This document shows positions 1 to 64,000 of a DNA stretch of 64,000 bases, piece by piece. The number at the start of each line of letters is the position of its first letter. Position 1 is the first letter of the stretch. The stretch is from Oscillospiraceae bacterium (GTDB taxonomy: Bacteria > Bacillota > Clostridia > Oscillospirales > Ruminococcaceae): assembly GCA_022800935.1 (NCBI GenBank), contig JAAWRH010000020.1, forward strand, positions 507 through 64,506. Direction: 5' to 3'. The translations under genes and the position numbers were made by a program. The notes beneath the pieces were generated by a model. That model worked only from the letters and a program-made list of their open reading frames with translations, did no database searches and was not told the origin of the DNA.

Positions 1-921
1 TTCCCTGGCCTGCTTGTACTCTCTGGCCCCCACACACTGCCCCACAACGGTAATCAGGGCAAGGCCGATGGCGGAGCCGGGAATCACCTGCATGGAGGCG
101 ATATTGCTGGCCACCGCGTTGGCGGCAATGGCAACCGTGCCAAAGGAGGCGATAAGGCTGGATACCAAAACCTTACCAATCTGGAACATACTGTTCTCCA
201 GACCGTTGGGGATGCCGATGCGCAGGATATTTTTCACCATTTTCCAGTTGACCCGGAGGGGAAAAAGGTGATGGACATGGACCGGATTGTGGGGATTGAC
301 AATCATGACAAACATGAACACACTGGCGCAGATGCGGGAAATCAGGGTGGCAAGGGCAGCCCCCAGCACCCCCAGTCCAAAGCCGTAGATGAGCAGCGCG
401 TTGCCGCTGATGTTGATGAGGTTCATCACCAGGGAGGTATAAAGGGAGAGCTTGGAGTTCCCCATGGAGCGGAACAGGGCCGCGCCTGCGTTGTACAGCG
501 CCAAAAACGGATAGGAAAAGGCGGAAATCATAAAATAAATGAGGGCGTTGTCCATCACCTCCGGCTCAATGGCGCCGAAGATGGCCCGCAGAATCAGCGG
601 GCGGAACAGCAACGCCGCGGCGGATATCACCGCAGAAACGGCAATCACCGCTATTACAAGCTGGTTGGCCGATTCGCAGCCCTGCTCCGTATCCCCCTTG
701 CCGATGTACTGGGCCGTCACCACCGCCCCGCCGGAGGCAAGGGCGGAAAAGATGTTAATCAAAAGAATGTTGATGCTGTCCACCAGGGAGATTCCCGAAA
801 CGGCGGCTTCCCCGCAGCTGGCCACCATGATGGTGTCCACCATGCCGATGGTGACGTTGAGCAGCTGTTCAAATATCAGGGGAACGATCAGTTTTGCAAG
901 ACTTTTGCGTGTGAATAACAT
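1..921 (-). CDS. MATE family efflux transporter (N-terminal ~307 aa; rest lies beyond window start)
   Basis: Absent from the ORF track because there is no stop in the window. My minus-strand translation from the ATG (complement of 919-921) reads MLFTRKSLAKLIVPLIFEQLLNVTIGMVDTIMVASCGEAAVSGISLV...TAQYIGKGD...FSYPFLALYNAGAALFRSMGNSK...IGIPNGLENSMFQ and stays open to position 1. The + strand ORFs 268..918 and 539..1171 are antisense shadows. Confidence 0.85.
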   Translation of the reverse strand, partial: MLFTRKSLAKLIVPLIFEQLLNVTIGMVDTIMVASCGEAAVSGISLVDSINILLINIFSALASGGAVVTAQYIGKGDTEQGCESANQLVIAVIAVSAVISAAALLFRPLILRAIFGAIEPEVMDNALIYFMISAFSYPFLALYNAGAALFRSMGNSKLSLYTSLVMNLINISGNALLIYGFGLGVLGAALATLISRICASVFMFVMIVNPHNPVHVHHLFPLRVNWKMVKNILRIGIPNGLENSMFQIGKVLVSSLIASFGTVAIAANAVASNIASMQVIPGSAIGLALITVVGQCVGAREYKQARE

Positions 922-1061
922 AATTAACTCCTCTATTCAACAAAGAAAACAACAAAAACCACAAAAACCTCTGCGATGGGGAAGCTCCCTAAAGTGGCCG
1001 CCATACTTCCGGCCGGGGAAGGGTTCTCCTGCGGCCGTCGTATGGCGGAATATAGGATATG

Positions 1062-2837
1062 CTACATTTCCCGTATCTGGCTGGTGTATAAGCGGTAATA
1101 CTCGCCCTTTTTGGCCATCAGCTCCTGGTGGTTGCCCTGTTCCACAATTCTGCCGTCCGCGATGTACATGATAATGTCGCAGCTCTTGATGGTGGAAAGG
1201 CGGTGGGCAATGATGAAGGAGGTGCGGCCCTTCAAAAGCTCGTTGATGCCCTGCTGCACCAGCTGCTCGGTTTTGGCGTCAATGGCGGAGGTCGCCTCGT
1301 CCAGCACCAGCACCTTGGGGTCGGAGATAAGGGTTCTGGCAAAGCTGAGAAGCTGACGCTGGCCCTGGGAGAGGCTGCTGCCCCGCTCCCGCACCTCGGT
1401 CTGGTAGCCGTTGGCGCTGTGGACAATAAAGTCATGGGCGGAAACCGTCTTGCAGGCGGCCTCAATCTCCTCCTGGGTGGCGTCCAGCTTGCCGTACCGG
1501 ACGTTATCCGCAATGGTGCCGGAGAAGATAAAGGTATCCTGGAGCATAATTCCCATCTGACTGCGCAGGGAGTGGAGAGTCACCTTGGAAATATCCTGGC
1601 CATCGATAAGCACCTGCCCGCTCTTCAGGTTGTAAAAGCGGGAGATAAGGTTAACGATGGTGGTCTTGCCCGCGCCCGTGGGGCCGACGATGGCCACGCT
1701 CTGTCCGGCCTTTACCTGGAAGCTAAGGCCCTTCAGAACATCGGGGGAATCCTTTTCATAGGCGAACACCACATCCTTAAATTCCACATCGCCCTTGATT
1801 TTCGGCATTTCCACGGCATCGGGGACGTCGTGGATTTCCACCGGCTCATCCATGGTCTCAAAGATGCGCTCCAGATAAGCGATGGTGTTGAGGAAGTTGT
1901 TGTAGATATTGGACAGGTTGGTGATGGGCTGCCAGAACCGGGAGGAATACCGGCTCATGGCCCACAGGATGCCGAAGGTGATGGAGTTGGAGTACACCAG
2001 CACCCCCACCACGCAGACAAGGGCCAGCACGATGGTGGAGATGTTGTCCACCGATACCCATACCAGGTTGGAGATAGCCGCCGCTCGGACCCAGGAGGCA
2101 CGGGAGCCCTCGCACAGGCGGGTAAAAATCCCCTGGTTGACCTCCTCACGGTTGAAAATCTGCGTCACCTTCATGCCGGTGATGGTCTCCTGCAAATAGG
2201 CGTTGAGGTTGGAGTTTTTATTGGAAACAGTCTGCCAGGCCCTCCGCTGTCTCGGCTTGATGGAGAAGATAATCACCGCCAGAACCGGCAGCCCCGATAC
2301 AATAATCAGCGCAAGCCCCGCATGCATGGCAAACATAAAGCAGGCGATAAAAATCAGGTTGAGCAGATCGAGAATAAAGTTGATAATGCCGTTGGACAGC
2401 ATATCGGACACATTATTGACATACTGCACCACCCGCACCAGTATTTTGCCGTGGGGGCGGTTGTCGTAATAGGAAAAGGGAAGCTGCTGGAGCTTCAGGA
2501 ACAGGTCTGTGCGTATTTCGTAGATAATCCCCTGCCCCACCTTGGTCATAATTCTGGAGCGGATGGTGGTCATAAAGGTCTGCCCAGCCAGGGCAAGCAT
2601 GACCAGCACCGCAAAAAAGATAACGCCGCGCACATTTTTTTCAGGGACAAATACGTCCATAATCTGCTGGGTGAGCATGGGGGTGAGCAGGGATAACAGA
2701 ATGCCTATGGTATTTATCAGAAACGCAAAAATCATTTTGCCGGAGTAGTGTTTGATATAGACTCCGCTGCGCTTCAAATGCTGGAAACTGAACGGCGTTT
2801 CCAGGCGTTCGTCAACGTCGTATTTATTCCGGGCCAT
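1062..2837 (-). CDS. ABC exporter, fused permease/ATPase (type I, multidrug/lipid-like), subunit 2 of a pair
   Basis: N-terminal 6-TM region. Walker A GPTGAGKTT, signature LSQGQRQ, Walker B LVLDEATSAID, H-loop IIAHRL. Start moved to MARNKYD (ATG at 2837), which has a purine-rich RBS. Confidence 0.9.
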   Translation of the reverse strand: MARNKYDVDERLETPFSFQHLKRSGVYIKHYSGKMIFAFLINTIGILLSLLTPMLTQQIMDVFVPEKNVRGVIFFAVLVMLALAGQTFMTTIRSRIMTKVGQGIIYEIRTDLFLKLQQLPFSYYDNRPHGKILVRVVQYVNNVSDMLSNGIINFILDLLNLIFIACFMFAMHAGLALIIVSGLPVLAVIIFSIKPRQRRAWQTVSNKNSNLNAYLQETITGMKVTQIFNREEVNQGIFTRLCEGSRASWVRAAAISNLVWVSVDNISTIVLALVCVVGVLVYSNSITFGILWAMSRYSSRFWQPITNLSNIYNNFLNTIAYLERIFETMDEPVEIHDVPDAVEMPKIKGDVEFKDVVFAYEKDSPDVLKGLSFQVKAGQSVAIVGPTGAGKTTIVNLISRFYNLKSGQVLIDGQDISKVTLHSLRSQMGIMLQDTFIFSGTIADNVRYGKLDATQEEIEAACKTVSAHDFIVHSANGYQTEVRERGSSLSQGQRQLLSFARTLISDPKVLVLDEATSAIDAKTEQLVQQGINELLKGRTSFIIAHRLSTIKSCDIIMYIADGRIVEQGNHQELMAKKGEYYRLYTSQIREM

Positions 2838-2914
2838 TTTTTCCCTTCCTTTCCTTCCGCGTATGGAACTGTTCAAAATTTAGGAATCATGCTGTTTTCA
2901 GTTCCCACCAGCTG

Positions 2915-4699
2915 TCAGATGACTCCGGCCTCTTTCAGGTCCTGTACATCCATGCCGCTGTTTTGGATATTGAAGATTTCCCGGTAATATCCGTCCCGCT
3001 TGAGCAGTTCGGAGTGGACCCCCATCTCGACAATCTGTCCCTTTTCCAGGATGATAATCTTGTCCGCGCCCTTCACCGAGGAGATGCGCTGGCCGACAAT
3101 AATCTTGGTGCAGGGGAAGTCCAGATTGTCCAGCTGGCCCTGTATGTATTTTTCGGTTTCCATATCCACCGCCGAGGTGGTGTCGTCCAGAATCAGAATA
3201 GAGGGACGGACCGCCAGGGCGCGGGCCAGGGCGATTCTCTGCTTCTGTCCGCCGGACAGACCGACACCCCGCTCCCCGATGATGGTATCGTATCCCTCGG
3301 TCATGTGCTGGATAAACTCGTCCGCGTCGGCCATCACCGCGTACTTATGTACGTCCTCGTTGCTCATCTCCGGATCGCCGTAGCAGACATTGCCCTCCGC
3401 CGTATCCGAGAAGAGGAACACATCCTGGGTAGCCATGCCGATGCCCTTTCGCAGGGTTTTCAGGTCCCAGTCCCGCACATCCACGCCGTCCACCTTGACC
3501 GAGCCGCTGGTGGGGTCATAAAAGCGGAGAATCATATTCATGATAGTGGTCTTTCCGCTGCCTGGCGTACCCATAAAGGCCGCTGTCTCCCCCGCCTTGA
3601 TTTCAAAGGAAACATCGTCCAGCACCACATTTTTTCCGAATTTGAAGGTGACATGATCGAAGACGATGTCGCCCTTCACCTTCTCCGGCTTGTAGGCGGT
3701 ATCCTTGGTGTGAATGGTAGGGGTTTGATAATAAACCTCAATCACCTTGTTGGCGGAGGCAAAAAAGCGCTGGGTGTCGTTTAAAAGCATCCCCATCTGG
3801 CGAATAGGCTGGGCAACAGCCCAGGTCAGGCTGGAAAGGGCCATCAGCTCGCCGGCTGTCAGCCGCCCATAGATGATAAACAAGCCGCCCACCAGCACCT
3901 CAACCACCGTCAGCATATTGGCCGCCATCTCCATGACGGGAAAAAATTTCATCCAATAAAGGTTTACAGAGATGTTGGTGTCCTTATATGCCTTGTTCCT
4001 CTCGCCGAATTTTTCGATTTCGTAGTCTTCACGGGCAAAGGCCTTGATCACCCGGTTGCCGGAAATATTCTCCTGGGCGGCGGTGTTCAGCTCGGTCAGC
4101 CGTTCCCGCAGTCCCCGGTACATGGGCTTTATCTTTTTGGAGTAAAAGGCGGACACCACATAAATAACCGGTGTAACCGCCAGAATGCACAGGGTAAAAA
4201 TCCAGTCGGTGGCAAAAAAGAAAATCAGCGCCGCCACAAACAGGACCAGTGAGTTCAACAGCTGGCGGGAAATCCCCGCAATGGAATGGCGGACCATGTC
4301 CAGGTCACCGGTCATACGGGTCATCAAATCGCCGGTCCGGTTGCGGTCGAAAAACTCCATTTCATTATATTGGAGGTTTTCATACAGCTTCAGACGGATG
4401 TTCTTTACCGTCTGCTGGGACACCTTCTCGAAAATCATGACCATAATATAGCCCATAAAAGAACGTAAGATGGTCACAATACAGGTTGACGCCGCAAGCG
4501 GAATCAGAAGCTCTGTCCGCCGCACAACCTCGCCTGTAACAGGGTCGGAAACGCCTACCACTACATAGTCAATGATGCCTTGGATCAGTTTGGGGTTGAT
4601 CAGCGCCATTGCTGGATAAATAATCTGGAGGATGACACCGATAACAAATTTCTTCTTCTGATCCCCCATGTTGTGCCAGACCCATTGGAACTGGAACAT
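2915..4699 (-). CDS. ABC exporter, fused permease/ATPase, subunit 1 of a pair
   Basis: Walker A GTPGSGKTT, signature LSGGQKQR, Walker B ILILDDTTSAVD. RBS GAGGAGGGA lies upstream of the ATG at 4699. Adjacent and co-directional with 1062..2837, so likely a heterodimeric exporter. Confidence 0.9.
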   Translation of the reverse strand: MFQFQWVWHNMGDQKKKFVIGVILQIIYPAMALINPKLIQGIIDYVVVGVSDPVTGEVVRRTELLIPLAASTCIVTILRSFMGYIMVMIFEKVSQQTVKNIRLKLYENLQYNEMEFFDRNRTGDLMTRMTGDLDMVRHSIAGISRQLLNSLVLFVAALIFFFATDWIFTLCILAVTPVIYVVSAFYSKKIKPMYRGLRERLTELNTAAQENISGNRVIKAFAREDYEIEKFGERNKAYKDTNISVNLYWMKFFPVMEMAANMLTVVEVLVGGLFIIYGRLTAGELMALSSLTWAVAQPIRQMGMLLNDTQRFFASANKVIEVYYQTPTIHTKDTAYKPEKVKGDIVFDHVTFKFGKNVVLDDVSFEIKAGETAAFMGTPGSGKTTIMNMILRFYDPTSGSVKVDGVDVRDWDLKTLRKGIGMATQDVFLFSDTAEGNVCYGDPEMSNEDVHKYAVMADADEFIQHMTEGYDTIIGERGVGLSGGQKQRIALARALAVRPSILILDDTTSAVDMETEKYIQGQLDNLDFPCTKIIVGQRISSVKGADKIIILEKGQIVEMGVHSELLKRDGYYREIFNIQNSGMDVQDLKEAGVI

Positions 4700-5028
4700 T
4701 CAGATTCCCTCCTCTCTTTCACCTTCAACGCCGCACAGTTTCTCTTTCTTTTTTTGCACGGACAACGCCTCCTGACTTGGGCAGGACGCCCTTTGTTCTG
4801 TTTCGGCTGCACGGACAATGGCATCTCTGTCCGGAACAGCTCCACACACACGGTATCATATACGAAAGCGGCGGCAAAATCAACCTGTTACACCCTATTA
4901 ACAACATTTTTATAAACTATTCATACGAGATTGAAACTTTTTTCATTGATACGCCAGTTTGTATCCGTCAACAAATTTTTTTCCTTTTCCATGTAAGAAT
5001 TCACATACTTTTTATGGGAAAACCCCTG

Positions 5029-5055
5029 TTGCAAAGTTTGAAAATCGTGTATAAT
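5029..5055 (+). promoter_or_regulatory. Candidate sigma70-type promoter for the MBOAT/DHHW genes
   Basis: TTGCAA (5029-5034), 15-nt spacer, TATAAT (5050-5055). The spacer is short, so this is only tentative. Confidence 0.3.
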
Positions 5056-5244
5056 GGAAGATACACGCGGTCCGCCGGAATTTGCCAGGACTTTACCGGT
5101 AAAGTACCGGGACCGCCCGGTCAAAAAAATTTGAAAAGCCGCAAAATACGCCGGTTTTTTTACCATAAAAACGATAGGATAGAATCCTGAGCCCCTGCCG
5201 CCACGCCGGTCTGTTCTGGGCAATCGAAGATAGGAGCCACGCCG

Positions 5245-6651
5245 ATGATATTTGCCAGCCTGTTTTTTCTGTATTTTTTTCTTCCTCTCAACCTGCTGCT
5301 GTACTATGTTGTTTTCCGCCGGCCCCAGTACCGAAACCTGGTGCTGATTCTCTTTTCCCTTTTTTTCTATGCCTGGGGGGAACCGGTGTGGATTATCCTG
5401 TTGATTTTCTCCTCCTGTATCGACTATCTCCACGGCAGGTTTATCCAGCGGCATAGGGGAACGCCCCTGGCAAGGCTTGGCGTCGCCTCCTCCCTGGTTC
5501 TCAACCTGGGGATACTGTTTCTGTTTAAATACAGCGGCTTTTTTGTCAGCTCCCTCAACGCCGTACTCCATCTATCCCTGCCGGTTCCCGGCTTCCGGCT
5601 GCCGGTGGGCATCTCCTTCTACACCTTCCAGACCATCTCCTATGTGGTGGACGTTTACCGGGGGGATGTGGAGGCAGAAGACTCCTATCTGGGCTATCTG
5701 ATGTATCTCTCCCTCTACTTCCAGTTGGTGGCGGGGCCCATCGTCCGCTATAAGACGGTGGCCAGCGAGATTTCCAGCCGCCGCGTCACCATGGAGGACT
5801 TCAGCGACGGCCTCACCCGCCTGGCCATTGGCCTGGCCAAAAAGGTGATGCTGGCCAACACCGCCGGGCAGATCGCCTCCCGATACCTGGACGGGGACCT
5901 GTCCGCCCTTTCGGTGGCGGGGGCCTGGTTCGGGGCGCTGCTCTACACCCTGCAAATCTACTTTGACTTTTCCGGCTACTCCGACATGGCCATCGGCCTT
6001 GGGCGGATGTTCGGCTTCCACTTTGACGAAAATTTCAACTATCCCTATCTCTCCAAAAGCGTCACCGAGTTCTGGCGGAGGTGGCACATTTCTCTGGGCA
6101 GCTTTTTCCGGGACTACCTCTATATTCCCTTGGGGGGGAACCGCAGGCACTGGTTTGGGAACCTGTTCATTGTGTGGTTCTGTACCGGGCTGTGGCACGG
6201 GGCAAGCTGGAATTTCGTGTTCTGGGGATTGTTTTATGGGCTGCTGATTATTCTGGAAAAGGCGTTTCTGGGCCGGATACTGGAAAAGCTCCCCGCCCTT
6301 TTCTCCCATCTCTATTTGATTGCGGTGGTTATCTTCGGCTGGGTGCTGTTCTATTTTACCGACATCTCCCGGCTGCTTGCATATCTTCGGACCATGGTTG
6401 GTCTCACCGGGGCCCCGCTGTGGGATCTGGGCCTTCAGGTAAACTTCAGCAACAACATCTTCTGGCTGATTGCCGCGGTAGCAGGATGCTTTCCGATTCT
6501 TCCGGCCCTCTCCCGGTGGATGTCCAAACGGCGGGGCCTTGATACCCTGCGGTATTTTGGGAGGCTTGTATTTACACCGGCGATGCTGCTGGTTTCCACG
6601 GCGATGCTGGTAGGGCAGAGCTATAATCCGTTCCTGTACTACCGGTTCTGA
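5245..6651 (+). CDS. MBOAT family O-acyltransferase (AlgI/DltB-like)
   Basis: Multi-TM 468-aa protein with the hallmark region FWRRWHISLGSFFRDYLYIPLGGNR...GLWHGASWNF. AGGAG RBS lies before the ATG. Confidence 0.9.
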   Translation: MIFASLFFLYFFLPLNLLLYYVVFRRPQYRNLVLILFSLFFYAWGEPVWIILLIFSSCIDYLHGRFIQRHRGTPLARLGVASSLVLNLGILFLFKYSGFFVSSLNAVLHLSLPVPGFRLPVGISFYTFQTISYVVDVYRGDVEAEDSYLGYLMYLSLYFQLVAGPIVRYKTVASEISSRRVTMEDFSDGLTRLAIGLAKKVMLANTAGQIASRYLDGDLSALSVAGAWFGALLYTLQIYFDFSGYSDMAIGLGRMFGFHFDENFNYPYLSKSVTEFWRRWHISLGSFFRDYLYIPLGGNRRHWFGNLFIVWFCTGLWHGASWNFVFWGLFYGLLIILEKAFLGRILEKLPALFSHLYLIAVVIFGWVLFYFTDISRLLAYLRTMVGLTGAPLWDLGLQVNFSNNIFWLIAAVAGCFPILPALSRWMSKRRGLDTLRYFGRLVFTPAMLLVSTAMLVGQSYNPFLYYRF

Positions 6652-6747
6652 ACGTTTAACATTTGTTAAACGGCCAATAATAGGAAAAATACAGAGCGGC
6701 CCTGAGCCGTTCAAACCTTTTTGATTTTCCAAAGGAGCTTTTTATCC

Positions 6748-8439
6748 ATGAACGAATCTATCGGTAAACGCGTTTTGATTCTTCTCCACTGCGCCCTCAT
6801 CCCCTCCATTCTCTTCGTCCTTGGACTCTGCGCTATCATCCTACCCAAACCCACCTTTTCCGAATATGAACGCCGGGACCTGGAGACCTTTCCCGAATTT
6901 ACCGCCGCCTCCCTCCGCTCCGGTGCGTTTACTGCCCAGATCGACCGCTTCTACGCCGATACCTTTCCACTGCGGGAATCCTTTGTCCAGCTCAACGCCT
7001 CCCTCGCGGAAAAACGCGGCATCCAGTACAACGACATGATCCTCTACGAAACCGGGAACGGTACTCTGGGTGATAACGGTCCCTCTACAACCCCTATCCA
7101 GAGCAGCGTTCCCCCATCCGCCTCCCTACAGCCCCCCCAGTCCTCGCAGCCGGTGGCGCCTGAAGGTCCCGCCGGACCGCCCGCCCCGGTTACAGATGAC
7201 AGCCCTGACGGCGATGAAACCGGCTCCAGCTCCGCCCCCGCCTCCTCCGGCCAGTCCTCTCAAGGGGAATCCTCCCAGTCCCAAAGTTCTGCGCCGCCTC
7301 CTTCCTCATCCGCGTCCTCCTCTCAAACGCCCCCAGCAGCGGACGGCGGTACCGGCGCGGATATCAACGCCCCAGCCCCGGAAACCTATAATTCCATCCT
7401 CATCTATCAAAACATGGCTATGGCTCCCTTCGGCGGTACCAAGACCGCCTCGGAATACTACGCCTCTGTCCTCAACAATTACCACGAGGTATTGGGGGAT
7501 TCGGTGAAGATTTACAATCTCATCGTCCCCACCTCCATTGAATTCTATCTGCCGGATCAATATAAATCCGTCACCAATCCCCAAAAGCCGAATATCGACT
7601 ATATCTACTCCCTCCTGTCGCCGGAGATTTCCAAGGTGGACGCCTACTCCGCCATCCAGCAGCACACCGATGAATACCTCTACTTTGCCACCGACCACCA
7701 CTGGACGGCGCTGGGCGCTTATTACGCCTATATCGCTTTCGCCAAGGAAGCCGGGTTTGAGCCTAAGCCCCTTGACTCTATGGAAAAGCGCACCATCTCC
7801 CCCTTTATCGGGACCATGTACAACCAGACCCAGAGCTCCAAGCTGCTGGAAAACCCGGATTATGTGGACTACTATATCACCGATACCCAGCACCAGGCCT
7901 ACCAATTCCCCCGCAACAGCCCCTACCACGGCAATCCTGTTTCCGTATGGGCGGAGTTTGCCAAGGGCGGAAACGCCTACTCCGTCTTCCTCTACGGGGA
8001 TCAGCCCCTCACCCGCATTGACACGGAGCACAAAAACGGCAGAAAGATCATGGTCGTGAAGGAGTCCTTCGGCAACGCCTTTGCCCCATACCTGATTCCC
8101 CATTATGAGCAGGTATTTGTGGTGGATCAGCGGTATTTCCAAATCAACGGACTGAAGTTCATCCAGGACAATGGAATCAATGAAATCCTCTTTATTAACA
8201 ACATTTTCGCGGCAAACACCAGTTCCCAGATCAGGTGCATAGAGCGGATACTGACCCAGTCGGACTGGTATTTTGAAACCAGGCCCGCCTCCTCTTCCTC
8301 CGAAAGCTCCTCCCAGGAGTCCCCGGAGGGGGAGGGAAATGAGGCGGAAAAAACCGAGAAGCAAAAGGAGGACGAAAAGGATAACTCCTCCGGTACCGGT
8401 TCCTCCTCTCAAAAGGTCACGGTGAAAAAGAGGGAATAA
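6748..8439 (+). CDS. DHHW family protein (AlgX/AlgJ-like partner of MBOAT) with Pro/Ser-rich linker
   Basis: N-terminal TM anchor and the motif FATDHHWTALGAYYAY. Start set at MNESIGKR (ATG 6748) after RBS AAAGGAG. Low-complexity S/P/A tract around 7090-7380 and an acidic Ser-rich C-terminus. Confidence 0.85.
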   Translation: MNESIGKRVLILLHCALIPSILFVLGLCAIILPKPTFSEYERRDLETFPEFTAASLRSGAFTAQIDRFYADTFPLRESFVQLNASLAEKRGIQYNDMILYETGNGTLGDNGPSTTPIQSSVPPSASLQPPQSSQPVAPEGPAGPPAPVTDDSPDGDETGSSSAPASSGQSSQGESSQSQSSAPPPSSSASSSQTPPAADGGTGADINAPAPETYNSILIYQNMAMAPFGGTKTASEYYASVLNNYHEVLGDSVKIYNLIVPTSIEFYLPDQYKSVTNPQKPNIDYIYSLLSPEISKVDAYSAIQQHTDEYLYFATDHHWTALGAYYAYIAFAKEAGFEPKPLDSMEKRTISPFIGTMYNQTQSSKLLENPDYVDYYITDTQHQAYQFPRNSPYHGNPVSVWAEFAKGGNAYSVFLYGDQPLTRIDTEHKNGRKIMVVKESFGNAFAPYLIPHYEQVFVVDQRYFQINGLKFIQDNGINEILFINNIFAANTSSQIRCIERILTQSDWYFETRPASSSSESSSQESPEGEGNEAEKTEKQKEDEKDNSSGTGSSSQKVTVKKRE

Positions 8440-8460
8440 TGGGCGTGCAGACACGATAGA

Positions 8461-8510
8461 AACAGGGCGGAAAAACCTGACCGGAGGTTTTTCCGCCCTG
8501 TTTCCGTTTT
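8461..8510 (+). terminator. Rho-independent terminator
   Basis: 18-bp perfect stem AACAGGGCGGAAAAACCT / AGGTTTTTCCGCCCTGTT with a 6-nt loop, followed by a T-rich tract. Confidence 0.8.
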
Positions 8511-9401
8511 ATCACTTTTTTGTGAAAGTAAATTGTATTTTTTAAATATTTCCACACAAACTATAGAATATTTTGTGTAAAAAAAAGACAATCATACAGT
8601 AAACAGCACTTAAATCAAACATTCTGGTCAGAGTAATATCAGTTATTATCCCTCTGCTTAATCATTTTTTAGACGTAAAAAGCAAAAGCTGACTTTACAT
8701 TAATTCACATTAGAAAAATGAGTATAACATAGCATAATCATAAGAAAAGCCAGCTATCGACAAGAGATATTTCTGGAAAGAAATGTTATAAACTCATAAT
8801 CAATATGAGCACACTTCAAATATAAATTTTATATTTTTACGATAAATGACAAATAATTATCCAAACGAATAAAGAGAACTTAAGATGAAAAAGCATAATC
8901 TTGTATAACGAAAGGGGATATTGCATTAAAAAAAAATATAGTTTATAATGGAATCACCAACACTTGCATTGAATTTTCGGAGTATCATAATCAATTCTAC
9001 AGCCTATATAAGTGTTTTTTTGGGGCATTCCGGCATCCTGTATCTATGAAAAAAAGGAAAAAGAAACCTATTCGCAAAGGTCCTGTTTTTCTCGCTTACT
9101 ATTCGATAAAGATATGTGTTTTTTCGTAAAAGAGCAGTGAAAAGTAAAAAAATCCAATAAAAACATTAAAAAGCTTACGGACTTTCAATAATTTTTGTCA
9201 TTATGCTTGACTTCCTTCGCGTTTTAGGGTAATCTTAGTTTAGGGACTTTAGAGGTATGAGTTTTCAATTCCGGCACAGAATCCAGATTGGGAACCATTT
9301 TATAGAAGCTCGACAGGAGAGAGTTCATTTTTAACTCCACCCCCCAACCTTCAGGCTCCCTGTAAAATGACCTACATAATTATGAAAGGGAGACGATATT
9401 C

Positions 9402-9866
9402 ATGGCAAGACCACAGCCAAAATTTACAAATGAGCAGAAGTCGGAAATCCTGAAGGCCTTTCAAGAGGAGAAACGCGAAAAAGGATACCTGAAAATCATG
9501 GTACTCAAGTACAAAGCCCTGGACGGACTGAACAGCCGCGAGATCAGCGAAAGGACCGGGTTTCACAAGGATTACATCAACCGCATTGTCGGTCAGTACA
9601 AGCGCCAGGGACTGGACGCCGTGGTCGCCCGCTCGGTTGCCCGCAACCACGCCTACCTTTCCTTGGAGGAGGAAACAGAATTTCTGGAGTCCTTCCGCAA
9701 GCGGGCGCTGAAGGGTGAAATCCTGGACATCGTGGACATTTCCAAGGCGCTGAACGAACACGTCAACCGGGAGGTTGGGCTTTATCTGGTATACGATATG
9801 CTCAAGCGCCACAACTGGGCCTGCAACGTATACCCCCGCCGGACCAAGTACCAGAGCGCCAACTAA
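9402..9866 (+). CDS. Helix-turn-helix protein resembling the N-terminal DNA-binding part of IS630-type transposases (no DDE domain)
   Basis: 154 aa. LNSREISERTGFHKDYINRIVGQYKRQGLDAV then LSLEEETEFLESF...LVYDMLKRHNWAC matches the HTH plus winged-HTH layout of IS630-family N-termini. No catalytic domain follows. Confidence 0.55.
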   Translation: MARPQPKFTNEQKSEILKAFQEEKREKGYLKIMVLKYKALDGLNSREISERTGFHKDYINRIVGQYKRQGLDAVVARSVARNHAYLSLEEETEFLESFRKRALKGEILDIVDISKALNEHVNREVGLYLVYDMLKRHNWACNVYPRRTKYQSAN

Positions 9867-10462
9867 TCCATCCTCTGAATCCGAAAGCAATCCATTGTTC
9901 TGAATCGTGTCATCCGCGTAGAATGTACGCTAAGCTCTTTGAAACCGCCTGAATTACAGGATAAAGAAGAACACACCTTTTTTACAAATGGATTTCCCTA
10001 GATGTCTGACGTAGGATATGAACCCCGCCGTGGGTTCATACGCTGCCAGTTATTCCAGAACACGAAGGACACACAATCTGTTGCTAACCGCCCCGCAAAG
10101 GGGTCATATGGCCCGCGGCAAACCGGCACGCCCATATGCTTATGAAAACTCAAAAGCCCAAAATCCCCAAAGCCCCTTGTCCATAATCATCAAATCAGAA
10201 GCATCGCAATCCAATTTGACACTGTGAAAGGCAATCGGTCCCTCCGCCGCGCCCGGCGCGGCATGACCAGGACTGTTTCCATCAATGCTTTGTCCGCCTC
10301 TTCCGCTGCATCCGCTCCGGAAGGGCGGGCATTGTTGGTTTTATGGAAAAAAGCCTCCGTTTTTACCGAAAGTCTGTCTAAGCGGGAGTCTTTCGGGCAT
10401 CCTTATAGCAGACAATGCCCGAATCAATCATTTTTTGGGAAACCGCAAGATTAACAGTGTAA

Positions 10463-11764
<1,302 letters not shown>

Positions 11765-11769
11765 AAAAC

Positions 11770-11816
11770 TTCCGGCTTTCCCCGCGGCGGTGCGCCCGCC
11801 ATGGGGAAAGCCGGAA
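11770..11816. terminator. Hairpin between convergent eno and amidase genes
   Basis: 14-bp stem TTCCGGCTTTCCCC / GGGGAAAGCCGGAA with a 19-nt loop and a weak U-tract. Confidence 0.5.
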
Positions 11817-11838
11817 CGATTTCTGCCGTAAGGCCGTT

Positions 11839-12579
11839 TTACAGTATCCTCAGATACATTGCGTACGCAAACCCCACCAAATCCTGGTAGGCAACCGTTG
11901 CCCAGTCGTTCTGCCTCCCCAGAACCGTGACCTGGGTGTTATTGGGGATGCGCGCTATCACCTGCGCAGAGGTGCTTGGCCTGCTCCTCAGGTTCAGGTT
12001 TCCGCCCTGGGTCGATACCACCGCCGCCTGCTCCTGCTGGGGAGGAACCAGGGGAAGGCCGAACAGCTCGGTCAGGGACCCGGCGATGTTCCTGGCAATT
12101 TCCGGCAGGTTGGATGTAATCCAGTTGGCGTCCTCCCGGTTGTCATGGTAGCCAATCTCCATAAACACCGATGGCGCTTTGGTCTGGCGCAGCTCCCCCA
12201 GGGAGGTGTTGGGCACCGCCCGGACCCGGTCCGGAAGGGGATAAATTTTCTTCAGGTTGTTTGCCAGCAGCCGCGCCGCCCGCTCCCCAAAGGCGCTGCC
12301 CGGATAAAAGTACACGTCGATGCCCCGCACCGTTCCATAACGTCCCTCCGGGGCGGCGTTGGAGTGGAGGGCCAGGTGGAGGTCATAATTTCCGGCGTTG
12401 GAGGCGCGTATAGAGGAGGCGGCAGTCATGTCCGGGGTGTTCCGGCTATAGGAGATGCCGCTGGAACGGAGGTAGGGAACCAGCTCGTCGGCCAGCAGAT
12501 TCATATACTGCTCCTCTGTTCCGCCGGTTACATAGAGGTTTTTTTCCTGGGTAGAGGGGCTGAGATAAATGGAAGGCAT
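11839..12579 (-). CDS. N-acetylmuramoyl-L-alanine amidase (Amidase_3-like) with C-terminal SH3b-like domain
   Basis: IYLSPSTQEKN...DLHLALHSNAAPEG...FMEIGYHDN metal-site pattern. The C-terminus GGNLNLRSRPSTSAQVIARIPNNTQVTVL...WATVAY is SH3b-like. Confidence 0.8.
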   Translation of the reverse strand: MPSIYLSPSTQEKNLYVTGGTEEQYMNLLADELVPYLRSSGISYSRNTPDMTAASSIRASNAGNYDLHLALHSNAAPEGRYGTVRGIDVYFYPGSAFGERAARLLANNLKKIYPLPDRVRAVPNTSLGELRQTKAPSVFMEIGYHDNREDANWITSNLPEIARNIAGSLTELFGLPLVPPQQEQAAVVSTQGGNLNLRSRPSTSAQVIARIPNNTQVTVLGRQNDWATVAYQDLVGFAYAMYLRIL

Positions 12580-12805
12580 ATGCCATTGCTCCTTTCCAAA
12601 ACCAATTGAAGAATAAAATGATCAATACAGCATATGCTTTCCTTAAAAAAACAGTTCACAAACCACATCGTTTGTGCTATTATATGTATATGCCGTTTAA
12701 AGCTCCCGCAAATTCTGATAAAAAAGACTTGTTCTGGCAGTTTTTTTTACTGTGGGACGATTGATGACGGCAGTATATATGTAAGCATTAGGGAGGGTAT
12801 TTAAA

Positions 12806-13894
12806 ATGCTGGAGACGTTAAAGAAAAAAAGTATGAAAAAGGTAATCGTATGGGTTGTGGTGCTGTACATAGCGGCTGTCGCCTGTATCGCTTTCACCGG
12901 CCTTGGCATTGCAAAGCTGCCGACGAAAACAGACATCTATGATTTGGATGTCAGCGAGCTGAACGGAAAGTATGTGACTGCGGATATATACTTTATATAC
13001 GATTATTACGCCTACACCACCCAGACCTCGAAAAACAACCCCCGCCCCACAACCGTCAGCAAGGAGTACATCATTCCCATAGGTGAAAACGAGTTTATGG
13101 GGCTGTACCTGCCTTCCGGCCACCTCACCAAGGCGGAAGCGCTGATGAAAAGCAGCCAAAGCTATCTGGACGGCCTGACGGACAGCCTTGACGAGGAGAA
13201 AATCTTCACCATCACCGGGACCATCCAGCCCATGGACGACGAAAGTCTGAAATACTTCCACGAGTCCGTGGGCTATGACGAGATGACCGACGAGGAAAAG
13301 GCGCTGTTCCTCCCCTACTACCTGCGCCAGGGCTACCTGGGCAGAACCCCTGAAGGCGCCACCTATGTTCTCACGGTTGCCGCCGTCGTATGCTTTATCT
13401 GCGCCACCGTTATGCTGGTCCGGGCGCTGACCGGGGCTTACCAGAAGGATATTATCAAATTCTGCGCCGCCACAGGCAACAAGGAGCAGGAGCTGGAACG
13501 GATGAGCACCTACTTTGAATCCGCCCAGCCTGTCAGCGGCCTGCGCATTGCGGACAACTGGATCATGTTCCAGGAGGGGGCCCACACCCGCATCTGGAGC
13601 CTTGACCAATTTGTATGGGCCTACAAAAAGAGCACCGAGCACCGCCGGAACGGCATCAAAACCGGGACCACCTATTCCACCATTATCTGCAACACCGCCA
13701 AACGCCGGATGGAGCTGCCCATGAGCGAGAAGGAGGTCACCGACGCCCTCAACTACATTGCAGATAACGCCCCGGCAGTGGTTCTGGGCTTTAACTCCAA
13801 GCTGGACAAAATGTACCGCAACGATCTGCCCCGGTTCCAGCGCATCCTGATAGACCCGGAGGTTGCCGCGGAGGTCTTTGAACAGCAGCAGTAA
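12806..13894 (+). CDS. Hypothetical membrane protein (two TM segments)
   Basis: 362-aa ORF with normal composition. TM segments VIVWVVVLYIAAVACIAFTGLGI and YVLTVAAVVCFICATVMLV. No family recognised. Confidence 0.6.
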   Translation: MLETLKKKSMKKVIVWVVVLYIAAVACIAFTGLGIAKLPTKTDIYDLDVSELNGKYVTADIYFIYDYYAYTTQTSKNNPRPTTVSKEYIIPIGENEFMGLYLPSGHLTKAEALMKSSQSYLDGLTDSLDEEKIFTITGTIQPMDDESLKYFHESVGYDEMTDEEKALFLPYYLRQGYLGRTPEGATYVLTVAAVVCFICATVMLVRALTGAYQKDIIKFCAATGNKEQELERMSTYFESAQPVSGLRIADNWIMFQEGAHTRIWSLDQFVWAYKKSTEHRRNGIKTGTTYSTIICNTAKRRMELPMSEKEVTDALNYIADNAPAVVLGFNSKLDKMYRNDLPRFQRILIDPEVAAEVFEQQQ

Positions 13895-13915
13895 GCGGAC
13901 TCACCAAAAAAAGTT

Positions 13916-13954
13916 CAGCCCCCTCCCGCCATCCGGCGGGAGGGGGCTGTTTTC
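13916..13954. terminator. Bidirectional rho-independent terminator
   Basis: 15-bp stem CAGCCCCCTCCCGCC / GGCGGGAGGGGGCTG, A-run upstream and T-run downstream, between convergent genes. Confidence 0.8.
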
Positions 13955-13958
13955 ATCC

Positions 13959-14738
13959 TTACAGCTCAATCTGGCTCATGCTTCTCACAGATTCCTCAAT
14001 GGTCTTAATCTGCTCCACAATCTGCCCGTACACCTTGGCGGAGTTTTTGGAGACGTCCCCTATCTCCCTTGCCACCACCGCAAAGCCGACCCCCGCCTGC
14101 CCGGCGCGGGCCGCCTCAATGGAGGCATTGATGGACAGGATGTTCTCCATGGAGGCAACCCGTTGGAGCTCCACAGCCTTGCCCCGGACCTCCTCAACGG
14201 ATTTCAGCACCCTTTCCGACCCCTCGTCAAAGGCCTGTATCTTCTTTTGGTTCATCTTTTTCATGTATTCCAGATTGACCAGGTGGTTTACCACAATTCC
14301 CAGCATCTCAGAAGCGGCGCGGATCATCTTCTCGCTGCGGACCGGGACCTTGGCCACCGCCTCCAGATAGGCGTCCTCCTGTATCCCCAGCTCACGGGCT
14401 ATCGCCCGGAAGCGCTCCTGGTCCGGCTCCTTGGGGAGCACCTGGCCGCCGATGATTGCGCCCATCTTTTCACCGTTGACCATAATATCCGCGGAAAAAT
14501 CCATCAGCCCCGCGTGGCAGACATAGGTCCCGGTACACTCGTTGTCACACCGGATGCACCTCTTGTTTCCTTCCTCGCTCCCGCGGGTATACTTCATACA
14601 GAAATCGGTGAAATTGCTCGGCTTGGTTATGTAGTTCCCCTCTGTGTCCACCGCAATGGCGGCCAGCCCTGTCGATGTGGAAAACAGGTCCTGTATCTGC
14701 TGCAAAAGCTCCATGTCCATGAACTGCTTGATATCCAT
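13959..14738 (-). CDS. PocR sensory domain fused to a short methyl-accepting-chemotaxis signalling segment (soluble)
   Basis: N-terminus LLQQIQDLFSTSTGLAAIAVDTEGNYITKPSNFTDFC...CIRCD...YVCHAGLMDF is PocR-like. C-terminus ILSINASIEAARAGQAGVGFAVVAREIGDVS is the MCP signalling hairpin. No TM or HAMP segment. Start at MDIKQF (ATG 14738) with RBS GGAGGAG. Confidence 0.8.
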   Translation of the reverse strand: MDIKQFMDMELLQQIQDLFSTSTGLAAIAVDTEGNYITKPSNFTDFCMKYTRGSEEGNKRCIRCDNECTGTYVCHAGLMDFSADIMVNGEKMGAIIGGQVLPKEPDQERFRAIARELGIQEDAYLEAVAKVPVRSEKMIRAASEMLGIVVNHLVNLEYMKKMNQKKIQAFDEGSERVLKSVEEVRGKAVELQRVASMENILSINASIEAARAGQAGVGFAVVAREIGDVSKNSAKVYGQIVEQIKTIEESVRSMSQIEL

Positions 14739-14907
14739 ATACTCTCCTCCCGCGTACACCGCCTTTTTTGTCCTGTGCCGCCATAGGCGGTACGACATAT
14801 AGGCTCATTATATGCTTTTAGTATATCATATTGGCAGAGCGAATGCAAACTTTTTTAAGGAAACAATATAAAATACTGCAACAATTCATTTCTATTCTAA
14901 TCAATGT

Positions 14908-14949
14908 CCAAAAGACAGCGCTCCTAACCGTAAACAGATTAGGAGCGCT
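14908..14949 (-). terminator. Rho-independent terminator after the low-GC lipoprotein gene
   Basis: 11-bp stem AGCGCTCCTAA / TTAGGAGCGCT. On the minus strand it is followed by GTCTTTTGG. Confidence 0.6.
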
Positions 14950-14996
14950 AAATCTAACAATATTCTTTTGCACTATCTCCCCACCTACTGAAATAC

Positions 14997-16250
14997 TCAA
15001 CTCTCCATATATTTCAAAATCGTGCTCTGAGGAATATAGTAATAATCAGAAATCAACTGACCACTAATATAATAACTCATCAATATATTCCCATCTGCAT
15101 CATCCCAAATACTAATAGAAAGGTTTTCGTCTTCCTCCGGGCTGAAATGAAGTTTAGAAAAGGCTTTTGTCTGACAGTTAAAAGGATATAAAGTTTTTGT
15201 GTTATAATCCCAAAAATAATAGTACGGGTTTACCTCGTTGTCTCGGATGTTATCTCCCCTTTGGCTGTCCATTTTTAAATGCTCAGACGGAAGATCAATT
15301 GGCTGAAGAGAACCATTTTCGTAAGTATAAAGATATTGAGACCCAGAAAAAAATGTTTCAAAAAAGAAGCAATCACCCAAAACATGAAAACTTTTAATCT
15401 GCTCATCATTTTCTTTCAGGCGCTTTTTCAGGTCCTCTAAAACGATTTCCTCCTGCTGCTCCCCGTTAAAATTGTAAGTGATTATCTTATACTCATATTG
15501 CCCGTTTTCATAGACTCCACAACAAAGGTAAAGTTGTTGCCCTTGAGCACTTATATCCTTCACAATGGTCCCACTATCTGTTGTTTCAGAATATTTTTTT
15601 GTGACAATTTCTCGGTACTCATCTCCCGCTGTATTATACAGGTAAATATGGTATTGCCTTTCTCCAGAAGAATTTGTGTCAGGAAGATAAAGGAAAAACC
15701 GCCCGTTTTCCGATGCCTCATAAGAAGCCAGCGGTGGATTAAATTCAAATGTATTTGGAAAGTTTATTTCCTGCTCCAAAATGTCTATACAAACCATTCG
15801 GTATTGATTTTCTACATCTTCATAAGCAAAATAATTTTTTTCTCCAATTTGGAGTTGACTTTCAGACATTACACTTATTTCATTATAATTGCCAATTTCA
15901 TGCCACACATCATTTTTTAAATCATACTCCATTACTGTTCTATAATTCTGCATATCTGATTGTGTAGCACTGAATAAGATATGGCCGGGCATGAGCCCTA
16001 GCCCATATAAACTCGAAATTGAATTTGAAAACGCAGGTTCTATTTTCCTATATTCTTCTTTCATCCTCCAAGCATCAGAGCTCTCTGGGATCATATTTTC
16101 TTCTGTCGCAGAACTTTTTTGGGACTCACCGGTTGAAGACTGACTTTGAGGTAGTTCAAAAGAACTACCAGAATTCTCTGGGATTTCTCTGGTACATCCG
16201 GATAAAAGTATTGATATTATCAAGAATACAACGGTGATCTTCTTTTCCAT
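14997..16250 (-). CDS. Hypothetical lipoprotein, markedly AT-rich gene
   Basis: Signal peptide plus lipobox MEKKITVVFLIISILLSGC. 417 aa, Tyr/Asn/Glu-rich, repeat-like beta-strand pattern. Codon composition is clearly different from the neighbours. Confidence 0.75.
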   Translation of the reverse strand: MEKKITVVFLIISILLSGCTREIPENSGSSFELPQSQSSTGESQKSSATEENMIPESSDAWRMKEEYRKIEPAFSNSISSLYGLGLMPGHILFSATQSDMQNYRTVMEYDLKNDVWHEIGNYNEISVMSESQLQIGEKNYFAYEDVENQYRMVCIDILEQEINFPNTFEFNPPLASYEASENGRFFLYLPDTNSSGERQYHIYLYNTAGDEYREIVTKKYSETTDSGTIVKDISAQGQQLYLCCGVYENGQYEYKIITYNFNGEQQEEIVLEDLKKRLKENDEQIKSFHVLGDCFFFETFFSGSQYLYTYENGSLQPIDLPSEHLKMDSQRGDNIRDNEVNPYYYFWDYNTKTLYPFNCQTKAFSKLHFSPEEDENLSISIWDDADGNILMSYYISGQLISDYYYIPQSTILKYMES

Positions 16251-16288
16251 CTATAGGTTCCTTTCCGAAGAAAAATTTTTTTATCTGC

Positions 16289-16341
16289 ACAAAACAAAGA
16301 GAAGTTTAACTCTTTCATAGAAAAACTTCCCTTTGTTTTGT
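16289..16341. repeat. 18-bp inverted repeat (17/18 match) upstream of the lipoprotein gene
   Basis: ACAAAACAAAGAGAAGTT (16289-16306) versus AACTTCCCTTTGTTTTGT (16324-16341). Confidence 0.6.
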
Positions 16342-16700
16342 ACTAAGATTGTTTAAAATAGTCTGAGAGTTAAACTCAATCAGATATTTCTGTGTCAATT
16401 ACCATTGAACTGCTTTACAAGGATGGTTAATAACAGCCTGATAAACATTTTGCGTCTGCATCCAAGAAGTTTTGACATGTCATTGCCTTCACTATAACAA
16501 TCGAAAATTCACCCCAAAATACTACAAAAAATCCATAAAATTCTTCACAAGATTTCAAGCGAAAAATTAGTGTATTTTACCAAATATCATCCAATCTTCC
16601 TTTTCGGGCCGTCCTCTCTTCCCTGTTGTTACCGCCTTTTTCTCTTTTGTACAGCTTATTTTTTCAAACAAGGTCTGAAAAAATCAAGTTTGTTGTTCCA

Positions 16701-17288
16701 CTACAGACGCAGCAGCTCCGCCCGCAGCAGCTCCACATCCTGCGGCTCGTGGGTGGCCGCTATCAGTGTGCGCCCCCGCAGGTTTTCCATCACAAAATTC
16801 ACCGTCTTCTCCCGGTTTACCGGATCCAGCCCCTTAAAGGGCTCGTCCATCACCAGCAGCTCCCCCTCCGCCAGCACCGCCCGGACAATGGCCGTCCGCC
16901 GCGCCATACCGCCGGAAAGCTGCCTGACAGGGAGATACCAACTCTCCCGCGGAATCCCCACCTGATACAGTGCGTCCTCAATGGCTCGGTCGGAAATCCC
17001 CTTGGGGCAGACCAGTCGAACGTTATAAACCCCATGAAAGCCCGCCAGCAGCCGGTCCTCCTGGAAAACGGCGGAGGCTTTCCACCCCTTGGGAACCGAA
17101 ACCCTCCCCCCATCCGGCGCAAGCAGCCCCAGCACCATCCGCAGCAGGGAGGTCTTTCCGCAGCCGGAGGGGCCGGTCACGCAGGTGCGGGACCCCTTGG
17201 GAAAGCTGGCCGAAAAACCGGAAAAGACCCCGACCGCCCCAAAGGAGAGGGAAACATCAATTAGGCTGATTCCATCCTCCACAATCAT
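16701..17288 (-). CDS. ABC transporter ATP-binding protein (NitT/TauT-like, compact)
   Basis: Walker A GPSGCGKTS, signature LSGGMARR, Walker B LLVMDEPFKGLD, H-loop ATHEP. 195 aa. Confidence 0.85.
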   Translation of the reverse strand: MIVEDGISLIDVSLSFGAVGVFSGFSASFPKGSRTCVTGPSGCGKTSLLRMVLGLLAPDGGRVSVPKGWKASAVFQEDRLLAGFHGVYNVRLVCPKGISDRAIEDALYQVGIPRESWYLPVRQLSGGMARRTAIVRAVLAEGELLVMDEPFKGLDPVNREKTVNFVMENLRGRTLIAATHEPQDVELLRAELLRL

Positions 17289-18076
17289 TTTCCCCCTTTC
17301 GTCTCTCCATACACCCCCTCCCCCACCTGGAGCAGGAGGAGGAACGCCTTTTCAAACGCCACGCTGATGCCGATGATAACCGCTGTCCAGGCAAACAGGT
17401 CGTCGGTCTGCAAAAAAATCTTGGCCTGATAGAGCCTTTCCCCGATAGAACCGTCCGGCAGTCCGATGATCTCGGCGGCAATCCCGGATTTCCAGCAAAG
17501 CCCCAGGGAAAGGCGGAACGCAGACATGAGATAAGGCATACACTGGGGCCAATAGACAGCGCGAATCCGCTTCCACAGACTGAGGCGGAACACCTTGGCC
17601 ATTTCCAGCAAGCTCCTGTCAACCGCGCACAGCCCCTCCAAAAGGTTCAGATACACAATGGGGAACACCATCAGAAAGGAAATGACCACCGAAAGGCTGC
17701 GGGAGGGCGTCCACACAAGGCAGAGAATGACAAAGGACGCCACCGGGGCAGCCTTGACCGTAAAAACCGGCGGAGCCATCAGCGCCCGGAACCAATCCAG
17801 GCGGTATGCCGCCGCCCCGCAAACCACCCCGGTCAGGGCGGCGGAGAGAAAGCCCAGCGTAACGCGGGAAAGGGAAAAAAACACGGACTTCCAGAAGGTC
17901 TCCTCCCGGATAAGCTGTAAAAGCCGCCTAAAAGCAGAAACAGGAGATACCAAGAGTATCTCCTGCCCCACAGCCATGCTGACAGCCTGCCAGACAGCCA
18001 GCCAAAACAGGACGGCCCCTCCGGAGAGCAGCAGGCGTTTCCGTTTGGATTTATCTGGAGAAGTAGAAGTCGTCAT
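17285..18076 (-). CDS. ABC transporter permease (NitT/TauT family)
   Basis: Multi-TM protein with the EAA-like loop MAKVFRLSLWKRIRAVYWPQCMPYL. Start set at MTTSTS (ATG 18076) with RBS GGGAGGAG. 4-nt overlap with the ATPase gene. Confidence 0.85.
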   Translation of the reverse strand: MTTSTSPDKSKRKRLLLSGGAVLFWLAVWQAVSMAVGQEILLVSPVSAFRRLLQLIREETFWKSVFFSLSRVTLGFLSAALTGVVCGAAAYRLDWFRALMAPPVFTVKAAPVASFVILCLVWTPSRSLSVVISFLMVFPIVYLNLLEGLCAVDRSLLEMAKVFRLSLWKRIRAVYWPQCMPYLMSAFRLSLGLCWKSGIAAEIIGLPDGSIGERLYQAKIFLQTDDLFAWTAVIIGISVAFEKAFLLLLQVGEGVYGETKGGK

Positions 18077-19160
18077 TCGGCAAAGCTCCTCCCACCGATT
18101 CGGGGTTCTGCTCAAAAAGCACATTCAGGTATCCGCTAACCTTCTCCTTCATCTCCGCCCCTTCCAGAAAGGTGATGTTGCAGCCGGGAATGGCCTTTTC
18201 CGCGACAGCAGCTTTGGCGACAATCCCGTACTTTTCCACCAGGGCTGCACAGTCGGAAAGGTTGGTCTCCACAAAGCCGGCGGATTCCCGGTAGGCATCC
18301 AGGAAAGCGGTAATCTCCTCCGGGTGCTCTTGGATAAACTCCCTGCGGGCGATGACTACGCCGGTCACAAGGGCGCTTGTCCCCCCCTGGGCGGCCTGGA
18401 TGGCATCCCATTCCTTGGTGAGGTCCAGGGCAACCCGCAGCTTATCGTTGTTCATCTGGGCAGAGGTGACAAAGGGCTGGGGCAGCATGGCCACAGCGGC
18501 TCCGTCCTCCGCCAGCAGGGCGGCCACCTCCGAAGCCTCGGATTTGTACTCGACAGTGACATCCGTGCCGGGGGTCAGGCCGTTCTGGGTCAGGACATAG
18601 TTCAGGGCATATTCCGGGGTAGTACCCTTGCCGGTGGAATAAAGTGTCTTCCCCCGCAGGTCCTCCACCGAGTTGATCTCCTCCCCGCTCTCCACAATGT
18701 ACAGCACGCCCAGGTTGTTGATTGCCAGAATCTCCACCCCGCCGCCGGTGCGGTTGTACAGCACCGAGGCCAGGTTGGCGGGCACGGCGGCGATGTCAAT
18801 ATCCCCCTTGACGATGGCGGGGACAATCTCATCGGCGGAGCCGGACATGGTGAACTCCATGGCAAGGGGAGCCGTCCCCGCCTCCGCGTCGCTCATCAGC
18901 TTGACCATACCGATGGCGGTGGGGCCCTTGAGGACCGAGGCCCGGACGGTCAGGTCCTCCTGGGGATTGAGGAAGGGATCCGGGCCGTCGTCCTCCTCCA
19001 GCACGGGGGCTGTATCGGGGATGGACTCCGAAGAAGCGGCCGTTCCCGCCGGGGAAGAGGAAACACTGCCGGAGGATGCCGCCGGGCCGCCGGAGCACCC
19101 TGCCGTCAGTGAGACGCAGAGGGCGGCGCAGAGGAAAAGGGACAGAATCTTTTTTATCAT
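18051..19160 (-). CDS. ABC substrate-binding lipoprotein (NMT1/THI5-like fold)
   Basis: MIKKILSLFLCAALCVSLTAGC lipobox. Periplasmic-binding-protein-like body. Start moved from the TTG at 19181 to the ATG at 19160 (RBS AGAAGGAA). Confidence 0.8.
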   Translation of the reverse strand: MIKKILSLFLCAALCVSLTAGCSGGPAASSGSVSSSPAGTAASSESIPDTAPVLEEDDGPDPFLNPQEDLTVRASVLKGPTAIGMVKLMSDAEAGTAPLAMEFTMSGSADEIVPAIVKGDIDIAAVPANLASVLYNRTGGGVEILAINNLGVLYIVESGEEINSVEDLRGKTLYSTGKGTTPEYALNYVLTQNGLTPGTDVTVEYKSEASEVAALLAEDGAAVAMLPQPFVTSAQMNNDKLRVALDLTKEWDAIQAAQGGTSALVTGVVIARREFIQEHPEEITAFLDAYRESAGFVETNLSDCAALVEKYGIVAKAAVAEKAIPGCNITFLEGAEMKEKVSGYLNVLFEQNPESVGGALPNDDFYFSR

Positions 19161-19212
19161 GAGGGGTTCCTTCTTTCTCAACAGAATAGGGGTATGATTT
19201 CAAACCCATGTA

Positions 19213-19241
19213 ACTATACCATTGTTGTAGGAAAATGTCAA
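19213..19241 (-). promoter_or_regulatory. Sigma70-type promoter for the NitT/TauT-like transporter operon
   Basis: On the minus strand: TTGACA, 17-nt spacer, TATAGT, about 50 nt upstream of the start codon. Confidence 0.5.
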
Positions 19242-19384
19242 TCAAATGTTTTTCATTCAACCCAATTTCAAAAAGAGCTTTACAAACTCCGGGAGATGTG
19301 CTATACCTATTATGTCCTCTCAATGAAAACGACTCTTACTGTCCAAAAAAGCTGAATATGGTTCTACAGGCCGGTTCCTCTGAA

Positions 19385-19496
19385 TACCGGCCTGGGGCGG
19401 ACATCACAGGGAAGTCGGGTGAGAATCCCGCGCGGTCCCGCCACCGTGATGCGCGTTTTCCAGCGCGCTAAGTCGGGTCGCTGCGTCTGTCCGGTA
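19385..19496 (+). promoter_or_regulatory. Cobalamin (B12) riboswitch aptamer
   Basis: Core GGGAAGTCGGGTGAGAATCCCGCGCGGTCCCGCCACCGTGA matches the conserved AGGGAA..GGTG..AA.CC...C.G.CCCGC.ACTGT core. B12-box-like AAGTCGGGTCGC. Closing helix TACCGG/CCGGTA. Sits upstream of a BtuF-like gene. Confidence 0.75.
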
Positions 19497-19590
19497 CAAG
19501 TTCACGATCGATGGAGTTGTGCATACACCAGCGCTGCGGCCGACGTCTTGCCGCAGTGCGCGTTTGCGTTGCGGGTTTGCCCCGCGAATA

Positions 19591-19628
19591 ACACTCTTTC
19601 GTGTTCGTGACGGAAGGAGTGTTTTTTT
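19591..19628 (+). terminator. Riboswitch expression-platform terminator
   Basis: 10-bp stem ACACTCTTTC / GGAAGGAGTGT (one G-U pair) followed by TTTTTTT, 40 nt before the BtuF-like start. Confidence 0.75.
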
Positions 19629-19669
19629 GTCGGGACCCGGTCCAAAAAACAACAGGAGGTAAACTCGAA

Positions 19670-20635
19670 ATGAAACGCAAAATCATCGCACTGCTCATCG
19701 GCATCCTGCTGCCGGTCCTGTCCGCCTGCGGCGCGGCACCGGCTTCCGGAAGCTCCCAAGGGGCCGGATCGCCCCAGGCGTCTTCCGCCGCCCTGCCCAC
19801 AGCCGACCCCAGCGGTGCCCCCATCTCCATCCCGGAGAACATCGACTCCATTGTGGTACTGGCCCCCTCCCTGGCCGAAACGGTGACAGCACTGGGTCTG
19901 GGGGATAAGATCACAGGGTATGACCTCAACAGCGTGGGCCTGGCGGGCCTGCCGGAGGGCGTCCCCACCTTTGATACCGTCAATCCTGATGTGGAACAGC
20001 TCACCGCCCTGGCCCCCGATGTGCTGCTGGTCTCCAGCCTCTCCCTCTACGACCAGGAGGCCCCCTATCAGCCCCTGATCGACGCGGGGGTCTGCGTCAT
20101 CTGCGTCCCCACAAGCGTGAGCATTGAAAACGTCAAGAGCGACATCCAATTCCTGGCCGCCGCCCTCCGCGTGCCGGAGAAGGGCCAGGCCCTCCTGGAG
20201 GAGCTGAACGCCGCCCTGGAGGAGCTGGCCGCCGCCGCCAAAGCCATCCCCCAGGAGGAGCGCAAAAGCGTATACTTTGAGATTTCCGCCGCCCCCTATC
20301 TGTACAGCACCGGCAGCGGCACCTACCTCGACGAGATGATCCGGTGGGTCGGCGGGGAGAACATCCTGGCTGGCCAGGAGGGCTGGATCAGCGTGGAGGG
20401 AGAATCCGTCGCCGCCGCCAACCCCGACATGATCTTCACCAACGTCAACTATATCGAAAATCCCGTGGAGGAAATTCTCGGCCGGGAGGGCTGGGCCGAC
20501 GTGACGGCAGTGGCCGAAAAGGAGGTCTACTATATTGACAACATGGCCTCCTCCCTGCCCAACCAGAACATCGTCAAGGCCATGCGCCAGATGGCCCAGG
20601 CCCTCTACCCCGACTACTACGCCGCAGCGGCATGA
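19670..20635 (+). CDS. Cobalamin/siderophore-type ABC substrate-binding lipoprotein (BtuF-like)
   Basis: MKRKIIALLIGILLPVLSAC lipobox. Class-8 binding-protein pattern (IVVLAPSLAETV..LGLGDKI, PDVLLVS, PDMIF). RBS AGGAGG. Downstream of the B12 riboswitch. Confidence 0.8.
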   Translation: MKRKIIALLIGILLPVLSACGAAPASGSSQGAGSPQASSAALPTADPSGAPISIPENIDSIVVLAPSLAETVTALGLGDKITGYDLNSVGLAGLPEGVPTFDTVNPDVEQLTALAPDVLLVSSLSLYDQEAPYQPLIDAGVCVICVPTSVSIENVKSDIQFLAAALRVPEKGQALLEELNAALEELAAAAKAIPQEERKSVYFEISAAPYLYSTGSGTYLDEMIRWVGGENILAGQEGWISVEGESVAAANPDMIFTNVNYIENPVEEILGREGWADVTAVAEKEVYYIDNMASSLPNQNIVKAMRQMAQALYPDYYAAAA

Positions 20636-21660
20636 GGTACGGATATCGGGTAAAGATGCTCCTGCTGCTGGCGGCGGCTTTGGCGGCGCTGCTGCTGGGG
20701 GCAGGCGTTGGCAGCGTGGCCGTTGCGCCGGGGGATATCCTGGCCATCCTCGCCAACCGCCTGACCGGCGCGCCCCTGCCGGAGAGCCTGCCCCCCAGCT
20801 ACTCGGCCATGGTGCTGGATATGCGGCTTCCGCGGGTGCTGCTGGCCTTCCTCACCGGGGCCGCCCTGGCGGCCGGCGGCGCTGTTATGCAGTCCATCCT
20901 GCAAAATCCCCTGGCCTCCCCCTTTGGGATGGGGGTCTCCTCCGGCGCGGGGCTGGGGGCCGCTCTGGTGATTGTTTCGGGGCTGACCGGCGGCGCACTG
21001 GGAAAGTTCCTCCTGCCCTCCGTCAGCCTGGGCTTTGCACTGGGCTCGGTATTTCTGGTAGTGTTCGCGGCATCCCGTCTGGACCGGGGGATGTCCAATA
21101 CTACCGTCATTCTGGTGGGCATGGTCCTTTCCCTGTTCTGCAATGCGGTTATGAACCTGCTTGCCTCCAGCTCTCCCGCCTACGCCCAGCGCATCCAGCT
21201 CTGGCAGCTGGGGAGCTTCTCCATGAGGGAATGGAGCGCGGTATGGGCGCTTGCCCCTGCCTTGGCCGCAGGACTGCTGTTCTTTATGGCCTTCTCCAGG
21301 GAGCTGGATGTGATGACCTTCGGCGAGGAGCAGGCCGCCTCCATGGGGGTGGAGCTGGTGAAGACCAAGCGGAGGCTGCTGGCCGCCGTGGCAGCCCTGA
21401 CCGGTACGGCAGTGGCCTTTGTGGGAATCATCGGCTTTGTGGACCTGATTGCGCCCCACGTCGTCCGCCGCTGGTTCGGCGCGTCCCACCGCCGGGTACT
21501 GCCTGCCAGCGCCCTCTTCGGCGGGACCTTTCTGGTGCTGTGCGACCTGGCCGCCCGGACGCTGACCCCGCCCAGGGAGATTCCCATCGGCTCCATTACG
21601 GCGCTGCTGGGCGCGCCCTTTTTTCTGTATATCTTCTTTGCCGGGCGTATGCGGAGGTGA
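20632..21660 (+). CDS. FecCD/BtuC-family ABC permease
   Basis: 342 aa, about 9-10 TM segments, RLPRVLLAFLTGAALAAGGAVMQ...ITALLGAPFFLYI is typical of FecCD. 4-nt overlap with the upstream gene. Confidence 0.9.
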   Translation: MRYGYRVKMLLLLAAALAALLLGAGVGSVAVAPGDILAILANRLTGAPLPESLPPSYSAMVLDMRLPRVLLAFLTGAALAAGGAVMQSILQNPLASPFGMGVSSGAGLGAALVIVSGLTGGALGKFLLPSVSLGFALGSVFLVVFAASRLDRGMSNTTVILVGMVLSLFCNAVMNLLASSSPAYAQRIQLWQLGSFSMREWSAVWALAPALAAGLLFFMAFSRELDVMTFGEEQAASMGVELVKTKRRLLAAVAALTGTAVAFVGIIGFVDLIAPHVVRRWFGASHRRVLPASALFGGTFLVLCDLAARTLTPPREIPIGSITALLGAPFFLYIFFAGRMRR

Positions 21661-21664
21661 CGGT

Positions 21665-22417
21665 ATGCTGTATGTAGAACACCTCAGCTGCGGATACGGC
21701 GGTCCGCCGGTGCTCCGGGATGTGTCCTTTCAGGTGGATGCGGGAGAAAAGCTGTGCGTCCTGGGCCTCAACGGCTGCGGAAAGACCACCCTGCTGCGGG
21801 CCCTGGCCGGTCTGCTGCCCTGTCAGGGGCACATCCGGCTGGAGGGGACCGGCCTTGTCCGCCTGCCCGCCCGGCAGCGGGCCAAAAGGGTGGCGCTGAT
21901 GAGCCAGTTCTCCCCCGCCCCCTTCGACTACACCGTATACGAAACGGTGATGCTGGGCCGCTATGCCCACCGGAGAGGGCTTCTGTCGGGGGAAAGCGAA
22001 GAAGACCACCGGGCCGTCGAGGAAAGTCTGAGGCGCACCGGCGTCTGGGAGCTGCGGGACAGGCCGGTCACAGAGCTCTCCGGCGGCCAGCGGCAGCGGG
22101 TCTTTCTGGCCCGCACCTTTGCCCAGGCCCCCCAGGTCATCCTGCTGGACGAACCCACCAACCACCTTGACCTGCATTTTCAGGCAGAGCTGATGAACAC
22201 CCTGCGTACCTGGACGGCGGCGGAAAGCCGCTGTGTTGTGGGGGTGTTCCACGATATCAACTTGGCCCTGGACTTTGCCGATATGGTTCTGCTGCTGGAC
22301 CAAGGAAAGGTCCTGGCCCATCTGCCGGTCCGGGCCCTCACTCCGGAGCTGCTGAACCGCCTGTACGGCATGGACGTGGCCGGATTCATGAAGGCCATGC
22401 TCCGGCGATGGGAATAA
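21665..22417 (+). CDS. FecE/BtuD-type ABC ATP-binding protein
   Basis: Walker A GLNGCGKTT, signature LSGGQRQR, Walker B ILLDEPTNHLD. Start set at MLYVEHL. Confidence 0.9.
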   Translation: MLYVEHLSCGYGGPPVLRDVSFQVDAGEKLCVLGLNGCGKTTLLRALAGLLPCQGHIRLEGTGLVRLPARQRAKRVALMSQFSPAPFDYTVYETVMLGRYAHRRGLLSGESEEDHRAVEESLRRTGVWELRDRPVTELSGGQRQRVFLARTFAQAPQVILLDEPTNHLDLHFQAELMNTLRTWTAAESRCVVGVFHDINLALDFADMVLLLDQGKVLAHLPVRALTPELLNRLYGMDVAGFMKAMLRRWE

Positions 22418-22462
22418 AAGCCATTCCCGCCGGACCGGCTTAATCCAAAGGAGGAATTCCCT

Positions 22463-22978
22463 ATGGAACTATACCGCAGTCTCTACGAGGCCTACCCCTT
22501 TCTCAGCGACAGCGGCGGCGACCTGCGCTGTGACTTTGAGCTGCTGACCGACGAGCTGGCCAGCGCCGCCGGACTGCTCCGCGCCCAGACAGACGACCAA
22601 ACCCTGAAGGCCGAGCTGCTGTGGGTATGCGAGCTGATCTACAACCTGAACCCCACCCTGCGCACCCGCCTGACGGTGACGGAGGAGGAGGCCAATCGCC
22701 TGGCCGGGGCCGTCCACCGGCTCCAGGGCGAGACCACAATCCACGGCTTTGTACTGCCCCAGGGATGTCAGGCGGCCTGTACCGCCCATCTGCTACGGGT
22801 CAGGGCCAAATGTCTGGTGCGGCTGCTCTACCGTCACCTGGAACAGGGCCACCCGGTCCCCAGCCTGCTGGTGGATGTCTGCAATCTGCTGTCCGGGTAC
22901 TTCTTTCTGCTGGCGCTGAAGCTGAACGCCTTGGCGGGCGTTGCCGAGGAGAAATACGTCAGCCGGAACTACACTTAG
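22463..22978 (+). CDS. PduO-type cob(I)alamin adenosyltransferase-like helical-bundle protein lacking the N-terminal ATP motif
   Basis: GFVLPQGCQAACTAHLLRVRAKCLVRLL aligns by eye with the PduO FILPGG..AAALHLARTVCRRAER region, and LLSGYFFLLALKLN with LSDLLFVLAR. No KIYTKTGDKG-like N-terminus. Confidence 0.5.
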   Translation: MELYRSLYEAYPFLSDSGGDLRCDFELLTDELASAAGLLRAQTDDQTLKAELLWVCELIYNLNPTLRTRLTVTEEEANRLAGAVHRLQGETTIHGFVLPQGCQAACTAHLLRVRAKCLVRLLYRHLEQGHPVPSLLVDVCNLLSGYFFLLALKLNALAGVAEEKYVSRNYT

Positions 22979-22987
22979 CACAAAAAA

Positions 22988-23029
22988 CTCCGAATCAACC
23001 TGTCTGCTGGATTGATTCGGAGCTTTTTC
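22988..23029. terminator. Bidirectional rho-independent terminator
   Basis: 11-bp stem CTCCGAATCAA / TTGATTCGGAG, A-run before and TTTTT after, between convergent genes. Confidence 0.8.
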
Positions 23030-23042
23030 TTTCAAATAAACT

Positions 23043-24668
23043 TTACCAAACCGCCACAGTTCCATCCGCCCTGGGCTCGGTCGCACCCACCAGAACGCCC
23101 TCGTCGTTTCTCCAGATGATCTGCCCCCTCCCGAAGCTGACAGGGCTTACATCCACCACCATCTTGTGGCCCATCCGCGCCAGCTCCTCGGTGATGGAAT
23201 AGGGGAAATTCCTCTCCACATGGATTTCCTTTCCGCCGGTCCACTGCCACCGGGGGGCGTCCAGGGCCTCCTGGGGGTTCATGTGGAAGTCCACCGTATT
23301 GGTCACCACCTGCAAATGTCCCTGGGGCTGCATAAAGCCCCCCATCACCCCAAAGGGCCCCACCGCCCTGCCGTCCCTAGTTAAAAAGCCGGGGATAATG
23401 GTATGATAGGGCTTTTTGCCCGGCGCCAGACAGTTTTCCATCTCCTCGTTGAGGGTGAAGTTGTTCCCCCTGTCGTTGAGGGATATCCCGGTCCCCGGAA
23501 CCACCACCCCGGAGCCAAAGCCCCGGTAGTTGCTCTGGATAAAGGAGACCATGTTTCCCTCCCTATCGGCGGTGCAGAGATAGACGGTCCCGCCGCAGCT
23601 GGGGTCTCCGGGTTCGGGGGTGAGGGCACGGGGCCCGATGAGCGCCCGCCGCCTGGCGGCATATTCCTCGGAGAGCAGCTGCTCCACCGAAACGGTCATG
23701 AACCTGGGGTCGGTGACATACCTCTGTCCGTCGGCAAAGGCCAGCTTCATGGCCTCGATCTGCCGGTGGAAGGTATCGGTCAGGTCCCTGGCGGCAAAGC
23801 TGTCGTTTTTCAGGATGTTCAGCGCCATCAGGGCAACGATGCCGTGGCCGTTGGGCGGTATCTCCCAAACCCGGTACCCCTTGTAGGAGACGGAAACCGG
23901 CTCCACCCACTCCGCCCGGTAGGCGGCAAGGTCCTCCTTGGTGAGATATCCCTCCGTCTCCCTGGAGAAGGCGTCGATTCTCTCCGCAATCTCCCCCCGG
24001 TAGAAGGATTCCCCGTTGGTATCCGCAATCTCCCGGAGAGTCCGGGCAATCTCCGGGGCGCGCCATATCTGGCCGGGTTCAGGGGTTTTGCCCTCCGGCG
24101 CGAACAGGTCGAACCAATGGGAAAAGAGCTGAGGGCAGCTTTTCATCCCCTTTTCAAAGATTTTTGGTGCCGCCGCCCAGGACGCAGCTGTCACCGGCGC
24201 AACGGGATATCCCTCCTCTGCATAGCAGGCGGCGGGCTCCAGCGTCTCCTTCAGGGAAAGCCTCCCGAACCGTTTGGAGAGCTCTGCCCAGGCGGATGGC
24301 GCGCCGGGAACGGTGACGGGAATCCATCCCCTTTGGGGGACCTCCCCAAAACCCATGTCCTTGACCTTCCGGGCGTCCAGAGCCATGGGCGCGGGGCCGC
24401 TGCCGTTCAGACCGTACAGCCTGGCGTCGGCCTGTATCCAAACCAGGGCAAAGGCGTCGCTGCCCAGTCCGTTGGAGGTGGGCTCCAAAACCGTCATACA
24501 GGCGGCGGTGGCAATGGCGGCATCCACCGCGTTGCCCCCCTTTTTCAGAATATCCAGCCCCGCCTGGGCGGCAAGGGGCTGGGAGGTACACACCATGCCC
24601 CTTTTTCCGTAAATCACCCTGCGCTGGGACGGATAGGCGTATCTCAGCGGATCAAATGTAAACTGCAT
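23043..24668 (-). CDS. ggt: Gamma-glutamyltransferase
   Basis: 541 aa. VCTSQPLAAQAGLDILKKGGNAVDAAIA...GGTVYLCTADREGNMVSFIQSNYRGFGSGVVVPGTGISLNDRG...PYHTIIPGF...MGGFMQPQGHLQ. Start at MQFTF (ATG 24668) behind AGGAGG. Confidence 0.9.
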   Translation of the reverse strand: MQFTFDPLRYAYPSQRRVIYGKRGMVCTSQPLAAQAGLDILKKGGNAVDAAIATAACMTVLEPTSNGLGSDAFALVWIQADARLYGLNGSGPAPMALDARKVKDMGFGEVPQRGWIPVTVPGAPSAWAELSKRFGRLSLKETLEPAACYAEEGYPVAPVTAASWAAAPKIFEKGMKSCPQLFSHWFDLFAPEGKTPEPGQIWRAPEIARTLREIADTNGESFYRGEIAERIDAFSRETEGYLTKEDLAAYRAEWVEPVSVSYKGYRVWEIPPNGHGIVALMALNILKNDSFAARDLTDTFHRQIEAMKLAFADGQRYVTDPRFMTVSVEQLLSEEYAARRRALIGPRALTPEPGDPSCGGTVYLCTADREGNMVSFIQSNYRGFGSGVVVPGTGISLNDRGNNFTLNEEMENCLAPGKKPYHTIIPGFLTRDGRAVGPFGVMGGFMQPQGHLQVVTNTVDFHMNPQEALDAPRWQWTGGKEIHVERNFPYSITEELARMGHKMVVDVSPVSFGRGQIIWRNDEGVLVGATEPRADGTVAVW

Positions 24669-24695
24669 ATGTTCCTCCTGCATTTATGTAATTTG

Positions 24696-25016
24696 TCAAG
24701 GCTGTGGAAAACCGCCCTGTAGGTATTCCCGCAGCGCCTCCCTGTGGGCGACGGGAAGGGAGAAGGCCCCGGCGGCCTCCTCTAAAATGGAGAGGACCTT
24801 CCCCAGATAAGGCGGACAGGCGCTTTGCTCAGGGAGCAAAACCGCAATTTCACCCTGATTTTCACAGTCCGCGCCGCCCTGCCACTCGGAAAGGCAGTCC
24901 CACAGCGCGTCCAGATTTGCGCCGTAATAGGGCGGGAAATCCAGTTCCTGGGCCAGTATCCGGTGGATATGGGACGGGGTCTGGGCTGTGCGGAAATCCA
25001 GAACAATCTGTTTCAA
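24696..25016 (-). CDS. Barstar-family ribonuclease inhibitor
   Basis: [25 protein letters not shown] is nearly identical in pattern to the barstar core [22 protein letters not shown]. 106 aa. Confidence 0.9.
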   Translation of the reverse strand: [106 protein letters not shown]

Positions 25017-25100
25017 GGCAGGTCCCTCCTAAAAATACTGTATCTATTGTAATCTATTTGCGGCTCCGGCGCAAGCATAAAATCCTTCTCTCCGCCAGCT

Positions 25101-25141
25101 AAAAAAACAAGGCCTGGAACCTCGTCGAGAGGTTCCAGGCC
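25101..25141 (-). terminator. Rho-independent terminator closing the phage-like gene block
   Basis: 13-bp perfect stem GGCCTGGAACCTC / GAGGTTCCAGGCC. On the minus strand it is followed by TTTTTTT. Confidence 0.8.
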
Positions 25142-25164
25142 GTTGTGACCCGCTTGTTCAGAAA

Positions 25165-26280
25165 TCAGCCCTGATACTGCCTTAAAATCCAGTTCATCTG
25201 GCTGCCGTCCAAAATCCCCGCGTATTCCCTCTGCCAGCCGTCTATATCTCCGCTGGAGGCCAGGGACTCAAAGGCTTCGGAAAGCATCAGCTCCTCCTCC
25301 ACCTCCTTCATCAGGGAACGGCTTCTCTGCATGCTGTTTCTGGCTGTGATCTGGTCCATATCCTGCAAATGCTGCTGCCAGGAAAGGGCCTGCTGCTGTT
25401 CTGCCTTCATCCGCAGCAGTTCCTTCTGGTAATCCTGCTCCATCTGCTCCTTTTGCAGGTCCAGCGTAGCCTGGGCCTTCTGGATATCCCCACTGGCCTT
25501 GGCCTGGGTCATGGTGTTGTCGATTTCCGCCAGTTGGTTCATCCGGTCCCGCTGGATGTCGTTGCGGCTGCGCTCGTAGTTGGTGTACAGCCCCAGCAAA
25601 GCGGACTGGGCCATTCCCCCGCTCTGTCCGGCGGCGGAAAGGGTCTGAGGAAGGGCGTTCTCCGAGGACTTCAGGTTAATATACGCCTGCCGGGCGGCAT
25701 CGTCCGCCTGCTGGGTCACAGTGGATTTGGCGGCGTTAATCTGCCCCAGAAGGGCGTTTATCTGCGCGTCGATGAGGGCGTTCTGGGATTCCAGATACTT
25801 TTTGGTGTCCACGCCGGAGCCTGTGGACTCCGAGTAGGACGGCCTGGATGCCCTCAACGCCCCAATCCCCCCTCCGTAATAGGAGGAGCTGTAATCATCA
25901 TAGCGGGAGGACGTCTGTCTCTGTGTACCGGAGGAGCTTGCCTTTTTGACAACCACCCTCTTTGCCTTCGGGGCCGTGGTCTGGACAACGGGCTGAGCGG
26001 CCTTTTTAACCACTACCCTTTTCGCTGTTTTGGGGGCTGCCTGGACCGGGGCGGCGGCTTTTTTGACCACCACCCGCTTCGCCGTCTGTATGGGACTCTT
26101 TGCCGATGTGGTGCCGAACGAGTCGCTCCGGACCGCAACCCGCTTTGCGGCACTGCCTGTCTTTGATGTGTTGGAAACGCCCGCCCGGTTGACAACAACC
26201 GGCTTTGCCGCTGATACTGTACCCCGCGCCGCGGACGTATCTGTCTTTTTCTTGATTCTGATTGCCTTTGCTGCGGCCAT
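25165..26280 (-). CDS. Phage-like structural/accessory protein with Lys-rich tandem repeats and a coiled-coil C-terminal half
   Basis: Start MAAAKAIR (ATG 26280, RBS GGGAGG). About five degenerate repeats around AKRVVVKKA. The C-terminal 200 aa is Gln/Ala-rich and heptad-like. Confidence 0.6.
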   Translation of the reverse strand: MAAAKAIRIKKKTDTSAARGTVSAAKPVVVNRAGVSNTSKTGSAAKRVAVRSDSFGTTSAKSPIQTAKRVVVKKAAAPVQAAPKTAKRVVVKKAAQPVVQTTAPKAKRVVVKKASSSGTQRQTSSRYDDYSSSYYGGGIGALRASRPSYSESTGSGVDTKKYLESQNALIDAQINALLGQINAAKSTVTQQADDAARQAYINLKSSENALPQTLSAAGQSGGMAQSALLGLYTNYERSRNDIQRDRMNQLAEIDNTMTQAKASGDIQKAQATLDLQKEQMEQDYQKELLRMKAEQQQALSWQQHLQDMDQITARNSMQRSRSLMKEVEEELMLSEAFESLASSGDIDGWQREYAGILDGSQMNWILRQYQG

Positions 26281-26294
26281 ATGAAACCTCCCTC

Positions 26295-27071
26295 TTACAT
26301 TGCTTCGTCTTCCTGGAGCAGGGCGCGGAGCCCTGCCTCCAGTTCCTTGTATTTCTCTTCCCACTCCTGAGCCTCCCGGCGGAGGCGTTCCACCTCCTTG
26401 CGGAGGGCGGCCGCCGTATCCTCTTCCTCCGGTTCCGGCGGCTTCAGTCCGTTCAGGCCATACTTTTCCATGATGGAGGGATAATCCCGATAGGCCCGGT
26501 CCAGGTCGCAGGGGCCGGACACCCCGTCCACCCTCCCCTGGTCCCCCTTATATTGCCACATCCCCCACCGGTTCCCCGGCATGGTCCCCTGCCGCCAGTC
26601 GGCAATCCACCAGTCGAACCTGGTCAGCTCCTCCGGAAGCAGAAAGCTCTGCATCCAGCCGTAGCTGGTGTAGAGGGCGGCATAGTATCTCTTTTCCTCA
26701 ATCCGCTCCAAAAAGGCCCTGGCAATTTCCGTCAGCCGCGCCTTTCCAAGGCCCTGGAGGGAGGAATCCTCCATATCCAGCGCCACAGGATAGGTCATAC
26801 GGTACGGCCCGGCCATCTCCAGTAAGCTGTCAGCCGCCATACAGGCTGCCTGGGGCGTTTTGGCGTAGCTGTACAGGTATATCCCCACATTCAGCCCCGC
26901 CTTTCCCGCCTCCCGCATATTTTCGTCAAAGCGAGTGTCCTTCTGGATGGACCCGTCATACCCGCACCACCCGGCGCGGACCATGACAAAGGACTTTCCC
27001 GCTGCCCTGACCCGGTCAAAGTCAATGGTCCCGTTAAACTGGGACACGTCGATCCCTTCCCAGATTTCCAT
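26295..27071 (-). CDS. GH25 family muramidase (endolysin-like) with coiled-coil tail
   Basis: GIDVSQFNGTIDFDRVRAAGKSFVMVRAG...GIYLYSYA...WQYKGDQGRVDGVSGPCDLD is typical of GH25 lysozymes. No signal peptide. Confidence 0.85.
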   Translation of the reverse strand: MEIWEGIDVSQFNGTIDFDRVRAAGKSFVMVRAGWCGYDGSIQKDTRFDENMREAGKAGLNVGIYLYSYAKTPQAACMAADSLLEMAGPYRMTYPVALDMEDSSLQGLGKARLTEIARAFLERIEEKRYYAALYTSYGWMQSFLLPEELTRFDWWIADWRQGTMPGNRWGMWQYKGDQGRVDGVSGPCDLDRAYRDYPSIMEKYGLNGLKPPEPEEEDTAAALRKEVERLRREAQEWEEKYKELEAGLRALLQEDEAM

Positions 27072-27152
27072 GAAAATCCTCCTTTCTCACAATTCATACA
27101 GTGAATGGCACACAGTACATAAAATGACGCCCTGCCTGTCCACGGTTCCATT

Positions 27153-27872
27153 TCACTGGAACCGGGTGCATCTCACCGACCATCCCCCGGCAGGGCCCTC
27201 CGGCGTTTTGGGATGGTAAAAATACTCCAGCAGATAACAACTTCCCGCCGCCAGCACCGGTTTTTTCCCATCCGCGAACATGATGCCCTCTCCCCAGTCC
27301 GCCGACCCCTCCGGTCCGATGGACAGAAACCCCCGCATGGAGAGAAACCGGCCTCCCGCTCCCCCAGGGGGATTGAGCACCAGGGCCACGTCCGAATCCG
27401 CCGTCAGCGCGAAATCCGCCCCCGGCGCCGGTGTAAAGGAGCCCGCCGGGGCGGAGACGGATATCTTCTCCGCCAGCCTCCCCAGCTTCCGCTCCTCCTC
27501 CGAAATGTGGAGCTGGTCGCTGAGTCCGTGGGCCTCTATCTGCTCCCGGACGTGCCGGACCGTCGCCGGGTGGTAATCCTTCCGGGGTGTGTAGGGCGTC
27601 ACATTGTCCTTTTCCAGGACGTTAGCCTTCTCCGCCTTTTTGGGTATGGAATTGGAAAGCTCGTTTACCTTTGCCGCCAAGCGGGTGTTGTTGTCGTTCT
27701 GGGCGGTCGCTAGGCGGCTGATTGCGGGGGCCAGCACCTCTCTGGGCAGCTCGTCCAGAATTCGCTGCATCTCCTCCGGGGAAACCCCTGGGGGATTGGG
27801 CCTGCCCACATTCCCCTTTCCCTGCATATCCTGCTGGCTGACGCCGGTCAGCGCGGTCATTTGAATCGCCAT
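27153..27872 (-). CDS. Hypothetical phage-like protein
   Basis: 239-aa ORF with coding-like composition inside the phage-like block. Start MAIQMT with RBS AAAGGAG. No family recognised. Confidence 0.55.
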   Translation of the reverse strand: MAIQMTALTGVSQQDMQGKGNVGRPNPPGVSPEEMQRILDELPREVLAPAISRLATAQNDNNTRLAAKVNELSNSIPKKAEKANVLEKDNVTPYTPRKDYHPATVRHVREQIEAHGLSDQLHISEEERKLGRLAEKISVSAPAGSFTPAPGADFALTADSDVALVLNPPGGAGGRFLSMRGFLSIGPEGSADWGEGIMFADGKKPVLAAGSCYLLEYFYHPKTPEGPAGGWSVRCTRFQ

Positions 27873-27893
27873 AAAAAGTCTCCTTTCCAAAGG

Positions 27894-29759
27894 TCACTTC
27901 CGATAATCACTGGTCTCGGAAAACTCCACCGATACCTGGTACAGCCCAAAGGGCTCCTTCCGCTGGTCGTTGAGCAGCCGGAACCTGACCTTGTCATAGC
28001 CCCGCAGCCGTTTTTTCAGGGTAAAGGTCCTGGGGGAAGCATCGTTGTCATAGGTCAGCTTTCCATAGTCTAGCTGCCCGTAATCCCAGTACCTGGCCCG
28101 GAGCTGTTCCTGGTGGAGGGTCTCCCACCTTCCGGACACGTGGGCCATTATCTTCACGCCGGTGGCGGGGGAGCTGGCCAGCTGGAGGGAAAGCTTCCGG
28201 AAGGTCTTTTTGCGGAAGAAGTTCTTCCCGGAAAAGTCCGGAAGCTCCCAGTAGGCCGTGATAGGCTCCCCGTCGTCCTGGTAGGAGGAAATCTCCTCCG
28301 GGTCGCGGTAGAATTCCATGACCTTACCGTCCTTCCGCCCGAACCGCAGCGCCCCGTCCTGCTCCCAAAGCACCCTGGCCCCGATGTTCAGCCAGTAGTA
28401 CCCCTCATATTGATAGGTGCTGTAGGGGGCGTCCTTTTCATAGCTCTTGGAAAGCCCGTCCAGGATATATATTCTCTCTCCCACCGCCAGAAAGTAGAAG
28501 TCCCGGTAGACGGCCGCGCAGGCGTTTTCCAGCTCCGGCTCCGCCAGCAGAGCCTTGTTGAGGTAGAAGCTCCGGTTCTGGGCATACCGTTCCCCGGTCA
28601 CATCCGCGGGGGTGACGGCGTAGATTCCCAGCCGGGTCAAAAAGAGGGGCTCTCCGGAAAGGTAGGCAAAGGCGGCGGTGGAAACCGCACCCTGTCCCTG
28701 CAAAACGCCGGTGACGGGGAAGGAGGCGGACCCGTTGGCAAGCTCGCCCCGCCGCAGAAAGATATTGCGTCCGTCCTCTCCCCGGTCCTTGTGGGCGGCA
28801 AGGGAGCTGCTGATGACAGAATACCCCATAATTCTGCCGCTCTCCTGCCCCAGGGAGGAAAACCAGATGTCCCCGAAAAAGCTGGGGTCATTCTGCTGGC
28901 TGTACCAGTCCCGGTTGGGCCAGGCGTCGTTTCCGCTGACAAACAGCCGGTCGGAAGCGCCGCCCACGCCGTACAGCACCCCGAAGCGGCATCCCTCGAT
29001 GGGGCAGGCGCTCAGCTTCCGGGAAGCGCGAATTTTCACGTTGTCCCGCCCGCTCACTGGGGAGGCCCCCGGCGCGGTGATAAAGTTGACCACCCCGCTG
29101 GTGCGGTTGACCGAAAACTTCTCCCCCTCCTTCCACTTTTCCCAGCTGCCGCTGGTCTGTAGAACCTCCACCTCCACAGGGGTATCGTCCAGATTGCCCG
29201 CCGAAAGCTGATAGGCGGTCACACCCGACTGGCCCAGGAAATCCTCCTCCCACCTTGGCTGGAGGAGGTTAAAGGGCTCCAGGGAAACGCCCCCACCGGT
29301 GGGGTCGCGGGAGATCAGCACCGTGGGCACATACGCCTCCTCCCGCACCGGCCTGCAAACCCAGCCCCCGTTTTGGCGGTAGAGGACAAGGTAGTGCTCC
29401 CCGTCCAAAAAGTAGAGCTTTTTGTTCAGCTGAACGGCATAGCTGCGGGTATCCGCCGCCCCCTCGTAGATTTTCACCCCGTCCTCGGAATAAAGAGCGG
29501 TCCCCCCGTGGATAACGGCAAAGCTCTCCCCCTGCCCCCACAGGGAAAAACACCCGTTGATGCGCCCCGGAAACCGGCGCACCAGATGGTAGCCGCAGCG
29601 CTTGCGCACCTTGCCGGGCACGTCCCGTATCATGTTGGGGGCATCGGGACTGCGGTTGAGGGAGACGTTGGCCGGGGCGTTGTGCAGGTCCACCCCCTTG
29701 AATTCGGAGATAGTGGTCCGGCTGCGGGCCGTACCGGCCGGGACAGAAAAATATGCCAA
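27894..29759 (-). CDS. Phage-like large structural protein (tail/nozzle candidate by size and position)
   Basis: 621 aa, beta-rich repetitive pattern (…LYFLDGEHYLVLY…, …FYFLAVGERIYILDG…). It follows the capsid gene and a ~200-aa adaptor-sized gene, as in podovirus modules. The assignment is positional only. Confidence 0.55.
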   Translation of the reverse strand: MAYFSVPAGTARSRTTISEFKGVDLHNAPANVSLNRSPDAPNMIRDVPGKVRKRCGYHLVRRFPGRINGCFSLWGQGESFAVIHGGTALYSEDGVKIYEGAADTRSYAVQLNKKLYFLDGEHYLVLYRQNGGWVCRPVREEAYVPTVLISRDPTGGGVSLEPFNLLQPRWEEDFLGQSGVTAYQLSAGNLDDTPVEVEVLQTSGSWEKWKEGEKFSVNRTSGVVNFITAPGASPVSGRDNVKIRASRKLSACPIEGCRFGVLYGVGGASDRLFVSGNDAWPNRDWYSQQNDPSFFGDIWFSSLGQESGRIMGYSVISSSLAAHKDRGEDGRNIFLRRGELANGSASFPVTGVLQGQGAVSTAAFAYLSGEPLFLTRLGIYAVTPADVTGERYAQNRSFYLNKALLAEPELENACAAVYRDFYFLAVGERIYILDGLSKSYEKDAPYSTYQYEGYYWLNIGARVLWEQDGALRFGRKDGKVMEFYRDPEEISSYQDDGEPITAYWELPDFSGKNFFRKKTFRKLSLQLASSPATGVKIMAHVSGRWETLHQEQLRARYWDYGQLDYGKLTYDNDASPRTFTLKKRLRGYDKVRFRLLNDQRKEPFGLYQVSVEFSETSDYRK

Positions 29760-29806
29760 ATGAAGCTCCTCCTCTCACAGAAAATTTCTCGCTGTACGGC
29801 CCCCGC

Positions 29807-30427
29807 TCAAATCCACCCGCTGACCGAGGTGAATTCCCGGCCGTTGTCGTCGTTGTAAAACGAGGCCAGCAGCCCTCTCCCCGCCTCAAACTCGTTGCGG
29901 TACTGGGTGGCGATGGCCAGGTCGTCGTCCTTGTAAAGCTGGCTGGCCGCGTAAAGGGGAATCAGCCGGGCGGCCTCCGGGGGCAGGGCGATCTCCTCCT
30001 CGTCCCCCGTCCTTGCGTCCACCCACTTGGGATAAACCTGGTAGTAAAGCACCCATACCCCTTCCCGGCTTCCGTCCAGCCAGACAGAGGCTTCCCCCTC
30101 CATCCGGTATCCTCCGCTCTGCCGCAGGCGGGGTCCCCCTCCCGCCGGGGCGAAGTATATCTCCCCAGGCAGCAGGCGGAGGAAATCCCCGTCCAGCTCC
30201 TTCAGGTTCCGGAACAGGAGGGGATCGCTCCCCTCCCTCGGCTCAACCGGGATATCCATCCGGCGCACCAGCGGCTTTCCGGCGGTGGAAAGCAATGCCA
30301 GCGCCTCGTTGACCGCCCCAGGCAGGGCGGTGAGGAAGGCCCTGGTGCTGTCGTCCTCCACAATTCTCTCCCCCTCCATGGCGAATACCTTTTGCAGGCA
30401 GAGCGCCTTCAGTTCGCCGTAGGTCAT
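29807..30427 (-). CDS. Phage-like head-tail adaptor-sized protein
   Basis: 206 aa directly after the capsid gene. Alternative GTG start at 30436 overlaps the capsid stop. The assignment is positional. Confidence 0.5.
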   Translation of the reverse strand: MTYGELKALCLQKVFAMEGERIVEDDSTRAFLTALPGAVNEALALLSTAGKPLVRRMDIPVEPREGSDPLLFRNLKELDGDFLRLLPGEIYFAPAGGGPRLRQSGGYRMEGEASVWLDGSREGVWVLYYQVYPKWVDARTGDEEEIALPPEAARLIPLYAASQLYKDDDLAIATQYRNEFEAGRGLLASFYNDDNGREFTSVSGWI

Positions 30428-30432
30428 ACGCC

Positions 30433-31455
30433 TCACCCCGCTGCGCCGGTACCGGCGGCAATCAGCTGCGTCCCCCCGGTCACGCCGCCGATGCAGATGG
30501 CTCTCCAGTTGTTGAACCCCGCGGAAAACCGGGCGCGGCCGTTCCAGACATTGTTGTCGTTGTTCTCGTCCACCCAGGAGTGAACGGAAAGGGGAATGCG
30601 GTCAATCCACACCAACCCGGCGCGGCTGTTGTTATACCGGCTGTCCAGCAGGAACCAGGGCTTTTCCGCGTCGGTGACGCGGGTCAGGTAGGGCCACACG
30701 ATGACGTTCCACCGGCCATACTGGTAGTTAAAGCCGTTGTTGGCGGTGGCGGGGTCCTTGTCCGCGCCGATGGCGGCGAAGACATCCCGCTTGAGGGTGT
30801 AGTCGTTGGGGATGATGATGGTGTCCGGGGCGATGTTCAGCACAAAGCCGTTGTCGTCCTTGAAATTCTGCATGGCGGTTTCCGCCGCGGACAGGGCGTC
30901 CAGGGAAAACGCATCGGCAAAGCGGTTGCTCTGGGCGGAGGTCCCGCTGGTGATGGAGGGGTGCTCCTTGGAAAACAGGGGCCGCCCGTCGGCGCAGGAG
31001 GTGTCATAGGTCTTGGAGGCAAAGGTCATCTTGGTGTTCACGCCCCCCGCCAGCATAGCCCCCGCGAAAAGCTCCCTGGTGCGGTTGTAGCTGTCGGTAA
31101 AGCCCAGGGCCTGCTGGGAAATTTCCAGCATCTTGTTGTCCTCCACCATCTCCTTGGTGATGGAAAACTGGCTCTTCCAGGTGTCCGGCTCCACGGTTTT
31201 GGAATACCCCTCCTGGATGGAGGCCTTGGGATAGACCCCGCCCTCCCCTACGGGGGAGAAGTTCCCCATGCTGGTGCGGGAGGTGATCTTCTCCGCAAAG
31301 TTGTGGGACTGGACCTTTTTAAACAGCTTTGGGATGGCGCTCATCTGCTCGAAGGCCTCCACATCCCGCTCCAGCAGCATCTGGATGGGCTCCTGGCTCT
31401 TGCCGAAGAACGAGTCGTTCAGTCCGCTTGCCTTGGAAAATACAACGTCTGCCAT
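30433..31455 (-). CDS. Phage major capsid protein (HK97-fold, Mu gpT-like pattern)
   Basis: 340 aa. The segment SMGNFSPVGEGGVYPKASIQEGYSKTVEPDTWKSQFSITKEMVEDNKM resembles the gpT-type capsid signature (…KFES.V.V.R.DIEDD…). Preceded by an acidic scaffold-like gene. Confidence 0.6.
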   Translation of the reverse strand: MADVVFSKASGLNDSFFGKSQEPIQMLLERDVEAFEQMSAIPKLFKKVQSHNFAEKITSRTSMGNFSPVGEGGVYPKASIQEGYSKTVEPDTWKSQFSITKEMVEDNKMLEISQQALGFTDSYNRTRELFAGAMLAGGVNTKMTFASKTYDTSCADGRPLFSKEHPSITSGTSAQSNRFADAFSLDALSAAETAMQNFKDDNGFVLNIAPDTIIIPNDYTLKRDVFAAIGADKDPATANNGFNYQYGRWNVIVWPYLTRVTDAEKPWFLLDSRYNNSRAGLVWIDRIPLSVHSWVDENNDNNVWNGRARFSAGFNNWRAICIGGVTGGTQLIAAGTGAAG

Positions 31456-31492
31456 AAAATAAAACTCCTTTCGTCACCGCCTGTTCAGGCGG

Positions 31493-32089
31493 TTATTTTT
31501 TTCTCTTTGCCCGGTGATAGTGGGCGCGGATATCCTGTTCGGGCACATTGGGGTTGAGGGCGCGGTACCACTGGAACACGCTGCCGGGCACCGGCGGGTC
31601 GTCCAGGGCTCCCCCTGCCGCGGGCAGAAGGTGGGCCCTCCCCGCCAGGGAGCTGACAGCGGCCTGCCATGCCGCCTCCCTTTGCCGGGCCAGAATGTCC
31701 TCCAGGTTGACCAGCAGAAAGGCGTCGGAAAGCCCCAGCCCCACAGGGCGTATCCTCTGCCAAAGGGCAAGGGTGTCCGCTCCCCCCTTCATGCGGGCCA
31801 CGGCGCTCAGCCCTTCCTCCCGCAGGCTCTCCGGGTTCTCAATGTCCGGGAAGCGGTCCAGCAGCTCCTCAATCTGCCGCAGAATCTCCCGTTCCGCCTC
31901 CTCCCATTCGCCAGGCTGCTCCTCATCCTCATATTCCTCCTCTTCATAGAGCTCCTCCGGCTGATCGGCCTCGTCCTCCTCCGGCTGGGCAAGCTGTCTC
32001 TGGCGCAGACGGTCCAGCAGCATCTCCTGGAAGGAGCTGTAGCCGTGCCTGCGGGCAAATTCCTCCAATTTGGGGTTTGACCTGTTCAT
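31493..32089 (-). CDS. Scaffolding-like acidic protein
   Basis: 198 aa with the run EEDEADQPEELYEEEEYEDEEQPGEWEEAE. Lies between the portal and capsid genes. Confidence 0.45.
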   Translation of the reverse strand: MNRSNPKLEEFARRHGYSSFQEMLLDRLRQRQLAQPEEDEADQPEELYEEEEYEDEEQPGEWEEAEREILRQIEELLDRFPDIENPESLREEGLSAVARMKGGADTLALWQRIRPVGLGLSDAFLLVNLEDILARQREAAWQAAVSSLAGRAHLLPAAGGALDDPPVPGSVFQWYRALNPNVPEQDIRAHYHRAKRKK

Positions 32090-32116
32090 TGCAATTCTCC
32101 CTTCTTTCGTTCCACA

Positions 32117-32146
32117 GCCTGCGGGCCGTGCCCGGCCCGCAGGCTC
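32117..32146. other. 12-bp perfect GC-rich hairpin between small ORF and scaffold gene
   Basis: GCCTGCGGGCCG-TGCC-CGGCCCGCAGGC. No U-tract on either strand. Confidence 0.7.
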
Positions 32147-32149
32147 CTC

Positions 32150-32320
32150 TCATTTCTTCGGCTTCCGTTCCGCCCGCGGACCGCGGGCGCGCAGGTCCCC
32201 GCCGGTCTTCACCGCTGGGGCTCCCTTGGGCGCGGTGGGAACCGGCGCCTGGACATACTGGGCCCCCGTGTTCCCGATGCGCCCGATGTAGTCGCTTTTG
32301 CTGTCACTGCGTACTGACAT
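32150..32320 (-). CDS. Small basic protein (56 aa), below the ORF-track cutoff
   Basis: My translation is MSVRSDSKSDYIGRIGNTGAQYVQAPVPTAPKGAPAVKTGGDLRARGPRAERKPKK. RBS GGAGAAAGGAG upstream. Confidence 0.35.
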   Translation of the reverse strand: MSVRSDSKSDYIGRIGNTGAQYVQAPVPTAPKGAPAVKTGGDLRARGPRAERKPKK

Positions 32321-32371
32321 TCTGCATTTTCTCCTTTCTCCAATCCCGGCTTGCCGGGTGTTTTTTACGGA

Positions 32372-32551
32372 TTACTTCAGCTGATTCCGGACCTTCTGCA
32401 CCGGCTGTTCAAAGCTGGCGCACTGGGGGTTGCGGCATTGCAGCTCCTGCACATAGAACACTTCTGTCTTTTCTTCCGGCGACTGGTCGCCGGTCACCTC
32501 CACATACCCCCTCTGGATGCGCAGGGTACAGCCGCACAGGGGACAAACCAT
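32372..32551 (-). CDS. Small zinc-ribbon protein (59 aa), below the ORF-track cutoff
   Basis: My translation is MVCPLCGCTLRIQRGYVEVTGDQSPEEKTEVFYVQELQCRNPQCASFEQPVQKVRNQLK, with CxxC ... CxxxxC. The ATG begins 1 nt after the portal TAG. Confidence 0.5.
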   Translation of the reverse strand: MVCPLCGCTLRIQRGYVEVTGDQSPEEKTEVFYVQELQCRNPQCASFEQPVQKVRNQLK

Positions 32552-32552
32552 C

Positions 32553-34301
32553 CTATTCCACCTCCTTTCCCTGCTGCTCCTTCATCTGTGCCTCCAGCCT
32601 TGCCTTCATCTGGGAGGCCAAGGGGTAGCTCAGCCCCTCCATCACCTCCCAGAACATCAGCAGGGAGGGCAGGGACCCCGGCTCCCCAAAGGCGCCGTCC
32701 CGGTAGTTCACCCGCGTCTCCTGCCACATGGCCTCCCGGTTGTTGGCCAAAGTCCCGGCGGCATCGGTGCTGAACAGATACCCGTCGTTGTAAAACCACT
32801 GCCCCGCCGCGTCCTGCTCCAAAAAGTCGTACTTGCTGAAGGTGCGGTACTCCGGGGAGCCGTGGATGTCCCTGCTCCGCACCGGTCTGGGCTCGTCGGC
32901 GCAGCAGAGCAGCATCTGGAACATCAGCTGGAACAACTCCCCATAGGCGGCCTGCTTCATCACCCGCTTGCTCTCCAGCCGTCCAGCAGTCTGGTTGGCG
33001 GAAAACTCCTTGGCCCTGCCGCTGACGGCGGTGCTGTCCTCCTTGCCCTGGAAGCTGTCGCTGATGCCCAAGGTGGACTTGGCCCAAAGGTAGTTCTGCT
33101 CCAGCATGGCCATATCCCGGCTCACGTCCGGCTGGACGTTGACCACGTCAATCATGGCCTTCTGGTCCGGCCCGTCCAGCTCAATGACCTTCAGCTCCTC
33201 GTCGGTGCGGCGGATCATCTTTCCCCTGGGCAGCAGTACAAAGGACCCTCCCTTCAGCAGCTTCTCCTCAATTTTGGTGGTCAGCTTTTTCACCGCGTTC
33301 TGCTGGTCCTCCAGCGCCTCCACGTCGGAGTTCCCCAGAAACCGCCCGTAAACGGAGACGTTTTTCCGCACCACCACCGGGTAGCGGTTCATCCGGTAGT
33401 AGGGAATGCGGGTCCGGGTCTTCTTTTCCCTCTTTCCCGTGTACAGGGGGATAACCGAGCCGTCCGCCCGAAGAATGTCGGAACCCAGGGTCTCCCACTC
33501 CTCAATCCCCTCCCGGAAGTCCGCGCACCCGCAGGCGCAGGTCTTTTCCCTGCCCAACCGGGGCCTTCCGCAGGCGGAGCAGCGCTCCAGCCTTCTGGCC
33601 AGGAAATCCTCCAGGTCCTCCAGCAGTTGATCCCCTGTCCAGCTGATTCTCCCGATCCCCCTCTCCCCCCGGTAATACCCGGTCACCACCGTCACCAGCT
33701 CCTGTCCGTCGGAACCGTCAGGGTACTCTCCGGCGGCGTCCCCAGCCCATACCTCCACGCCGAACCGGCGGCGGACCGCCTCGCGGGACTGGGAGGATTC
33801 CAGAAAGAAGTAATCCATCTCCTGCACCTCCGCCACGCCGGGCTGGGGAATAAACTGCCTGGGATGTATCAGCCGGACGGAGAGCTCCCCCACCGCCCGG
33901 TGTCCCGTCTGGGAGCCGTCCCACTCCACCAGCATGATGGAGCCGCCCTGAATAAAGGTAGTCCGCTCCTGCTGGTCATTGAGCACCTCAAAAGGGAGCC
34001 GGTCCAGCTCGTTTCGCAGCTTGTCCTCAACGCTCCGGGCATTGTCCTGGTTCTGGGGGGATACCGCCGTCACCTTTGGCTGGGGGATTATGCTGCTGAT
34101 CTGGCTTTCCACCAGCTCAAAGGCCAGGTTGCGGACGTTGGTGGCGTCCTTCTGGGCGATGGAGCCGGTGGGCGTCCTGATTTCCTTGTCCCCCAGGTAC
34201 AGCTTTTCCCGGCGGTCCATCGCCTCCCGTTCGGCGCTGTACGCGGACCTGGCCCTTTCGTATTTGTCCTGCCAGCAGGCGAGCCGGCCGGACAGGTCCA
34301 T
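32553..34301 (-). CDS. Phage portal-like protein with internal Cys-rich insertion
   Basis: About 582 aa from MDLSGRLACWQDKYERA (a TTG at 34313 is an alternative start; RBS AAAGGAG). First and largest gene of the block and upstream of scaffold and capsid. Contains CSACGRPRLGREKTCACGC. The ORF-track N-terminal extension to 34532 runs through promoter-like AT-rich DNA. Confidence 0.6.
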   Translation of the reverse strand: MDLSGRLACWQDKYERARSAYSAEREAMDRREKLYLGDKEIRTPTGSIAQKDATNVRNLAFELVESQISSIIPQPKVTAVSPQNQDNARSVEDKLRNELDRLPFEVLNDQQERTTFIQGGSIMLVEWDGSQTGHRAVGELSVRLIHPRQFIPQPGVAEVQEMDYFFLESSQSREAVRRRFGVEVWAGDAAGEYPDGSDGQELVTVVTGYYRGERGIGRISWTGDQLLEDLEDFLARRLERCSACGRPRLGREKTCACGCADFREGIEEWETLGSDILRADGSVIPLYTGKREKKTRTRIPYYRMNRYPVVVRKNVSVYGRFLGNSDVEALEDQQNAVKKLTTKIEEKLLKGGSFVLLPRGKMIRRTDEELKVIELDGPDQKAMIDVVNVQPDVSRDMAMLEQNYLWAKSTLGISDSFQGKEDSTAVSGRAKEFSANQTAGRLESKRVMKQAAYGELFQLMFQMLLCCADEPRPVRSRDIHGSPEYRTFSKYDFLEQDAAGQWFYNDGYLFSTDAAGTLANNREAMWQETRVNYRDGAFGEPGSLPSLLMFWEVMEGLSYPLASQMKARLEAQMKEQQGKEVE

Positions 34302-34428
34302 TTCCTGTTTCAACTTTTCTCTGCTCCTTTCGTCTGTAAGAGGCTGTCCCAGAGATTTGGAACAGTCATTTGGGGGATAAATTTTTTTCTCTGTCACCTC
34401 CCCTGTGCCTTTATTATAGTTTCTCTTT

Positions 34429-34446
34429 TTCGGAAATTTCGGAAAT
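34429..34446. repeat. Perfect tandem 9-mer TTCGGAAAT x2 in the 5' leader of the phage-like block
   Basis: Read directly: TTCGGAAATTTCGGAAAT, which contains the palindrome GAAATTTC. Confidence 0.9.
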
Positions 34447-34515
34447 ATTTCTCTTTTCGAGATTTTTATAAATGCAAAAAAAGCGCTCTGTCTACTTGCG
34501 CTTTGACCTTTCATA

Positions 34516-34524
34516 TGATATAAT
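34516..34524 (+). promoter_or_regulatory. Extended -10 promoter element facing the sortase operon
   Basis: TGaTATAAT. The nearby TTGACC is only 10 nt upstream, so it is not a usable -35. Confidence 0.35.
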
Positions 34525-34531
34525 ACAGACA

Positions 34532-34560
34532 ATCATATTGCTTTTTTGATGAATTGACAA
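34532..34560 (-). promoter_or_regulatory. Sigma70-type promoter for the phage-like block
   Basis: On the minus strand: TTGTCA, 17-nt spacer, TATGAT. Confidence 0.45.
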
Positions 34561-34589
34561 ACCATCGCGAGTTGATTCCCGCCTTTAAA

Positions 34590-34625
34590 CTGGCCGGTCC
34601 GGATCTCCGGCCCGGCTGGTTTTTT
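34590..34625 (+). terminator. Intrinsic terminator-like hairpin upstream of srtB (leader or attenuator, or end of a short RNA)
   Basis: 13-position stem CTGGCCGGTCCGG / CCGGCCCGGCTGG (2 G-U pairs, 1 mismatch), 4-nt loop, then TTTTTT. Confidence 0.6.
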
Positions 34626-34666
34626 GAAAATACCAATTACCCCAAAGGAAAGAAAGGATTTGGGAT

Positions 34667-35491
34667 ATGGACAGAAAAAAAATTTTGAATATCGTTCGCC
34701 TGCTGCTGCTCGTTGTATTGTCATTCAGCGTCATAATGTCAATCCAGCGGCTGCTTCAGAACCTACAGGCGTCGCGGAACCGTTCCGACGCCCTCCAGCT
34801 TACCGGTCTGGACCAGGCGGTTTCCACCCCCGCTGACCCCAACGCCTCGGCGGGACCATACGACCCCCAGAAGCCGGTCCTCCCCCCGGAGGCCTCCAAG
34901 CTCGCCAAGCTCCGCCTGGAGGGGCTTCAGGAGATTAACAGCGACGTCACCGGCTGGATTGAAATCCCCGGAACCCCCATCTCCTATCCCCTGCTGCTGG
35001 GGGTGGACGGCGACTATTACTTAAACAACAACTGGAAGAAGGAGGCCAGCCGGGACGGTTCCATCTTCCTGGACGCCACCAGCAATCCGGACCTGACCAA
35101 CTTCCACACCCTGATTCACGGCCACCGCATTCTCTTCAGCGAGGAGATGTTCAGCACCCTGGAACGGTATAAGGAGACAGCATACTGGCAGGAGCATCCC
35201 AGCATTTACCTGGTGATTGAAGACGGCATCTACCGCTACGATATCTTCGCCGCCTTTGAGGCCAACGCCCGCGGCGCGGTCTACCGGCTGGACCTGGACG
35301 ACAAAAGGGATCAGTTCATCGAGTTCTGCCTGGAGAGCAGCGTTCTCAAAACGGACGTAAAGCCGTTGGCCGAAGAAAGGCTTCTCACCCTTTCCACCTG
35401 TACTGCCAACAACACCAGAAAGCGGTGGGTGGTCCAGGGGGTACTTCGGGAGATTTATGACCGGGACCCCTCTGTTGTCCCGAATCCATAG
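34667..35491 (+). CDS. srtB: Class B sortase
   Basis: N-terminal TM anchor, IEIPGTPISYPLL, HGHR, and the catalytic TLSTC motif. Confidence 0.85.
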   Translation: MDRKKILNIVRLLLLVVLSFSVIMSIQRLLQNLQASRNRSDALQLTGLDQAVSTPADPNASAGPYDPQKPVLPPEASKLAKLRLEGLQEINSDVTGWIEIPGTPISYPLLLGVDGDYYLNNNWKKEASRDGSIFLDATSNPDLTNFHTLIHGHRILFSEEMFSTLERYKETAYWQEHPSIYLVIEDGIYRYDIFAAFEANARGAVYRLDLDDKRDQFIEFCLESSVLKTDVKPLAEERLLTLSTCTANNTRKRWVVQGVLREIYDRDPSVVPNP

Positions 35492-35603
35492 CAGGGCCCC
35501 TTACATCTGACCAATACGTCAGAGCTCGTCCCTTTGGGACAGCTTTATCGACGTTTTCCATTTATCCCCAGCGATCCAGCTATAGAAAAAAGGAGAGGTT
35601 TTT

Positions 35604-36632
35604 ATGAAAAACTGGAAAAAAACAACCCTGATTGCGGTTCTGACCCTCTGCCTGCTGGCAGGCTGCGCCCCTGCTGCTGCGAATACGGAACTCGATCTGT
35701 CCGCCTCCTATACGGAACAGGCTTCGGACGGGGAAATTGATCTGTCCACCGTCTACACCAACCAGGTGACGCTGGAAAATGTGGTCCTGGAGGACGAAAT
35801 GGTCCCCCTTGCCGCCTCTGCTGCGGTTGATACCATGCTGCTTCCCACCGCCTCCGGCAAAAAGGTGAAGTCCGACGGCGGCGCGGAAATCGACTATTCC
35901 AACACCGGGGACGGATATGTCATGGCCCGTGTTTCCTCTAAAAGCGGCCCCCGCCTGAAAGTCCAGGTGCTGGGTCCCACCACCACCTATACCTACGATC
36001 TGCCCCGCGGCTCCTGGGCGGTGTTCCCCCTCTCCGACGGCAACGGCAACTATACCGTCCGGGTGATGCAGAACGTCCAGGGCTCCAAATACGGGATGCT
36101 TACCTCGGTCAACTTCACCCTCAAGCTGAAGGATGAGTTCGCCCCCTTCCTACGCCCCAACCAGTACGTCAACTACGACGGAGCCGATAATACCATCAGC
36201 AAGGCCCAGGAGCTCACCGGCAGTCTGTCCAACCCCTTGGACAAGGTGCAGGCGGTCTACGATTACGTTGTCGGCAACCTGACCTATGACCAGCAAAAGG
36301 CCCAGACCGTTCAAAGCGGCTATCTGCCCGACCTAGATTCCGTTTTGGCCAATAAAACCGGCATCTGTTTCGACTATGCCGCCCTCATGACCGGAATGCT
36401 CCGCAGCCAGGGTGTTCCCACCAAGCTGGTGGTCGGCTACGCGGGCCAGGCCTACCACGCCTGGGTAAACGTCTGGACAGAGGAAACTGGCTGGGTTGAC
36501 GGCGTCATCTTCTTCGACGGGACTACCTGGCAGAGGATGGACCCCACCTTTGCCTCCTCCGGCAACGGGAGCGACGCCATTATGCAGTATATCGGCAACG
36601 GTAAAAATTACACCGTCAAATACCTCTACTAG
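35604..36632 (+). CDS. Transglutaminase-like cysteine protease-fold lipoprotein
   Basis: Lipobox LCLLAGC. Core GICFDYAALMTGMLRSQGVPTKLVVGY...YHAWVNVW...WQRMDPT gives a Cys-His-Asp triad. Confidence 0.85.
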   Translation: MKNWKKTTLIAVLTLCLLAGCAPAAANTELDLSASYTEQASDGEIDLSTVYTNQVTLENVVLEDEMVPLAASAAVDTMLLPTASGKKVKSDGGAEIDYSNTGDGYVMARVSSKSGPRLKVQVLGPTTTYTYDLPRGSWAVFPLSDGNGNYTVRVMQNVQGSKYGMLTSVNFTLKLKDEFAPFLRPNQYVNYDGADNTISKAQELTGSLSNPLDKVQAVYDYVVGNLTYDQQKAQTVQSGYLPDLDSVLANKTGICFDYAALMTGMLRSQGVPTKLVVGYAGQAYHAWVNVWTEETGWVDGVIFFDGTTWQRMDPTFASSGNGSDAIMQYIGNGKNYTVKYLY

Positions 36633-36642
36633 GAGACGCTTT

Positions 36643-37677
36643 ATGAAACAGATTCTATCCAATGAAGATATCTCTCTCTTTTGCCAGGAGCTGGCCCTCC
36701 TTCTCCACGCGGGGGTGGGAACCGGCGACGCCCTGGCCCTCCTCGCCGAGGAGGAAAAGGAGAAGGACGGAGGATTTCTCACCGCCTTAGCTGAACAGGT
36801 GGATGCTGGTTCGTCCCTGGGGGACGCCCTCAGCCAAAGCGGGGCTTTCCCCCCCTATCTTTGCGGCCTTGTCTCGGTGGGCGAAAAAACCGGCCGCACC
36901 GAGGAAGCCCTTGCCGCCCTGTCCGATTATTACGAGCAGCGGGTCCGCCTCAACCGCCGGATTCGCTCCGCCCTTCTCTATCCCGCTGTCATGCTGGCCC
37001 TGATGCTGGTGGTGATTGGGATACTGCTCATCAAGGTGCTGCCGATTTTCGACGACGTCTACGCCAGCCTGGGCGGGCGGCTCACCGGCGTGGCCGGGGG
37101 GTTGCTGGCCCTGGGCCGTGGCCTGGAGCGCGCCCTTCCGGTCCTCTGGATTCTGCTGGCCGCCGCTGTCCTCTTTGCCCTGCTCTTCACCTTTGTCAAA
37201 CCGCTCCGCGCCAAGCTCACCCTCTGGTGGCAGGAAAAGCACGGGGATAAGGGGATATCCCGCAAGCTCAATAACGCCCGCCTGGCCCAGGCCATGGCCA
37301 TGGGAATGGCCAGCGGCCTCCCGGTAGAGGAAGCCGTCACTCTCTCCGCCAACCTGATGGAGGGAGGGGCCAAGCGCCGCTGTCTGGACTGTGGGGAACG
37401 GCTGGAAAAGGGTGAAGCCCTCAGCGAGGCGCTCAATCAAAGCGGCCTCCTTCCCCCCCGCCAGTGCCGCATCCTGGAGCTGGGCCAACGGGGAGGCGTT
37501 GCCGACACCTCCATGGCAAAAATCGCCCAGGAGCTTATGGAAGAGGGGGAAACCGCCCTGGACGCCATGGTCAGCCGGGTGGAGCCCGCTCTGGTGCTGG
37601 TCTGCTCCCTGCTGGTGGGGCTCATCCTCCTTTCGGTTATGCTGCCGCTGATGAACATCATGGCGGCTATCGGGTGA
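36643..37677 (+). CDS. GspF/PilC-family platform protein
   Basis: 344 aa with two T2SSF-like repeats (LSQSGAFPPYLCGLVSVGEKTGRTEEAL and LNQSGLLPPRQCRILELGQRGGVADTSM) and 3 TM segments. Start MKQILS (ATG 36643). Confidence 0.85.
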   Translation: MKQILSNEDISLFCQELALLLHAGVGTGDALALLAEEEKEKDGGFLTALAEQVDAGSSLGDALSQSGAFPPYLCGLVSVGEKTGRTEEALAALSDYYEQRVRLNRRIRSALLYPAVMLALMLVVIGILLIKVLPIFDDVYASLGGRLTGVAGGLLALGRGLERALPVLWILLAAAVLFALLFTFVKPLRAKLTLWWQEKHGDKGISRKLNNARLAQAMAMGMASGLPVEEAVTLSANLMEGGAKRRCLDCGERLEKGEALSEALNQSGLLPPRQCRILELGQRGGVADTSMAKIAQELMEEGETALDAMVSRVEPALVLVCSLLVGLILLSVMLPLMNIMAAIG

Positions 37678-37686
37678 TGTGCTGAT

Positions 37687-38007
37687 ATGAAGAGAAGAAG
37701 AAAATGGAACCTGGGAATGTTTGCCTGGTTGCTCCCGCTGGTATTTGTCATCGCAGCGGTCTGCTTTGCCACTGCCCTGGACAGTCTGGACCAGGGGCGG
37801 GAGGCGGAGAGCGTCCGTCAGCTGGAGCAGACGCTGCGCCGGGGCTGTGTGGCCTGCTACGCCGCCGAGGGATTCTATCCCCCTGACCTGGAATACCTGG
37901 AGGAACATTATGGGATACAGATCGAGGATTCCGGCTATATCGTCCGGTATATGACCTTTGGAGAAAACCTCATGCCGGATATTACTGTATTGGAGAGAAC
38001 GCAATGA
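37687..38007 (+). CDS. Small membrane-anchored pilin-like protein 1
   Basis: MKRRRKWNLG|MFAWLLPLVFVIAAVCFATAL: basic N-terminus, Gly, then about 20 hydrophobic residues. No Glu at +5. Confidence 0.5.
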   Translation: MKRRRKWNLGMFAWLLPLVFVIAAVCFATALDSLDQGREAESVRQLEQTLRRGCVACYAAEGFYPPDLEYLEEHYGIQIEDSGYIVRYMTFGENLMPDITVLERTQ

Positions 38008-38489
38008 AAGGACAACCAAGACAGCATCGCATGGACGGCCTGCTGGCCCTTCTGCTGTTCGCCGTTTTTGCGGCCTGCATTCTGGCGGTACTGCTCAGCG
38101 GCGCGGGGGCCTACCGGCGGCTGGTGGACCGGGATCAGGGGGCTTACGACAGCCGCACCTGCATCCAGTACATCGCCACCCGTGTCCGCCAGTCGGATAT
38201 TGCGGGCAGCGTGGAGGTCGTTTCCTTCCAGGGAACCAATGCCCTGGCGCTGGAGGAGTCCACCGGCTATGTCACCCGCGTCTACTGGTACGACGGCTAT
38301 CTCATGGAGCTGTACGCCGCCGCGGACAGCGACCTTGCCCCGGAGGACGGGGTAAAGCTCCTGGAATCGGAGCCCGTGGATTTCTCCCTGGAGGACGGTC
38401 TCCTGACCGTTAAGATTGACGGCGGCAGCGCGGGAAAGGTTCTCTGTCTTTCCCTGCGCACAGAAGAAGGGAGGACGGTACCGGCATGA
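38004..38489 (+). CDS. Small membrane-anchored pilin-like protein 2
   Basis: MKGQPRQHRMDG|LLALLLFAVFAACILAVLL. 4-nt overlap with the neighbouring genes. Confidence 0.5.
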   Translation: MKGQPRQHRMDGLLALLLFAVFAACILAVLLSGAGAYRRLVDRDQGAYDSRTCIQYIATRVRQSDIAGSVEVVSFQGTNALALEESTGYVTRVYWYDGYLMELYAAADSDLAPEDGVKLLESEPVDFSLEDGLLTVKIDGGSAGKVLCLSLRTEEGRTVPA

Positions 38490-38911
38490 AAAGCAAAGCA
38501 CCTCTCCTGCTCATGGAGCAGATGATTATGCTGCTGGTATTCGCCCTTGCTGCGGCGCTCTGCCTGCAATCCTTTACCTATTCCGACCGCCTTTCCCGCC
38601 GGGGGGAGGCCAGGGATACAGCCGCCACCCTGTCCCAAACCGCCGCCGAGACAGTACGCCATCAGGGTGGAACGCCGGAGGAGGCGTTGTCCGCCGCCGC
38701 GGCCGCACTGGGGGGGACCTTTGACGGCGAAGCCCTTAAGGCGGGTTATGACCAGGAAGGAAATCCCGGCGGAGAGGAATTTCTCCTCACCGTCCGCCCT
38801 GTTTCCACCGATGTTCCCGGCCTTGCCAAGGTTTCGGTCCAGGTGGAATGGGGCCGGGAAATTCTGTTTGAAATCGATACCGCTTGGCAGGAGGTGACGG
38901 TGACAGGATGA
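38486..38911 (+). CDS. Small membrane-anchored pilin-like protein 3 (only one with a Glu at a +5-like position)
   Basis: MKSKAP|LLLMEQMIMLLVFALAAALCL. Confidence 0.5.
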   Translation: MKSKAPLLLMEQMIMLLVFALAAALCLQSFTYSDRLSRRGEARDTAATLSQTAAETVRHQGGTPEEALSAAAAALGGTFDGEALKAGYDQEGNPGGEEFLLTVRPVSTDVPGLAKVSVQVEWGREILFEIDTAWQEVTVTG

Positions 38912-39330
38912 GTCAGAATCAGGATAAAAAAGAGCGGTTCTCCGCCCCTGCCACAGGGGGAATCTCCCTGCTGGTGGCCTTTGCGGTGCTGTGTCTGACG
39001 GTATTCGCCCTGCTGGGGCTGTCCACCGTCCGGGCCGACGACCGCTTGGCGGACTCCGCCATCGGCTCTATCGCGGAATACTATGCGGCTGACTGCGACG
39101 CCCAGGAGATTCTGGCCCGTCTGAGGGCCGGAGAACTGCCGGAGGGCGTCAGCGTAGACGGGAATCTGTATTTCTATTCCTGCCCCATTTCGGATACCCG
39201 AAAGCTGGAGGCAGAGGTTATCATAGACGGAACTGCCTTTACCATCCTGCGCTGGCAGGCTGTCCCCGCGACCCCTTGGGAAGCGGATGAAACCCTGGAC
39301 CTGTGGGACGGATCGGGGACCACGTTCTGA
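38908..39330 (+). CDS. Small membrane-anchored pilin-like protein 4
   Basis: MSQNQDKKERFSAPATGG|ISLLVAFAVLCLTVFALLGL. ATGA overlap with the previous gene. Confidence 0.5.
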   Translation: MSQNQDKKERFSAPATGGISLLVAFAVLCLTVFALLGLSTVRADDRLADSAIGSIAEYYAADCDAQEILARLRAGELPEGVSVDGNLYFYSCPISDTRKLEAEVIIDGTAFTILRWQAVPATPWEADETLDLWDGSGTTF

Positions 39331-39348
39331 CGAAAAAGGAGTATACTC

Positions 39349-40407
39349 ATGGCAGAATTATTGGATTACCTAAAGCGTTCGGTGGCCGACGAGGCTTCCG
39401 ACCTGTTTATCATCGCGGGCGGTCCTGTTTGCGAAAAGCTGGAAAAGCGCCTCTGTGCCATCAGCGAGGACCGGCTCTCTCCGGCCCAGACGGAGCAGCT
39501 TATTATGGACATCTACAAAATGGCCACCCGCTCCCCTGACCGGTATCTGGAGCGGGGAGACGACGACTTTTCCCTTTCGGTGCCGGGGCTGGCCCGCTTC
39601 CGCGTCAACGCCTACCGCCAGAGGGGTTCCATGGCGGCAGTGGTCAGGATTGTTGCCTTTGACATTCCGGACTGGAAGGACCTCCAGATTCCCCAGCAGG
39701 TCATTGACCTTTCAGAGGTACACCATGGCCTCATTCTGGTAACGGGCACGGCGGGCAGCGGCAAATCCACCACCCAGGCGTGCATCCTCAACCAGATCAA
39801 CCAAAAGCGGGAATGTCACATCATCACCCTGGAGGACCCCATAGAATATCTGCACCGGAACAACCGCAGCATTGTCAGCCAGCGGGAGATATCCATTGAC
39901 ACAGAAAATTATGCTTCCGCCCTCCGCGCCTGCCTGCGTCAGGCCCCGGACGTCATCCTCCTGGGGGAGATGCGGGACCCGGAGACCATCCACACCGCCA
40001 TGACGGCGGCGGAGACCGGCCATCTGCTGATAGCTACCCTGCACACCAAGGGGGCGGTCAACACCATCGACCGCATTGTTGACACCTTCCCCAGCGGCCA
40101 GCAGGACCAGATACGGGTACAGCTGAGTATGGTACTGCACACGGTGGTATCCCAGCAGCTGCTCCCTGGCACGGACGGCAACCTGTACCCAGCCTTTGAG
40201 CTGATGCACATGAACAGCGCCATCCGCAGCATGATACGGGACAGCAAGACCCATCAGATTGACAACGCCATAGCGGCGGGCAGCGCCGAGGGGATGATAT
40301 CCATGGACCAGTCCATCCTGGCCCTGTACCAAAAGGGAAAGATATCCAAGGACGTGGCCCTTTCCTCTGCCGTCAGCCCGGAGCAGATGAAGCGGAGAAT
40401 GGGTTAA
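39349..40407 (+). CDS. pilT: PilT-type (retraction-class) type IV pilus ATPase
   Basis: 352 aa. Walker A GTAGSGKST, ITLEDPIEYLH, VILLGEMRDPETI, AAETGHLLIATLHT, and the PilT-specific AIRSMIRDSK (AIRNLIRE-like) motif. Confidence 0.88.
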   Translation: MAELLDYLKRSVADEASDLFIIAGGPVCEKLEKRLCAISEDRLSPAQTEQLIMDIYKMATRSPDRYLERGDDDFSLSVPGLARFRVNAYRQRGSMAAVVRIVAFDIPDWKDLQIPQQVIDLSEVHHGLILVTGTAGSGKSTTQACILNQINQKRECHIITLEDPIEYLHRNNRSIVSQREISIDTENYASALRACLRQAPDVILLGEMRDPETIHTAMTAAETGHLLIATLHTKGAVNTIDRIVDTFPSGQQDQIRVQLSMVLHTVVSQQLLPGTDGNLYPAFELMHMNSAIRSMIRDSKTHQIDNAIAAGSAEGMISMDQSILALYQKGKISKDVALSSAVSPEQMKRRMG

Positions 40408-40424
40408 TGCCTACCATAAAAAGC

Positions 40425-40461
40425 ATAACCGAGCGCCGAAAAAGGTGCTCGGTTATTTGTT
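40425..40461. terminator. Terminator between convergent pilT-like gene and the ABC array
   Basis: Stem AACCGAGC / GCTCGGTT with flanking pairs, followed by ATTTGTTT. Confidence 0.65.
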
Positions 40462-40471
40462 TACCATCATA

Positions 40472-41200
40472 TTAGCCTTTTTGTATGCTCAGCCCGCCTT
40501 TTTTCAATTTGTTATTGTCTTTTCCCATCCAAAACATCAAAGCAACAGCCAAAACCAGATACACCGCTCTGGAACCAATAACAATCCCCGGATTGTCCTG
40601 CAACAGCTCCATCGAATGTCTAATCAACGGAAAGCTTATTAAATCCGCGCCGGGGAAGGGAAGGAAGGACGGAACAAAAAGGAGAAAAAGCAGCAGAAAA
40701 AAGTATACAATATCTGTAACAAATATCCGTTTAAAAATCCGGAACATCCCGATATAGATGCCAAACGCCCCGGCCAGCTCCATCCATCCGGTCACCAGGT
40801 AAGATGTCCATACTTCCCCAGGAATTTCAAAAAATTGCATCTGAAGCTCTTTGTTGGCCCACACCCCCAGGGAAAGCCAAAAGCCGCACACCGCCGTCAG
40901 CAGAACCCACAGGGCGATTGCGGGTAAACGCTTTGAGGGACTGTAGATGCAGAACAGACGGTCGTTTAAATCCTGAAAGATTTCGTTTAAACAAATGGGA
41001 ACCAATAGAATCGGTATAAACACCATGGCTGCCTGCTGCTCTGTATACCGGTACATGATATCGTGGAGGGCGTATATCAGCCCCTGGTTGTTGTCCACAA
41101 AGGCCATAACGATGAACACAATAAAAAGCGTCCAAAAATAGATTCTCCTATGTAACAACTGCCTGTGAAACAGCCGTATGAATTTGATAAAGACATTCAC
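40472..41200 (-). CDS. Hypothetical polytopic membrane protein
   Basis: 242 aa, about 6 TM segments. Last gene of a co-directional array with the ABC ATPase. Confidence 0.6.
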   Translation of the reverse strand: MNVFIKFIRLFHRQLLHRRIYFWTLFIVFIVMAFVDNNQGLIYALHDIMYRYTEQQAAMVFIPILLVPICLNEIFQDLNDRLFCIYSPSKRLPAIALWVLLTAVCGFWLSLGVWANKELQMQFFEIPGEVWTSYLVTGWMELAGAFGIYIGMFRIFKRIFVTDIVYFFLLLFLLFVPSFLPFPGADLISFPLIRHSMELLQDNPGIVIGSRAVYLVLAVALMFWMGKDNNKLKKGGLSIQKG

Positions 41201-41204
41201 CGCT

Positions 41205-42545
41205 TTATTCTCCTTTGCCTGACCATATTCTGAAATCCTGATAAATCTCCGGATAGGATTTCTCTATAATGGCCCAAACCTCATCCTCTTCCAGCCTAGC
41301 CTCGTTCACAGCCTCAAATATCTCGCGATACCGTTCCGTCTCATGTTCCAAAAGATAACAGGAAAAAAGCGCAAATTCACTGACCGGGGTATATATGTAA
41401 TCGTTGATAGGCAGCCATCCCTGCTGTGACGCGTACTGAATGATTCTGCCCTCCACAGCGGATTTCATCTGCAATGTGGCCAGATTCATATTTCTCAGCT
41501 GTTCCGACCTGCTGAGCATAACAGAAATGTATCGCTGGCAGACATTTTTCACAAGCTCCGGGTTTTTACTCATTTGTAAGCTGGAGAATACATTAAAGTA
41601 AAAGGTTTCTTTTTCTTGATTCCAGCCTACTATCTCCGGGAAAAAATTTCCCAGTGTACAATAGCTTTTATAGAACCGGAAATCTCCTTGATTGATAGGG
41701 AAGCCATAATGTTCGCATGCCTTTTTCATCGATACCGCTATTTGAGCTAAATATTGTACATCTTCGACGGGAATTTTGCTGCTGTACCATACCGGTTGGC
41801 CGTCTACTGTCATTTCATGATATGTCGTTTGCTGCCGATTGCCGTATACCTCATAACACACCGGCCCCACAGCCACGAATGCCGCCATCAAAAGAGCAAT
41901 CCTTGCCTGTTTTCCCCTCTGACCCTTCCAGACCAGCAGCAAAACCAGGGCAAGGCAGGTTACAAGCAGGTACAGGCTGCTGATGTGAAAACGCCCCATC
42001 TCTATTAACTGTAAATAAGGGGTGAAGTAATGAAAAAATTCCAGTTCCTGTATGTTTGAACCTGAACAATTTACAATCATAAACAGATAATAGCCCAGTA
42101 CGGCCACCAAATCCAGATGGAAATTAGGAATCACCTTCCCCAGCGTAAAGCCCAGCAATATGGCGAAACAGAGATGGAGCAGCCATGTAGGAGCCAGCAG
42201 CAGCGACAGACCGCGGAATATAACCATATGAACCGCAAGAGCCAGAATCGTCCAACAGGTGTCCAAAACCGTTACCGCAAAACAAAGCTTCCACCTTTGC
42301 CAGGCGGACAGGCGGGAAATCTCAAAATAAGCCAGATTCGCCCTGCGCTGATGCAGCGTAACCACCCGCAGCGCCGAAAGCGTAAGATAAAGCATCAAAA
42401 GAAGATGCCCCAAAATGGATATCTTCCAACCGAAGACGCTCATCACAAAGGCAACAGCAATGCAAGAAAGCTGAAGCCAAAACCCTTTGCCTGCAAAATC
42501 CTCCGCATTGCTGATTTTTGCCAATTTTAAAATAAGTACTTTCAT
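41205..42545 (-). CDS. Hypothetical membrane protein with soluble C-terminal domain
   Basis: About 446 aa. N-terminal multi-TM half plus a ~200-aa C-terminal domain. The start MKVLILK overlaps the ATPase stop (ATGA). Confidence 0.6.
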   Translation of the reverse strand: MKVLILKLAKISNAEDFAGKGFWLQLSCIAVAFVMSVFGWKISILGHLLLMLYLTLSALRVVTLHQRRANLAYFEISRLSAWQRWKLCFAVTVLDTCWTILALAVHMVIFRGLSLLLAPTWLLHLCFAILLGFTLGKVIPNFHLDLVAVLGYYLFMIVNCSGSNIQELEFFHYFTPYLQLIEMGRFHISSLYLLVTCLALVLLLVWKGQRGKQARIALLMAAFVAVGPVCYEVYGNRQQTTYHEMTVDGQPVWYSSKIPVEDVQYLAQIAVSMKKACEHYGFPINQGDFRFYKSYCTLGNFFPEIVGWNQEKETFYFNVFSSLQMSKNPELVKNVCQRYISVMLSRSEQLRNMNLATLQMKSAVEGRIIQYASQQGWLPINDYIYTPVSEFALFSCYLLEHETERYREIFEAVNEARLEEDEVWAIIEKSYPEIYQDFRIWSGKGE

Positions 42546-43453
42546 GATTGCTGTTTCCCGCTCATAAACCACAGGTAAGCGTCCTCCAGATTTGGCGTCA
42601 CCGTCCGGAAGCCTGCGCCGCCGTCCGCTCCCTCATCCCCGTAAAAGCGGTATGTAATGTGGTTCTCCCCACGGGAAATGGAGATCAGGCCCTCCAGAAT
42701 CCTCGGCTCCACCGGGGCGTCAACCGGCGCGTCCCAGGTAAAAATCCGCCTTTCCGCCCTCTGGATCAGCCCGCCCACCGGCCCGTTATAGCGGACTGTC
42801 CCTTTTTTCAGGATAATGCAGTGGTCGCAGAGGACGGAGATATCGTCTATAATATGGGTGGAAAGCAGAATCACCTTGTCCTTTGCCACCTGGTTGACCA
42901 CGTTGCGGAAGCGCAGCCGCTCCCTGGGGTCCAGACCCACGGTGGGCTCGTCCATCAGCAGCACTCTGGGGTCGAACATCAGGCTCTGGGCGATGGCCAC
43001 CCGCTGCTTCATGCCGCCGGAAAGCTGCTTTACCTTCATCTGAGTTTGCTCTGTCAGGTTCAGCAGCTCCAGAACCCGCTCTATCTCCTGCCTGCGGACC
43101 CTGGCGGGATAGTCCGTCTTTAAAACCGCCAGATAATCCAGCATTTCAAAGACGGTGATATTCTGAAACAGCGACAGGTTTTGGGGCAGATACCCTAAGC
43201 TCCTGTGCCAGCTCAAACCAGTTTTCGGGTCTTGAATGCTGGAACCGTCCACCAGAATCTCCCCGCTGTCATAGGGCAGGACGGTGGAGAGAATCTGCAT
43301 CAAGGTCGTCTTGCCTGCCCCATTTTCCCCAATCAGCCCGTAAACGCCGGGGGAAAGCTCCAAACGGATATCTGTCAGCGCCTTTTTCGTGTGATAGGAT
43401 TTATTCAAACCCGTTACTGTGATATTCAAACGAATTCCCCTTTCCCGTGCCAT
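42542..43453 (-). CDS. ABC transporter ATP-binding protein (ABC-2 type)
   Basis: Walker A GENGAGKTT, signature LSGGMKQR, Walker B LLMDEPTVGLD. The start is uncertain (ATG at 43453 or 43486). Confidence 0.85.
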   Translation of the reverse strand: MARERGIRLNITVTGLNKSYHTKKALTDIRLELSPGVYGLIGENGAGKTTLMQILSTVLPYDSGEILVDGSSIQDPKTGLSWHRSLGYLPQNLSLFQNITVFEMLDYLAVLKTDYPARVRRQEIERVLELLNLTEQTQMKVKQLSGGMKQRVAIAQSLMFDPRVLLMDEPTVGLDPRERLRFRNVVNQVAKDKVILLSTHIIDDISVLCDHCIILKKGTVRYNGPVGGLIQRAERRIFTWDAPVDAPVEPRILEGLISISRGENHITYRFYGDEGADGGAGFRTVTPNLEDAYLWFMSGKQQS

Positions 43454-43466
43454 CTGAACATCTTTG

Positions 43467-44147
43467 TCACCGCTTTTTCTTAACATTCCTAAGGTGCTCC
43501 CGCTTCACCTTTTCGGAAACCTTGGTTCGAGGCGTCAGCTTTCCGTTGATCTCCCTGATCTCCCCCCTGGTGAGGGAATATTTCGTCCTCCGCCCCGCCT
43601 TTTTCAAAGCCCAGTTCAGTTCATTCAGATGAATCACCCACACGTCATGGCCGTTGACCGCCGAATGCCCCCCGCAGTCCACATCCTTAAACTCCGCCTT
43701 GTCCGAAAAGACAATCACGGAATGGAACATCCCCCGGTCCTTTACCCCCAAGAACTTCATCAGGGAGGCGATATGCCCCTCGTTCTGCCGGATGGGGTTG
43801 TAGAAACTGTTTCTGGTACCGTTGGGCCGGGTCTGCATCCAATACTGGCTTTCAGCAGAGGCGAATATCCACCCGGAGTAAGCCTTATTCTCAAATACAT
43901 AGATGCCGGAGTGGTGCAGCATAATGACGTCCGCCTCGGTGGTGGAGCGGGAGGTGGGGATATACACATTCTGCAACACCTTCCGGTATCCCCCCTGCCG
44001 GAGCAGCCGTCCCGCCAGCTCCTCCTCCCCCTTTCGCCCCGCCTCGTTGATCTTCCGCTGACGGTCCCTGCGCCGGAGGCTTCTCCGAACCACAGCCGCC
44101 AGAATCAACCCCGCAGCGACGGCCAACGCCAGTATGACCAACACCAT
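43467..44147 (-). CDS. NERD domain nuclease-like protein with N-terminal TM anchor
   Basis: GRKGEEELAGRL...VLQNVYIP...TEADVIMLHHSGIYVFENKAYSGWIF...NPIRQNEGHI matches the NERD layout. Start set at MVLVILAL to avoid overlap with the GNAT gene. Confidence 0.7.
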   Translation of the reverse strand: MVLVILALAVAAGLILAAVVRRSLRRRDRQRKINEAGRKGEEELAGRLLRQGGYRKVLQNVYIPTSRSTTEADVIMLHHSGIYVFENKAYSGWIFASAESQYWMQTRPNGTRNSFYNPIRQNEGHIASLMKFLGVKDRGMFHSVIVFSDKAEFKDVDCGGHSAVNGHDVWVIHLNELNWALKKAGRRTKYSLTRGEIREINGKLTPRTKVSEKVKREHLRNVKKKR

Positions 44148-44182
44148 CACAGGACGGGACACGCCCGCCGCCTCCAGGCCCT

Positions 44183-44674
44183 TCAAAGCACCTTCTCCAT
44201 GTGGATATGGGGGCAGAATTCGTCCAGATAGATATCTCCGCTGGCGGTATAGCCGCATTTTTCATAGAAGCCCCTGGCCTGACACTGGGCGGAGAGCCCG
44301 ATTCTCTTTGCGCCGAAGATTTTTGCCTTCTGCTCCAACAGGGCCAAAATCTCCTGTCCCAAATGGAGCTTTCGATACTGGGGGTAGACGGCCACCCGTC
44401 CAATGGTATACATTTCCGGGGAATCCGACGGAAACACCCTCCCGGTCCCGGCGGGACTTCCGTCCAGATAGAGGACCACATGATAGGCGTCCGGGTCAAT
44501 GCTGTCGAATTCAGCATCCCCGTCAAAGCCCTGTTCATCTACAAACACCGCCTTGCGGATGTCATGGGCGTCCACAGGCAGGCCCTTCTGAAATAGATGT
44601 GTATGCTGCAAAATAACGCTTCCCTTCCATAGTTCGTATAGGATAACTATACCCGGAAAGGCGAATTCTGTCAA
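44183..44674 (-). CDS. GNAT family N-acetyltransferase (YjcF-like)
   Basis: IRKAVFVDEQGF...HVVLYLDGSPAGTGRV...IGRVAVYPQYRKLHLGQEIL...GFYEKCGY. Confidence 0.8.
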   Translation of the reverse strand: MTEFAFPGIVILYELWKGSVILQHTHLFQKGLPVDAHDIRKAVFVDEQGFDGDAEFDSIDPDAYHVVLYLDGSPAGTGRVFPSDSPEMYTIGRVAVYPQYRKLHLGQEILALLEQKAKIFGAKRIGLSAQCQARGFYEKCGYTASGDIYLDEFCPHIHMEKVL

Positions 44675-44853
44675 GATGGGGGATTTTCAGTGAAATCCGC
44701 CTCAGCACCCACAGGTTTTCCGGTATCCCATTCCTCCGAAACATAATCGCCGCTGTATCCAGCGAACCGTTCAGCCAGGGAAGGATACTTACGTCTTTTT
44801 TGTTCCGACTCCGAAACCTCTTTCTTAGCAATTATCACTTCTCTATCTTTCAT
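44671..44853 (-). CDS. Short ORF resembling only the C-terminal tail of MazE/AbrB-type antitoxins
   Basis: MKDREVIIAKKEVS...LAERFAGYSGDYVSEEWDTGKPVGAEA matches the ...EIDWG.PVGKE.W tail pattern. No SpoVT/AbrB beta-domain. ATGA overlaps at both ends. Confidence 0.4.
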   Translation of the reverse strand: MKDREVIIAKKEVSESEQKRRKYPSLAERFAGYSGDYVSEEWDTGKPVGAEADFTENPPS

Positions 44854-45503
44854 GCCATCCACCAAGTCCCATCCGCCGCCTGATAGAAATTCCCCACCTC
44901 TTCCGACAGCCTGTTTCCCTCATAATCCCTGATGATTATCTTGTAATAATTCCGATACTGTTCTGTGGCACACTCCTTTTCCTCATCCCAGCCTTCCTCC
45001 AGCCACGCTTCAAAATAGATTCTGCCATCCTCCATAAAAACAACATGCTCATTGCTCTCCATCGGGATGGAGATTTTTTCCGGGTAGTAGCATTCAAAGC
45101 GCTCCTCCTGGCTGATAACGTGTACCGGCTCCCCTATAATGCGCAGGTTATATAAATTGACCTCCTCTGTACTCAGCTCCGTTACCTTCTCCATCAGCTT
45201 TTCCGGAATATAGCGATACAAGGTAATCCTCTTTTCATCATAGTCCCCTTGCAGGAAATAGTAAAAGCCTCCCGCATAAACAGGATCGCTGTATACAACA
45301 TTTCGCTTCTTCGCAAACGGCTTGTATACATTGCCGGATGCAAAGTCAAAAAACAGGATGATCGAGCCTTGGTATCCCCCCGATTTTGACCATTCAATCA
45401 GGTCGTAGAAATCGTTTGTGTCCGAATGGGCAAAGGCCAGCCGCTCCTGACCAAGTATCTTTTCTATATACCTTCCCTCGACTTCTCTGAAACGTCTTAT
45501 CAT
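44850..45503 (-). CDS. Hypothetical protein (AT-richer than neighbours)
   Basis: 217 aa, Tyr/Glu-rich. No family recognised. Confidence 0.6.
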   Translation of the reverse strand: MIRRFREVEGRYIEKILGQERLAFAHSDTNDFYDLIEWSKSGGYQGSIILFFDFASGNVYKPFAKKRNVVYSDPVYAGGFYYFLQGDYDEKRITLYRYIPEKLMEKVTELSTEEVNLYNLRIIGEPVHVISQEERFECYYPEKISIPMESNEHVVFMEDGRIYFEAWLEEGWDEEKECATEQYRNYYKIIIRDYEGNRLSEEVGNFYQAADGTWWMA

Positions 45504-45529
45504 TCCCTTTTCCTCCTCCTTGTGCGGGG

Positions 45530-46735
45530 CTACTCCCCATCCCCCGCCTTAAAATTATAGATGGGCCTTATGATGCTCACGATCTCCGCCGTCGGCCCAA
45601 TATTCTCCACAATATCCGTCATATCCTTATACGCCATGGGACATTCATCCAGCGTATCCCGATTGACCGACGTGGTGTATATCCCCTTCATCTGCTTTTT
45701 GAACTCATTAACCGTAAAAGAACGCTTGGCCTCGCTGCGGCTCATCAGCCGCCCCGCCCCGTGGGGCGCGGAATAATTCCACTCCTCATTCCCCTTCCCC
45801 ACACAAATCAAACTCCCGTCCCGCATGTTAATGGGTATCAACAGCTTCTCCCCTGCCTTGGCGGAAACCGCCCCCTTACGCAGGATCATCGCCTGGGTGT
45901 CAATGTAATTGTGGATGGTGGTGAACCGCTCCGCCGCCCCCAGCTTCATCCCCTTGAGCATTTCGTCCATCATGGCCCTCCGGTTGAGGGCAGCGTACTC
46001 CTGGACAATCTTCATGTCGTGGATGTAATCCTCAAACAGCTTTCCCGAAAGGTAAGCCAGCGTAAAGGGCACATCGGTGAGAACCTGGTTTTTCAGCTTC
46101 TTGATTTCCTTCTGTATCTCCTTCTGCCGCCCCTCGGCCTTCATCTGGTCGATCAGCTCCTGTACCGCGGCCTTATCTGCATGGTTGAGCTGGCGGTATC
46201 CCTCCTCCTGATAGAGCTTCGCCACCTCCACCCCCAGATGTCTGCTGCCTGAGTGGACCACAAGGTAAAGGTTTCCCTCCTCGTCCCTGTCCGCCTCAAT
46301 GAAGTGGTTGCCGCCCCCCAGCGTCCCGACAGAACGCAGGGCCCTCCCGATATTTACCTCCTCCGCACATCTCAGCTGGGAAAGGTCGATCTGGTCGGCG
46401 TACCTGTGGGACTGCTCCCGGATGGAAAAGCCGGAGGGAATCTTCTCATAGATGAGCTTATCCAGCTTCTGGGGCTCCAGATGGTCCTGATAGACCCGCA
46501 CTGTCTCCATCCCACACCCGATATCCACCCCCACCAGGTTGGGGACGACGGTGTCCTTTATGGTCATAGTGGTCCCGATGGTACAGCCCATCCCGGCGTG
46601 GACGTCGGGCATAATCCTGATTCTGCTGTCCTTTGCGAATTCCTGGTCGCAGAGCAGCTGAATCTGCCTCCGGGCGGATTCCTCCAGCCGGGTGGCGTAC
46701 ACCTGAGCGGTGTTGTACTTTCCAATGATTTCCAT
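45530..46735 (-). CDS. rtcB: RNA-splicing ligase RtcB
   Basis: MEIIGKYNTAQVYA...MPDVHAGMGCTIG...GGGNHFIE...HSGSRHLG...APHGAGR. The ORF-track extension to 47041 overlaps the upstream gene and is rejected. Confidence 0.92.
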   Translation of the reverse strand: MEIIGKYNTAQVYATRLEESARRQIQLLCDQEFAKDSRIRIMPDVHAGMGCTIGTTMTIKDTVVPNLVGVDIGCGMETVRVYQDHLEPQKLDKLIYEKIPSGFSIREQSHRYADQIDLSQLRCAEEVNIGRALRSVGTLGGGNHFIEADRDEEGNLYLVVHSGSRHLGVEVAKLYQEEGYRQLNHADKAAVQELIDQMKAEGRQKEIQKEIKKLKNQVLTDVPFTLAYLSGKLFEDYIHDMKIVQEYAALNRRAMMDEMLKGMKLGAAERFTTIHNYIDTQAMILRKGAVSAKAGEKLLIPINMRDGSLICVGKGNEEWNYSAPHGAGRLMSRSEAKRSFTVNEFKKQMKGIYTTSVNRDTLDECPMAYKDMTDIVENIGPTAEIVSIIRPIYNFKAGDGE

Positions 46736-46767
46736 ATGTGAATCCTTTCTGTAAAAGGGCGGCAGAG

Positions 46768-48249
46768 CTACTCTGCCGCCGCGGTGATTTTCTCGTATCT
46801 CTCCGCCCCCAGCACCTCCAGCATAAACCGGTAGGGGGAGGGATTTTCGGAGAGGGCTAGCTGGAACACCCTGGGCGAGCACCCGCTGACCAGTACAACC
46901 CCCTGTTCGTTGGAGGTGACAGGCTGCTGCAAATTCCGAGAGGCCACGTTCCAGAACACCACCCTGGGCAGGCGGTATCCGGCCCTCCGGAACTTCCTTT
47001 TTGCATTCTGGAAGTTGGTCAAATCGCTGTTTTCGGCGCACCGGTCAAACTCCATGTCGGAGATGATGTAGATGACAGAGGGCAGCTCCGACTGCTTCAG
47101 CCGGTTGTGGACCGCCGTCTTCAGCAGCAGCTCGAATACGGCCTCTATATTGGTGTTGGCCACCTCGTTAAAGGACATGCAGTACCGTATCTGCTCATAT
47201 AAATCCCGGCCCTTAATCTGCACCAGCTGGGGCCTGCGGGAAAAGGTCATAAAGTGTCCCCGGAACGCCCCCCGGTTTCTCTGGGCAAAATAAACCGCCA
47301 GGGACATGGCCACCGCCGCGGGCAATGGCCTGTAGCAGGACATATACATGGAGCCGGAGCCGTCAGCTACAACCAGGGCGTTTTCCCCGTTGGTGTAGTC
47401 GGGCAGGGCGTTCCATGTGGCCTCCAGCGCCCGGCGCTCCTCCTTGGTACCGGGTTCGCCTCCCTGATTTACCCAGGGGGCCACAATCTCATAGGGATAC
47501 AGCGTCCCGGTGTTCAGCTTTGCCTTGCCGGACATGACAAGCTCCATGTATCCCTGATACCGTTCCTTGTCGTTGCGCAGGAATGCCTTCCGGTATTTCA
47601 GCATGGCCTTGGAGGGCTGGAGGTTGTAATCGAAAGAATAGTCCCTTTCCCGCAGATTATTTTCCAGAATGGCGATGCCCCGGCGCAGGCGGGAAAGGGT
47701 TTGGCGGTACTCCTTACAGCTCATTCCCAGGGCTTTTGCCAGCTTTCTGCCTATGCGGTTGGTCTCCTCACTGGAGGCGTTGACGGAGGGGAGCCATTTC
47801 CCCAGCAGGGAGATATTGGTTTCCCCGGCGTCCAGTGCAGCGATGTCCCTTTTCAGCTGTTCCCCGATGAATGCGGCGGCAGCGTCTTGGCAGGGGGTGT
47901 CCATCAGCACCAACAGGTCGTCATAGCGGCCCATTTCCACGATATAAGGGAGGTTTTTCACCACGGTTTTGGGATTGCTCACTGCCAGGCCGGCGAGGAT
48001 CACCCGGAACACCCGTCTTTCCCCCAAGCCGCCGCGGACGTCGCGGGCGTAGAATGCGGTTTTCAGGGCAATATCGCGGCTTTCGGCCCAGGCGCGGAGA
48101 AATCTGACGGTGATCTCCTGGTCATCCGCCTGGCGCAGCGCGCCGATGGTGGAAAACAAATCGAGGCAGTTGCTCATGGTAGAAGCATAGGTTTCCGCTC
48201 CGTTTTCGGTCAAGGTTTTGTTGGCTTGTAATTTCAGATAGTTCAGCAT
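46768..48249 (-). CDS. DUF2828-type protein (TROVE/Ro-like N-terminus with C-terminal vWA domain)
   Basis: 493 aa from MLNYLKLQ (RBS GGAGG). LGKWLPS and TLYPYEIV motifs that I associate with DUF2828. MIDAS-like VVADGSGSM in a vWA-like C-terminal half. The family name is from memory and should be confirmed. Confidence 0.7.
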   Translation of the reverse strand: MLNYLKLQANKTLTENGAETYASTMSNCLDLFSTIGALRQADDQEITVRFLRAWAESRDIALKTAFYARDVRGGLGERRVFRVILAGLAVSNPKTVVKNLPYIVEMGRYDDLLVLMDTPCQDAAAAFIGEQLKRDIAALDAGETNISLLGKWLPSVNASSEETNRIGRKLAKALGMSCKEYRQTLSRLRRGIAILENNLRERDYSFDYNLQPSKAMLKYRKAFLRNDKERYQGYMELVMSGKAKLNTGTLYPYEIVAPWVNQGGEPGTKEERRALEATWNALPDYTNGENALVVADGSGSMYMSCYRPLPAAVAMSLAVYFAQRNRGAFRGHFMTFSRRPQLVQIKGRDLYEQIRYCMSFNEVANTNIEAVFELLLKTAVHNRLKQSELPSVIYIISDMEFDRCAENSDLTNFQNAKRKFRRAGYRLPRVVFWNVASRNLQQPVTSNEQGVVLVSGCSPRVFQLALSENPSPYRFMLEVLGAERYEKITAAAE

Positions 48250-48800
48250 AAGAACCGCCTCCTTCAAAAGACAAATCAAAAAGGAATGTAGCTCTCCCCC
48301 GTCCCCCGCGCGGCGCCATTTTTTACAGGGTGGTTTTACCCCTCCCCTGTCCCTAAAAGAGATGCGGTTGACGCCGCTGTATCGGGGTCAAGCTTTTGAA
48401 AGTGTCGCGGCGCCGTTTTGTTATATCGTGACAGGATATTAAAAATCTGCGGTTGACGCCGCCGCTTTCCATGGAATATACAGGCTTGCGGAACCAAGGT
48501 ACAAATCCCCGAAGGAATCCACCGGAATTGAACCGGCTCTCCCCCATCGCTGAGGGATTTACCAATCAGATTGCTGTATGTACCTTTCCCCCGCAAAGGG
48601 AAAACCGTCAAGGCGCATGCCGTCTTAGCGGTAGACGGCGTTTCTTTACTGAGCTTTTGGCTGCTGTGCGCGCCTTTGGAAGAAACACGGTGCGTTAGCA
48701 GAGAATCCTCTTTCGAGACTTCCCGGTTGGAGTCGAACCAACTTTGTCCAGCAAATGGTCTGCGGTGTACACCGTTCATTCCTTTGTTTCCCCTGTGACT
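48250..48800 (-). ncRNA. ORF-free structured leader or ncRNA region with two tRNA T-arm-like hairpins (candidate Y-RNA-like RNAs)
   Basis: Extended -10 TGtTATGAT (complement of 48803-48811). T-arm-like GTTGG-TTCGACT-CCAAC (complement of 48726-48742) and GCCGG-TTCAATT-CCGGT (complement of 48521-48537). A 7-bp/7-nt-loop hairpin at 48619-48639. GAAA and UUCG tetraloop hairpins. Two modules closed by GCGGCG/CGCCGC helices (48310-48377 and 48407-48462). Confidence 0.45.
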
Positions 48801-48894
48801 ATATCATAACAGACCGCCGCGGAAAAATCATATAAAAAAAGTTGCGGACATGAAAAATTTACCGCTTTACCTCACCCCTCCCCCCTCACACCAG

Positions 48895-50148
48895 TCACCT
48901 GTCGTCCAGCCCTTGAAAGAATCCTGACGACATAAGCCCAATGACGCAGACAAAAATCCCGCTGGGCAGCAGCACCCAATAGGGCGCGGCGGAAAACCGA
49001 TCGAACAACACCCCGTAGACCATCTGCCCCACAGGCTGGGCGCACATGGAAAGGGTAAAGACATAGGACATTATCTTCCCCATCAGCCCCTCAGGTGTCC
49101 GCCCCTGGATGGCGGAGATAGCGCATGTGGAAAAGAAGCTGCACCCCGCCTGGCAGAGGAAAAGCATCGCCACCAGAACAACATACCGCCCAAAGGCGCT
49201 TACCGGAAGCAGAAAGGCAACGCCGCAGGGAATCAGGCAGGCCCCAAAGGATGCCAACACCCCGGCCAGGTACTTCATCCGCAGCTTTTTCGCTGAAGCC
49301 AACGCCCCTACCAGCACGCTGCCCCCAATCGCCGCCGCCCCCATAAAGCTTTCCGCCGCGCCGTAATACTCCGCGGAAAGCCCCAAAACCGTCCGCACCA
49401 GGTAGGGAAACCCCACCACCACCGTTCCCGCCACAAATAGGCTCACCAGGGCGGCCAGCAGGAGCAGCTTTAGAATCCCCGGCTGTTCCCGGCACAGAAA
49501 ACGCATACTGACGGTAAAATCCTCTCTCACCATAGACAGGATACCGGCAGAACGCTCCGGCCTGTGGTATTCCAGCCGGATAAAGCACTCAAAAAACGCG
49601 GTAATGAAAAAGCAAACCACCGCCCCATACAGGACAGGCCCCAGCCCCAGGGCCGTATAGAGCACGCTGCCCAAAAACGGGGTAACCAGTCCCGCGATGG
49701 CAGAGACCTGGCTGACGGCTGCGTTACCCTTGACAATGTTGTCCCCGGAGAGCATCTGCGGGACACAGGCCTGCACCGTCGGGGATTCAAAGGCCCCTAG
49801 CACCGATAGGACAATCAGCAGCGCGCCAATCACAAAAATGTCGTGACCGACAGGCAGCGCAAGCCCCGCAGCCAGCACAGCAGTGCCGGAAAGAGCGTCC
49901 AGCCCCACCATAATATTACGCCGATTGGCCCGGTCCGCCAGCAGCCCCCCAAAGGGGGAAAGGAAGATGGTGGGCAGCATAGCCGCCGCCAGCAGCCCCG
50001 CAAAGACAGAGGCAGAGCCGGTTTTCTCCAGCACATACATGGAGAGGGCGAATTTCAGGGTATAGTTGCCCAGCAGCGAGCTAATCTGTCCTAAAATCAA
50101 AAATGTAAAGTTGCGGGTAAATAGTTTTTTCTTCATATTTTCCTCCAT
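48895..50148 (-). CDS. MFS transporter
   Basis: 417 aa, 12 TM-like segments, GGLLADRANRRN loop motif. Adjacent to a TetR gene. Confidence 0.85.
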   Translation of the reverse strand: MEENMKKKLFTRNFTFLILGQISSLLGNYTLKFALSMYVLEKTGSASVFAGLLAAAMLPTIFLSPFGGLLADRANRRNIMVGLDALSGTAVLAAGLALPVGHDIFVIGALLIVLSVLGAFESPTVQACVPQMLSGDNIVKGNAAVSQVSAIAGLVTPFLGSVLYTALGLGPVLYGAVVCFFITAFFECFIRLEYHRPERSAGILSMVREDFTVSMRFLCREQPGILKLLLLAALVSLFVAGTVVVGFPYLVRTVLGLSAEYYGAAESFMGAAAIGGSVLVGALASAKKLRMKYLAGVLASFGACLIPCGVAFLLPVSAFGRYVVLVAMLFLCQAGCSFFSTCAISAIQGRTPEGLMGKIMSYVFTLSMCAQPVGQMVYGVLFDRFSAAPYWVLLPSGIFVCVIGLMSSGFFQGLDDR

Positions 50149-50149
50149 T

Positions 50150-50168
50150 CATACCTTCTAAAGGTATG
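50150..50168. promoter_or_regulatory. 19-bp palindrome overlapping the MFS ribosome-binding site (candidate TetR operator or RBS-sequestering hairpin)
   Basis: CATACCTT-CTA-AAGGTATG lies immediately upstream of the MFS ATG. Confidence 0.4.
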
Positions 50169-50235
50169 TAAAAAATAGTGAAAAATGCGGCTGTGCCGCA
50201 ATCATACCAACCAAATGAATGTATTAAAGCAAAAT

Positions 50236-50256
50236 AAAATTGCCTCAGGCAATTTT
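50236..50256 (-). terminator. Terminator hairpin overlapping the TetR stop codon
   Basis: AAAATTGCC-TCA-GGCAATTTT. On the minus strand it is followed by ATTTTGCTTT. Confidence 0.55.
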
Positions 50257-50902
50257 ATTTCTGTTCGGGCATCTGGGCAAAGAACTCGTCCACCAGCGAA
50301 AGGATAGAATCGTCGATTAACGGCAGTCCCATCTTCTCCAGCATTTCTCCGATAAAGAGAAACTTCCGCTTCATCCCCTCCTTATCCGCCGGAAAAACCG
50401 ACGGCAGCAGCCACAGACTGGTCAGCAACGGAATCAGCTCCGCGATTTCCTTCCCATACTCGGTGTGGATAGAGCCGTCCCGGTTCCCCTCCTCAATCAG
50501 CTCCAGCATATACGGCGTCAGGATACGGCGGTTGGAGTCGATCATCCCCACAAGTACCCTTGGATTCCTGGTAATGGGGATAGCCTGCACCGTCACATTG
50601 GTGCGCTGTCGGTCAGCCTGGTTCAGCCGGATAGCCTCCTGGAGCTTCTGCAGTCCGTTGAGGTCCTTGCGGCCGCGGACCTTTTCAAAGGGGTTATTCT
50701 GAAAAAACATCCGGTCCCCCACCGCGTCCATGATCTCCTCTTTGGATTTAAAATGGTGGTAGACCGCCCCCTTGGTCAAGCCGTCCAGTCCGTCCACAAT
50801 GTCCTGAATGGTGGTATTCTCATAGCCCTTTTCCAGAAAAAGCCTTTGGGAAACGTCCAATATCCGCTCCACCGTTACCTCCGGATACTTATTGCGCGCC
50901 AT
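50255..50902 (-). CDS. TetR/AcrR family transcriptional regulator
   Basis: ILDVSQRLFLEKGYENTTIQDIVDGLDGLTKGAVYHHFKSKEEI is a canonical TetR HTH. Confidence 0.9.
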   Translation of the reverse strand: MARNKYPEVTVERILDVSQRLFLEKGYENTTIQDIVDGLDGLTKGAVYHHFKSKEEIMDAVGDRMFFQNNPFEKVRGRKDLNGLQKLQEAIRLNQADRQRTNVTVQAIPITRNPRVLVGMIDSNRRILTPYMLELIEEGNRDGSIHTEYGKEIAELIPLLTSLWLLPSVFPADKEGMKRKFLFIGEMLEKMGLPLIDDSILSLVDEFFAQMPEQK

Positions 50903-50991
50903 ATGTCACCTGCTTTCACAAACATTCATTTGGTATGTTTATTGTAGCAGAAGAAAAAATCTCTGTCAAGGAAATTCTTCTCAAATGGGGC

Positions 50992-51636
50992 TCAATCCTC
51001 CGGTTTCTGGCAGCTGGGGCATATCTCCGCCAAAACACAGTTGGCGCAGTCCGGCTTTCTCGCCTTACACACCGCCCTGCCAAAATGCACCAGCCGATGG
51101 CAGAAATTATTGGACTCCTCCGGGGGCAGTATCTTCCAAAGCTGTTTTTCCACCTTAGCCGGGTCCTTGGTATCGGAGAGGCCCAGCCGGTTGGTAATGC
51201 GGATACAATGGGTATCGCAGACCACAGCGGGCTTTTTGTAAATATCCCCCACAATCAGGTTGGCGGTCTTTCTCCCGATGCCCGGCAGTTTGGTCAGCTC
51301 CTCCACCGTATCGGGGAGAACGCCGCCGTACACCTCCCGCAGCATCTTACAGGTGGCGGAGATATCCTTCGCCTTTGTCTTATAGAGTCCGCAGGGCTTG
51401 ACAATCTCCTCGATCTCCTCCACCGGGGCGCCGGCCAGAGCGTCCAGGGTGGGGAACTTTTCAAAGAGAACCGGCGTGACCAAGTTGACCCTGGCGTCAG
51501 TACACTGGGCGGCAAGGCGGACGGAAATCAGCAGCTCATAGGGCTTTTCCGGGATATAGTCAAGGGAGCATTCCGCGTCGGGGTATAGTTCTTTTAATTT
51601 ATCAATGGCGGCCAAAGCCCGCTCCTGGGTGTTCAT
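50992..51636 (-). CDS. nth: Endonuclease III
   Basis: HhH-GPD motif LPGIGRKTANLIVG, catalytic region, and the C-terminal 4Fe-4S cluster CKARKPDCANCVLAEIC. Confidence 0.92.
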   Translation of the reverse strand: MNTQERALAAIDKLKELYPDAECSLDYIPEKPYELLISVRLAAQCTDARVNLVTPVLFEKFPTLDALAGAPVEEIEEIVKPCGLYKTKAKDISATCKMLREVYGGVLPDTVEELTKLPGIGRKTANLIVGDIYKKPAVVCDTHCIRITNRLGLSDTKDPAKVEKQLWKILPPEESNNFCHRLVHFGRAVCKARKPDCANCVLAEICPSCQKPED

Positions 51637-51729
51637 GGAGATTTCCCCTTTCCGTATTTTGTCGAAAACAATGAAGCTACCATGATTTTACCACATTTGC
51701 GAAAAGTTGAAAACCCCGAAAAGCAAAAA

Positions 51730-52080
51730 TCAAAGACCTGCGTAGAAATATGCGGGAAATATGTTTTCTTCCGTGGAGAGAAGAACCCCGGCCCATCCAT
51801 ATCCGGGGTACTCCTCCAGCGCCTCCCTTCTGGGGAACAGCCGCCAAAAATCCTCCCCGCCAGGGGAGGGCTCGGAGCCGTCCGAGTCCTTTGGAACCAC
51901 CTGTCCATCCAGCCAAAGCCTTCCGCCGAGATAATCCATCCGAATACCATATGTCCTTTCCTCCGCGGAAACTCTCACCGAAACCTGGAACTCCAGCCGG
52001 GGCCGCCGGAGGGCGTCGGACATCCGGCAGGCCGCCAGGCTCAGCAGCGCCATCACAAACGCGGCACAGCGACGCTTCAT
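51730..52080 (-). CDS. Small hypothetical lipoprotein
   Basis: MKRRCAAFVMALLSLAAC lipobox. Lies 11 nt downstream of the FtsX-like permease. The ORF-track extension overlaps the permease and is rejected. Confidence 0.55.
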   Translation of the reverse strand: MKRRCAAFVMALLSLAACRMSDALRRPRLEFQVSVRVSAEERTYGIRMDYLGGRLWLDGQVVPKDSDGSEPSPGGEDFWRLFPRREALEEYPGYGWAGVLLSTEENIFPAYFYAGL

Positions 52081-52091
52081 CGGAATCCCCC

Positions 52092-54086
52092 CTATTTCGC
52101 CAGTCTGTAGTAGACGCTGGCCGTCAGCCAGTAGATGACAAGATAAACCACAGAGAAGGCCAGACAGGTCCCCAGCACGCATATGAGAAACAGCCGGGTG
52201 TCGGTCATCTGGAAGGCACGCAGTATTTTGCACAGCGCGGGGAACGCCGCGGAGATGTGGACCATCGCCAGCCCCAGGGGCAGGAAAAAGACCATCAAAA
52301 CCTGTTTGTGGATGGCGGATTTTACCTCGTGGGCGCTCATCCCCACCTGCTGCATGATGTGAAACCGGTCGTGGTCGTCGTATCCCTCGGTAATCTGCTT
52401 GTAGTAGACGATAAGCACCGTCGCCAGCAGGAACAGCAGAGTGAAGAAAATCCCCACAAAGAACAGCCCGCCAAAGGTTTCATAAAAGTCCTTCCGGTCC
52501 GCCTCCCGGCTGCCCACCGAGCCCACCCTCAGGTATTGGCCGGGGGCTCTTTGGGTCTCTACCAGGGCTTCCCGCAGGCAGTCCATGTAAACCTGCCGGT
52601 GGTTCTCCGGCCCCTCCAGGTCAAAGACATACTGGAACCAGGGATAGGTGTCCTCCCCCGCATGATGGGCTGTCCAAAGCTCCTTCCGCTCGTCGTCCCG
52701 CATAATCAGCAGGCTATAGCCTCCGTCCCCGTCGTCCGCGCTGGCCAAAAAGTCCGGGAAGGGAATCAGCTCCTTTGCCCTGTACTCCGTTCCGTCAAGC
52801 CGGAATACATTATCCTGGGCCTTGGTCCCCTTACAGAGCAGCACCTCACCCCATTCCAACTGATAATTCATACCAACCGCCTCGTTGTAGGAGGAAAGGG
52901 GCAGTATCTCAAAGCTCCATAGCCGGGAAAGGTCCGATATGTGCCCGCCTCCGTCATACTCGGTGGAAAAGTCGTTTTCCCCTTCCTGGTAAGCTATTAT
53001 GCTGTAGGGATACACCTTGACGGCATTGGTAATCTCCAACCCGTGCTGCTCCGCCAGGTTTTCCATGGTGTCGATGGCGGCGGCCTCGGTGCCCTCCTCC
53101 AGGGCAAAGCTGGCCTTCATGTCCCTGGGGAACCGGTTGGCGGTGACGCTCTCCTCCCCGATGTACAGGCAGATGGTAGAGGAAAGGGTGACCAGCACAC
53201 AGGTGGAGAGGATGCAGATGTTGGCAAGCCCTACCGCGTTCTGCTTCATCCGGTAGATCATGCCGGAGACCGAGACAAAGTTGTTGGGCTTATAGTAGAA
53301 GGACTTTTTCCGCCGCAGAATCTTTAAAAAGGTGATGCTCCCGGCGGTGAACAGCAGATAGGTTCCTATCATCACCAACACCACCGCCACAATAAAGAAC
53401 ATGAGGGCCTGCACCGCATCCTTTGCGCCGATTGCCAGGGCGTATCCTCCGCTTAGCGCTGCCGCGCCTATCAGGGCGAGAAGCCACCGGGCCTTGGGCT
53501 CCCTCTCTCCCACCTTGGCGCTGTGGAGCAGGTCAATGGGGTTGGTACGGATGATCTGGACAGCCTCCGCCAAAATCACCAGCAGATAGGCGGCAGCAAA
53601 CACCCCAAAGGTCAGACCGATAGAGGAAAGGGGGATGGTAAAGGTCAGCGGAATGTTGTACCGCACAATATTCATCAGCACCAGGAACAGCAGCTGGCTG
53701 AGCAGCGCCCCGCCGAGAACACCCAGCAGGATGGACGCTGTTCCCACCATCATGGTCTCCAGGAACAACACCCGAAACAGGTGCTTTTTCTCCATTCCCA
53801 GCACACAGAAAAGTCCGAATTCCCGCTTCCTCTGCTTCATGACAAAGGAGTTGATGTAAAACAGGATGATGATGGACAAAAAGCCGCAGACGTTCCGGCT
53901 CAGTCCGATGATCATCTCCAGATAGGCCCCTCCCCTCATCTCCGCATTCCCCAGCATCACGCAGATGGAGTCCAGGATGTAGAACAGCATCACAATCACC
54001 GAGCCGGAAAGCAGGCAGGGCAGATAAAGGCTTCTGTTTTTTCTCAGGTTCTGGAAAGCCAGCCTGGAATAAAAGAAACTATTCAA
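52092..54086 (-). CDS. FtsX-like ABC permease, BceB type (10 TM with large extracellular loop)
   Basis: 664 aa with two FtsX-type 4-TM bundles separated by a ~200-aa loop. Overlaps the ATPase gene by 8 nt. Confidence 0.85.
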   Translation of the reverse strand: MNSFFYSRLAFQNLRKNRSLYLPCLLSGSVIVMLFYILDSICVMLGNAEMRGGAYLEMIIGLSRNVCGFLSIIILFYINSFVMKQRKREFGLFCVLGMEKKHLFRVLFLETMMVGTASILLGVLGGALLSQLLFLVLMNIVRYNIPLTFTIPLSSIGLTFGVFAAAYLLVILAEAVQIIRTNPIDLLHSAKVGEREPKARWLLALIGAAALSGGYALAIGAKDAVQALMFFIVAVVLVMIGTYLLFTAGSITFLKILRRKKSFYYKPNNFVSVSGMIYRMKQNAVGLANICILSTCVLVTLSSTICLYIGEESVTANRFPRDMKASFALEEGTEAAAIDTMENLAEQHGLEITNAVKVYPYSIIAYQEGENDFSTEYDGGGHISDLSRLWSFEILPLSSYNEAVGMNYQLEWGEVLLCKGTKAQDNVFRLDGTEYRAKELIPFPDFLASADDGDGGYSLLIMRDDERKELWTAHHAGEDTYPWFQYVFDLEGPENHRQVYMDCLREALVETQRAPGQYLRVGSVGSREADRKDFYETFGGLFFVGIFFTLLFLLATVLIVYYKQITEGYDDHDRFHIMQQVGMSAHEVKSAIHKQVLMVFFLPLGLAMVHISAAFPALCKILRAFQMTDTRLFLICVLGTCLAFSVVYLVIYWLTASVYYRLAK

Positions 54087-54846
54087 CGTCCACCCCTCCT
54101 GTCGAAAGCACTGTCAGGGAGTCGGAGATGCGCTGGTACATTTCGTCGTTGGTCAGCTCTCCCCGGTAAAGCTGATGGTACACCTCGCCGTCCTTGATGA
54201 ACAGCACCCGGCTGGCATGGCTGGCGGCGCGGGTACTGTGGGTGACCATCAGAATGGTCTGCCCCTCCCGGTTAATCTGCTCAAACAGGCCCAGCAGCCG
54301 TCCCGCTGCCTTGGAATCCAGGGCGCCGGTGGGCTCGTCGGCCAGCACCAGGAAGGGATAGGTGATCAGCGCCCTGGCCACCGCCGCCCGCTGCTTCTGC
54401 CCACCGGAGACCTCATAGGGGTATTTATTGAGGATGTTCTCAATCCCCAACTTTTTGGCGATGGCCGGGAGGCGGCGCTCCATCTCCTGGTGCTTCATCC
54501 GTGAGAGCACCAACGGCAGGAAAATATTGTCCTTCAGGGAAAAGGTATCCAGAAGGTTGAAGTCCTGGAAGACAAACCCCAGATTCTTCCGCCGGAAGGC
54601 GCACATCTCGCTGTCTGGGATGGTTGTCATGCTTTTTCCGTTCAGGTATATTTCGCCGCTGGTGGGTTTATCCAGGGACGCCAGTATATTGAGCAGCGTT
54701 GTCTTCCCGGAGCCGGACTCCCCCATGATGGCCACATACTCCCCGGCCTCTACTGAAAAGTTCACATCGGAAAGGGCCTGAATCTGGTTTCCGCCAAAGC
54801 GGGTGGTATATATTTTTTTCAGATGCCTGACCTCTAACAATGACAT
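54079..54846 (-). CDS. ABC ATP-binding protein, BceA/MacB type
   Basis: MSLLEVRHLKKIY..., Walker A GESGSGKTT, signature VSGGQKQR, Walker B LVLADEPTGALD. Confidence 0.9.
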   Translation of the reverse strand: MSLLEVRHLKKIYTTRFGGNQIQALSDVNFSVEAGEYVAIMGESGSGKTTLLNILASLDKPTSGEIYLNGKSMTTIPDSEMCAFRRKNLGFVFQDFNLLDTFSLKDNIFLPLVLSRMKHQEMERRLPAIAKKLGIENILNKYPYEVSGGQKQRAAVARALITYPFLVLADEPTGALDSKAAGRLLGLFEQINREGQTILMVTHSTRAASHASRVLFIKDGEVYHQLYRGELTNDEMYQRISDSLTVLSTGGVDVE

Positions 54847-54956
54847 ATCAAAAACCTCCTGCTGTAAAAACATTCAACGGAGTACCGGTCTTCCGTCTTT
54901 TTGGCTTACAACAAGATTATAGCCCATTTGGCGGCAGGCTGCCATGGTTTTACCTT

Positions 54957-54983
54957 ACAAAAACCTTACAAAAATGTAAGGTT
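54957..54983 (-). terminator. Terminator-like hairpin after merR-family gene
   Basis: AACCTTAC / GTAAGGTT stem with a T-run on the minus strand, followed by TATAAT-containing DNA upstream of the BceA-like gene. Confidence 0.5.
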
Positions 54984-54995
54984 CTCCATAAAAAA

Positions 54996-55373
54996 TCAGC
55001 AGCTCATCTCCTGCTCGATTCTCCGCATCTTCCCCTCGTACCCGTCTATCTTTTTGTTCAGAATTTCCAGGGTTCTCTGCATTTCCTCAACCTTCCGGTT
55101 CAGCTGGTCCCGCTGTTCCACCAGTATCTGTTTGCGGGCCTCCCAGGTATCGTCTCCCCTCCGCAGCAGGGTCATGTATTCGGTCAGCGCCTCAATCTGG
55201 ACCCCGGCGGAGCGCATACATTTGACAAAGGAGACAGTCTTACAGTCCGCCTCCGAGTAATCGCGGATGCCGCTGCCGCTACGGTGGATGGCGGGCAACA
55301 GCCCGATGCGCTCATAGTAGCGCAGCGTATCGGCGGTTATGGCATATTCCTTAGCAACTTCTGAAATGGTCAT
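54996..55373 (-). CDS. MerR family transcriptional regulator
   Basis: MTISEVAKEYAITADTLRYYERIGLLP is a canonical MerR HTH, with a coiled-coil C-terminus. 125 aa. Confidence 0.9.
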   Translation of the reverse strand: MTISEVAKEYAITADTLRYYERIGLLPAIHRSGSGIRDYSEADCKTVSFVKCMRSAGVQIEALTEYMTLLRRGDDTWEARKQILVEQRDQLNRKVEEMQRTLEILNKKIDGYEGKMRRIEQEMSC

Positions 55374-55478
55374 GTTAATTCCTCCTGCTGACACTAAACC
55401 GCCTCCGGCCCGCTTGCTCTCTGGTATCTAAAAGATGTAAAAGCGGAAAAGACGGTAAAATTCTTTCATGCTGCATTC

Positions 55479-55509
55479 ATTCTAACACTTGAAGTCCGCT
55501 CTATGTCAA
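55479..55509 (-). promoter_or_regulatory. MerR-type promoter with 19-bp spacer (drives the merR-family gene)
   Basis: On the minus strand: TTGACA, then TAGAGCGGACTTCAAGTGT (19 nt), then TAGAAT. Confidence 0.55.
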
Positions 55510-55609
55510 CTCCCACAGTCAAATTTTATTCGCCGTACCCCAAGGAATGGCGTCCAAAGCTCATTTTCAGGGGAATTTATGAATTTTTTGTAATATTTCT
55601 AAAATTATC

Positions 55610-55640
55610 TTGACTTTGAGCGGACTTCAAATGCTATGCT
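55610..55640 (+). promoter_or_regulatory. Second MerR-type promoter with 19-bp spacer, divergent from the first
   Basis: TTGACT, then TTGAGCGGACTTCAAATGC (19 nt), then TATGCT. It shares the core GAGCGGACTTCAA with the minus-strand promoter. Confidence 0.55.
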
Positions 55641-56068
55641 GAAGGTAATCCGGGCCAAACAAACGGATTTTTCCCATTTTTCTTTTTCTCATACAAAACC
55701 CTACCCCTCGCCCCTCCTATTTTGAAAGCCGAAGCGTCCGACAGCTTCCGCTTTCCATATTTCACACATCGAACATCGTGTGCGGTATGTCCGCGGGACG
55801 TTCTCCGCCCTATGACTCTCCCATCCTCTATGGCGGCGGACAAATTTCCGGTTTTTGGCCCGGAGCTGATGAAAACCCAGGAGCTGTGACACAAAGCGGC
55901 AATTCAGGCGGCAATGTGTCAAGGCTTCCTGGTTTTTTTCAGGAAACCATCACCTTCCTGTCAAAATAATCCCCTGGAATGATAAAAGAAACTATGGTAT
56001 ACTGATAGGGAGCCGTAACAAAAAAGCGTTTTTTCCATTGGAAATGTATGACATAAGGAGAAGACATC

Positions 56069-57532
56069 ATGAGAAAGCCCCCCAAAACCGGCGCCTCCAG
56101 GCCCTTTGGCCCAAAGGGAAAATCTGTTCTGGCGGCGCTTATCATAGCCGTATCCTTTGCAGGTATCAGCGGCAGTGTCTCCCGTTCCCTCCCCGGCGTC
56201 GTTTCCGTCTGGAAGCCGGATGACGATCCCGTCATGACCGCCGCCCTCCTCCAACAGCGGCAGGAAACGGTCCGGCGCTCCTTGGCGGACTCCACCCTTG
56301 CCGCCCTTTGGGACGGCGTCCCCAAGCGCCGCGGCTATGGATGGGTGGAAGAGCGCTTCACCACCCCGGAGGAAGGGGAAGAAGCTCCCCCGCCCCTCAC
56401 CCAGGAGCAGCTGGACCTGATTGGCGAATACATGGACGAATACTACGATTCTTTGACGGACCTCACCCTGCGCGACCCCTCCCGGCTGTTCGCGGACCCG
56501 GACGGCATCCAGGCGGCGGGGAACAAGGCAGTCTGGGAATACATGATAGAACTCAGGAAGCTTCAGCGCTCCGACCTCAGCCTGCTTGCCTTCAAGTACC
56601 GGCTCCGGGTCCGCCAAGGGGAGTGGAGCACCGATGAGGAAGAAGAGCCCCTCCCGGAGGACGGAAAGATCCGTGTCACAGCAGTGGAGATATCCGGCCA
56701 GGCTTTCACCCAGTTTCCCCAGCCAGCGTCCTACAGCACGGCAATCTACCATCGATTTGTGCTGGTGGAAACGGAAGAGGGCTGGAAAATCGAAAGCCAT
56801 ATGCAGATGGACCCCCTCTATGTGGTGCTGTTCCTGGAGGGGGATGCCCACAATCTGCGCGATTACTTCCGCAGCACCTTTCCGGAGGAAAAGGGAAAGG
56901 AATACATCGCCCTGCGGCTGGAAACCCTGTTAGAGGAGGCGAGGGAGGGGGTAAAGCTCCGTTCCGCCCAGATGGCCCAGCAGTCCGAATCCTCCCGGCC
57001 CGCTTCCCCCATCCACCCCTATAACCGGCAGGCGGCGGTGGACTACGCCCGGCAATGGGTGGGCGACCGCAACGGGGATTGGCCGGATTACGGCATCTAC
57101 GGCGGCAACTGCCAGAACTATGCGTCCCAATGCCTGCTGGCAGGGGGAATCCCCATGGACCCCTACGGGGACAGCCTGTGGAAATGGTACAGCGATGTCC
57201 CCCACAACAGTCCCGGAGAGGTGGGGCGTTCCGCCTCCTGGTCGGCGGTGGAGTCCTTCCGGGAGTACGCGGAAAACAACACCGGCTTTGGGCTGGTGGC
57301 CTGGGCGGACGCACCCTTTTACTCCGGGGAGCCGGGGGATATTCTGCAAATCGGCACAGCGGATGAGCCCCTGCGCCACTCGGTGGTCATCACCGAGGTT
57401 ATCAAGGACGCGGCGGGGAATACCATCGACTATCTGGTCTGCTCCAACACGTCGGACCTGAAGGATTTTCCGGCGTCCGCCTATTTTTACACCACCCAGT
57501 CCCTGGTCAAAATTCTGGGGTGGAATGATTAA
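56069..57532 (+). CDS. Putative amidase-domain protein (Amidase_6-like C-terminus)
   Basis: YNRQAAVDYARQWVGDRNGDWPDYGIYGGNCQNYASQCLLAGGIPMD...WSAVESF. N-terminal TM/signal segment. Confidence 0.7.
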   Translation: MRKPPKTGASRPFGPKGKSVLAALIIAVSFAGISGSVSRSLPGVVSVWKPDDDPVMTAALLQQRQETVRRSLADSTLAALWDGVPKRRGYGWVEERFTTPEEGEEAPPPLTQEQLDLIGEYMDEYYDSLTDLTLRDPSRLFADPDGIQAAGNKAVWEYMIELRKLQRSDLSLLAFKYRLRVRQGEWSTDEEEEPLPEDGKIRVTAVEISGQAFTQFPQPASYSTAIYHRFVLVETEEGWKIESHMQMDPLYVVLFLEGDAHNLRDYFRSTFPEEKGKEYIALRLETLLEEAREGVKLRSAQMAQQSESSRPASPIHPYNRQAAVDYARQWVGDRNGDWPDYGIYGGNCQNYASQCLLAGGIPMDPYGDSLWKWYSDVPHNSPGEVGRSASWSAVESFREYAENNTGFGLVAWADAPFYSGEPGDILQIGTADEPLRHSVVITEVIKDAAGNTIDYLVCSNTSDLKDFPASAYFYTTQSLVKILGWND

Positions 57533-57602
57533 ATGACTAAAAGATTTGGCCGCCGCATAAGCTTTTTAAGAGGAGGCGCGTCTTTTCGCGAATGATATCG
57601 GA

Positions 57603-58907
57603 ATGAGAAACAGAGCATTGAAAAAGCTTACCCCATTGTTATGTTCTATTTGTATGGCAGTCCTTTCCCCCTGGACTGCCGTCCACGCGAAGGATTACAC
57701 CTATCCTCCGCCGCCGGACATTGCCTCCGAAGCAGCAATCCTGATGGAGGCCGAAACCGGACAGGTCCTCTACGGCAAAAGCGAGCGCAAGCGGATGGAG
57801 CCCGCCAGCCTCACCAAAATCATGACCTGCCTGCTGGCCGCGGAGCTCTGGGACGGCAGCGAGGAACCAATCACCATCACCCAGGAGATGCTGTACGGCA
57901 TCGACGAGGAATCCAGCACTATGGACCTGGTCCCGGAAGAGTCCCTGCCCATGCCGGACCTGCTCTGCGGCCTGATGCTCCCCTCCGCCAACGACGCGGC
58001 CAACGCCATCGCCGTCACCCTCGGCGGGAGCATCGACGGCTTTGTGGACGATATGAACGCCCGCGCCGCGGAACTGGGGCTCACCGGTACCCACTTTGAA
58101 AATCCCCACGGCCTCCCGTCGGACAATCATTATTCCACCGCCTACGATCTGGCGGCGCTGACGCGGGAGGCGGTTCAAAACGAAACCTTTATGCGCTTTG
58201 CCGGGGCGGCGGAGCACGATATCCCGGCAACTCCCCTGTCGGAGGAGCGGCATATGGACCACACCAACCGCACCCTCTGCCCGGACCACGAGTGGTACTA
58301 CTCCGACGCCATCGCAGGAAAAACCGGCTGGACCAGGCGGGCGGGGCACTGCCTGATGACCGCTGCCCGGCGGGACGGAATGACCTTAATCTGTGTGGTC
58401 ATGCGGGCGGGCAGCCAGGAAAACGAGTACAAGGACACAACCGCCCTGCTGGATTATGGCTTTGAACAGTTTAAAAGGGCCAGCATCGACTGTACCCCCT
58501 ATGACAACACCCAGATCACCCTCCAGGGGGAGAAAGGAGAACCCCGCAGAGCGGTTCTCAGCCTGCGGGAGCGGAAGTTTACCGCCGTTGTCCCCAGGGA
58601 TGCCCAGGGGGACATGATGGTGTTCAGCCTGCCCAATGGGGAAAGCATCACCGACGGCGACTATGCGGATGCCCTGCTGAGCTGGTCCGATCAGGTCTCC
58701 GGCGCGCCGAAGGAACCCATTCGGAAGGTACAGGTCCGAGTCTGGGTAGAAGAGGTCAGGGAGGCCAGCGCCCCGGCACAGGCGGAGGTGACAGAGCCGT
58801 CCCAGGAGCCGGAGGACCAGGGAAAGCTTGGCATTGCCCTTGGCGGAATCGGGGGAATGCTGATTTTGACAAGCACAATACAGTTGTTCCGCAAGAAAAA
58901 AGGATAA
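57603..58907 (+). CDS. D-alanyl-D-alanine carboxypeptidase (PBP5/DacB-type serine peptidase)
   Basis: SxxK (PASLTKIM), SxN (PSANDAA), KTG (GKTGWT). Signal peptide and C-terminal TM anchor. Confidence 0.9.
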   Translation: MRNRALKKLTPLLCSICMAVLSPWTAVHAKDYTYPPPPDIASEAAILMEAETGQVLYGKSERKRMEPASLTKIMTCLLAAELWDGSEEPITITQEMLYGIDEESSTMDLVPEESLPMPDLLCGLMLPSANDAANAIAVTLGGSIDGFVDDMNARAAELGLTGTHFENPHGLPSDNHYSTAYDLAALTREAVQNETFMRFAGAAEHDIPATPLSEERHMDHTNRTLCPDHEWYYSDAIAGKTGWTRRAGHCLMTAARRDGMTLICVVMRAGSQENEYKDTTALLDYGFEQFKRASIDCTPYDNTQITLQGEKGEPRRAVLSLRERKFTAVVPRDAQGDMMVFSLPNGESITDGDYADALLSWSDQVSGAPKEPIRKVQVRVWVEEVREASAPAQAEVTEPSQEPEDQGKLGIALGGIGGMLILTSTIQLFRKKKG

Positions 58908-59151
58908 CAAGGGAAGTCCCCTTGCAGCTGAACGTTTTCCAAAAGCTGGAATACATTCGACTGTAAGGGGGTTTTTTATGCCCCCAACATTACGTTTTAC
59001 TAAACAGTGATAAATTCATTCAGAAAAATTTCTAAAAATTTCACCTCAAGGCACAAAAACATGTTATAATAGCGGTAAAGTCTCCACCGGAAGGGATGAT
59101 GCCATTATCTTCATACTCATCAAAAACGCAGATATCTACGCGCCCGCCCCC

Positions 59152-60240
59152 ATGGGCCTGGGGGATATTCTCCTCAGCGGCAGCCAGATTGCGGATATCC
59201 GCCCCCATATCGATTTTTCCTATCCCGGCACGAGGGTAATCGACGCGGGGGGCCGCCGGATAATCCCCGGCCTCATCGACCAGCATGTCCACGTCACCGG
59301 GGGCGGCGGGGAAAGCGGCTTTGCCTCCCGCGTCCCGGAGCTTACCCTCTCCACCGCCATTCGGGCGGGGGTGACAACACTGGTGGGCCTTTTGGGCACC
59401 GACTCCCGCACCCGCAGCGTGGAAAACCTCTTCGCCAAAACCAAGGCCCTCAACGAGGAGGGGCTCACCGCCTACTGCCTGACCGGGGCCTATGAGTACC
59501 CCTCCCCCACCCTCACCGGCAGCGTGGGCAACGACATTGTATTTGTCAATGAGTGCATCGGGGTCAAGCTGGCCATCTCAGACCACCGCTCCTCCAACGT
59601 CACCAAGGAGGAGCTGATCCGGCTGGCGTCGGAGGCCCGAATCGCGGGGCTTATCTCCAAAAAGCCAGGGTTTGTCCACCTCCACACCGGTGTGGATAAG
59701 GCAAAGCTGGATATGCTGGTGGATATCCTCCAAACCACCCCCATCCCCGCCAAGCAGTTCCGCCCCACTCATCTGGGAAAGTGCGTGGACGCGGCGGCAC
59801 AATTCGCCAGGCTGGGCGGATACATCGACTTCACCAGTGGAGAGCGTCCCAGCCAATCGGCCGAAAAGCTCCGGAAGGCCATGGACAAGGCCCCCTTTGA
59901 TCGCATCACCCTCAGCTCGGATTCCAACGGCAGTATGCCGAAATGGGGTCCCAACTGGGAGCTTGTGGGCATTACCGCCGCCAGCATGACAACCCTTTAC
60001 CAGACGATTCTCGCTCTCCACCGGGAGCAGGGCGTCCCCTTTGAAAAGGCCCTCTGCCCGGTGACGGAAACCGTGGCCAAGGCGCTGGAGCTCTATCCCA
60101 AAAAGGGCTGTCTCCAGCCGGGAAGTGACGCCGACCTGTTGATTCTGGGGGACAGCCTGGAAATCCAATGGGTCATCGCTAAGGGCCGGGTCATGATGGA
60201 GGAATCCAAGGTCATCGTCAAGGGAATGTACGAGGATTGA
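59152..60240 (+). CDS. iadA: Isoaspartyl dipeptidase (beta-aspartyl peptidase)
   Basis: PGLIDQHVHVTGGGGE...LLGTDS..R...LNEEGLTAY.LTGAY...VKLAISDHRSS, collinear with E. coli IadA. The true start is probably upstream of the first ATG (see findings). Confidence 0.85.
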   Translation: MGLGDILLSGSQIADIRPHIDFSYPGTRVIDAGGRRIIPGLIDQHVHVTGGGGESGFASRVPELTLSTAIRAGVTTLVGLLGTDSRTRSVENLFAKTKALNEEGLTAYCLTGAYEYPSPTLTGSVGNDIVFVNECIGVKLAISDHRSSNVTKEELIRLASEARIAGLISKKPGFVHLHTGVDKAKLDMLVDILQTTPIPAKQFRPTHLGKCVDAAAQFARLGGYIDFTSGERPSQSAEKLRKAMDKAPFDRITLSSDSNGSMPKWGPNWELVGITAASMTTLYQTILALHREQGVPFEKALCPVTETVAKALELYPKKGCLQPGSDADLLILGDSLEIQWVIAKGRVMMEESKVIVKGMYED

Positions 60241-60294
60241 GGATTGAGAATTGCAAACCTATCTTAAAACGAATGACAGAAAGGAAATGAAACC

Positions 60295-60933
60295 ATGAAA
60301 ATTGTATCCGTAACAGACGAAAGCTTCGCCCCCTATGGAAAGATTATCGAGGGCCACGACTTCTCCGGCCTGCTGAACAAGCTGGAGGAGGTCAGCGAAA
60401 AGCCGGCGGACCATGTGGAATACGTCCCCAGTGTTCCGGCGCTGGAGGCCCTGCCCGTCTTTGAAAAGGTCCGGGACCAGGTTTACGGCGGCATGCCCAT
60501 CCAGTTCGGCTACTGCAACGGCACCAACACCATGCTCAACTGCCTGGAATACCACCGGGACAGCGAGATCAACGTCATGGCGGACGACGCGGTTCTGCTG
60601 GTGGCCCGCGAGGATGACATCAAGGGCGGCAAGCTGGATACCTCCTGCGTCAGGGCCTTCCTGGTGCCCAAGGGTACGGCGGTGGAGGTCTATGCAACCA
60701 CTCTCCACTATGCGCCGTGCAGTGCCAAAAAGGGCGAGGGCTTCCGGGTCATCATCGTCCTGCCCAGGGGCACCAACACCGATAAGCCCGCCATCACCCC
60801 CGCCAACCCGGAGGACCGGATGCTGTTCGCCCGCAACAAGTGGCTGCTGGCCCACCCCGATGCCAGCGAATCCAAAAAAGGAGCCTATGTGGGCCTGACC
60901 GGCGTAAACATCGACATTGCCGCGGATATTTAA
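60295..60933 (+). CDS. DUF4867-type protein (cupin/ureidoglycolate-lyase-like fold)
   Basis: 212 aa. MKIVSVTDESFAPYGKII...MLNCLEYHRDSEINV...TLHYAPC. The family name is from memory. Confidence 0.6.
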   Translation: MKIVSVTDESFAPYGKIIEGHDFSGLLNKLEEVSEKPADHVEYVPSVPALEALPVFEKVRDQVYGGMPIQFGYCNGTNTMLNCLEYHRDSEINVMADDAVLLVAREDDIKGGKLDTSCVRAFLVPKGTAVEVYATTLHYAPCSAKKGEGFRVIIVLPRGTNTDKPAITPANPEDRMLFARNKWLLAHPDASESKKGAYVGLTGVNIDIAADI

Positions 60934-60951
60934 CAATCGGAGGAACGCGCC

Positions 60952-63483
60952 ATGTATCGTTACTCCCTGAACGGGACCTGGAGCCTGAGCTATGGTGTCA
61001 AGGGGGAAAACCTTCCCGCCACCATCCCCGGTTCCCTGCTGAGCACCCTCCTGGAGGAGGGAAAGCTGGTCAACCCCTATTGGCGGGATGAGGAGCATTC
61101 CTCCGCCTTGGAGGAGCTTCTCCGTTCCCCCTGCCGCTTTACCAAGGGCTTTTCTGTCCCGGAGGAGTTCCTTCAGGCGGAATCGGTCAGCCTCTGCCTG
61201 GAGGGGCTGGACACCTTGGCGGAAATTTCTCTAAACGGCCGTCCCCTGGGCAGGGCGGACAACATGCATCACACCTGGAAGTTCCCGGCGGAATCCCTGC
61301 TTCAGCGGGAAAACCTTCTCACTGTCTCCATTGCCTCCCCTGTAGAATACACCCAAAGGCGGTTTGACGAGGGGGACATCTCCTACATCAATACCGGGAC
61401 CATGGCGGGGAGCAACTACCTGCGCAAGGCCCACTATATGTTCGGCTGGGACTGGGGACCCCAACTGCCGGATATGGGCATCCACGGGAACGTATACCTG
61501 GAAATCCCTCTCCCCTGCGCGGTGGCGGACGTCTACCTCCGGCAGCATCATGAACCGGGGCGGGTGGAGCTTTCGGCCCGCGTGCTGGTCCGCACCGGCG
61601 GCGCGGAGGACATGGTCCTCCGCCTCAAGACAGTCTCCCCCTCCGGGGAGGAGCTCTCCGCCTCCATCCCTGCGGCAGGCGGAGAAAACCACATCTCCCT
61701 GAACATCCCCAACCCGGAGCTGTGGTGGCCCAACGGCCTGGGGGAGCAGCCCCTTTACAGCGTCTGCGTCTCCCTGGAGCGGGATTCAGCCCTGCTGGAC
61801 AGCTGGGAACGGCGTATCGGCCTGCGGACCCTCACCGTCAGCCGGGAGCCGGACCGGTTCGGGGAGGAATTCGCCTTTATGGCAAACGGCGTCAAGTTCT
61901 TTGCCATGGGCGCGGACTACATTCCCCAGGATAACCTGCTCTCCCGCGTCACCCCGGAGAAGACCCGCCAGCTTTTAAGGGACTGCGCCGCCGCCCATTT
62001 CAACTGTATCCGCGTCTGGGGCGGCGGGTATTACCCGGAGGAGGCGTTTTTCGACTGCTGCGACGAGCTGGGCCTGGTGGTGTGGCAGGACTTCATGTTT
62101 GCCTGCAACATCTACCAGCTGGAGCCGGAGCTGGAGCGGTCAATCCGGGAGGAGATCACCGAAAATGTCCGCCGCCTCCGTCACCGGGCCTGCCTGGGAC
62201 TGTGGTGCGGCAACAACGAGATGGAGGAGGCCTGGGTGGGCTGGGGAGATGTCAAAGACCATCCCGGCCACCTGCGGGAGGACTATCTGCGGCTGTTTGA
62301 GGGGATTATCCCGGAAATACTCTCCCAGGAGGACCCGGAAACCTTCTACTGGCCCTCCTCCCCCTCCTCTCAGGGGGGCTTTCAGCAGCCCAACAGCCCT
62401 GACCGGGGAGATGTCCACTACTGGGAGGTTTGGCACGGCGGAAAGCCCTTTGAAGTATACCGCCAGCACTTCTTCCGCTTCTGCTCTGAATTCGGCTTCC
62501 AATCCTTCCCCTGCCGCAAGACCATGGAGACCTTCACCCTGCCTGAGGACCGCAACGCCTTTTCCCAGGTAATGGAAAACCATCAAAAAAACCCGGCAGC
62601 CAACGGCAAGATACTCCAATCCCTCTCCGCCCACTACCGCTACCCCAAGGACTATGAAAGCCTCGCCTATGTCTCCCAGCTGTTGCAGGCCCGCGCCATG
62701 AAATATGGCGTGGAGCACTGGCGCAGGAACCGGGGCCGCTGTATGGGCGCGGTTTACTGGCAGCTCAACGACTGCTGGCCGGTGGCTTCCTGGTCCAGCA
62801 TCGACTGGTATGGCCGGTGGAAGGTGCTCCACTACTGGGCAAAACGGTTTTTTGCCCCCTTTACCGCCTCCATTGTGGAAAACGGGGAACAGATGGAGAT
62901 ATGGGCGGTCAACGAAAGCCGGGAGCCCCGGAAGGGAGTGCTCCGGGTCTTTCTCCGGGACAGCCGCCTGAACATGGTGTTCCAGACGGCGGTTCAGGCA
63001 GAGCTGCCGCCCCTCTCCTCCGCAAAGGTATTTGAGCGGGATTTCAGCCAGCTCATCACCGGATGCGGCCGGAGGAGGGAGGAACTCCTGTTCGGGTTCC
63101 AGCTGCTGGAGGACGGCTGCCCCATAGGGGACGGCTGCACTCTTTTTGTTCCGGACAAGCATTTTGCTCTGGAGGACCCCAAGCTCTCCTGGAAGCTGTC
63201 CCGCACCAAGGAAGGCTTTGCCATCCGCATTTCCGCCCGCGCCTTTGCCAGAAGCGTCTGGCTCTCCCTGGAGGGTATGGACGGTGTGTTCAGCGACAAC
63301 GGCTTTGACATTTACGAGCACAGCCACACCCCCTATGAGGTCACCCTGCGCCTGGCGGACATTGCCCCCGCCCTGGGGAATCTGAACACCGGGGCAGTCA
63401 TCCGCGGCGTTGAGGATATTGCTCTGGAGGAGCTGGAAAAGCGGCTCTGCATCCGCTCCCTGTACGATACCTACGAGCACTGA
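60952..63483 (+). CDS. GH2 family beta-mannosidase
   Basis: 843 aa. IRVWGGGYYPEEAFFDCCDELGLVVWQDFMFAC, acid/base CGNNEMEE, nucleophile region FCSEFGFQSFP. Confidence 0.85.
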   Translation: MYRYSLNGTWSLSYGVKGENLPATIPGSLLSTLLEEGKLVNPYWRDEEHSSALEELLRSPCRFTKGFSVPEEFLQAESVSLCLEGLDTLAEISLNGRPLGRADNMHHTWKFPAESLLQRENLLTVSIASPVEYTQRRFDEGDISYINTGTMAGSNYLRKAHYMFGWDWGPQLPDMGIHGNVYLEIPLPCAVADVYLRQHHEPGRVELSARVLVRTGGAEDMVLRLKTVSPSGEELSASIPAAGGENHISLNIPNPELWWPNGLGEQPLYSVCVSLERDSALLDSWERRIGLRTLTVSREPDRFGEEFAFMANGVKFFAMGADYIPQDNLLSRVTPEKTRQLLRDCAAAHFNCIRVWGGGYYPEEAFFDCCDELGLVVWQDFMFACNIYQLEPELERSIREEITENVRRLRHRACLGLWCGNNEMEEAWVGWGDVKDHPGHLREDYLRLFEGIIPEILSQEDPETFYWPSSPSSQGGFQQPNSPDRGDVHYWEVWHGGKPFEVYRQHFFRFCSEFGFQSFPCRKTMETFTLPEDRNAFSQVMENHQKNPAANGKILQSLSAHYRYPKDYESLAYVSQLLQARAMKYGVEHWRRNRGRCMGAVYWQLNDCWPVASWSSIDWYGRWKVLHYWAKRFFAPFTASIVENGEQMEIWAVNESREPRKGVLRVFLRDSRLNMVFQTAVQAELPPLSSAKVFERDFSQLITGCGRRREELLFGFQLLEDGCPIGDGCTLFVPDKHFALEDPKLSWKLSRTKEGFAIRISARAFARSVWLSLEGMDGVFSDNGFDIYEHSHTPYEVTLRLADIAPALGNLNTGAVIRGVEDIALEELEKRLCIRSLYDTYEH

Positions 63484-63551
63484 ACCCGGCTTCAGGGGAG
63501 GGTTGCCCTCCCCGGAGATATTCATGTAATACATTCAGGAGGAATCATCTT

Positions 63552-64000
63552 ATGGCAGACAAACAATTTACAATGGGCGTTCTTGGCCTTGGCGAGGGCC
63601 GCAGCATCCTTTCCGCGGCCTTGAACAGCCCCTACTGGAAGGTCGGCAACATCTGTGACCTCAACGAAGCCCTCTGCAAGGAGCGGCTGGAGGAGTTCGG
63701 CCTCACCCGCTACACCACCTCATACGAGGAGATGCTGGCCGACCCGTCCATCGACGTCATCGGCATCTACACCCCCGACCAGCTCCACGCCCAGCACATC
63801 AAAATGGCCCTGGAGGCCGGGAAAAACGTCCTCTGCACCAAGCCGCTGATGGTCAGCCTGGACGAGGCCAACGCCCTGCTGGAATGCCAAAAGCGCACCG
63901 GCGGCATCGTCTTTGTGGGCCAGAGCTCCCGGTACTTTGAGCCTGCCCTGCGCCAGCGTGCGGACTACGAGGAGGGCCGCATCGGCAACCTGATAGCCAT
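63552..64000 (+). CDS. Gfo/Idh/MocA family oxidoreductase (N-terminal part; continues past window end)
   Basis: MGVLGLGEGRS... Rossmann N-terminus, IGIYTPDQLHAQHIKMALEAGKNVLCTKP. No stop before 64000. Confidence 0.85.
   Translation, partial: MADKQFTMGVLGLGEGRSILSAALNSPYWKVGNICDLNEALCKERLEEFGLTRYTTSYEEMLADPSIDVIGIYTPDQLHAQHIKMALEAGKNVLCTKPLMVSLDEANALLECQKRTGGIVFVGQSSRYFEPALRQRADYEEGRIGNLIA

Follow-up and report, generated by a model that had tools for sequence, protein, structure and literature searches.

A conserved, terminase-less podovirus-type late operon in an Oscillospiraceae clade, a candidate particle locus of a GTA-like system

For a long time, almost all GTAs known were those of Alphaproteobacteria. 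A 2026 study reported that bacterial DNA in human gut viromes is most often encapsidated by GTA-like packaging, mainly in Ruminococcaceae and Oscillospiraceae, and the genes responsible were identified for Faecalibacterium only; in Oscillospiraceae the packaging was seen without the responsible genes being found (PMC12946183). The system of Faecalibacterium prausnitzii, FpGTA, is podovirus-like and occupies two loci (PMC12946183, Nat Commun 2026). Here we describe a block of ten phage-derived genes in a 64-kb stretch of Oscillospiraceae DNA (the window). With its defined promoter motif, this conserved block offers a concrete candidate for a particle locus of an Oscillospiraceae clade. Our preferred reading, with moderate confidence, is that the block is a domesticated podovirus late operon that most likely encodes the particles of a GTA-like system in which the terminase and activator are provided in trans.

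The block and FpGTA are alike in host order (Oscillospirales) and gut habitat. In both, some ten ORFs of phage origin form an operon of about 10 kb with a portal, a scaffold, a major capsid protein and proteins of short-tailed phages, both lack replication and integration genes, and each is near-ubiquitous in its own host clade. The FpGTA system is split over more than one locus, which resembles the multi-locus arrangement that we propose for the block. However, operon I of FpGTA opens with terS-terL, whereas the block has neither gene and begins with the portal. In addition, the tail fibre, holin and endolysin of FpGTA are in the second locus, whereas the block has a fibre-like gene and a muramidase gene in the same operon and is mostly holin-less. 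FpGTA particles and their 8.4-8.9 kb of packaged DNA have been shown experimentally, whereas the block is known from its genes. There was no Faecalibacterium locus among the best 80 of 111 portal relatives.

A structural cluster separated from its terminase has been described in Brachyspira hyodysenteriae, where the putative terL of BhGTA (VSH-1) lies outside the 16.3-kb cluster, elsewhere in the genome, and is single-copy and conserved (PMC9662315). As in the block, head, tail and lysis genes form a cluster that has no terminase gene and co-diversifies with its host. BhGTA differs in its siphovirus-like long tail, its 16.3-kb size and its host phylum. Its genes are almost without detectable phage homologues, whereas phage relatives of the block, at 35-53% identity, number in the thousands, and an external terL is hypothetical for the block.

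From the portal onwards, the block has the gene order of P22-like and SU10-like late operons (terS-terL-portal-scaffold-capsid-adaptor-nozzle-needle/fibre), and it shares with them the nozzle fold, the adaptor and portal families and a scaffold without a protease. Unlike those operons, it lacks terminase genes, a tailspike and an identifiable set of ejection proteins (g10, the last gene, possibly excepted), and it resides in the chromosome, is non-mobile and resembles the host in composition. Capsid-forming PICIs and other satellites are similarly small and have their own portal, capsid and connector proteins, with other functions in trans. In contrast to the block, they are horizontally mobile and have an integrase, att sites, regulators, replication genes and, in most cases, terS; the block also brings its own tail. 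Assignment to the phage satellites (PICI, cf-PICI or P4-like) was rejected because there is no integrase or att site, replication module, helper-responsive regulator, terS or size-redirection gene. PBSX-type defective prophages and tailocins resemble the block in being domesticated phage-derived particles whose cost would be cell lysis and which may be bacteriocins and not vectors. PBSX differs in its contractile tail and its terminase genes. Capsid and portal are altogether lacking in tailocins, and we rejected this class because capsid, portal and scaffold genes are present.

Layout and gene content

The ten genes are co-directional at 25165-34313 on the minus strand, as are all features given below. 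Their order is portal, two small proteins, scaffold, HK97-fold capsid, adaptor, podovirus nozzle, fibre-like protein, GH25 muramidase and coiled-coil protein, and the segment portal-scaffold-capsid-adaptor-nozzle is the P22-like structural order. An earlier sequence-only reading had called ten such genes with tiny or overlapping gaps, a host-like composition and host neighbours (the srtB operon on one side, barstar/ggt on the other), and our analysis bears this out. All ten ORFs are where they had been placed, the intergenic gaps are -4 to 81 nt, GC and GC3 equal those of the flanking host genes, and the neighbours are sortase/transglutaminase genes on one side and barstar/gamma-glutamyltransferase genes on the other. 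A clear Shine-Dalgarno sequence is found at 9 of the 10 gene starts. The same reading had reported neither a holin-like transmembrane segment nor att-like border repeats. We likewise found no transmembrane-like segment in the ten proteins (maximum Kyte-Doolittle 19-residue mean, 1.39) or in any minus-strand small ORF, and no direct repeats flanking the block. Integrase, replication and repressor genes were absent from the block and from the 10 kb around it in every clade lineage; as in GTAs, there are no functions for autonomous replication, integration or excision.

The capsid, portal and scaffold genes are the most conserved in the block. The portal, g01 (32553-34313), is a member of the P22-type family (phrog_156 portal, 3.4e-43) and has 586 aa when translated from a TTG with an AAAGGAG Shine-Dalgarno sequence, or 582 aa from the next ATG. 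Its homologues carry precomputed PF16510 matches, an internal CxxC...CxC zinc-ribbon insertion is present in 86 of 89 family members, and dN/dS between lineages is 0.03-0.2. The major capsid protein, g05 (30433-31455; 340 aa), is HK97/Mu gpT-like (Pfam Phage_capsid_4 6.1e-18, above cut-off; Mu-like_gpT 1.3e-11; phrog_371 2e-26). The portal-like and gpT/HK97-like labels that had been given to these two proteins are thus upheld by profile searches. Identity of g05 across lineages is 87-96%, dN/dS is 0.006-0.09, and the within-species SNPs in this gene are 15 synonymous and 0 non-synonymous.

Between the portal and capsid genes lies g04 (31493-32089), an acidic scaffolding-like protein of 198 aa, compared to 277-377 aa in phage relatives. 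Its C-terminal 80 aa match phrog_35275, and the corresponding 377-aa protein of L023 belongs to the same family (1e-24). The two small proteins are g02 (32372-32551; 59 aa), a zinc-ribbon protein with two CxxC pairs that is kept in all clade lineages and in several terL-carrying relatives (dN/dS 0.01-0.3), and g03 (32150-32320; 56 aa; phrog_30605, 1.4e-9), a basic protein with a conserved YIGRIxNxGxQ motif and a Lys/Arg-rich C-terminus that is common among relatives (dN/dS 0.06-0.3). The head-to-tail adaptor, g06 (29807-30436; 209 aa, or alternatively 206 aa), is encoded after the capsid gene and ahead of the nozzle gene. By itself it matches Pfam SU10_adaptor weakly (0.023), and 5 of 11 aligned homologues match the same family (best, 5e-9).

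The AlphaFold2 model of the 621-aa protein g07 (27894-29759; pLDDT 87, pTM 0.85) is beta-propeller-rich and by its predicted fold is a podovirus tail nozzle or hub. Foldseek searches of the PDB matched it to podovirus tail and portal-tail structures (E 1e-19 to 1e-12, probability 1.0), including those of P22 (gp10), T7 (gp12), Sf6, SU10, VP1 and cyanophages. It also matches phrog_3287, a virion structural protein family (1.7e-39), and is ~30% identical to a virion protein of Page-group Bacillus phages. The next protein, g08 (27153-27872; 239 aa), is probably a fibre- or needle-like tail protein, judging from its position and modularity. Only residues ~15-55, an N-terminal anchor, are common to the wider family (65-78% identity); full-length homologues are confined to the clade, and the C-terminal beta domain is clade-specific. 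In its AlphaFold2 model (pLDDT 70), residues 32-89 form a long helix and residues 150-239 a beta domain, and structural search with this model gave no significant match.

The GH25 muramidase, g09 (26295-27071; 258 aa; Pfam Glyco_hydro_25 5.5e-25; endolysin PHROGs down to 7.7e-36), has a C-terminal coiled coil, kept in four lineages, and no cell-wall-binding domain. A PF05105 holin gene directly follows g09 in the L014 lineage only; most lineages have no holin, which we counted against the GTA-like reading. The last gene, g10 (25165-26280), encodes 371 aa with Lys/Arg-rich N-terminal repeats and a Gln-rich coiled-coil core. The repeats (KRVVVKKA, three to four copies) are found in the lineage of the window and in L018 and L020, and not in L014. 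At E<=1e-3, 639 representative proteins share the conserved core (residues ~160-310), all of them unannotated. One of 40 family members weakly matches a 'pilot protein for DNA ejection' PHROG, and a homologue lies downstream of the tail genes in a terL-carrying viral contig (L099). We infer that g10 may be an ejection or internal protein.

Terminase loss, inheritance and transcription signals

The sequence-only reading had listed no large or small terminase gene. In agreement, TerL and TerS profiles searched against the six-frame translation of the 64-kb window gave nothing at E<=10, not even remnants, and the clade loci gave nothing at E<=10, with none within 10 kb in any lineage. The clade comprises at least seven lineages (that of the window, L018, L019/L021, L020, L191, L014/L022 and L190), with portals at 69-100% identity, and is monophyletic in 100 of 100 bootstrap replicates. 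Its members come from mouse-gut and other gut MAGs; all of the data, and with them the preferred reading, derive from genes in MAGs and metagenome contigs. In every clade lineage terS and terL are missing from the block and host genes lie upstream instead. A terL gene just upstream of the portal gene is found in ~60 of 76 relatives from phages or prophages (portal <=53% identity), as well as in L002 and L045. The loss of the terminase is specific and common to the clade.

The block is chromosomal, host-inherited and under purifying selection, as expected of a GTA. It is not part of a larger prophage: 10 strains of the species and six other lineages all have host genes to either side of it. In the collection, 162 blocks are indexed as containing the exact capsid protein, and the context was the same at all 10 places inspected. 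Nor is the block a sporadic, frameshifted remnant. All ten genes are intact in the clade lineages wherever the contig covers them, except in one MAG (L022), in which the nozzle gene is frameshifted; that gene is intact in four other contigs of the same species. Between lineages, all ten genes have dN/dS values of 0.01-0.3 at saturated dS, and in the close pair L019-L021 omega is 0.006-0.066 at a dS of 0.5-0.8. Variation among 10 strains of the species is mostly synonymous (42 synonymous and 17 non-synonymous SNPs, a non-synonymous/synonymous polymorphism ratio of ~0.13), with no stops or frameshifts.

Divergence of the host flanks is similar to that of the block. Barstar-ggt lies downstream both in the window and in L018, and a NERD gene that is upstream of the block in L019-21 is 9 kb away in the window. 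The upstream neighbours differ in almost every lineage (srtB, MatE, NERD, Dus/tRNA-Thr, Mem_trans or peptidase C39), which could indicate mobility rather than purely vertical descent.

Transcription probably starts from a conserved promoter at 34413-34443, TCCGAA-N3-TCCGAAA-N9-TATAAT, which has a TCCGAA direct repeat, a 9-nt spacer and a -10 at 34413-34418, and no good -35 hexamer. The portal is the first gene, immediately behind it. The motif has one match in the window versus 0 expected, and it is upstream of the portal gene in all clade lineages despite saturated synonymous sites. It was not found in any of the ~70 terL-carrying relatives examined, and a metagenome scan yielded no second locus that carries it. 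The same type of motif occurs between a sigma70-region-4/DUF722-like ORF and terS in unrelated low-GC gut phage contigs. Because there is no good -35, the promoter is probably activator- or alternative-sigma-dependent, and conservation of the direct repeat with a -35-less promoter implies a trans-acting factor. No activator or terminase encoded nearby was found. The promoter resembles a phage late promoter and fits activation by a phage factor as well as activation by a host factor. At the other end, the strong intrinsic terminator expected at 25101-25141 is present at 25111-25141 as a 13-bp stem (9 GC pairs) followed by TTGTTTTTTT, and it closes the operon. No minus-strand terminator within the block is of comparable strength, and L020 has an equivalent hairpin and T-run after g10.

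Origin and possible functions

The sequence-only reading had left open a decayed podovirus stump or a domesticated particle module. Our results support the latter, a domesticated phage-derived particle locus (viriform) and not a decaying prophage: the block is conserved, intact and under selection among host genes. That it is an ordinary decaying remnant, still intact by chance, is very improbable. It does lack every function for autonomous propagation, other loci harbor rearranged or partial remnants of this phage family (e.g., L025), and the nozzle gene of the L022 MAG is frameshifted. However, the same ten genes and boundaries persist in at least seven lineages at saturated synonymous divergence and low dN/dS, the promoter is conserved, the 10 strains show no disruption and the other L022-species contigs have an intact nozzle gene, so we reject this reading. 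Classification as a cryptic prophage remnant fails likewise, as there is no pseudogenization, relaxed selection or sporadic presence, the L022 frameshift being the sole disruption. Recent independent captures of an active phage are argued against by the shared terminase-less boundary and the clade-specific promoter.

Under the preferred, GTA-like reading, the block would have begun as the operon for late structural and lysis proteins in a temperate, P22-like podovirus of gut Clostridia. The terS and terL genes and all upstream (lysogeny and replication) genes would have been lost in the ancestor of one Oscillospiraceae clade, and the block would afterwards have been inherited with the chromosome and retained by selection. 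In some cells, an activator or alternative sigma factor encoded elsewhere would fire the -35-less promoter. A procapsid, possibly a small one because the scaffold is shortened, would form from portal, scaffold and capsid, adaptor, nozzle and fibre would then join at its portal vertex, and the muramidase could aid release or cell-wall penetration. A terminase from another locus would most likely fill the heads with host DNA. We counted against this reading the varying upstream neighbours, the phage-late-type promoter, the lack of a second locus with the promoter motif and the L022 frameshift.

A terminase that packages host DNA was not found in the 64-kb window or in the clade loci (within 10 kb in each lineage), so the GTA-like reading rests on a gene that was not observed. 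It is conceivable, although unlikely, that no terminase is needed and that the block encodes a podovirus-derived particle free of DNA and used for killing or delivery (a 'headed tailocin'). Portal, scaffold and capsid would be kept as an assembly platform, since podovirus tails would form only on a portal vertex; the fibre domain specific to the clade would mediate adsorption, and the muramidase would act with the ejection-type protein to damage or penetrate target cells. The tail would thereby serve as a bacteriocin or as a device that attacks proteins or cell walls. Loss of the terminase in every lineage with no remnant, yet with head and tail genes under purifying selection, favors such a particle, as does the conserved, clade-specific C-terminal domain of the fibre. 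The coiled-coil tail that replaces a wall-binding domain in the GH25 protein, in a mostly holin-less block, fits a virion-associated hydrolase. Killing by PBSX-type particles without DNA delivery is also an accepted concept (PMC12946183). The retention of small, basic, DNA-associated-looking proteins (g03 and the g10 N-terminus) argues against this, and so does the holin beside the GH25 gene in L014, as with an ordinary endolysin. Moreover, P22-like phages normally attach their tails after DNA packaging, and we know of no capsid-bearing bacteriocin that lacks a terminase.

Activator and terminase could instead come from a helper, an explanation to which we give a similarly small chance. The block would be silent until a related phage infects or is induced; the late activator of that phage would fire the retained late-type promoter and the phage terminase would fill the procapsids, resulting in transduction of host DNA or in interference with the helper (PICI-like parasitism or defense, without mobility). 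The -35-less promoter, the same type of motif directly upstream of terS in gut phage contigs and the lack of a nearby activator or terminase are consistent with this, and related terL-carrying phages are plentiful in the same habitats. However, the ~70 terL-carrying relatives examined did not show the motif, and the low-GC phages that carry it are unlikely to infect a 60% GC host. The satellite hallmarks (integrase, replication module, att site, terS and a capsid-size redirection gene) are missing, and defense by interference would not obviously need all ten genes, including tail and lysin, to be under selection.

If the genomes truly have no terminase, the block would be of an undescribed type, a selected capsid-plus-tail particle unable to package DNA canonically. 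A headed tailocin, if real, would be the first podovirus-derived counterpart of the tailocins and a domestication class apart from both GTAs and tailocins. Under either the GTA-like or the DNA-free reading, loss of the terminase genes need not end in decay. The block is also a clean natural example for the rewiring of a podovirus late operon after domestication.

Further signals lie upstream of the conserved promoter. A small palindrome just upstream of it, TCTCGAAAAGAGA (34450-34462), is unique in the window and is kept as TCTCRAAAAGAGA in the lineage of the window and in L018, L019, L020 and L021, and partly in L014 and L191; it is a possible candidate operator, a function that we infer only. 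Farther upstream, the sigma-70-like site TTGTCA-17-TATGAT (34532-34560) had been proposed as the promoter of the operon. It does match the consensus at 10 of 12 positions, but it is not conserved in other lineages, in contrast to 34413-34443, and is probably not the main promoter. The match may have arisen by chance, or the site may be a secondary promoter specific to the species.

Gene content of the block

The ten open reading frames of the block are tightly packed on the minus strand within 25111-34443, with gaps of -4 to 81 nt and a clear Shine-Dalgarno sequence for nine of the ten. The operon ends at an intrinsic terminator with a 13-bp stem (25111-25141), and no comparable terminator was found on the minus strand in the interior of the block. 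Profile searches identified a portal (phrog_156, 3.4e-43), a major capsid protein of the HK97 or Mu gpT type (Pfam Phage_capsid_4, 6e-18, above the cut-off), a GH25 muramidase (5.5e-25) and a 621-aa 'virion structural protein' (phrog_3287, 1.7e-39). The 621-aa protein is identified as a podovirus nozzle or hub, because the fold of its structure model (34 homologues used; pLDDT 87, pTM 0.85) matches tail and portal-tail structures of the podoviruses P22 (gp10), T7 (gp12), Sf6, SU10 and others, with E values of 1e-19 to 1e-12. This fold search was the only PDB-directed search with usable matches; PDB sequence searches with the portal, the capsid, and the adaptor, nozzle and g10 (371-aa protein) profiles gave nothing useful. 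Overall, the set of podovirus head and tail genes in the block is complete, and a muramidase gene accompanies it.

The remaining products are assigned with less precision. The 209-aa protein is identified as the adaptor; it matches Pfam SU10_adaptor weakly on its own, and 5 of 11 aligned homologues match (best 5e-9). The acidic 198-aa protein occupies the position of the scaffold gene, shares its C-terminus with the scaffold-position proteins of relatives, and is 70-180 residues shorter than its counterparts in the phage relatives. We speculate that a shortened scaffold would fit a smaller head. The only part of the 239-aa protein (g08) that is common to the wider family is a 40-residue N-terminal anchor, which is followed by a long helix and then a clade-specific beta domain. 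A fold search with its model gave no significant structural neighbour, and we read the protein as a putative fibre or needle. In the last protein (371 aa), Lys/Arg-rich repeats are combined with a coiled-coil core that is rich in Gln. This core is also found in hundreds of unannotated proteins, one of them encoded downstream of tail genes in a terL-carrying viral contig; our guess is that it is an ejection or internal protein.

The portal has a zinc-ribbon insertion (CxxC...CxC; 33540-33600, portal residues ~245-262). We dropped this as a novelty of the clade, since the insertion is family-wide: it is present in 86 of the 89 portals in an alignment of loci from the gut Clostridia podovirus family, some of which have long extra insertions.

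When the window was translated over its full length in all six frames, TerL and TerS profiles (from 67 and 11 relatives, respectively) had no match at E<=10, and no terminase remnant was found. No transmembrane segment was found in any of the ten proteins, no att-like repeats flank the block, and there is no tRNA in the window; a tRNA adjoins the block in a single lineage (L191; L-numbers denote comparison loci or contigs from other genomes or metagenomes). The sequence-only reading had described the block in the same way, and the ORF, profile, transmembrane, repeat and terminase searches agree with its reading frames, its product assignments and its failure to find transmembrane segments, repeats, TerL or TerS. 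The role of the muramidase, as an endolysin or as a virion-associated enzyme, is ambiguous because most lineages of the clade lack a holin, whereas the L014 lineage has a PF05105 holin beside the GH25 gene.

Loss of packaging genes and purifying selection

Gut metagenomes contain thousands of homologues of the portal and likewise of the nozzle. For both proteins, identity to the window drops stepwise, from 100% to about 80% and then 64-71%, before a gap that extends down to 53% or less; the homologues below the gap belong to ordinary phages and prophages. One gut-virome scaffold (L002) has the order terS-terL-portal-scaffold-capsid-adaptor-nozzle, another (L001) has an integrase after the tail gene at its end, and in an Anaerotignum prophage (L045) the portal is preceded by replication genes, terS and terL. 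Among the 76 GTDB loci whose portal identity is at most 50%, terL ends just upstream of the portal in 60, and terS-terL-portal is therefore the ancestral arrangement. The nearest phage relatives are L055 and L026/L029/L099. Several terL-carrying relatives have an ORF of ~185 aa between terL and the portal that contains only the catalytic domain of Phage_integrase (L039 9416-9973, L043 801-1361, L059 9394-9948).

Wherever the portal is at least 69% identical, the locus has the same block and no terminase. These loci comprise the window species, L018, L019 with L021, L020, L191, L014-L017 with L022, and L190, and they are monophyletic in 100 of 100 bootstrap replicates of a neighbour-joining portal tree, the method used for all trees. 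All sequences are MAGs or metagenome contigs, and several relatives are mouse-gut MAGs. Assemblies with the block include GCA_949488725.1, GCA_965648215.1, MGBC165041, iMGMC-155, SRR15730533_bin.107 and UBA1405. The packaging genes were precisely lost in the common ancestor of this clade.

Host genes precede the portal in the clade, and their identity varies by lineage: sortase B in the window species, MatE in L018, Dus and tRNA-Thr in L191, recA-recX-...-Mem_trans in L014, a C39-like peptidase in L190, and a NERD-domain protein immediately upstream of the portal gene in L019, L020 and L021. Synteny is partially retained, in that Barstar-ggt is downstream of the block in both the window and L018, and the NERD orthologue of the window is 9 kb upstream of the block, with a pilus-like operon and an ABC module between. 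Two unannotated genes of lower GC (40472-43486 and 43467-44258, both minus strand), together with an ABC ATPase, separate this NERD gene from the block.

Every block gene has been under long-term purifying selection, and the regulatory region is conserved. All ten genes are intact wherever contigs cover them, apart from a nozzle frameshift in one MAG. For every gene, pairwise dN/dS (Nei-Gojobori) lies in the range 0.01-0.3, with dS at or near saturation between lineages and many omega values being upper-bound style estimates; for the close pair L019 and L021, both without a terminase, dS is 0.5-0.8 and omega 0.006-0.066. Ten strains of the window species share 99.6-100% identity over the block, which has no stops or frameshifts in any of them. 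Its 60 polymorphic sites are 42 synonymous, 17 non-synonymous and 1 intergenic, the capsid gene has 15 synonymous and 0 non-synonymous changes, and the sole indel falls in the T-run of the terminator. The block and host genes have the same GC3, and the host genes at the flanks of the block diverge comparably (amino-acid identity of 82% for GGT and 56-69% for NERD).

The selection data, with the intact genes and the identical boundaries of the block, rule out a neutral remnant, and with it the decayed podovirus stump that the sequence-only reading had offered as one of two possibilities. The same data and boundaries make independent recent captures of the block by the lineages unlikely. The other possibility, a domesticated particle module, is supported by the clade-wide presence of the block, the purifying selection and the conserved promoter. 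The one frameshift splits the nozzle gene of L022 (14837-16727), a 2017-era MAG of UBA1405; the gene is unbroken in four other contigs of that species, and the frameshift may reflect a misassembly or a loss at the level of the strain.

More divergent terminase-less blocks also exist. The head-tail block of a goat-rectum Clostridia MAG (JAFSIR010000025.1, L056; 9899-18355) has a portal that is 47% identical, with a PG_binding+M15 peptidase gene inserted after it, and is flanked by Fe-ADH, aldolase, serine dehydratase and EamA genes upstream and MarR downstream. It is sister to the clade in 70 of 100 neighbour-joining bootstraps, and domestication may thus be older or recurrent. A third such block (L023, Oscillospiraceae EPI_MAG_00114; 9938-19785; portal 50% and capsid 61% identical) directly follows genes for methyl-accepting chemotaxis and Mn-catalase, includes a gene for a 603-aa fibre, lacks a lysin, and does not group as the clade's sister in the tree.

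The upstream region

In an alignment of upstream regions, ~70 nt are nearly invariant across lineages even though synonymous sites are saturated. Conserved elements upstream of the portal are a small palindrome (34450-34462) and a direct repeat, TCCGAA-N3-TCCGAAA, followed by a 9-nt spacer and TATAAT (34413-34443). This conserved promoter has no acceptable -35 hexamer and therefore probably depends on an activator that acts in trans, or on an alternative sigma factor. The promoter proposed from sequence alone, at 34560-34532, is a good match to the consensus, but it is not conserved in other lineages. The leader contains GGAGGTG (34385-34400), conserved at equivalent positions in L018-L021 and L191. 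This Shine-Dalgarno-like element is ~15 nt past the -10 box and, in most lineages, far ahead of the point where the portal gene starts; in L020 it is followed by an in-frame TTG. It may be a leader element, or what is left of the ribosome binding site of a first gene that has since been lost. The leader matched no riboswitch or other element in Rfam.

The promoter motif was not found in the terL-carrying relatives examined. An extended match to it occurs in unrelated low-GC phage contigs from the human gut (L106 at 1542-1572, minus strand; L111, L113, L143, L151, L154, L167, L182 and L183), exactly between a 138-aa ORF and terS. This placement suggests a promoter of the late type and a shared class of late promoter and activator, which we regard as a lead and not as proof. 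The 138-aa ORF has weak similarity to sigma70 region 4 and DUF722, and no homologue of this candidate activator was found in either the window or the comparison loci. A scan of IMG/VR and a metagenome collection for TCCGAA-N3-TCCGAAA-N8-12-TATAAT, with the hits scored by a weight matrix, returned only the block's own promoter (L147, L156), a late region of a low-GC phage and matches that are apparently due to chance, and no second locus co-regulated by the motif. L155 (GC 0.56, with the motif and a Shine-Dalgarno sequence) was rejected as such a locus; it proved to be an element of another kind, which has a Rep-like ORF and encodes a small recombinase.

Possible functions and genomic surroundings

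We infer that particles are made from the block, and we lean toward a GTA-like viriform whose terminase and activator would be encoded elsewhere in the genome. This reading gains plausibility from two published cases. BhGTA/VSH-1 has a single conserved terL outside its 16.3-kb head-tail-lysis cluster (PMC9662315), and the podovirus-like FpGTA of Faecalibacterium has two loci and packages 8.4-8.9 kb (PMC12946183). GTA-like packaging was also seen in Oscillospiraceae, with the genes not found in that study (PMC12946183). Alternatively, the block could make a DNA-free 'headed' killer particle. This is unlikely in our estimation. On this reading, the dependence of podovirus tails on a portal vertex would account for the retention of head genes in a locus that lacks a terminase. 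It also seems improbable that the block is a helper-dependent element that an infecting phage would activate and fill.

Judged from its genes, the block appears to work like a GTA structural cluster. As GTAs are, it is chromosomal, vertically inherited, selected and non-autonomous, features that can be read from sequence, but it has no terminase locally. The FpGTA-type operon starts with terS-terL, and the block is therefore not of that type as defined. It differs from satellites in having no integrase, replication module or att sites, and from tailocins in having a capsid. We rate it as a terminase-less, single-operon, podovirus-derived domesticated particle locus of gut Oscillospiraceae.

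DNA-uptake pili are relevant to the recipients of GTAs. In the window, genes on the plus strand at 36496-40407 encode T2SSF, several small pseudopilin-like proteins (including DUF4860) and a T2SSE ATPase, and form a type IV pilus or competence-like operon. The operon adjoins the sortase B/transglutaminase genes and is immediately upstream of the block, an adjacency that is found in this species only and is not conserved. Low-GC islands at 8001-9000, 15001-17000 and 41001-42000 (GC 0.36-0.45, compared with about 0.60), which include the gene for a 417-aa DUF5711-like lipoprotein (14997-16250, GC3 0.33), have probably been gained by recent horizontal transfer, independently of the block.

What the first reader, a model, noticed from the sequence alone, without database searches (positions are those of the whole stretch)
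48250..48811. About 550-nt ORF-free, highly structured RNA region with two tRNA T-arm mimics and a duplicated helix-closed module upstream of the Ro-like/RtcB genes
Seen (minus strand): an extended -10 TGtTATGAT is followed by a region with no credible ORF but dense pairing. Two hairpins have 5-bp stems and 7-nt loops matching the tRNA T-loop consensus TTCRANY (GTTGG-TTCGACT-CCAAC at 48726-48742 and GCCGG-TTCAATT-CCGGT at 48521-48537). Neither sits in a complete cloverleaf, because I could not find complementary acceptor 5' strands. Also present are a 7-bp/7-nt-loop anticodon-arm-like hairpin (48619-48639) enclosed by AAGGCGC/GCGCCTT, GAAA and UUCG tetraloop hairpins, and two copies of a module closed by the same helix GCGGCGTC/GGCGCCGC with the shared string GCGGCGTCAACCGCA (48407-48462 and 48310-48377). 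Established: bacterial Ro60 orthologues are encoded next to Y RNAs; in the Salmonella rsr-yrlBA-rtcBA operon they are also linked to RtcB, and YrlA-type Y RNAs contain a tRNA-like domain. Inference: these are one or more Y-RNA-like or tRNA-mimic ncRNAs tethered to the downstream DUF2828/vWA protein, possibly a divergent and undescribed variant.
Basis: partly seen in the sequence, partly recalled or inferred. Interest (0 to 1): 0.65.

Follow-up and report, generated by a model that had tools for sequence, protein, structure and literature searches.

The report
Y-RNA-like array beside Ro-like gene
The gene-free stretch encodes five small structured RNAs in a row, several imitating parts of tRNA, that all share one conserved "handle" and sit beside a Ro60-like RNA-binding protein and the RNA ligase RtcB; the same unannotated pairing recurs in many gut bacteria and well-known phages.

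Summary
Window 48250-48811 (minus strand) runs from an extended -10 promoter to the start codon of a DUF2828/vWA gene followed by rtcB. It holds five tandem stem-closed modules, M1-M5.

A 7-9 bp closing helix is followed on the 5' side by NN-AC(A/C)GCA, with a conserved G after the 3' strand. Inside are tRNA-part mimics:
- T arms in M1 and M3.
- An anticodon-like loop, CUGUCAC, in M4.

The AlphaFold model of the DUF2828 protein matches Ro60/TROVE structures over its full length. About 170 homologous loci from bacteria and phages carry arrays of 1-7 such modules next to the gene. The consensus is AAGRYRC-NN-ACAGCAA...GYRYCUUG-U, and the helix sequence varies freely while staying paired.

In relatives, module 1 gives significant but sub-threshold Rfam YrlA hits (40-51 bits; gathering score 69). 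Other modules enclose near-complete tRNA bodies.

No Rfam family covers the handle, and I found no paper or GenBank annotation describing it.

Best reading: Y-RNA-like partner RNAs of a Ro60 paralogue, a new variant of a known kind. Binding and function are inferred, not shown.

The parts
48827..48849 (-). Conserved upstream promoter box GTCCGCAACTTTTTTTATATGAT. The family consensus is GTTCGCAACTTTTTTTCCRTGAT. It is probably a regulator-binding site.
   Evidence: The GCAACTTTTTT core is found about 45-50 nt before the first module, on the gene strand, in more than 50 bacterial DUF2828 loci including the window. Some loci also carry an inverted half-site, AAAGTTGCG, upstream. The core occurs once in the 64-kb window.
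48803..48811 (-). Extended -10 promoter element TGtTATGAT. The inferred transcription start is near 48796.
   Evidence: Read from the sequence. A TGnTAnnnT element lies at the same distance from the box in relatives. The start site is inferred, not mapped.
48686..48776 (-). Module M1. Closing helix ACGGUGU/GCACCGU (48775-48769 with 48693-48687). Handle ACCGCA at 48766-48761. T arm at 48742-48726. GAAA-capped hairpin at 48724-48701, in the acceptor-stem position of YrlA. There is no D arm.
   Evidence: Minimum-free-energy fold. RNAalifold on 6 orthologues shows compensatory changes in the T stem (GC to AU) and in the GAAA hairpin. The counterparts in L008, L029 and L054 carry T, acceptor-like and D arms and hit Rfam YrlA.
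48609..48677 (-). Module M2. Closing helix AAGGCGCG/(U)GCGCCUU. Handle ACAGCA at 48667-48662. A 7-bp stem with a 7-nt loop at 48639-48619.
   Evidence: Fold z = -2.9. It matches the family handle model R1 at 27.4 bits, E about 1e-4 for the whole window; R1 was built without window sequences. Orthologues are present in L013, L004, L002 and L174.
48495..48587 (-). Module M3. Closing helix AAGGUACA/UGUACCUU. Handle ACAGCAA at 48577-48571. UUGGUAAA, which resembles the GG of a D loop. Hairpin at 48557-48541. T arm at 48537-48521. UUCG hairpin at 48519-48504. Overall it resembles a minimal tRNA elbow.
   Evidence: Fold z = -2.8. There is a weak tRNA-Sec-like Rfam hit of 20 bits, E = 0.27. RNAalifold on 9 orthologues gives 10 pairs with compensatory changes.
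48406..48463 (-). Module M4. Closing helix GCGGCGUC/GGCGCCGC. Handle ACCGCA at 48453-48448. Tentative anticodon-arm mimic AUAUC-CUGUCAC-GAUAU at 48439-48423, with 'anticodon' GUC.
   Evidence: The closing helix is in the minimum-free-energy fold, but the AU-rich inner hairpin is not. The loop CUGUCA(A/C) is conserved in L002 and L004. Across the family, 50 of 85 non-T 7-nt loops fit Y-U-NNN-R-N, against 0 in shuffled interiors.
48309..48378 (-). Module M5, the one nearest the gene. Closing helix GCGGCGUCA/UGGCGCCGC. Handle ACCGCA at 48368-48363. Conserved GGGAC-hairpin-GUAAAA core, with the hairpin at 48350-48325.
   Evidence: Fold z = -3.5, with 0 of 200 shuffles as good. RNAalifold on 8 orthologues gives 8 pairs with compensatory changes in the inner hairpin.
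48250..48308 (-). Short 5' UTR with Shine-Dalgarno GAAGGAGG (48265-48258). No terminator separates the array from the gene.
   Evidence: Read from the sequence. The terminator scan finds no minus-strand terminator between 48309 and 48250.
46768..48249 (-). DUF2828 + DUF7788 (vWA) protein of 493 aa, a Ro60-like paralogue and the presumed protein partner of the modules.
   Evidence: Pfam DUF2828 2.6e-37, DUF7788 2.3e-42, weak VWA_2. PHROG phrog_850 'RNA-binding protein' at 1.8e-133. AlphaFold model pLDDT 80. Foldseek top hits are TROVE/Ro60 structures 9kop, 9l5y, 1yvr, 2nvo and 9nep, with E 1e-7 to 5e-5 and TM about 0.5 for most (0.35 for 2nvo), over the full length.
45530..46735 (-). RtcB RNA ligase of 401 aa, same operon.
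   Evidence: Pfam RtcB 3.8e-64 and phrog_1075 'tRNA splicing ligase'. An rtcB gene follows DUF2828 in 10 of 11 and 50 of 67 bacterial loci.

Best explanation
The region is a tandem array of five Y-RNA-like non-coding RNA modules. It is transcribed from an extended -10 promoter as the 5' part of the DUF2828-rtcB transcript.

Each module has two parts.
- A conserved 'handle': a 7-9 bp closing helix, then on the 5' strand two variable bases and AC(A/C)GCA(A) in an asymmetric internal loop, and an almost invariant G after the 3' strand.
- A variable apical 'cargo'. In the window this imitates tRNA parts: a T arm plus an acceptor-like hairpin in M1, a T arm plus a GG-containing loop in M3, and an anticodon-like loop in M4.

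Inferred mechanism:
- The Ro60-like DUF2828 protein binds the handle, as Ro60 binds the stem and CGAA loop of Y RNAs.
- The modules are released from the precursor or act within it.
- The tRNA-like cargoes bring the protein together with tRNA-recognising factors or damaged tRNA.
- They act either as tethers or as decoys and sentinels, in a pathway that in bacteria ends with RtcB ligation.

Shown here: the conserved modular RNA structure, its strict linkage and co-orientation with DUF2828 genes, the Ro60-like fold of the protein, and remote similarity of some modules to YrlA and tRNA.

Inferred: protein binding, processing, and the biological role.
For: **Structure and conservation**
- ACAGCA density is 3.85 per kb on the gene strand in the 750 nt upstream of DUF2828 in 161 non-redundant loci. 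It is 0.32-0.49 per kb elsewhere and 0.12 per kb on the opposite strand.
- A closing helix of 8 bp or more accompanies 54% of those motifs, against 7.5% on the control strand.
- The consensus from 228 modules is A-AAGRYRC-NN-ACAGCAA ... NN-GYRYCUU-G-U.
- On 134 aligned handles, 89% of cells are paired. The covariation score is 0.76, against 0.23 for shuffles (0 of 500 as high) and 0.11-0.21 for slid partners.
- Inner hairpins of M1, M3 and M5 show compensatory changes among orthologues.

**Linkage**
- Arrays accompany DUF2828 in loci with unrelated flanking genes.
- They occur in metagenomic and viral contigs at 40-100% protein identity.
- They occur in cultured phages: Listeria A511, Mycobacterium LeBron, E. 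coli Felixounavirus adrianh and Bacillus FADO.
- In LeBron and adrianh the modules lie downstream of the gene or between tRNA genes. This fits trans-acting RNA genes better than a 5' leader.

**Protein**
- The fold matches Ro60/TROVE+vWA structures.
- PHROGs and phage records name it 'RNA-binding protein' or 'Ro-like RNA binding protein'.

**Relation to Y RNAs**
- YrlA hits reach 47.6, 50.9, 40.9 and 39.8 bits on modules in L008, L029, L054 and LeBron.
- In L029 the YrlA outer helix and its AUGC loop align to the closing helix and AUACAGCA.

**tRNA mimicry**
- The Rfam tRNA model scores 41-50 bits inside some modules. Their acceptor stem is reduced to about 3 bp and replaced by the handle.
- 50 of 85 non-T 7-nt loops are anticodon-loop-like, against 0 in shuffled interiors.
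Against: - There is no experimental or direct computational evidence that DUF2828 binds the handle.
- The window's modules do not reach any Rfam threshold, and M1 lacks the D arm.
- The CGAA motif, which the literature treats as the Ro60 contact, is absent (PMC4201824, PMC12135203).
- No terminator or mapped processing site separates the array from the coding sequence. The RNA could therefore act only as a leader.
- The handle helices in the covariation count were pre-selected for 7 or more consecutive pairs, so the percentage paired is partly circular. The motif and helix enrichment is the independent test.
- The M4 anticodon-like hairpin is not the minimum-free-energy fold.
Confidence: 0.68

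Rival explanations
1. The array is a cis-acting 5' leader. DUF2828, or another factor, binds the repeated handles on its own mRNA to autoregulate translation or stability of the DUF2828-rtcB operon. No separate small RNAs are made.
For: In the window and most bacterial loci the array lies directly between the promoter and the start codon, with no terminator. One module almost always sits 75-140 nt before the start codon.
Against: - In Mycobacterium phage LeBron the modules lie downstream of the gene and end at a terminator.
- In E. coli phage adrianh they are interspersed among tRNA genes downstream of the gene.
- L009 has an internal terminator and a second promoter inside its array.
- The number and order of modules vary freely, which is unusual for a leader with a fixed regulatory fold.

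This rival can coexist with the main model.
Confidence: 0.15
2. The modules are substrates or sentinels for RtcB and tRNA-targeting nucleases, and do not depend on DUF2828. They would be decoy tRNA fragments that are cleaved and re-ligated, with the closing helix simply holding the halves together.
For: Anticodon-loop-like and T-arm mimics are frequent. RtcB is adjacent in most bacterial loci. Published work shows that tRNA fragments control the Salmonella rsr-yrlBA-rtcBA operon (PMC7790460).
Against: The arrays track DUF2828, not RtcB. Only 4 of 75 viral loci have rtcB within 2.5 kb, yet most carry modules. L009 and L012 have arrays and DUF2828 without rtcB. The invariant handle sequence argues for a dedicated binding partner.
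Confidence: 0.1
3. The modules are decayed tRNA genes or tRNA-derived repeats with no function of their own, carried along with a mobile DUF2828 cassette.
For: Some modules score above the Rfam tRNA threshold. The gene sits in tRNA arrays in phages.
Against: The non-tRNA handle is the most conserved part. It is kept from Clostridia to coliphages, with compensatory helix changes and strict strand bias. About two thirds of modules have no recognisable tRNA feature.
Confidence: 0.04
4. The region encodes the 147-aa ORF at 48336-48779 on the minus strand.
For: The ORF exists.
Against: It has no family hit. The frame is broken in L004, and there is no similarity beyond near-identical contigs. Modules are inserted or deleted between relatives.
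Confidence: 0.01

Closest known systems
YrlA-type bacterial Y RNAs (Rfam RF02553), with Ro60/Rsr, as in the Salmonella rsr-yrlBA-rtcBA operon and the M. smegmatis YrlA/YrlB precursor
   Same: - Small RNAs are encoded next to, and on the same strand as, a ring-plus-vWA RNA-binding protein, often with RtcB.
- Several RNAs occur per locus and can come from one precursor.
- Each has a 5'/3' closing stem with a conserved 5'-side internal loop.
- The apical domain mimics tRNA, with T arm, acceptor-like hairpin and D arm in permuted order. This is seen in relatives L008, L029, L054 and LeBron (PMC4201824).
   Different: - The protein is a DUF2828 paralogue with no TROVE Pfam match.
- The loop motif is NN-ACAGCAA rather than GNCGAAN0-1G.
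- Scores stay below the Rfam gathering score, and the window scores nothing.
- Arrays hold up to 5-7 modules.
- Cargoes are far more varied: anticodon-arm mimics, tRNA bodies in normal order attached through the acceptor end, and plain hairpins.
Phage Ro60 with Y-RNA-like Yrl1/Yrl2 (Thermus phage phiLo; PMC12135203)
   Same: A phage-encoded Ro60-fold protein with two stem-bulge RNAs encoded just upstream. The phiLo Ro60 structure is among the best structural matches to the window protein.
   Different: phiLo Yrl RNAs carry the CGAA bulge and no reported tRNA mimicry. The sequence family of the protein differs.
tRNA genes and tRNA-like structures
   Same: T loops, D loops and anticodon-type loops are present. 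Some relatives' modules pass the Rfam tRNA score. In phages they are embedded in tRNA gene arrays.
   Different: There is no usable acceptor stem or CCA end. The acceptor or anticodon position is replaced by the handle helix. ARAGORN and Rfam find no tRNA in the window's region.

Membership tests
YrlA / bacterial Y RNA (Rfam RF02553) | Reaches the Rfam gathering score of 69 bits | tested here: not met
   The window gives no YrlA hit even at E up to 10. The best relatives score 50.9, 47.6, 40.9 and 39.8 bits.
YrlA / bacterial Y RNA (Rfam RF02553) | Encoded within a few kb of, and co-oriented with, a Ro60-type protein gene | tested here: met
   The array abuts a gene whose product has a Ro60/TROVE+vWA fold. 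The strand bias holds across 161 loci. The protein is a paralogue (DUF2828), not a Pfam TROVE member.
YrlA / bacterial Y RNA (Rfam RF02553) | 5'/3' stem flanking an internal loop that carries the GNCGAAN0-1G (CGAA) motif | tested here: not met
   The stem and the 5'-side loop are present, but the motif is NN-AC(A/C)GCA. None of the five window modules has CGAA at that site.
YrlA / bacterial Y RNA (Rfam RF02553) | tRNA-like domain with T arm, acceptor-like hairpin and D arm | tested here: inconclusive
   Window M1 has the T arm and acceptor-like GAAA hairpin but no D arm. Its counterparts in L001, L006, L008, L029 and L054 have all three.
YrlA / bacterial Y RNA (Rfam RF02553) | Bound by the Ro60 orthologue in vivo | not testable with these tools
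   This needs co-immunoprecipitation or gel-shift assays.
tRNA (Rfam RF00005 / ARAGORN) | Cloverleaf with a 7-bp acceptor stem, detected by tRNA finders | tested here: not met
   ARAGORN finds 0 genes in the window. Rfam gives no tRNA hit in the region, only tRNA-Sec at 20 bits, E = 0.27.
Ro60 / TROVE protein family (for the partner protein) | Sequence match to Pfam TROVE or to solved Ro60 chains | tested here: not met
   Pfam gives DUF2828, DUF7788 and weak VWA_2 only. phmmer against PDB sequences finds nothing.
Ro60 / TROVE protein family (for the partner protein) | Helical-repeat ring plus C-terminal vWA fold | tested here: met
   The top 7 Foldseek PDB hits are all Ro60/TROVE structures. 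E ranges from 1e-7 to 5e-5. TM is about 0.5 for most (0.35 for 2nvo) over about 520 aligned columns. The model has mean pLDDT 80.
Known cis-regulatory leaders (riboswitch, T-box, ribosomal leaders) in Rfam 15 | Match to any curated family | tested here: not met
   There is no hit in the region at the gathering score or at E up to 10, other than chance-level matches.

The most novel reading that the evidence does not exclude
DUF2828 proteins and their handle-bearing RNAs form a modular ribonucleoprotein platform, shared by bacteria and large tRNA-rich phages. The platform displays interchangeable tRNA parts: anticodon arms of particular identities, elbows, and whole tRNA bodies. These act as decoys or sentinels for tRNA-targeting nucleases. 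They absorb or report the attack and pass nicked RNA to RtcB. In bacteria the operon would be switched on by a dedicated WYL-type regulator pair acting at the conserved GTTCGCAACTTTTTTT box. If so, this would be an RNA-based layer of the tRNA arms race between phages and hosts that has not been described.
Probability: 0.2. Interest if true: 0.88.

Novelty: new variant of a known kind. Interest (0 to 1): 0.7.

Why it matters
Ro60 and its Y RNAs are well studied in animals and in a few bacteria. They were thought to occur in only about 5% of bacterial genomes (PMC4201824).

This finding points to a large sister system: a Ro60-fold paralogue (DUF2828) with its own partner-RNA signature.
- At least about 8,000 protein clusters at 90% identity match the protein.
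- 711 sequenced phage genomes carry it.

The RNAs are absent from Rfam 15 and are not annotated in the phage records I inspected. Carriers include Felix O1-type coliphages, Listeria A511, Vibrio KVP40 and cluster L mycobacteriophages.

Because these hosts and phages are cultured, three questions become directly testable:
- What do Ro-like proteins do with tRNA mimics?
- Why do tRNA-rich phages carry them?
- How are they tied to RtcB repair?

The shared handle also gives annotators a simple signature for finding hundreds of new small RNAs.

Tried and rejected
1. **Protein-coding reading.** The 147-aa ORF has no family hit, its frame is not conserved, and modules are inserted or deleted between relatives. 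Rejected.
2. **True tRNA genes or a tRNA-Sec gene.** ARAGORN finds none. The Rfam hit is 20 bits against a gathering score of 47. Rejected.
3. **A known Rfam family for the whole region.** None, at the gathering score or at E up to 10.
4. **A covariance model of the handle alone (R1).** It was built from 93 spliced handles from other loci.
   - With default filters it recovers M2 (27.4 bits, E about 1e-4) and M4 (13 bits) in the 64-kb window. It misses M1, M3 and M5.
   - With filters off it loses all long-interior hits, because the maximum hit length is too short.
   - A single covariance model is the wrong tool for a motif with a 25-110-nt variable interior, so I relied on a motif-plus-helix scan with strand and shuffle controls.
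5. **The genome-contig scan** returned only one relative. Metagenome, viral and exact-protein look-ups supplied the comparative set instead.
6. **Literature.** A search for 'DUF2828' returned only plant and tardigrade papers. Burroughs & Aravind 2016 (PMC5062991) and the 2020 Annual Review on bacterial Ro60 are not held. The supplementary phage list of Chen et al. 2014 is not held either. I therefore cannot exclude that a YrlA-like RNA next to a DUF2828-type phage protein, for example in cluster L mycobacteriophages, was already listed there.
7. **PADLOC and NCBIfam** give no assignment for DUF2828.
8. **A WYL regulator in the window.** None within the 64 kb.
Full report
**1. What is at the site**

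On the minus strand the region lies between an MFS transporter gene (48895-50148) and a 493-aa gene starting at 48249. That gene is followed by rtcB at 46735-45530. The 493-aa product matches Pfam DUF2828 and DUF7788, weakly matches VWA_2, and does not match TROVE.

ARAGORN finds no tRNA in the window. Rfam finds nothing in the region at the gathering score. At E up to 10 the best match is a 20-bit tRNA-Sec-like hit over the second T arm.

The region is not literally ORF-free. A 147-aa ORF spans 48336-48779, but it has no family hit, its frame breaks in a close relative, and it is absent from others.

The folding energy of the whole 562 nt is only marginally better than shuffles, z = -1.8. The case for structure therefore rests on comparison.

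**2. Anatomy: five modules with one handle**

Read alongside homologous loci, the region resolves into five units:
- M1: 48776-48686
- M2: 48677-48609
- M3: 48587-48495
- M4: 48463-48406
- M5: 48378-48309

Each unit is closed by a 7-9 bp helix. On the 5' strand the helix is followed by two variable bases and AC(A/C)GCA. On the 3' strand it is followed by G. Each unit folds on its own with that closing helix in the minimum-free-energy structure, with z from -1.4 to -3.5.

The two degenerate handle patterns occur 2 and 3 times in the 64-kb window, against 0.27 and 0.04 expected. All five occurrences fall within 48363-48774 on one strand.

The cargoes differ:
- M1: a T arm plus a GAAA-capped hairpin.
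- M2: a 7-bp stem with a 7-nt loop.
- M3: UUGGUAAA, a hairpin, a T arm and a UUCG hairpin.
- M4: a weak hairpin with the loop CUGUCAC.
- M5: a conserved GGGAC-hairpin-GUAAAA core.

Upstream lies the extended -10 element TGtTATGAT (48811-48803). About 16 nt before that lies a conserved box, GTCCGCAACTTTTTTTATATGAT (48849-48827). No terminator separates M5 from the Shine-Dalgarno sequence.

**3. The partner protein has a Ro60 fold**

An AlphaFold model built from 35 homologues has mean pLDDT 80. Its seven best PDB matches are all Ro60/TROVE structures: Thermus phage phiLo Ro60, Xenopus Ro, Deinococcus Rsr and Ro60-RNA complexes. E ranges from 1e-7 to 5e-5, and TM is about 0.5 for most of them (0.35 for Deinococcus Rsr) over about 520 columns. 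Isolated vWA domains follow in the ranking.

Sequence searches against PDB chains find nothing. PHROGs lists the family as 'RNA-binding protein' at 1.8e-133, and mycobacteriophage records call it 'Ro-like RNA binding protein'. 'Ro-like' is therefore supported at fold level. By sequence it is a distinct paralogous family.

**4. Comparative evidence**

The comparative set:
- Exact-protein look-ups gave loci L002-L012 (61-84% protein identity) and L173-L174 (92% and 75%). One genome scan gave L001 at 66%.
- A metagenome scan gave 80 loci at 54-100% identity.
- A viral-contig scan gave 80 loci at 40-59% identity.

Flanking genes differ between loci: MFS, EndoIII, WYL, peptidase, chromate transporter. 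The gene-free stretch upstream of DUF2828, holding handle-bearing modules, persists throughout.

With a simple scan (motif, then a helix of at least 7 bp whose 3' strand lies 20-170 nt downstream), module density on the gene strand per 250 nt is:
- 1.2 in the 250 nt nearest the gene
- 0.86 in the next 250 nt
- 0.45 in the next 250 nt
- about 0.1 in the background

ACAGCA occurs at 3.85 per kb there, against 0.32-0.49 elsewhere and 0.12 on the opposite strand. It is accompanied by a helix of 8 bp or more in 54% of cases, against 7.5% on the control strand.

The consensus from 228 distinct modules is A-AAGRYRC-NN-ACAGCAA ... NN-GYRYCUU-G-U. The 3' G is 96% conserved and lies opposite a conserved A.

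On 134 aligned handles, all nine pairs show changes on both sides. 89% of cells are paired. The covariation score is 0.76, against 0.23 for shuffles (0 of 500 as high) and 0.11-0.21 for slid partners. These handles were pre-selected for pairing, so the enrichment test is the independent evidence.

Orthologous copies of M1, M3 and M5 show compensatory changes in the T stem, the GAAA hairpin and the central hairpins.

**5. Relation to Y RNAs and tRNA**

In relatives, the first module carries a T arm, an acceptor-like hairpin and a D arm, in the permuted order typical of YrlA. It gives significant but sub-threshold YrlA hits:
- L008: 47.6 bits
- L029: 50.9 bits, E = 8e-11
- L054: 40.9 bits
- Phage LeBron: 39.8 bits

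The gathering score is 69. In the L029 alignment the YrlA outer helix and its 5' AUGC loop align with the closing helix and AUACAGCA. This suggests the handle is a diverged counterpart of the Rsr-binding module. The published GNCGAAN0-1G/CGAA motif (PMC4201824, PMC12135203) is not conserved here. The window's M1 has lost the D arm, which explains the lack of any YrlA hit.

Other modules hold D arm, anticodon arm and T arm in normal tRNA order. They score 41-50 bits with the Rfam tRNA model. Their acceptor stem is reduced to about 3 bp and replaced by the handle.

Among predicted 7-nt hairpin loops in module interiors that are not T loops, 50 of 85 fit the anticodon-loop pattern Y-U-NNN-R-N. 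Most are CU-NNN-AA. The commonest triplets are CAU, UUU, GUU and UGA. Shuffled interiors give none.

**6. Distribution and context**

- rtcB follows DUF2828 in 10 of 11 and 50 of 67 bacterial loci, but lies within 2.5 kb in only 4 of 75 viral loci. L009 and L012 have arrays without rtcB.
- In phages the gene sits in or beside tRNA gene arrays.
- tblastn finds the protein in 711 phage records. These include Felixounaviruses of E. coli and Salmonella, cluster L mycobacteriophages, Listeria A511/P100 types, KVP40, and Staphylococcus, Enterococcus, Campylobacter and Bacillus phages.

Handle-bearing modules are present and unannotated in the following records:
- A511: three modules, upstream of gp178, with RtcB 1.3 kb downstream.
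- LeBron: three modules, downstream of gp53, ending at a terminator.
- E. coli phage adrianh: four modules, between tRNA genes downstream of the gene.
- Bacillus phage FADO.

This variable placement argues against a purely cis-acting leader.

**7. Regulation**

This point goes beyond the finding as given. In more than 50 bacterial loci the array is preceded by GTTCGCAACTTTTTTTCCRTGAT, followed by a TGnTAnnnT -10 element. Some loci have an inverted half-site upstream. A WYL-domain protein and a 303-338-aa partner are adjacent in 39-45 of the fetched loci, nearly all bacterial. The window has the box but no such genes within its 64 kb. That these proteins bind the box is inference only.

**8. 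Interpretation**

The best-supported reading is an array of Y-RNA-like partner RNAs for a Ro60 paralogue.
- The handle is the presumed protein-binding site.
- The tRNA-like cargoes are the functional ends.
- The array is co-expressed with RtcB.

Binding, processing and role are inferred. Rivals are given with their tests: cis-regulatory leader, DUF2828-independent RtcB substrates, decayed tRNAs, and a coding ORF.

**9. Novelty**

The kind is known: a Ro-type protein, adjacent tRNA-mimicking Y RNAs and RtcB. The apparently new points are:
- the distinct handle;
- the multi-module arrays;
- the breadth of cargoes;
- the association with the DUF2828 family across gut Clostridia and many cultured phages.

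No Rfam 15 family matches, and a full-text search for DUF2828 finds nothing relevant. Key papers were not available. Partial prior description therefore cannot be excluded, for example a YrlA-like RNA next to a cluster L phage Ro-like gene.

Noticed in passing
window 48827-48849 (-); L014-L093, about 45-50 nt before the first module: A strongly conserved box, GTTCGCAACTTTTTTTCCRTGAT, lies upstream of the -10 element of the array promoter in more than 50 bacterial loci. Some loci also have an inverted half-site, AAAGTTGCG. It looks like an operator or activator site for a dedicated regulator.
   Followed up: partly
L006 1137-2342, L008 182-2424, L010 459-2602, and about 40 other loci: A WYL-domain protein (401-411 aa) and a 303-338-aa partner with no family hit are encoded next to the array in 39-45 of the fetched loci, nearly all bacterial. 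Neither gene is in the 64-kb window, although the promoter box is. They could be the regulator pair, by analogy with PafBC.
   Followed up: partly
L077 487-1061: A full-length ROOL RNA (Rfam RF03087, 292.7 bits) is followed by about 13 tRNA genes, four handle modules and the DUF2828 gene on one metagenomic contig.
   Followed up: no
L177 (E. coli phage adrianh) 4747-5580; L178 (Listeria phage A511) 2692-2957; L175 (Mycobacterium phage LeBron) 3952-4199; L176 (Bacillus phage FADO) 1083-1145 and 2360-2470: Handle-bearing modules are present but unannotated in GenBank records of cultured phages. In FADO the whole array of at least 13 tRNA genes upstream of the gene is also unannotated.
   Followed up: partly
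L006-L008, downstream of rtcB: In some relatives the operon continues with RlaP (PF10127), DUF503 and a Tpt1-type 2'-phosphotransferase (PF01885). This is a fuller RNA-repair cassette than the one in the window.
   Followed up: no
window 44850-45503 (-): A 217-aa ORF directly downstream of rtcB is conserved in L173 (3032-3685). It has no hit in Pfam, NCBIfam, PHROGs or PADLOC. In the window an ORF with a NERD domain lies at 43467-44258. In L173 the 217-aa ORF is followed by a small ORF, a GNAT acetyltransferase and a NERD-domain protein.
   Followed up: partly
window 19407-19483 (+): An AdoCbl (cobalamin) riboswitch aptamer, Rfam RF01482, at 59.3 bits. It is the only hit in the window that reaches a gathering score.
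   Followed up: no
L096 2028-2103; L121 1192-1587: ARAGORN calls a tRNA with anticodon CTA (labelled tRNA-Pyl, a possible amber suppressor) just upstream of the modules in one viral contig. It calls a tmRNA gene upstream of DUF2828 in another.
   Followed up: no
window M1, M4, M5 (48761-48775, 48448-48462, 48363-48377): In the ACCGCA variant of the handle, the motif is complementary to the 5' strand of its own closing helix (for example GGUGUACACC, or GCGG...CCGC). An alternative local hairpin could therefore compete with the closing helix. I do not know whether this matters.
   Followed up: no
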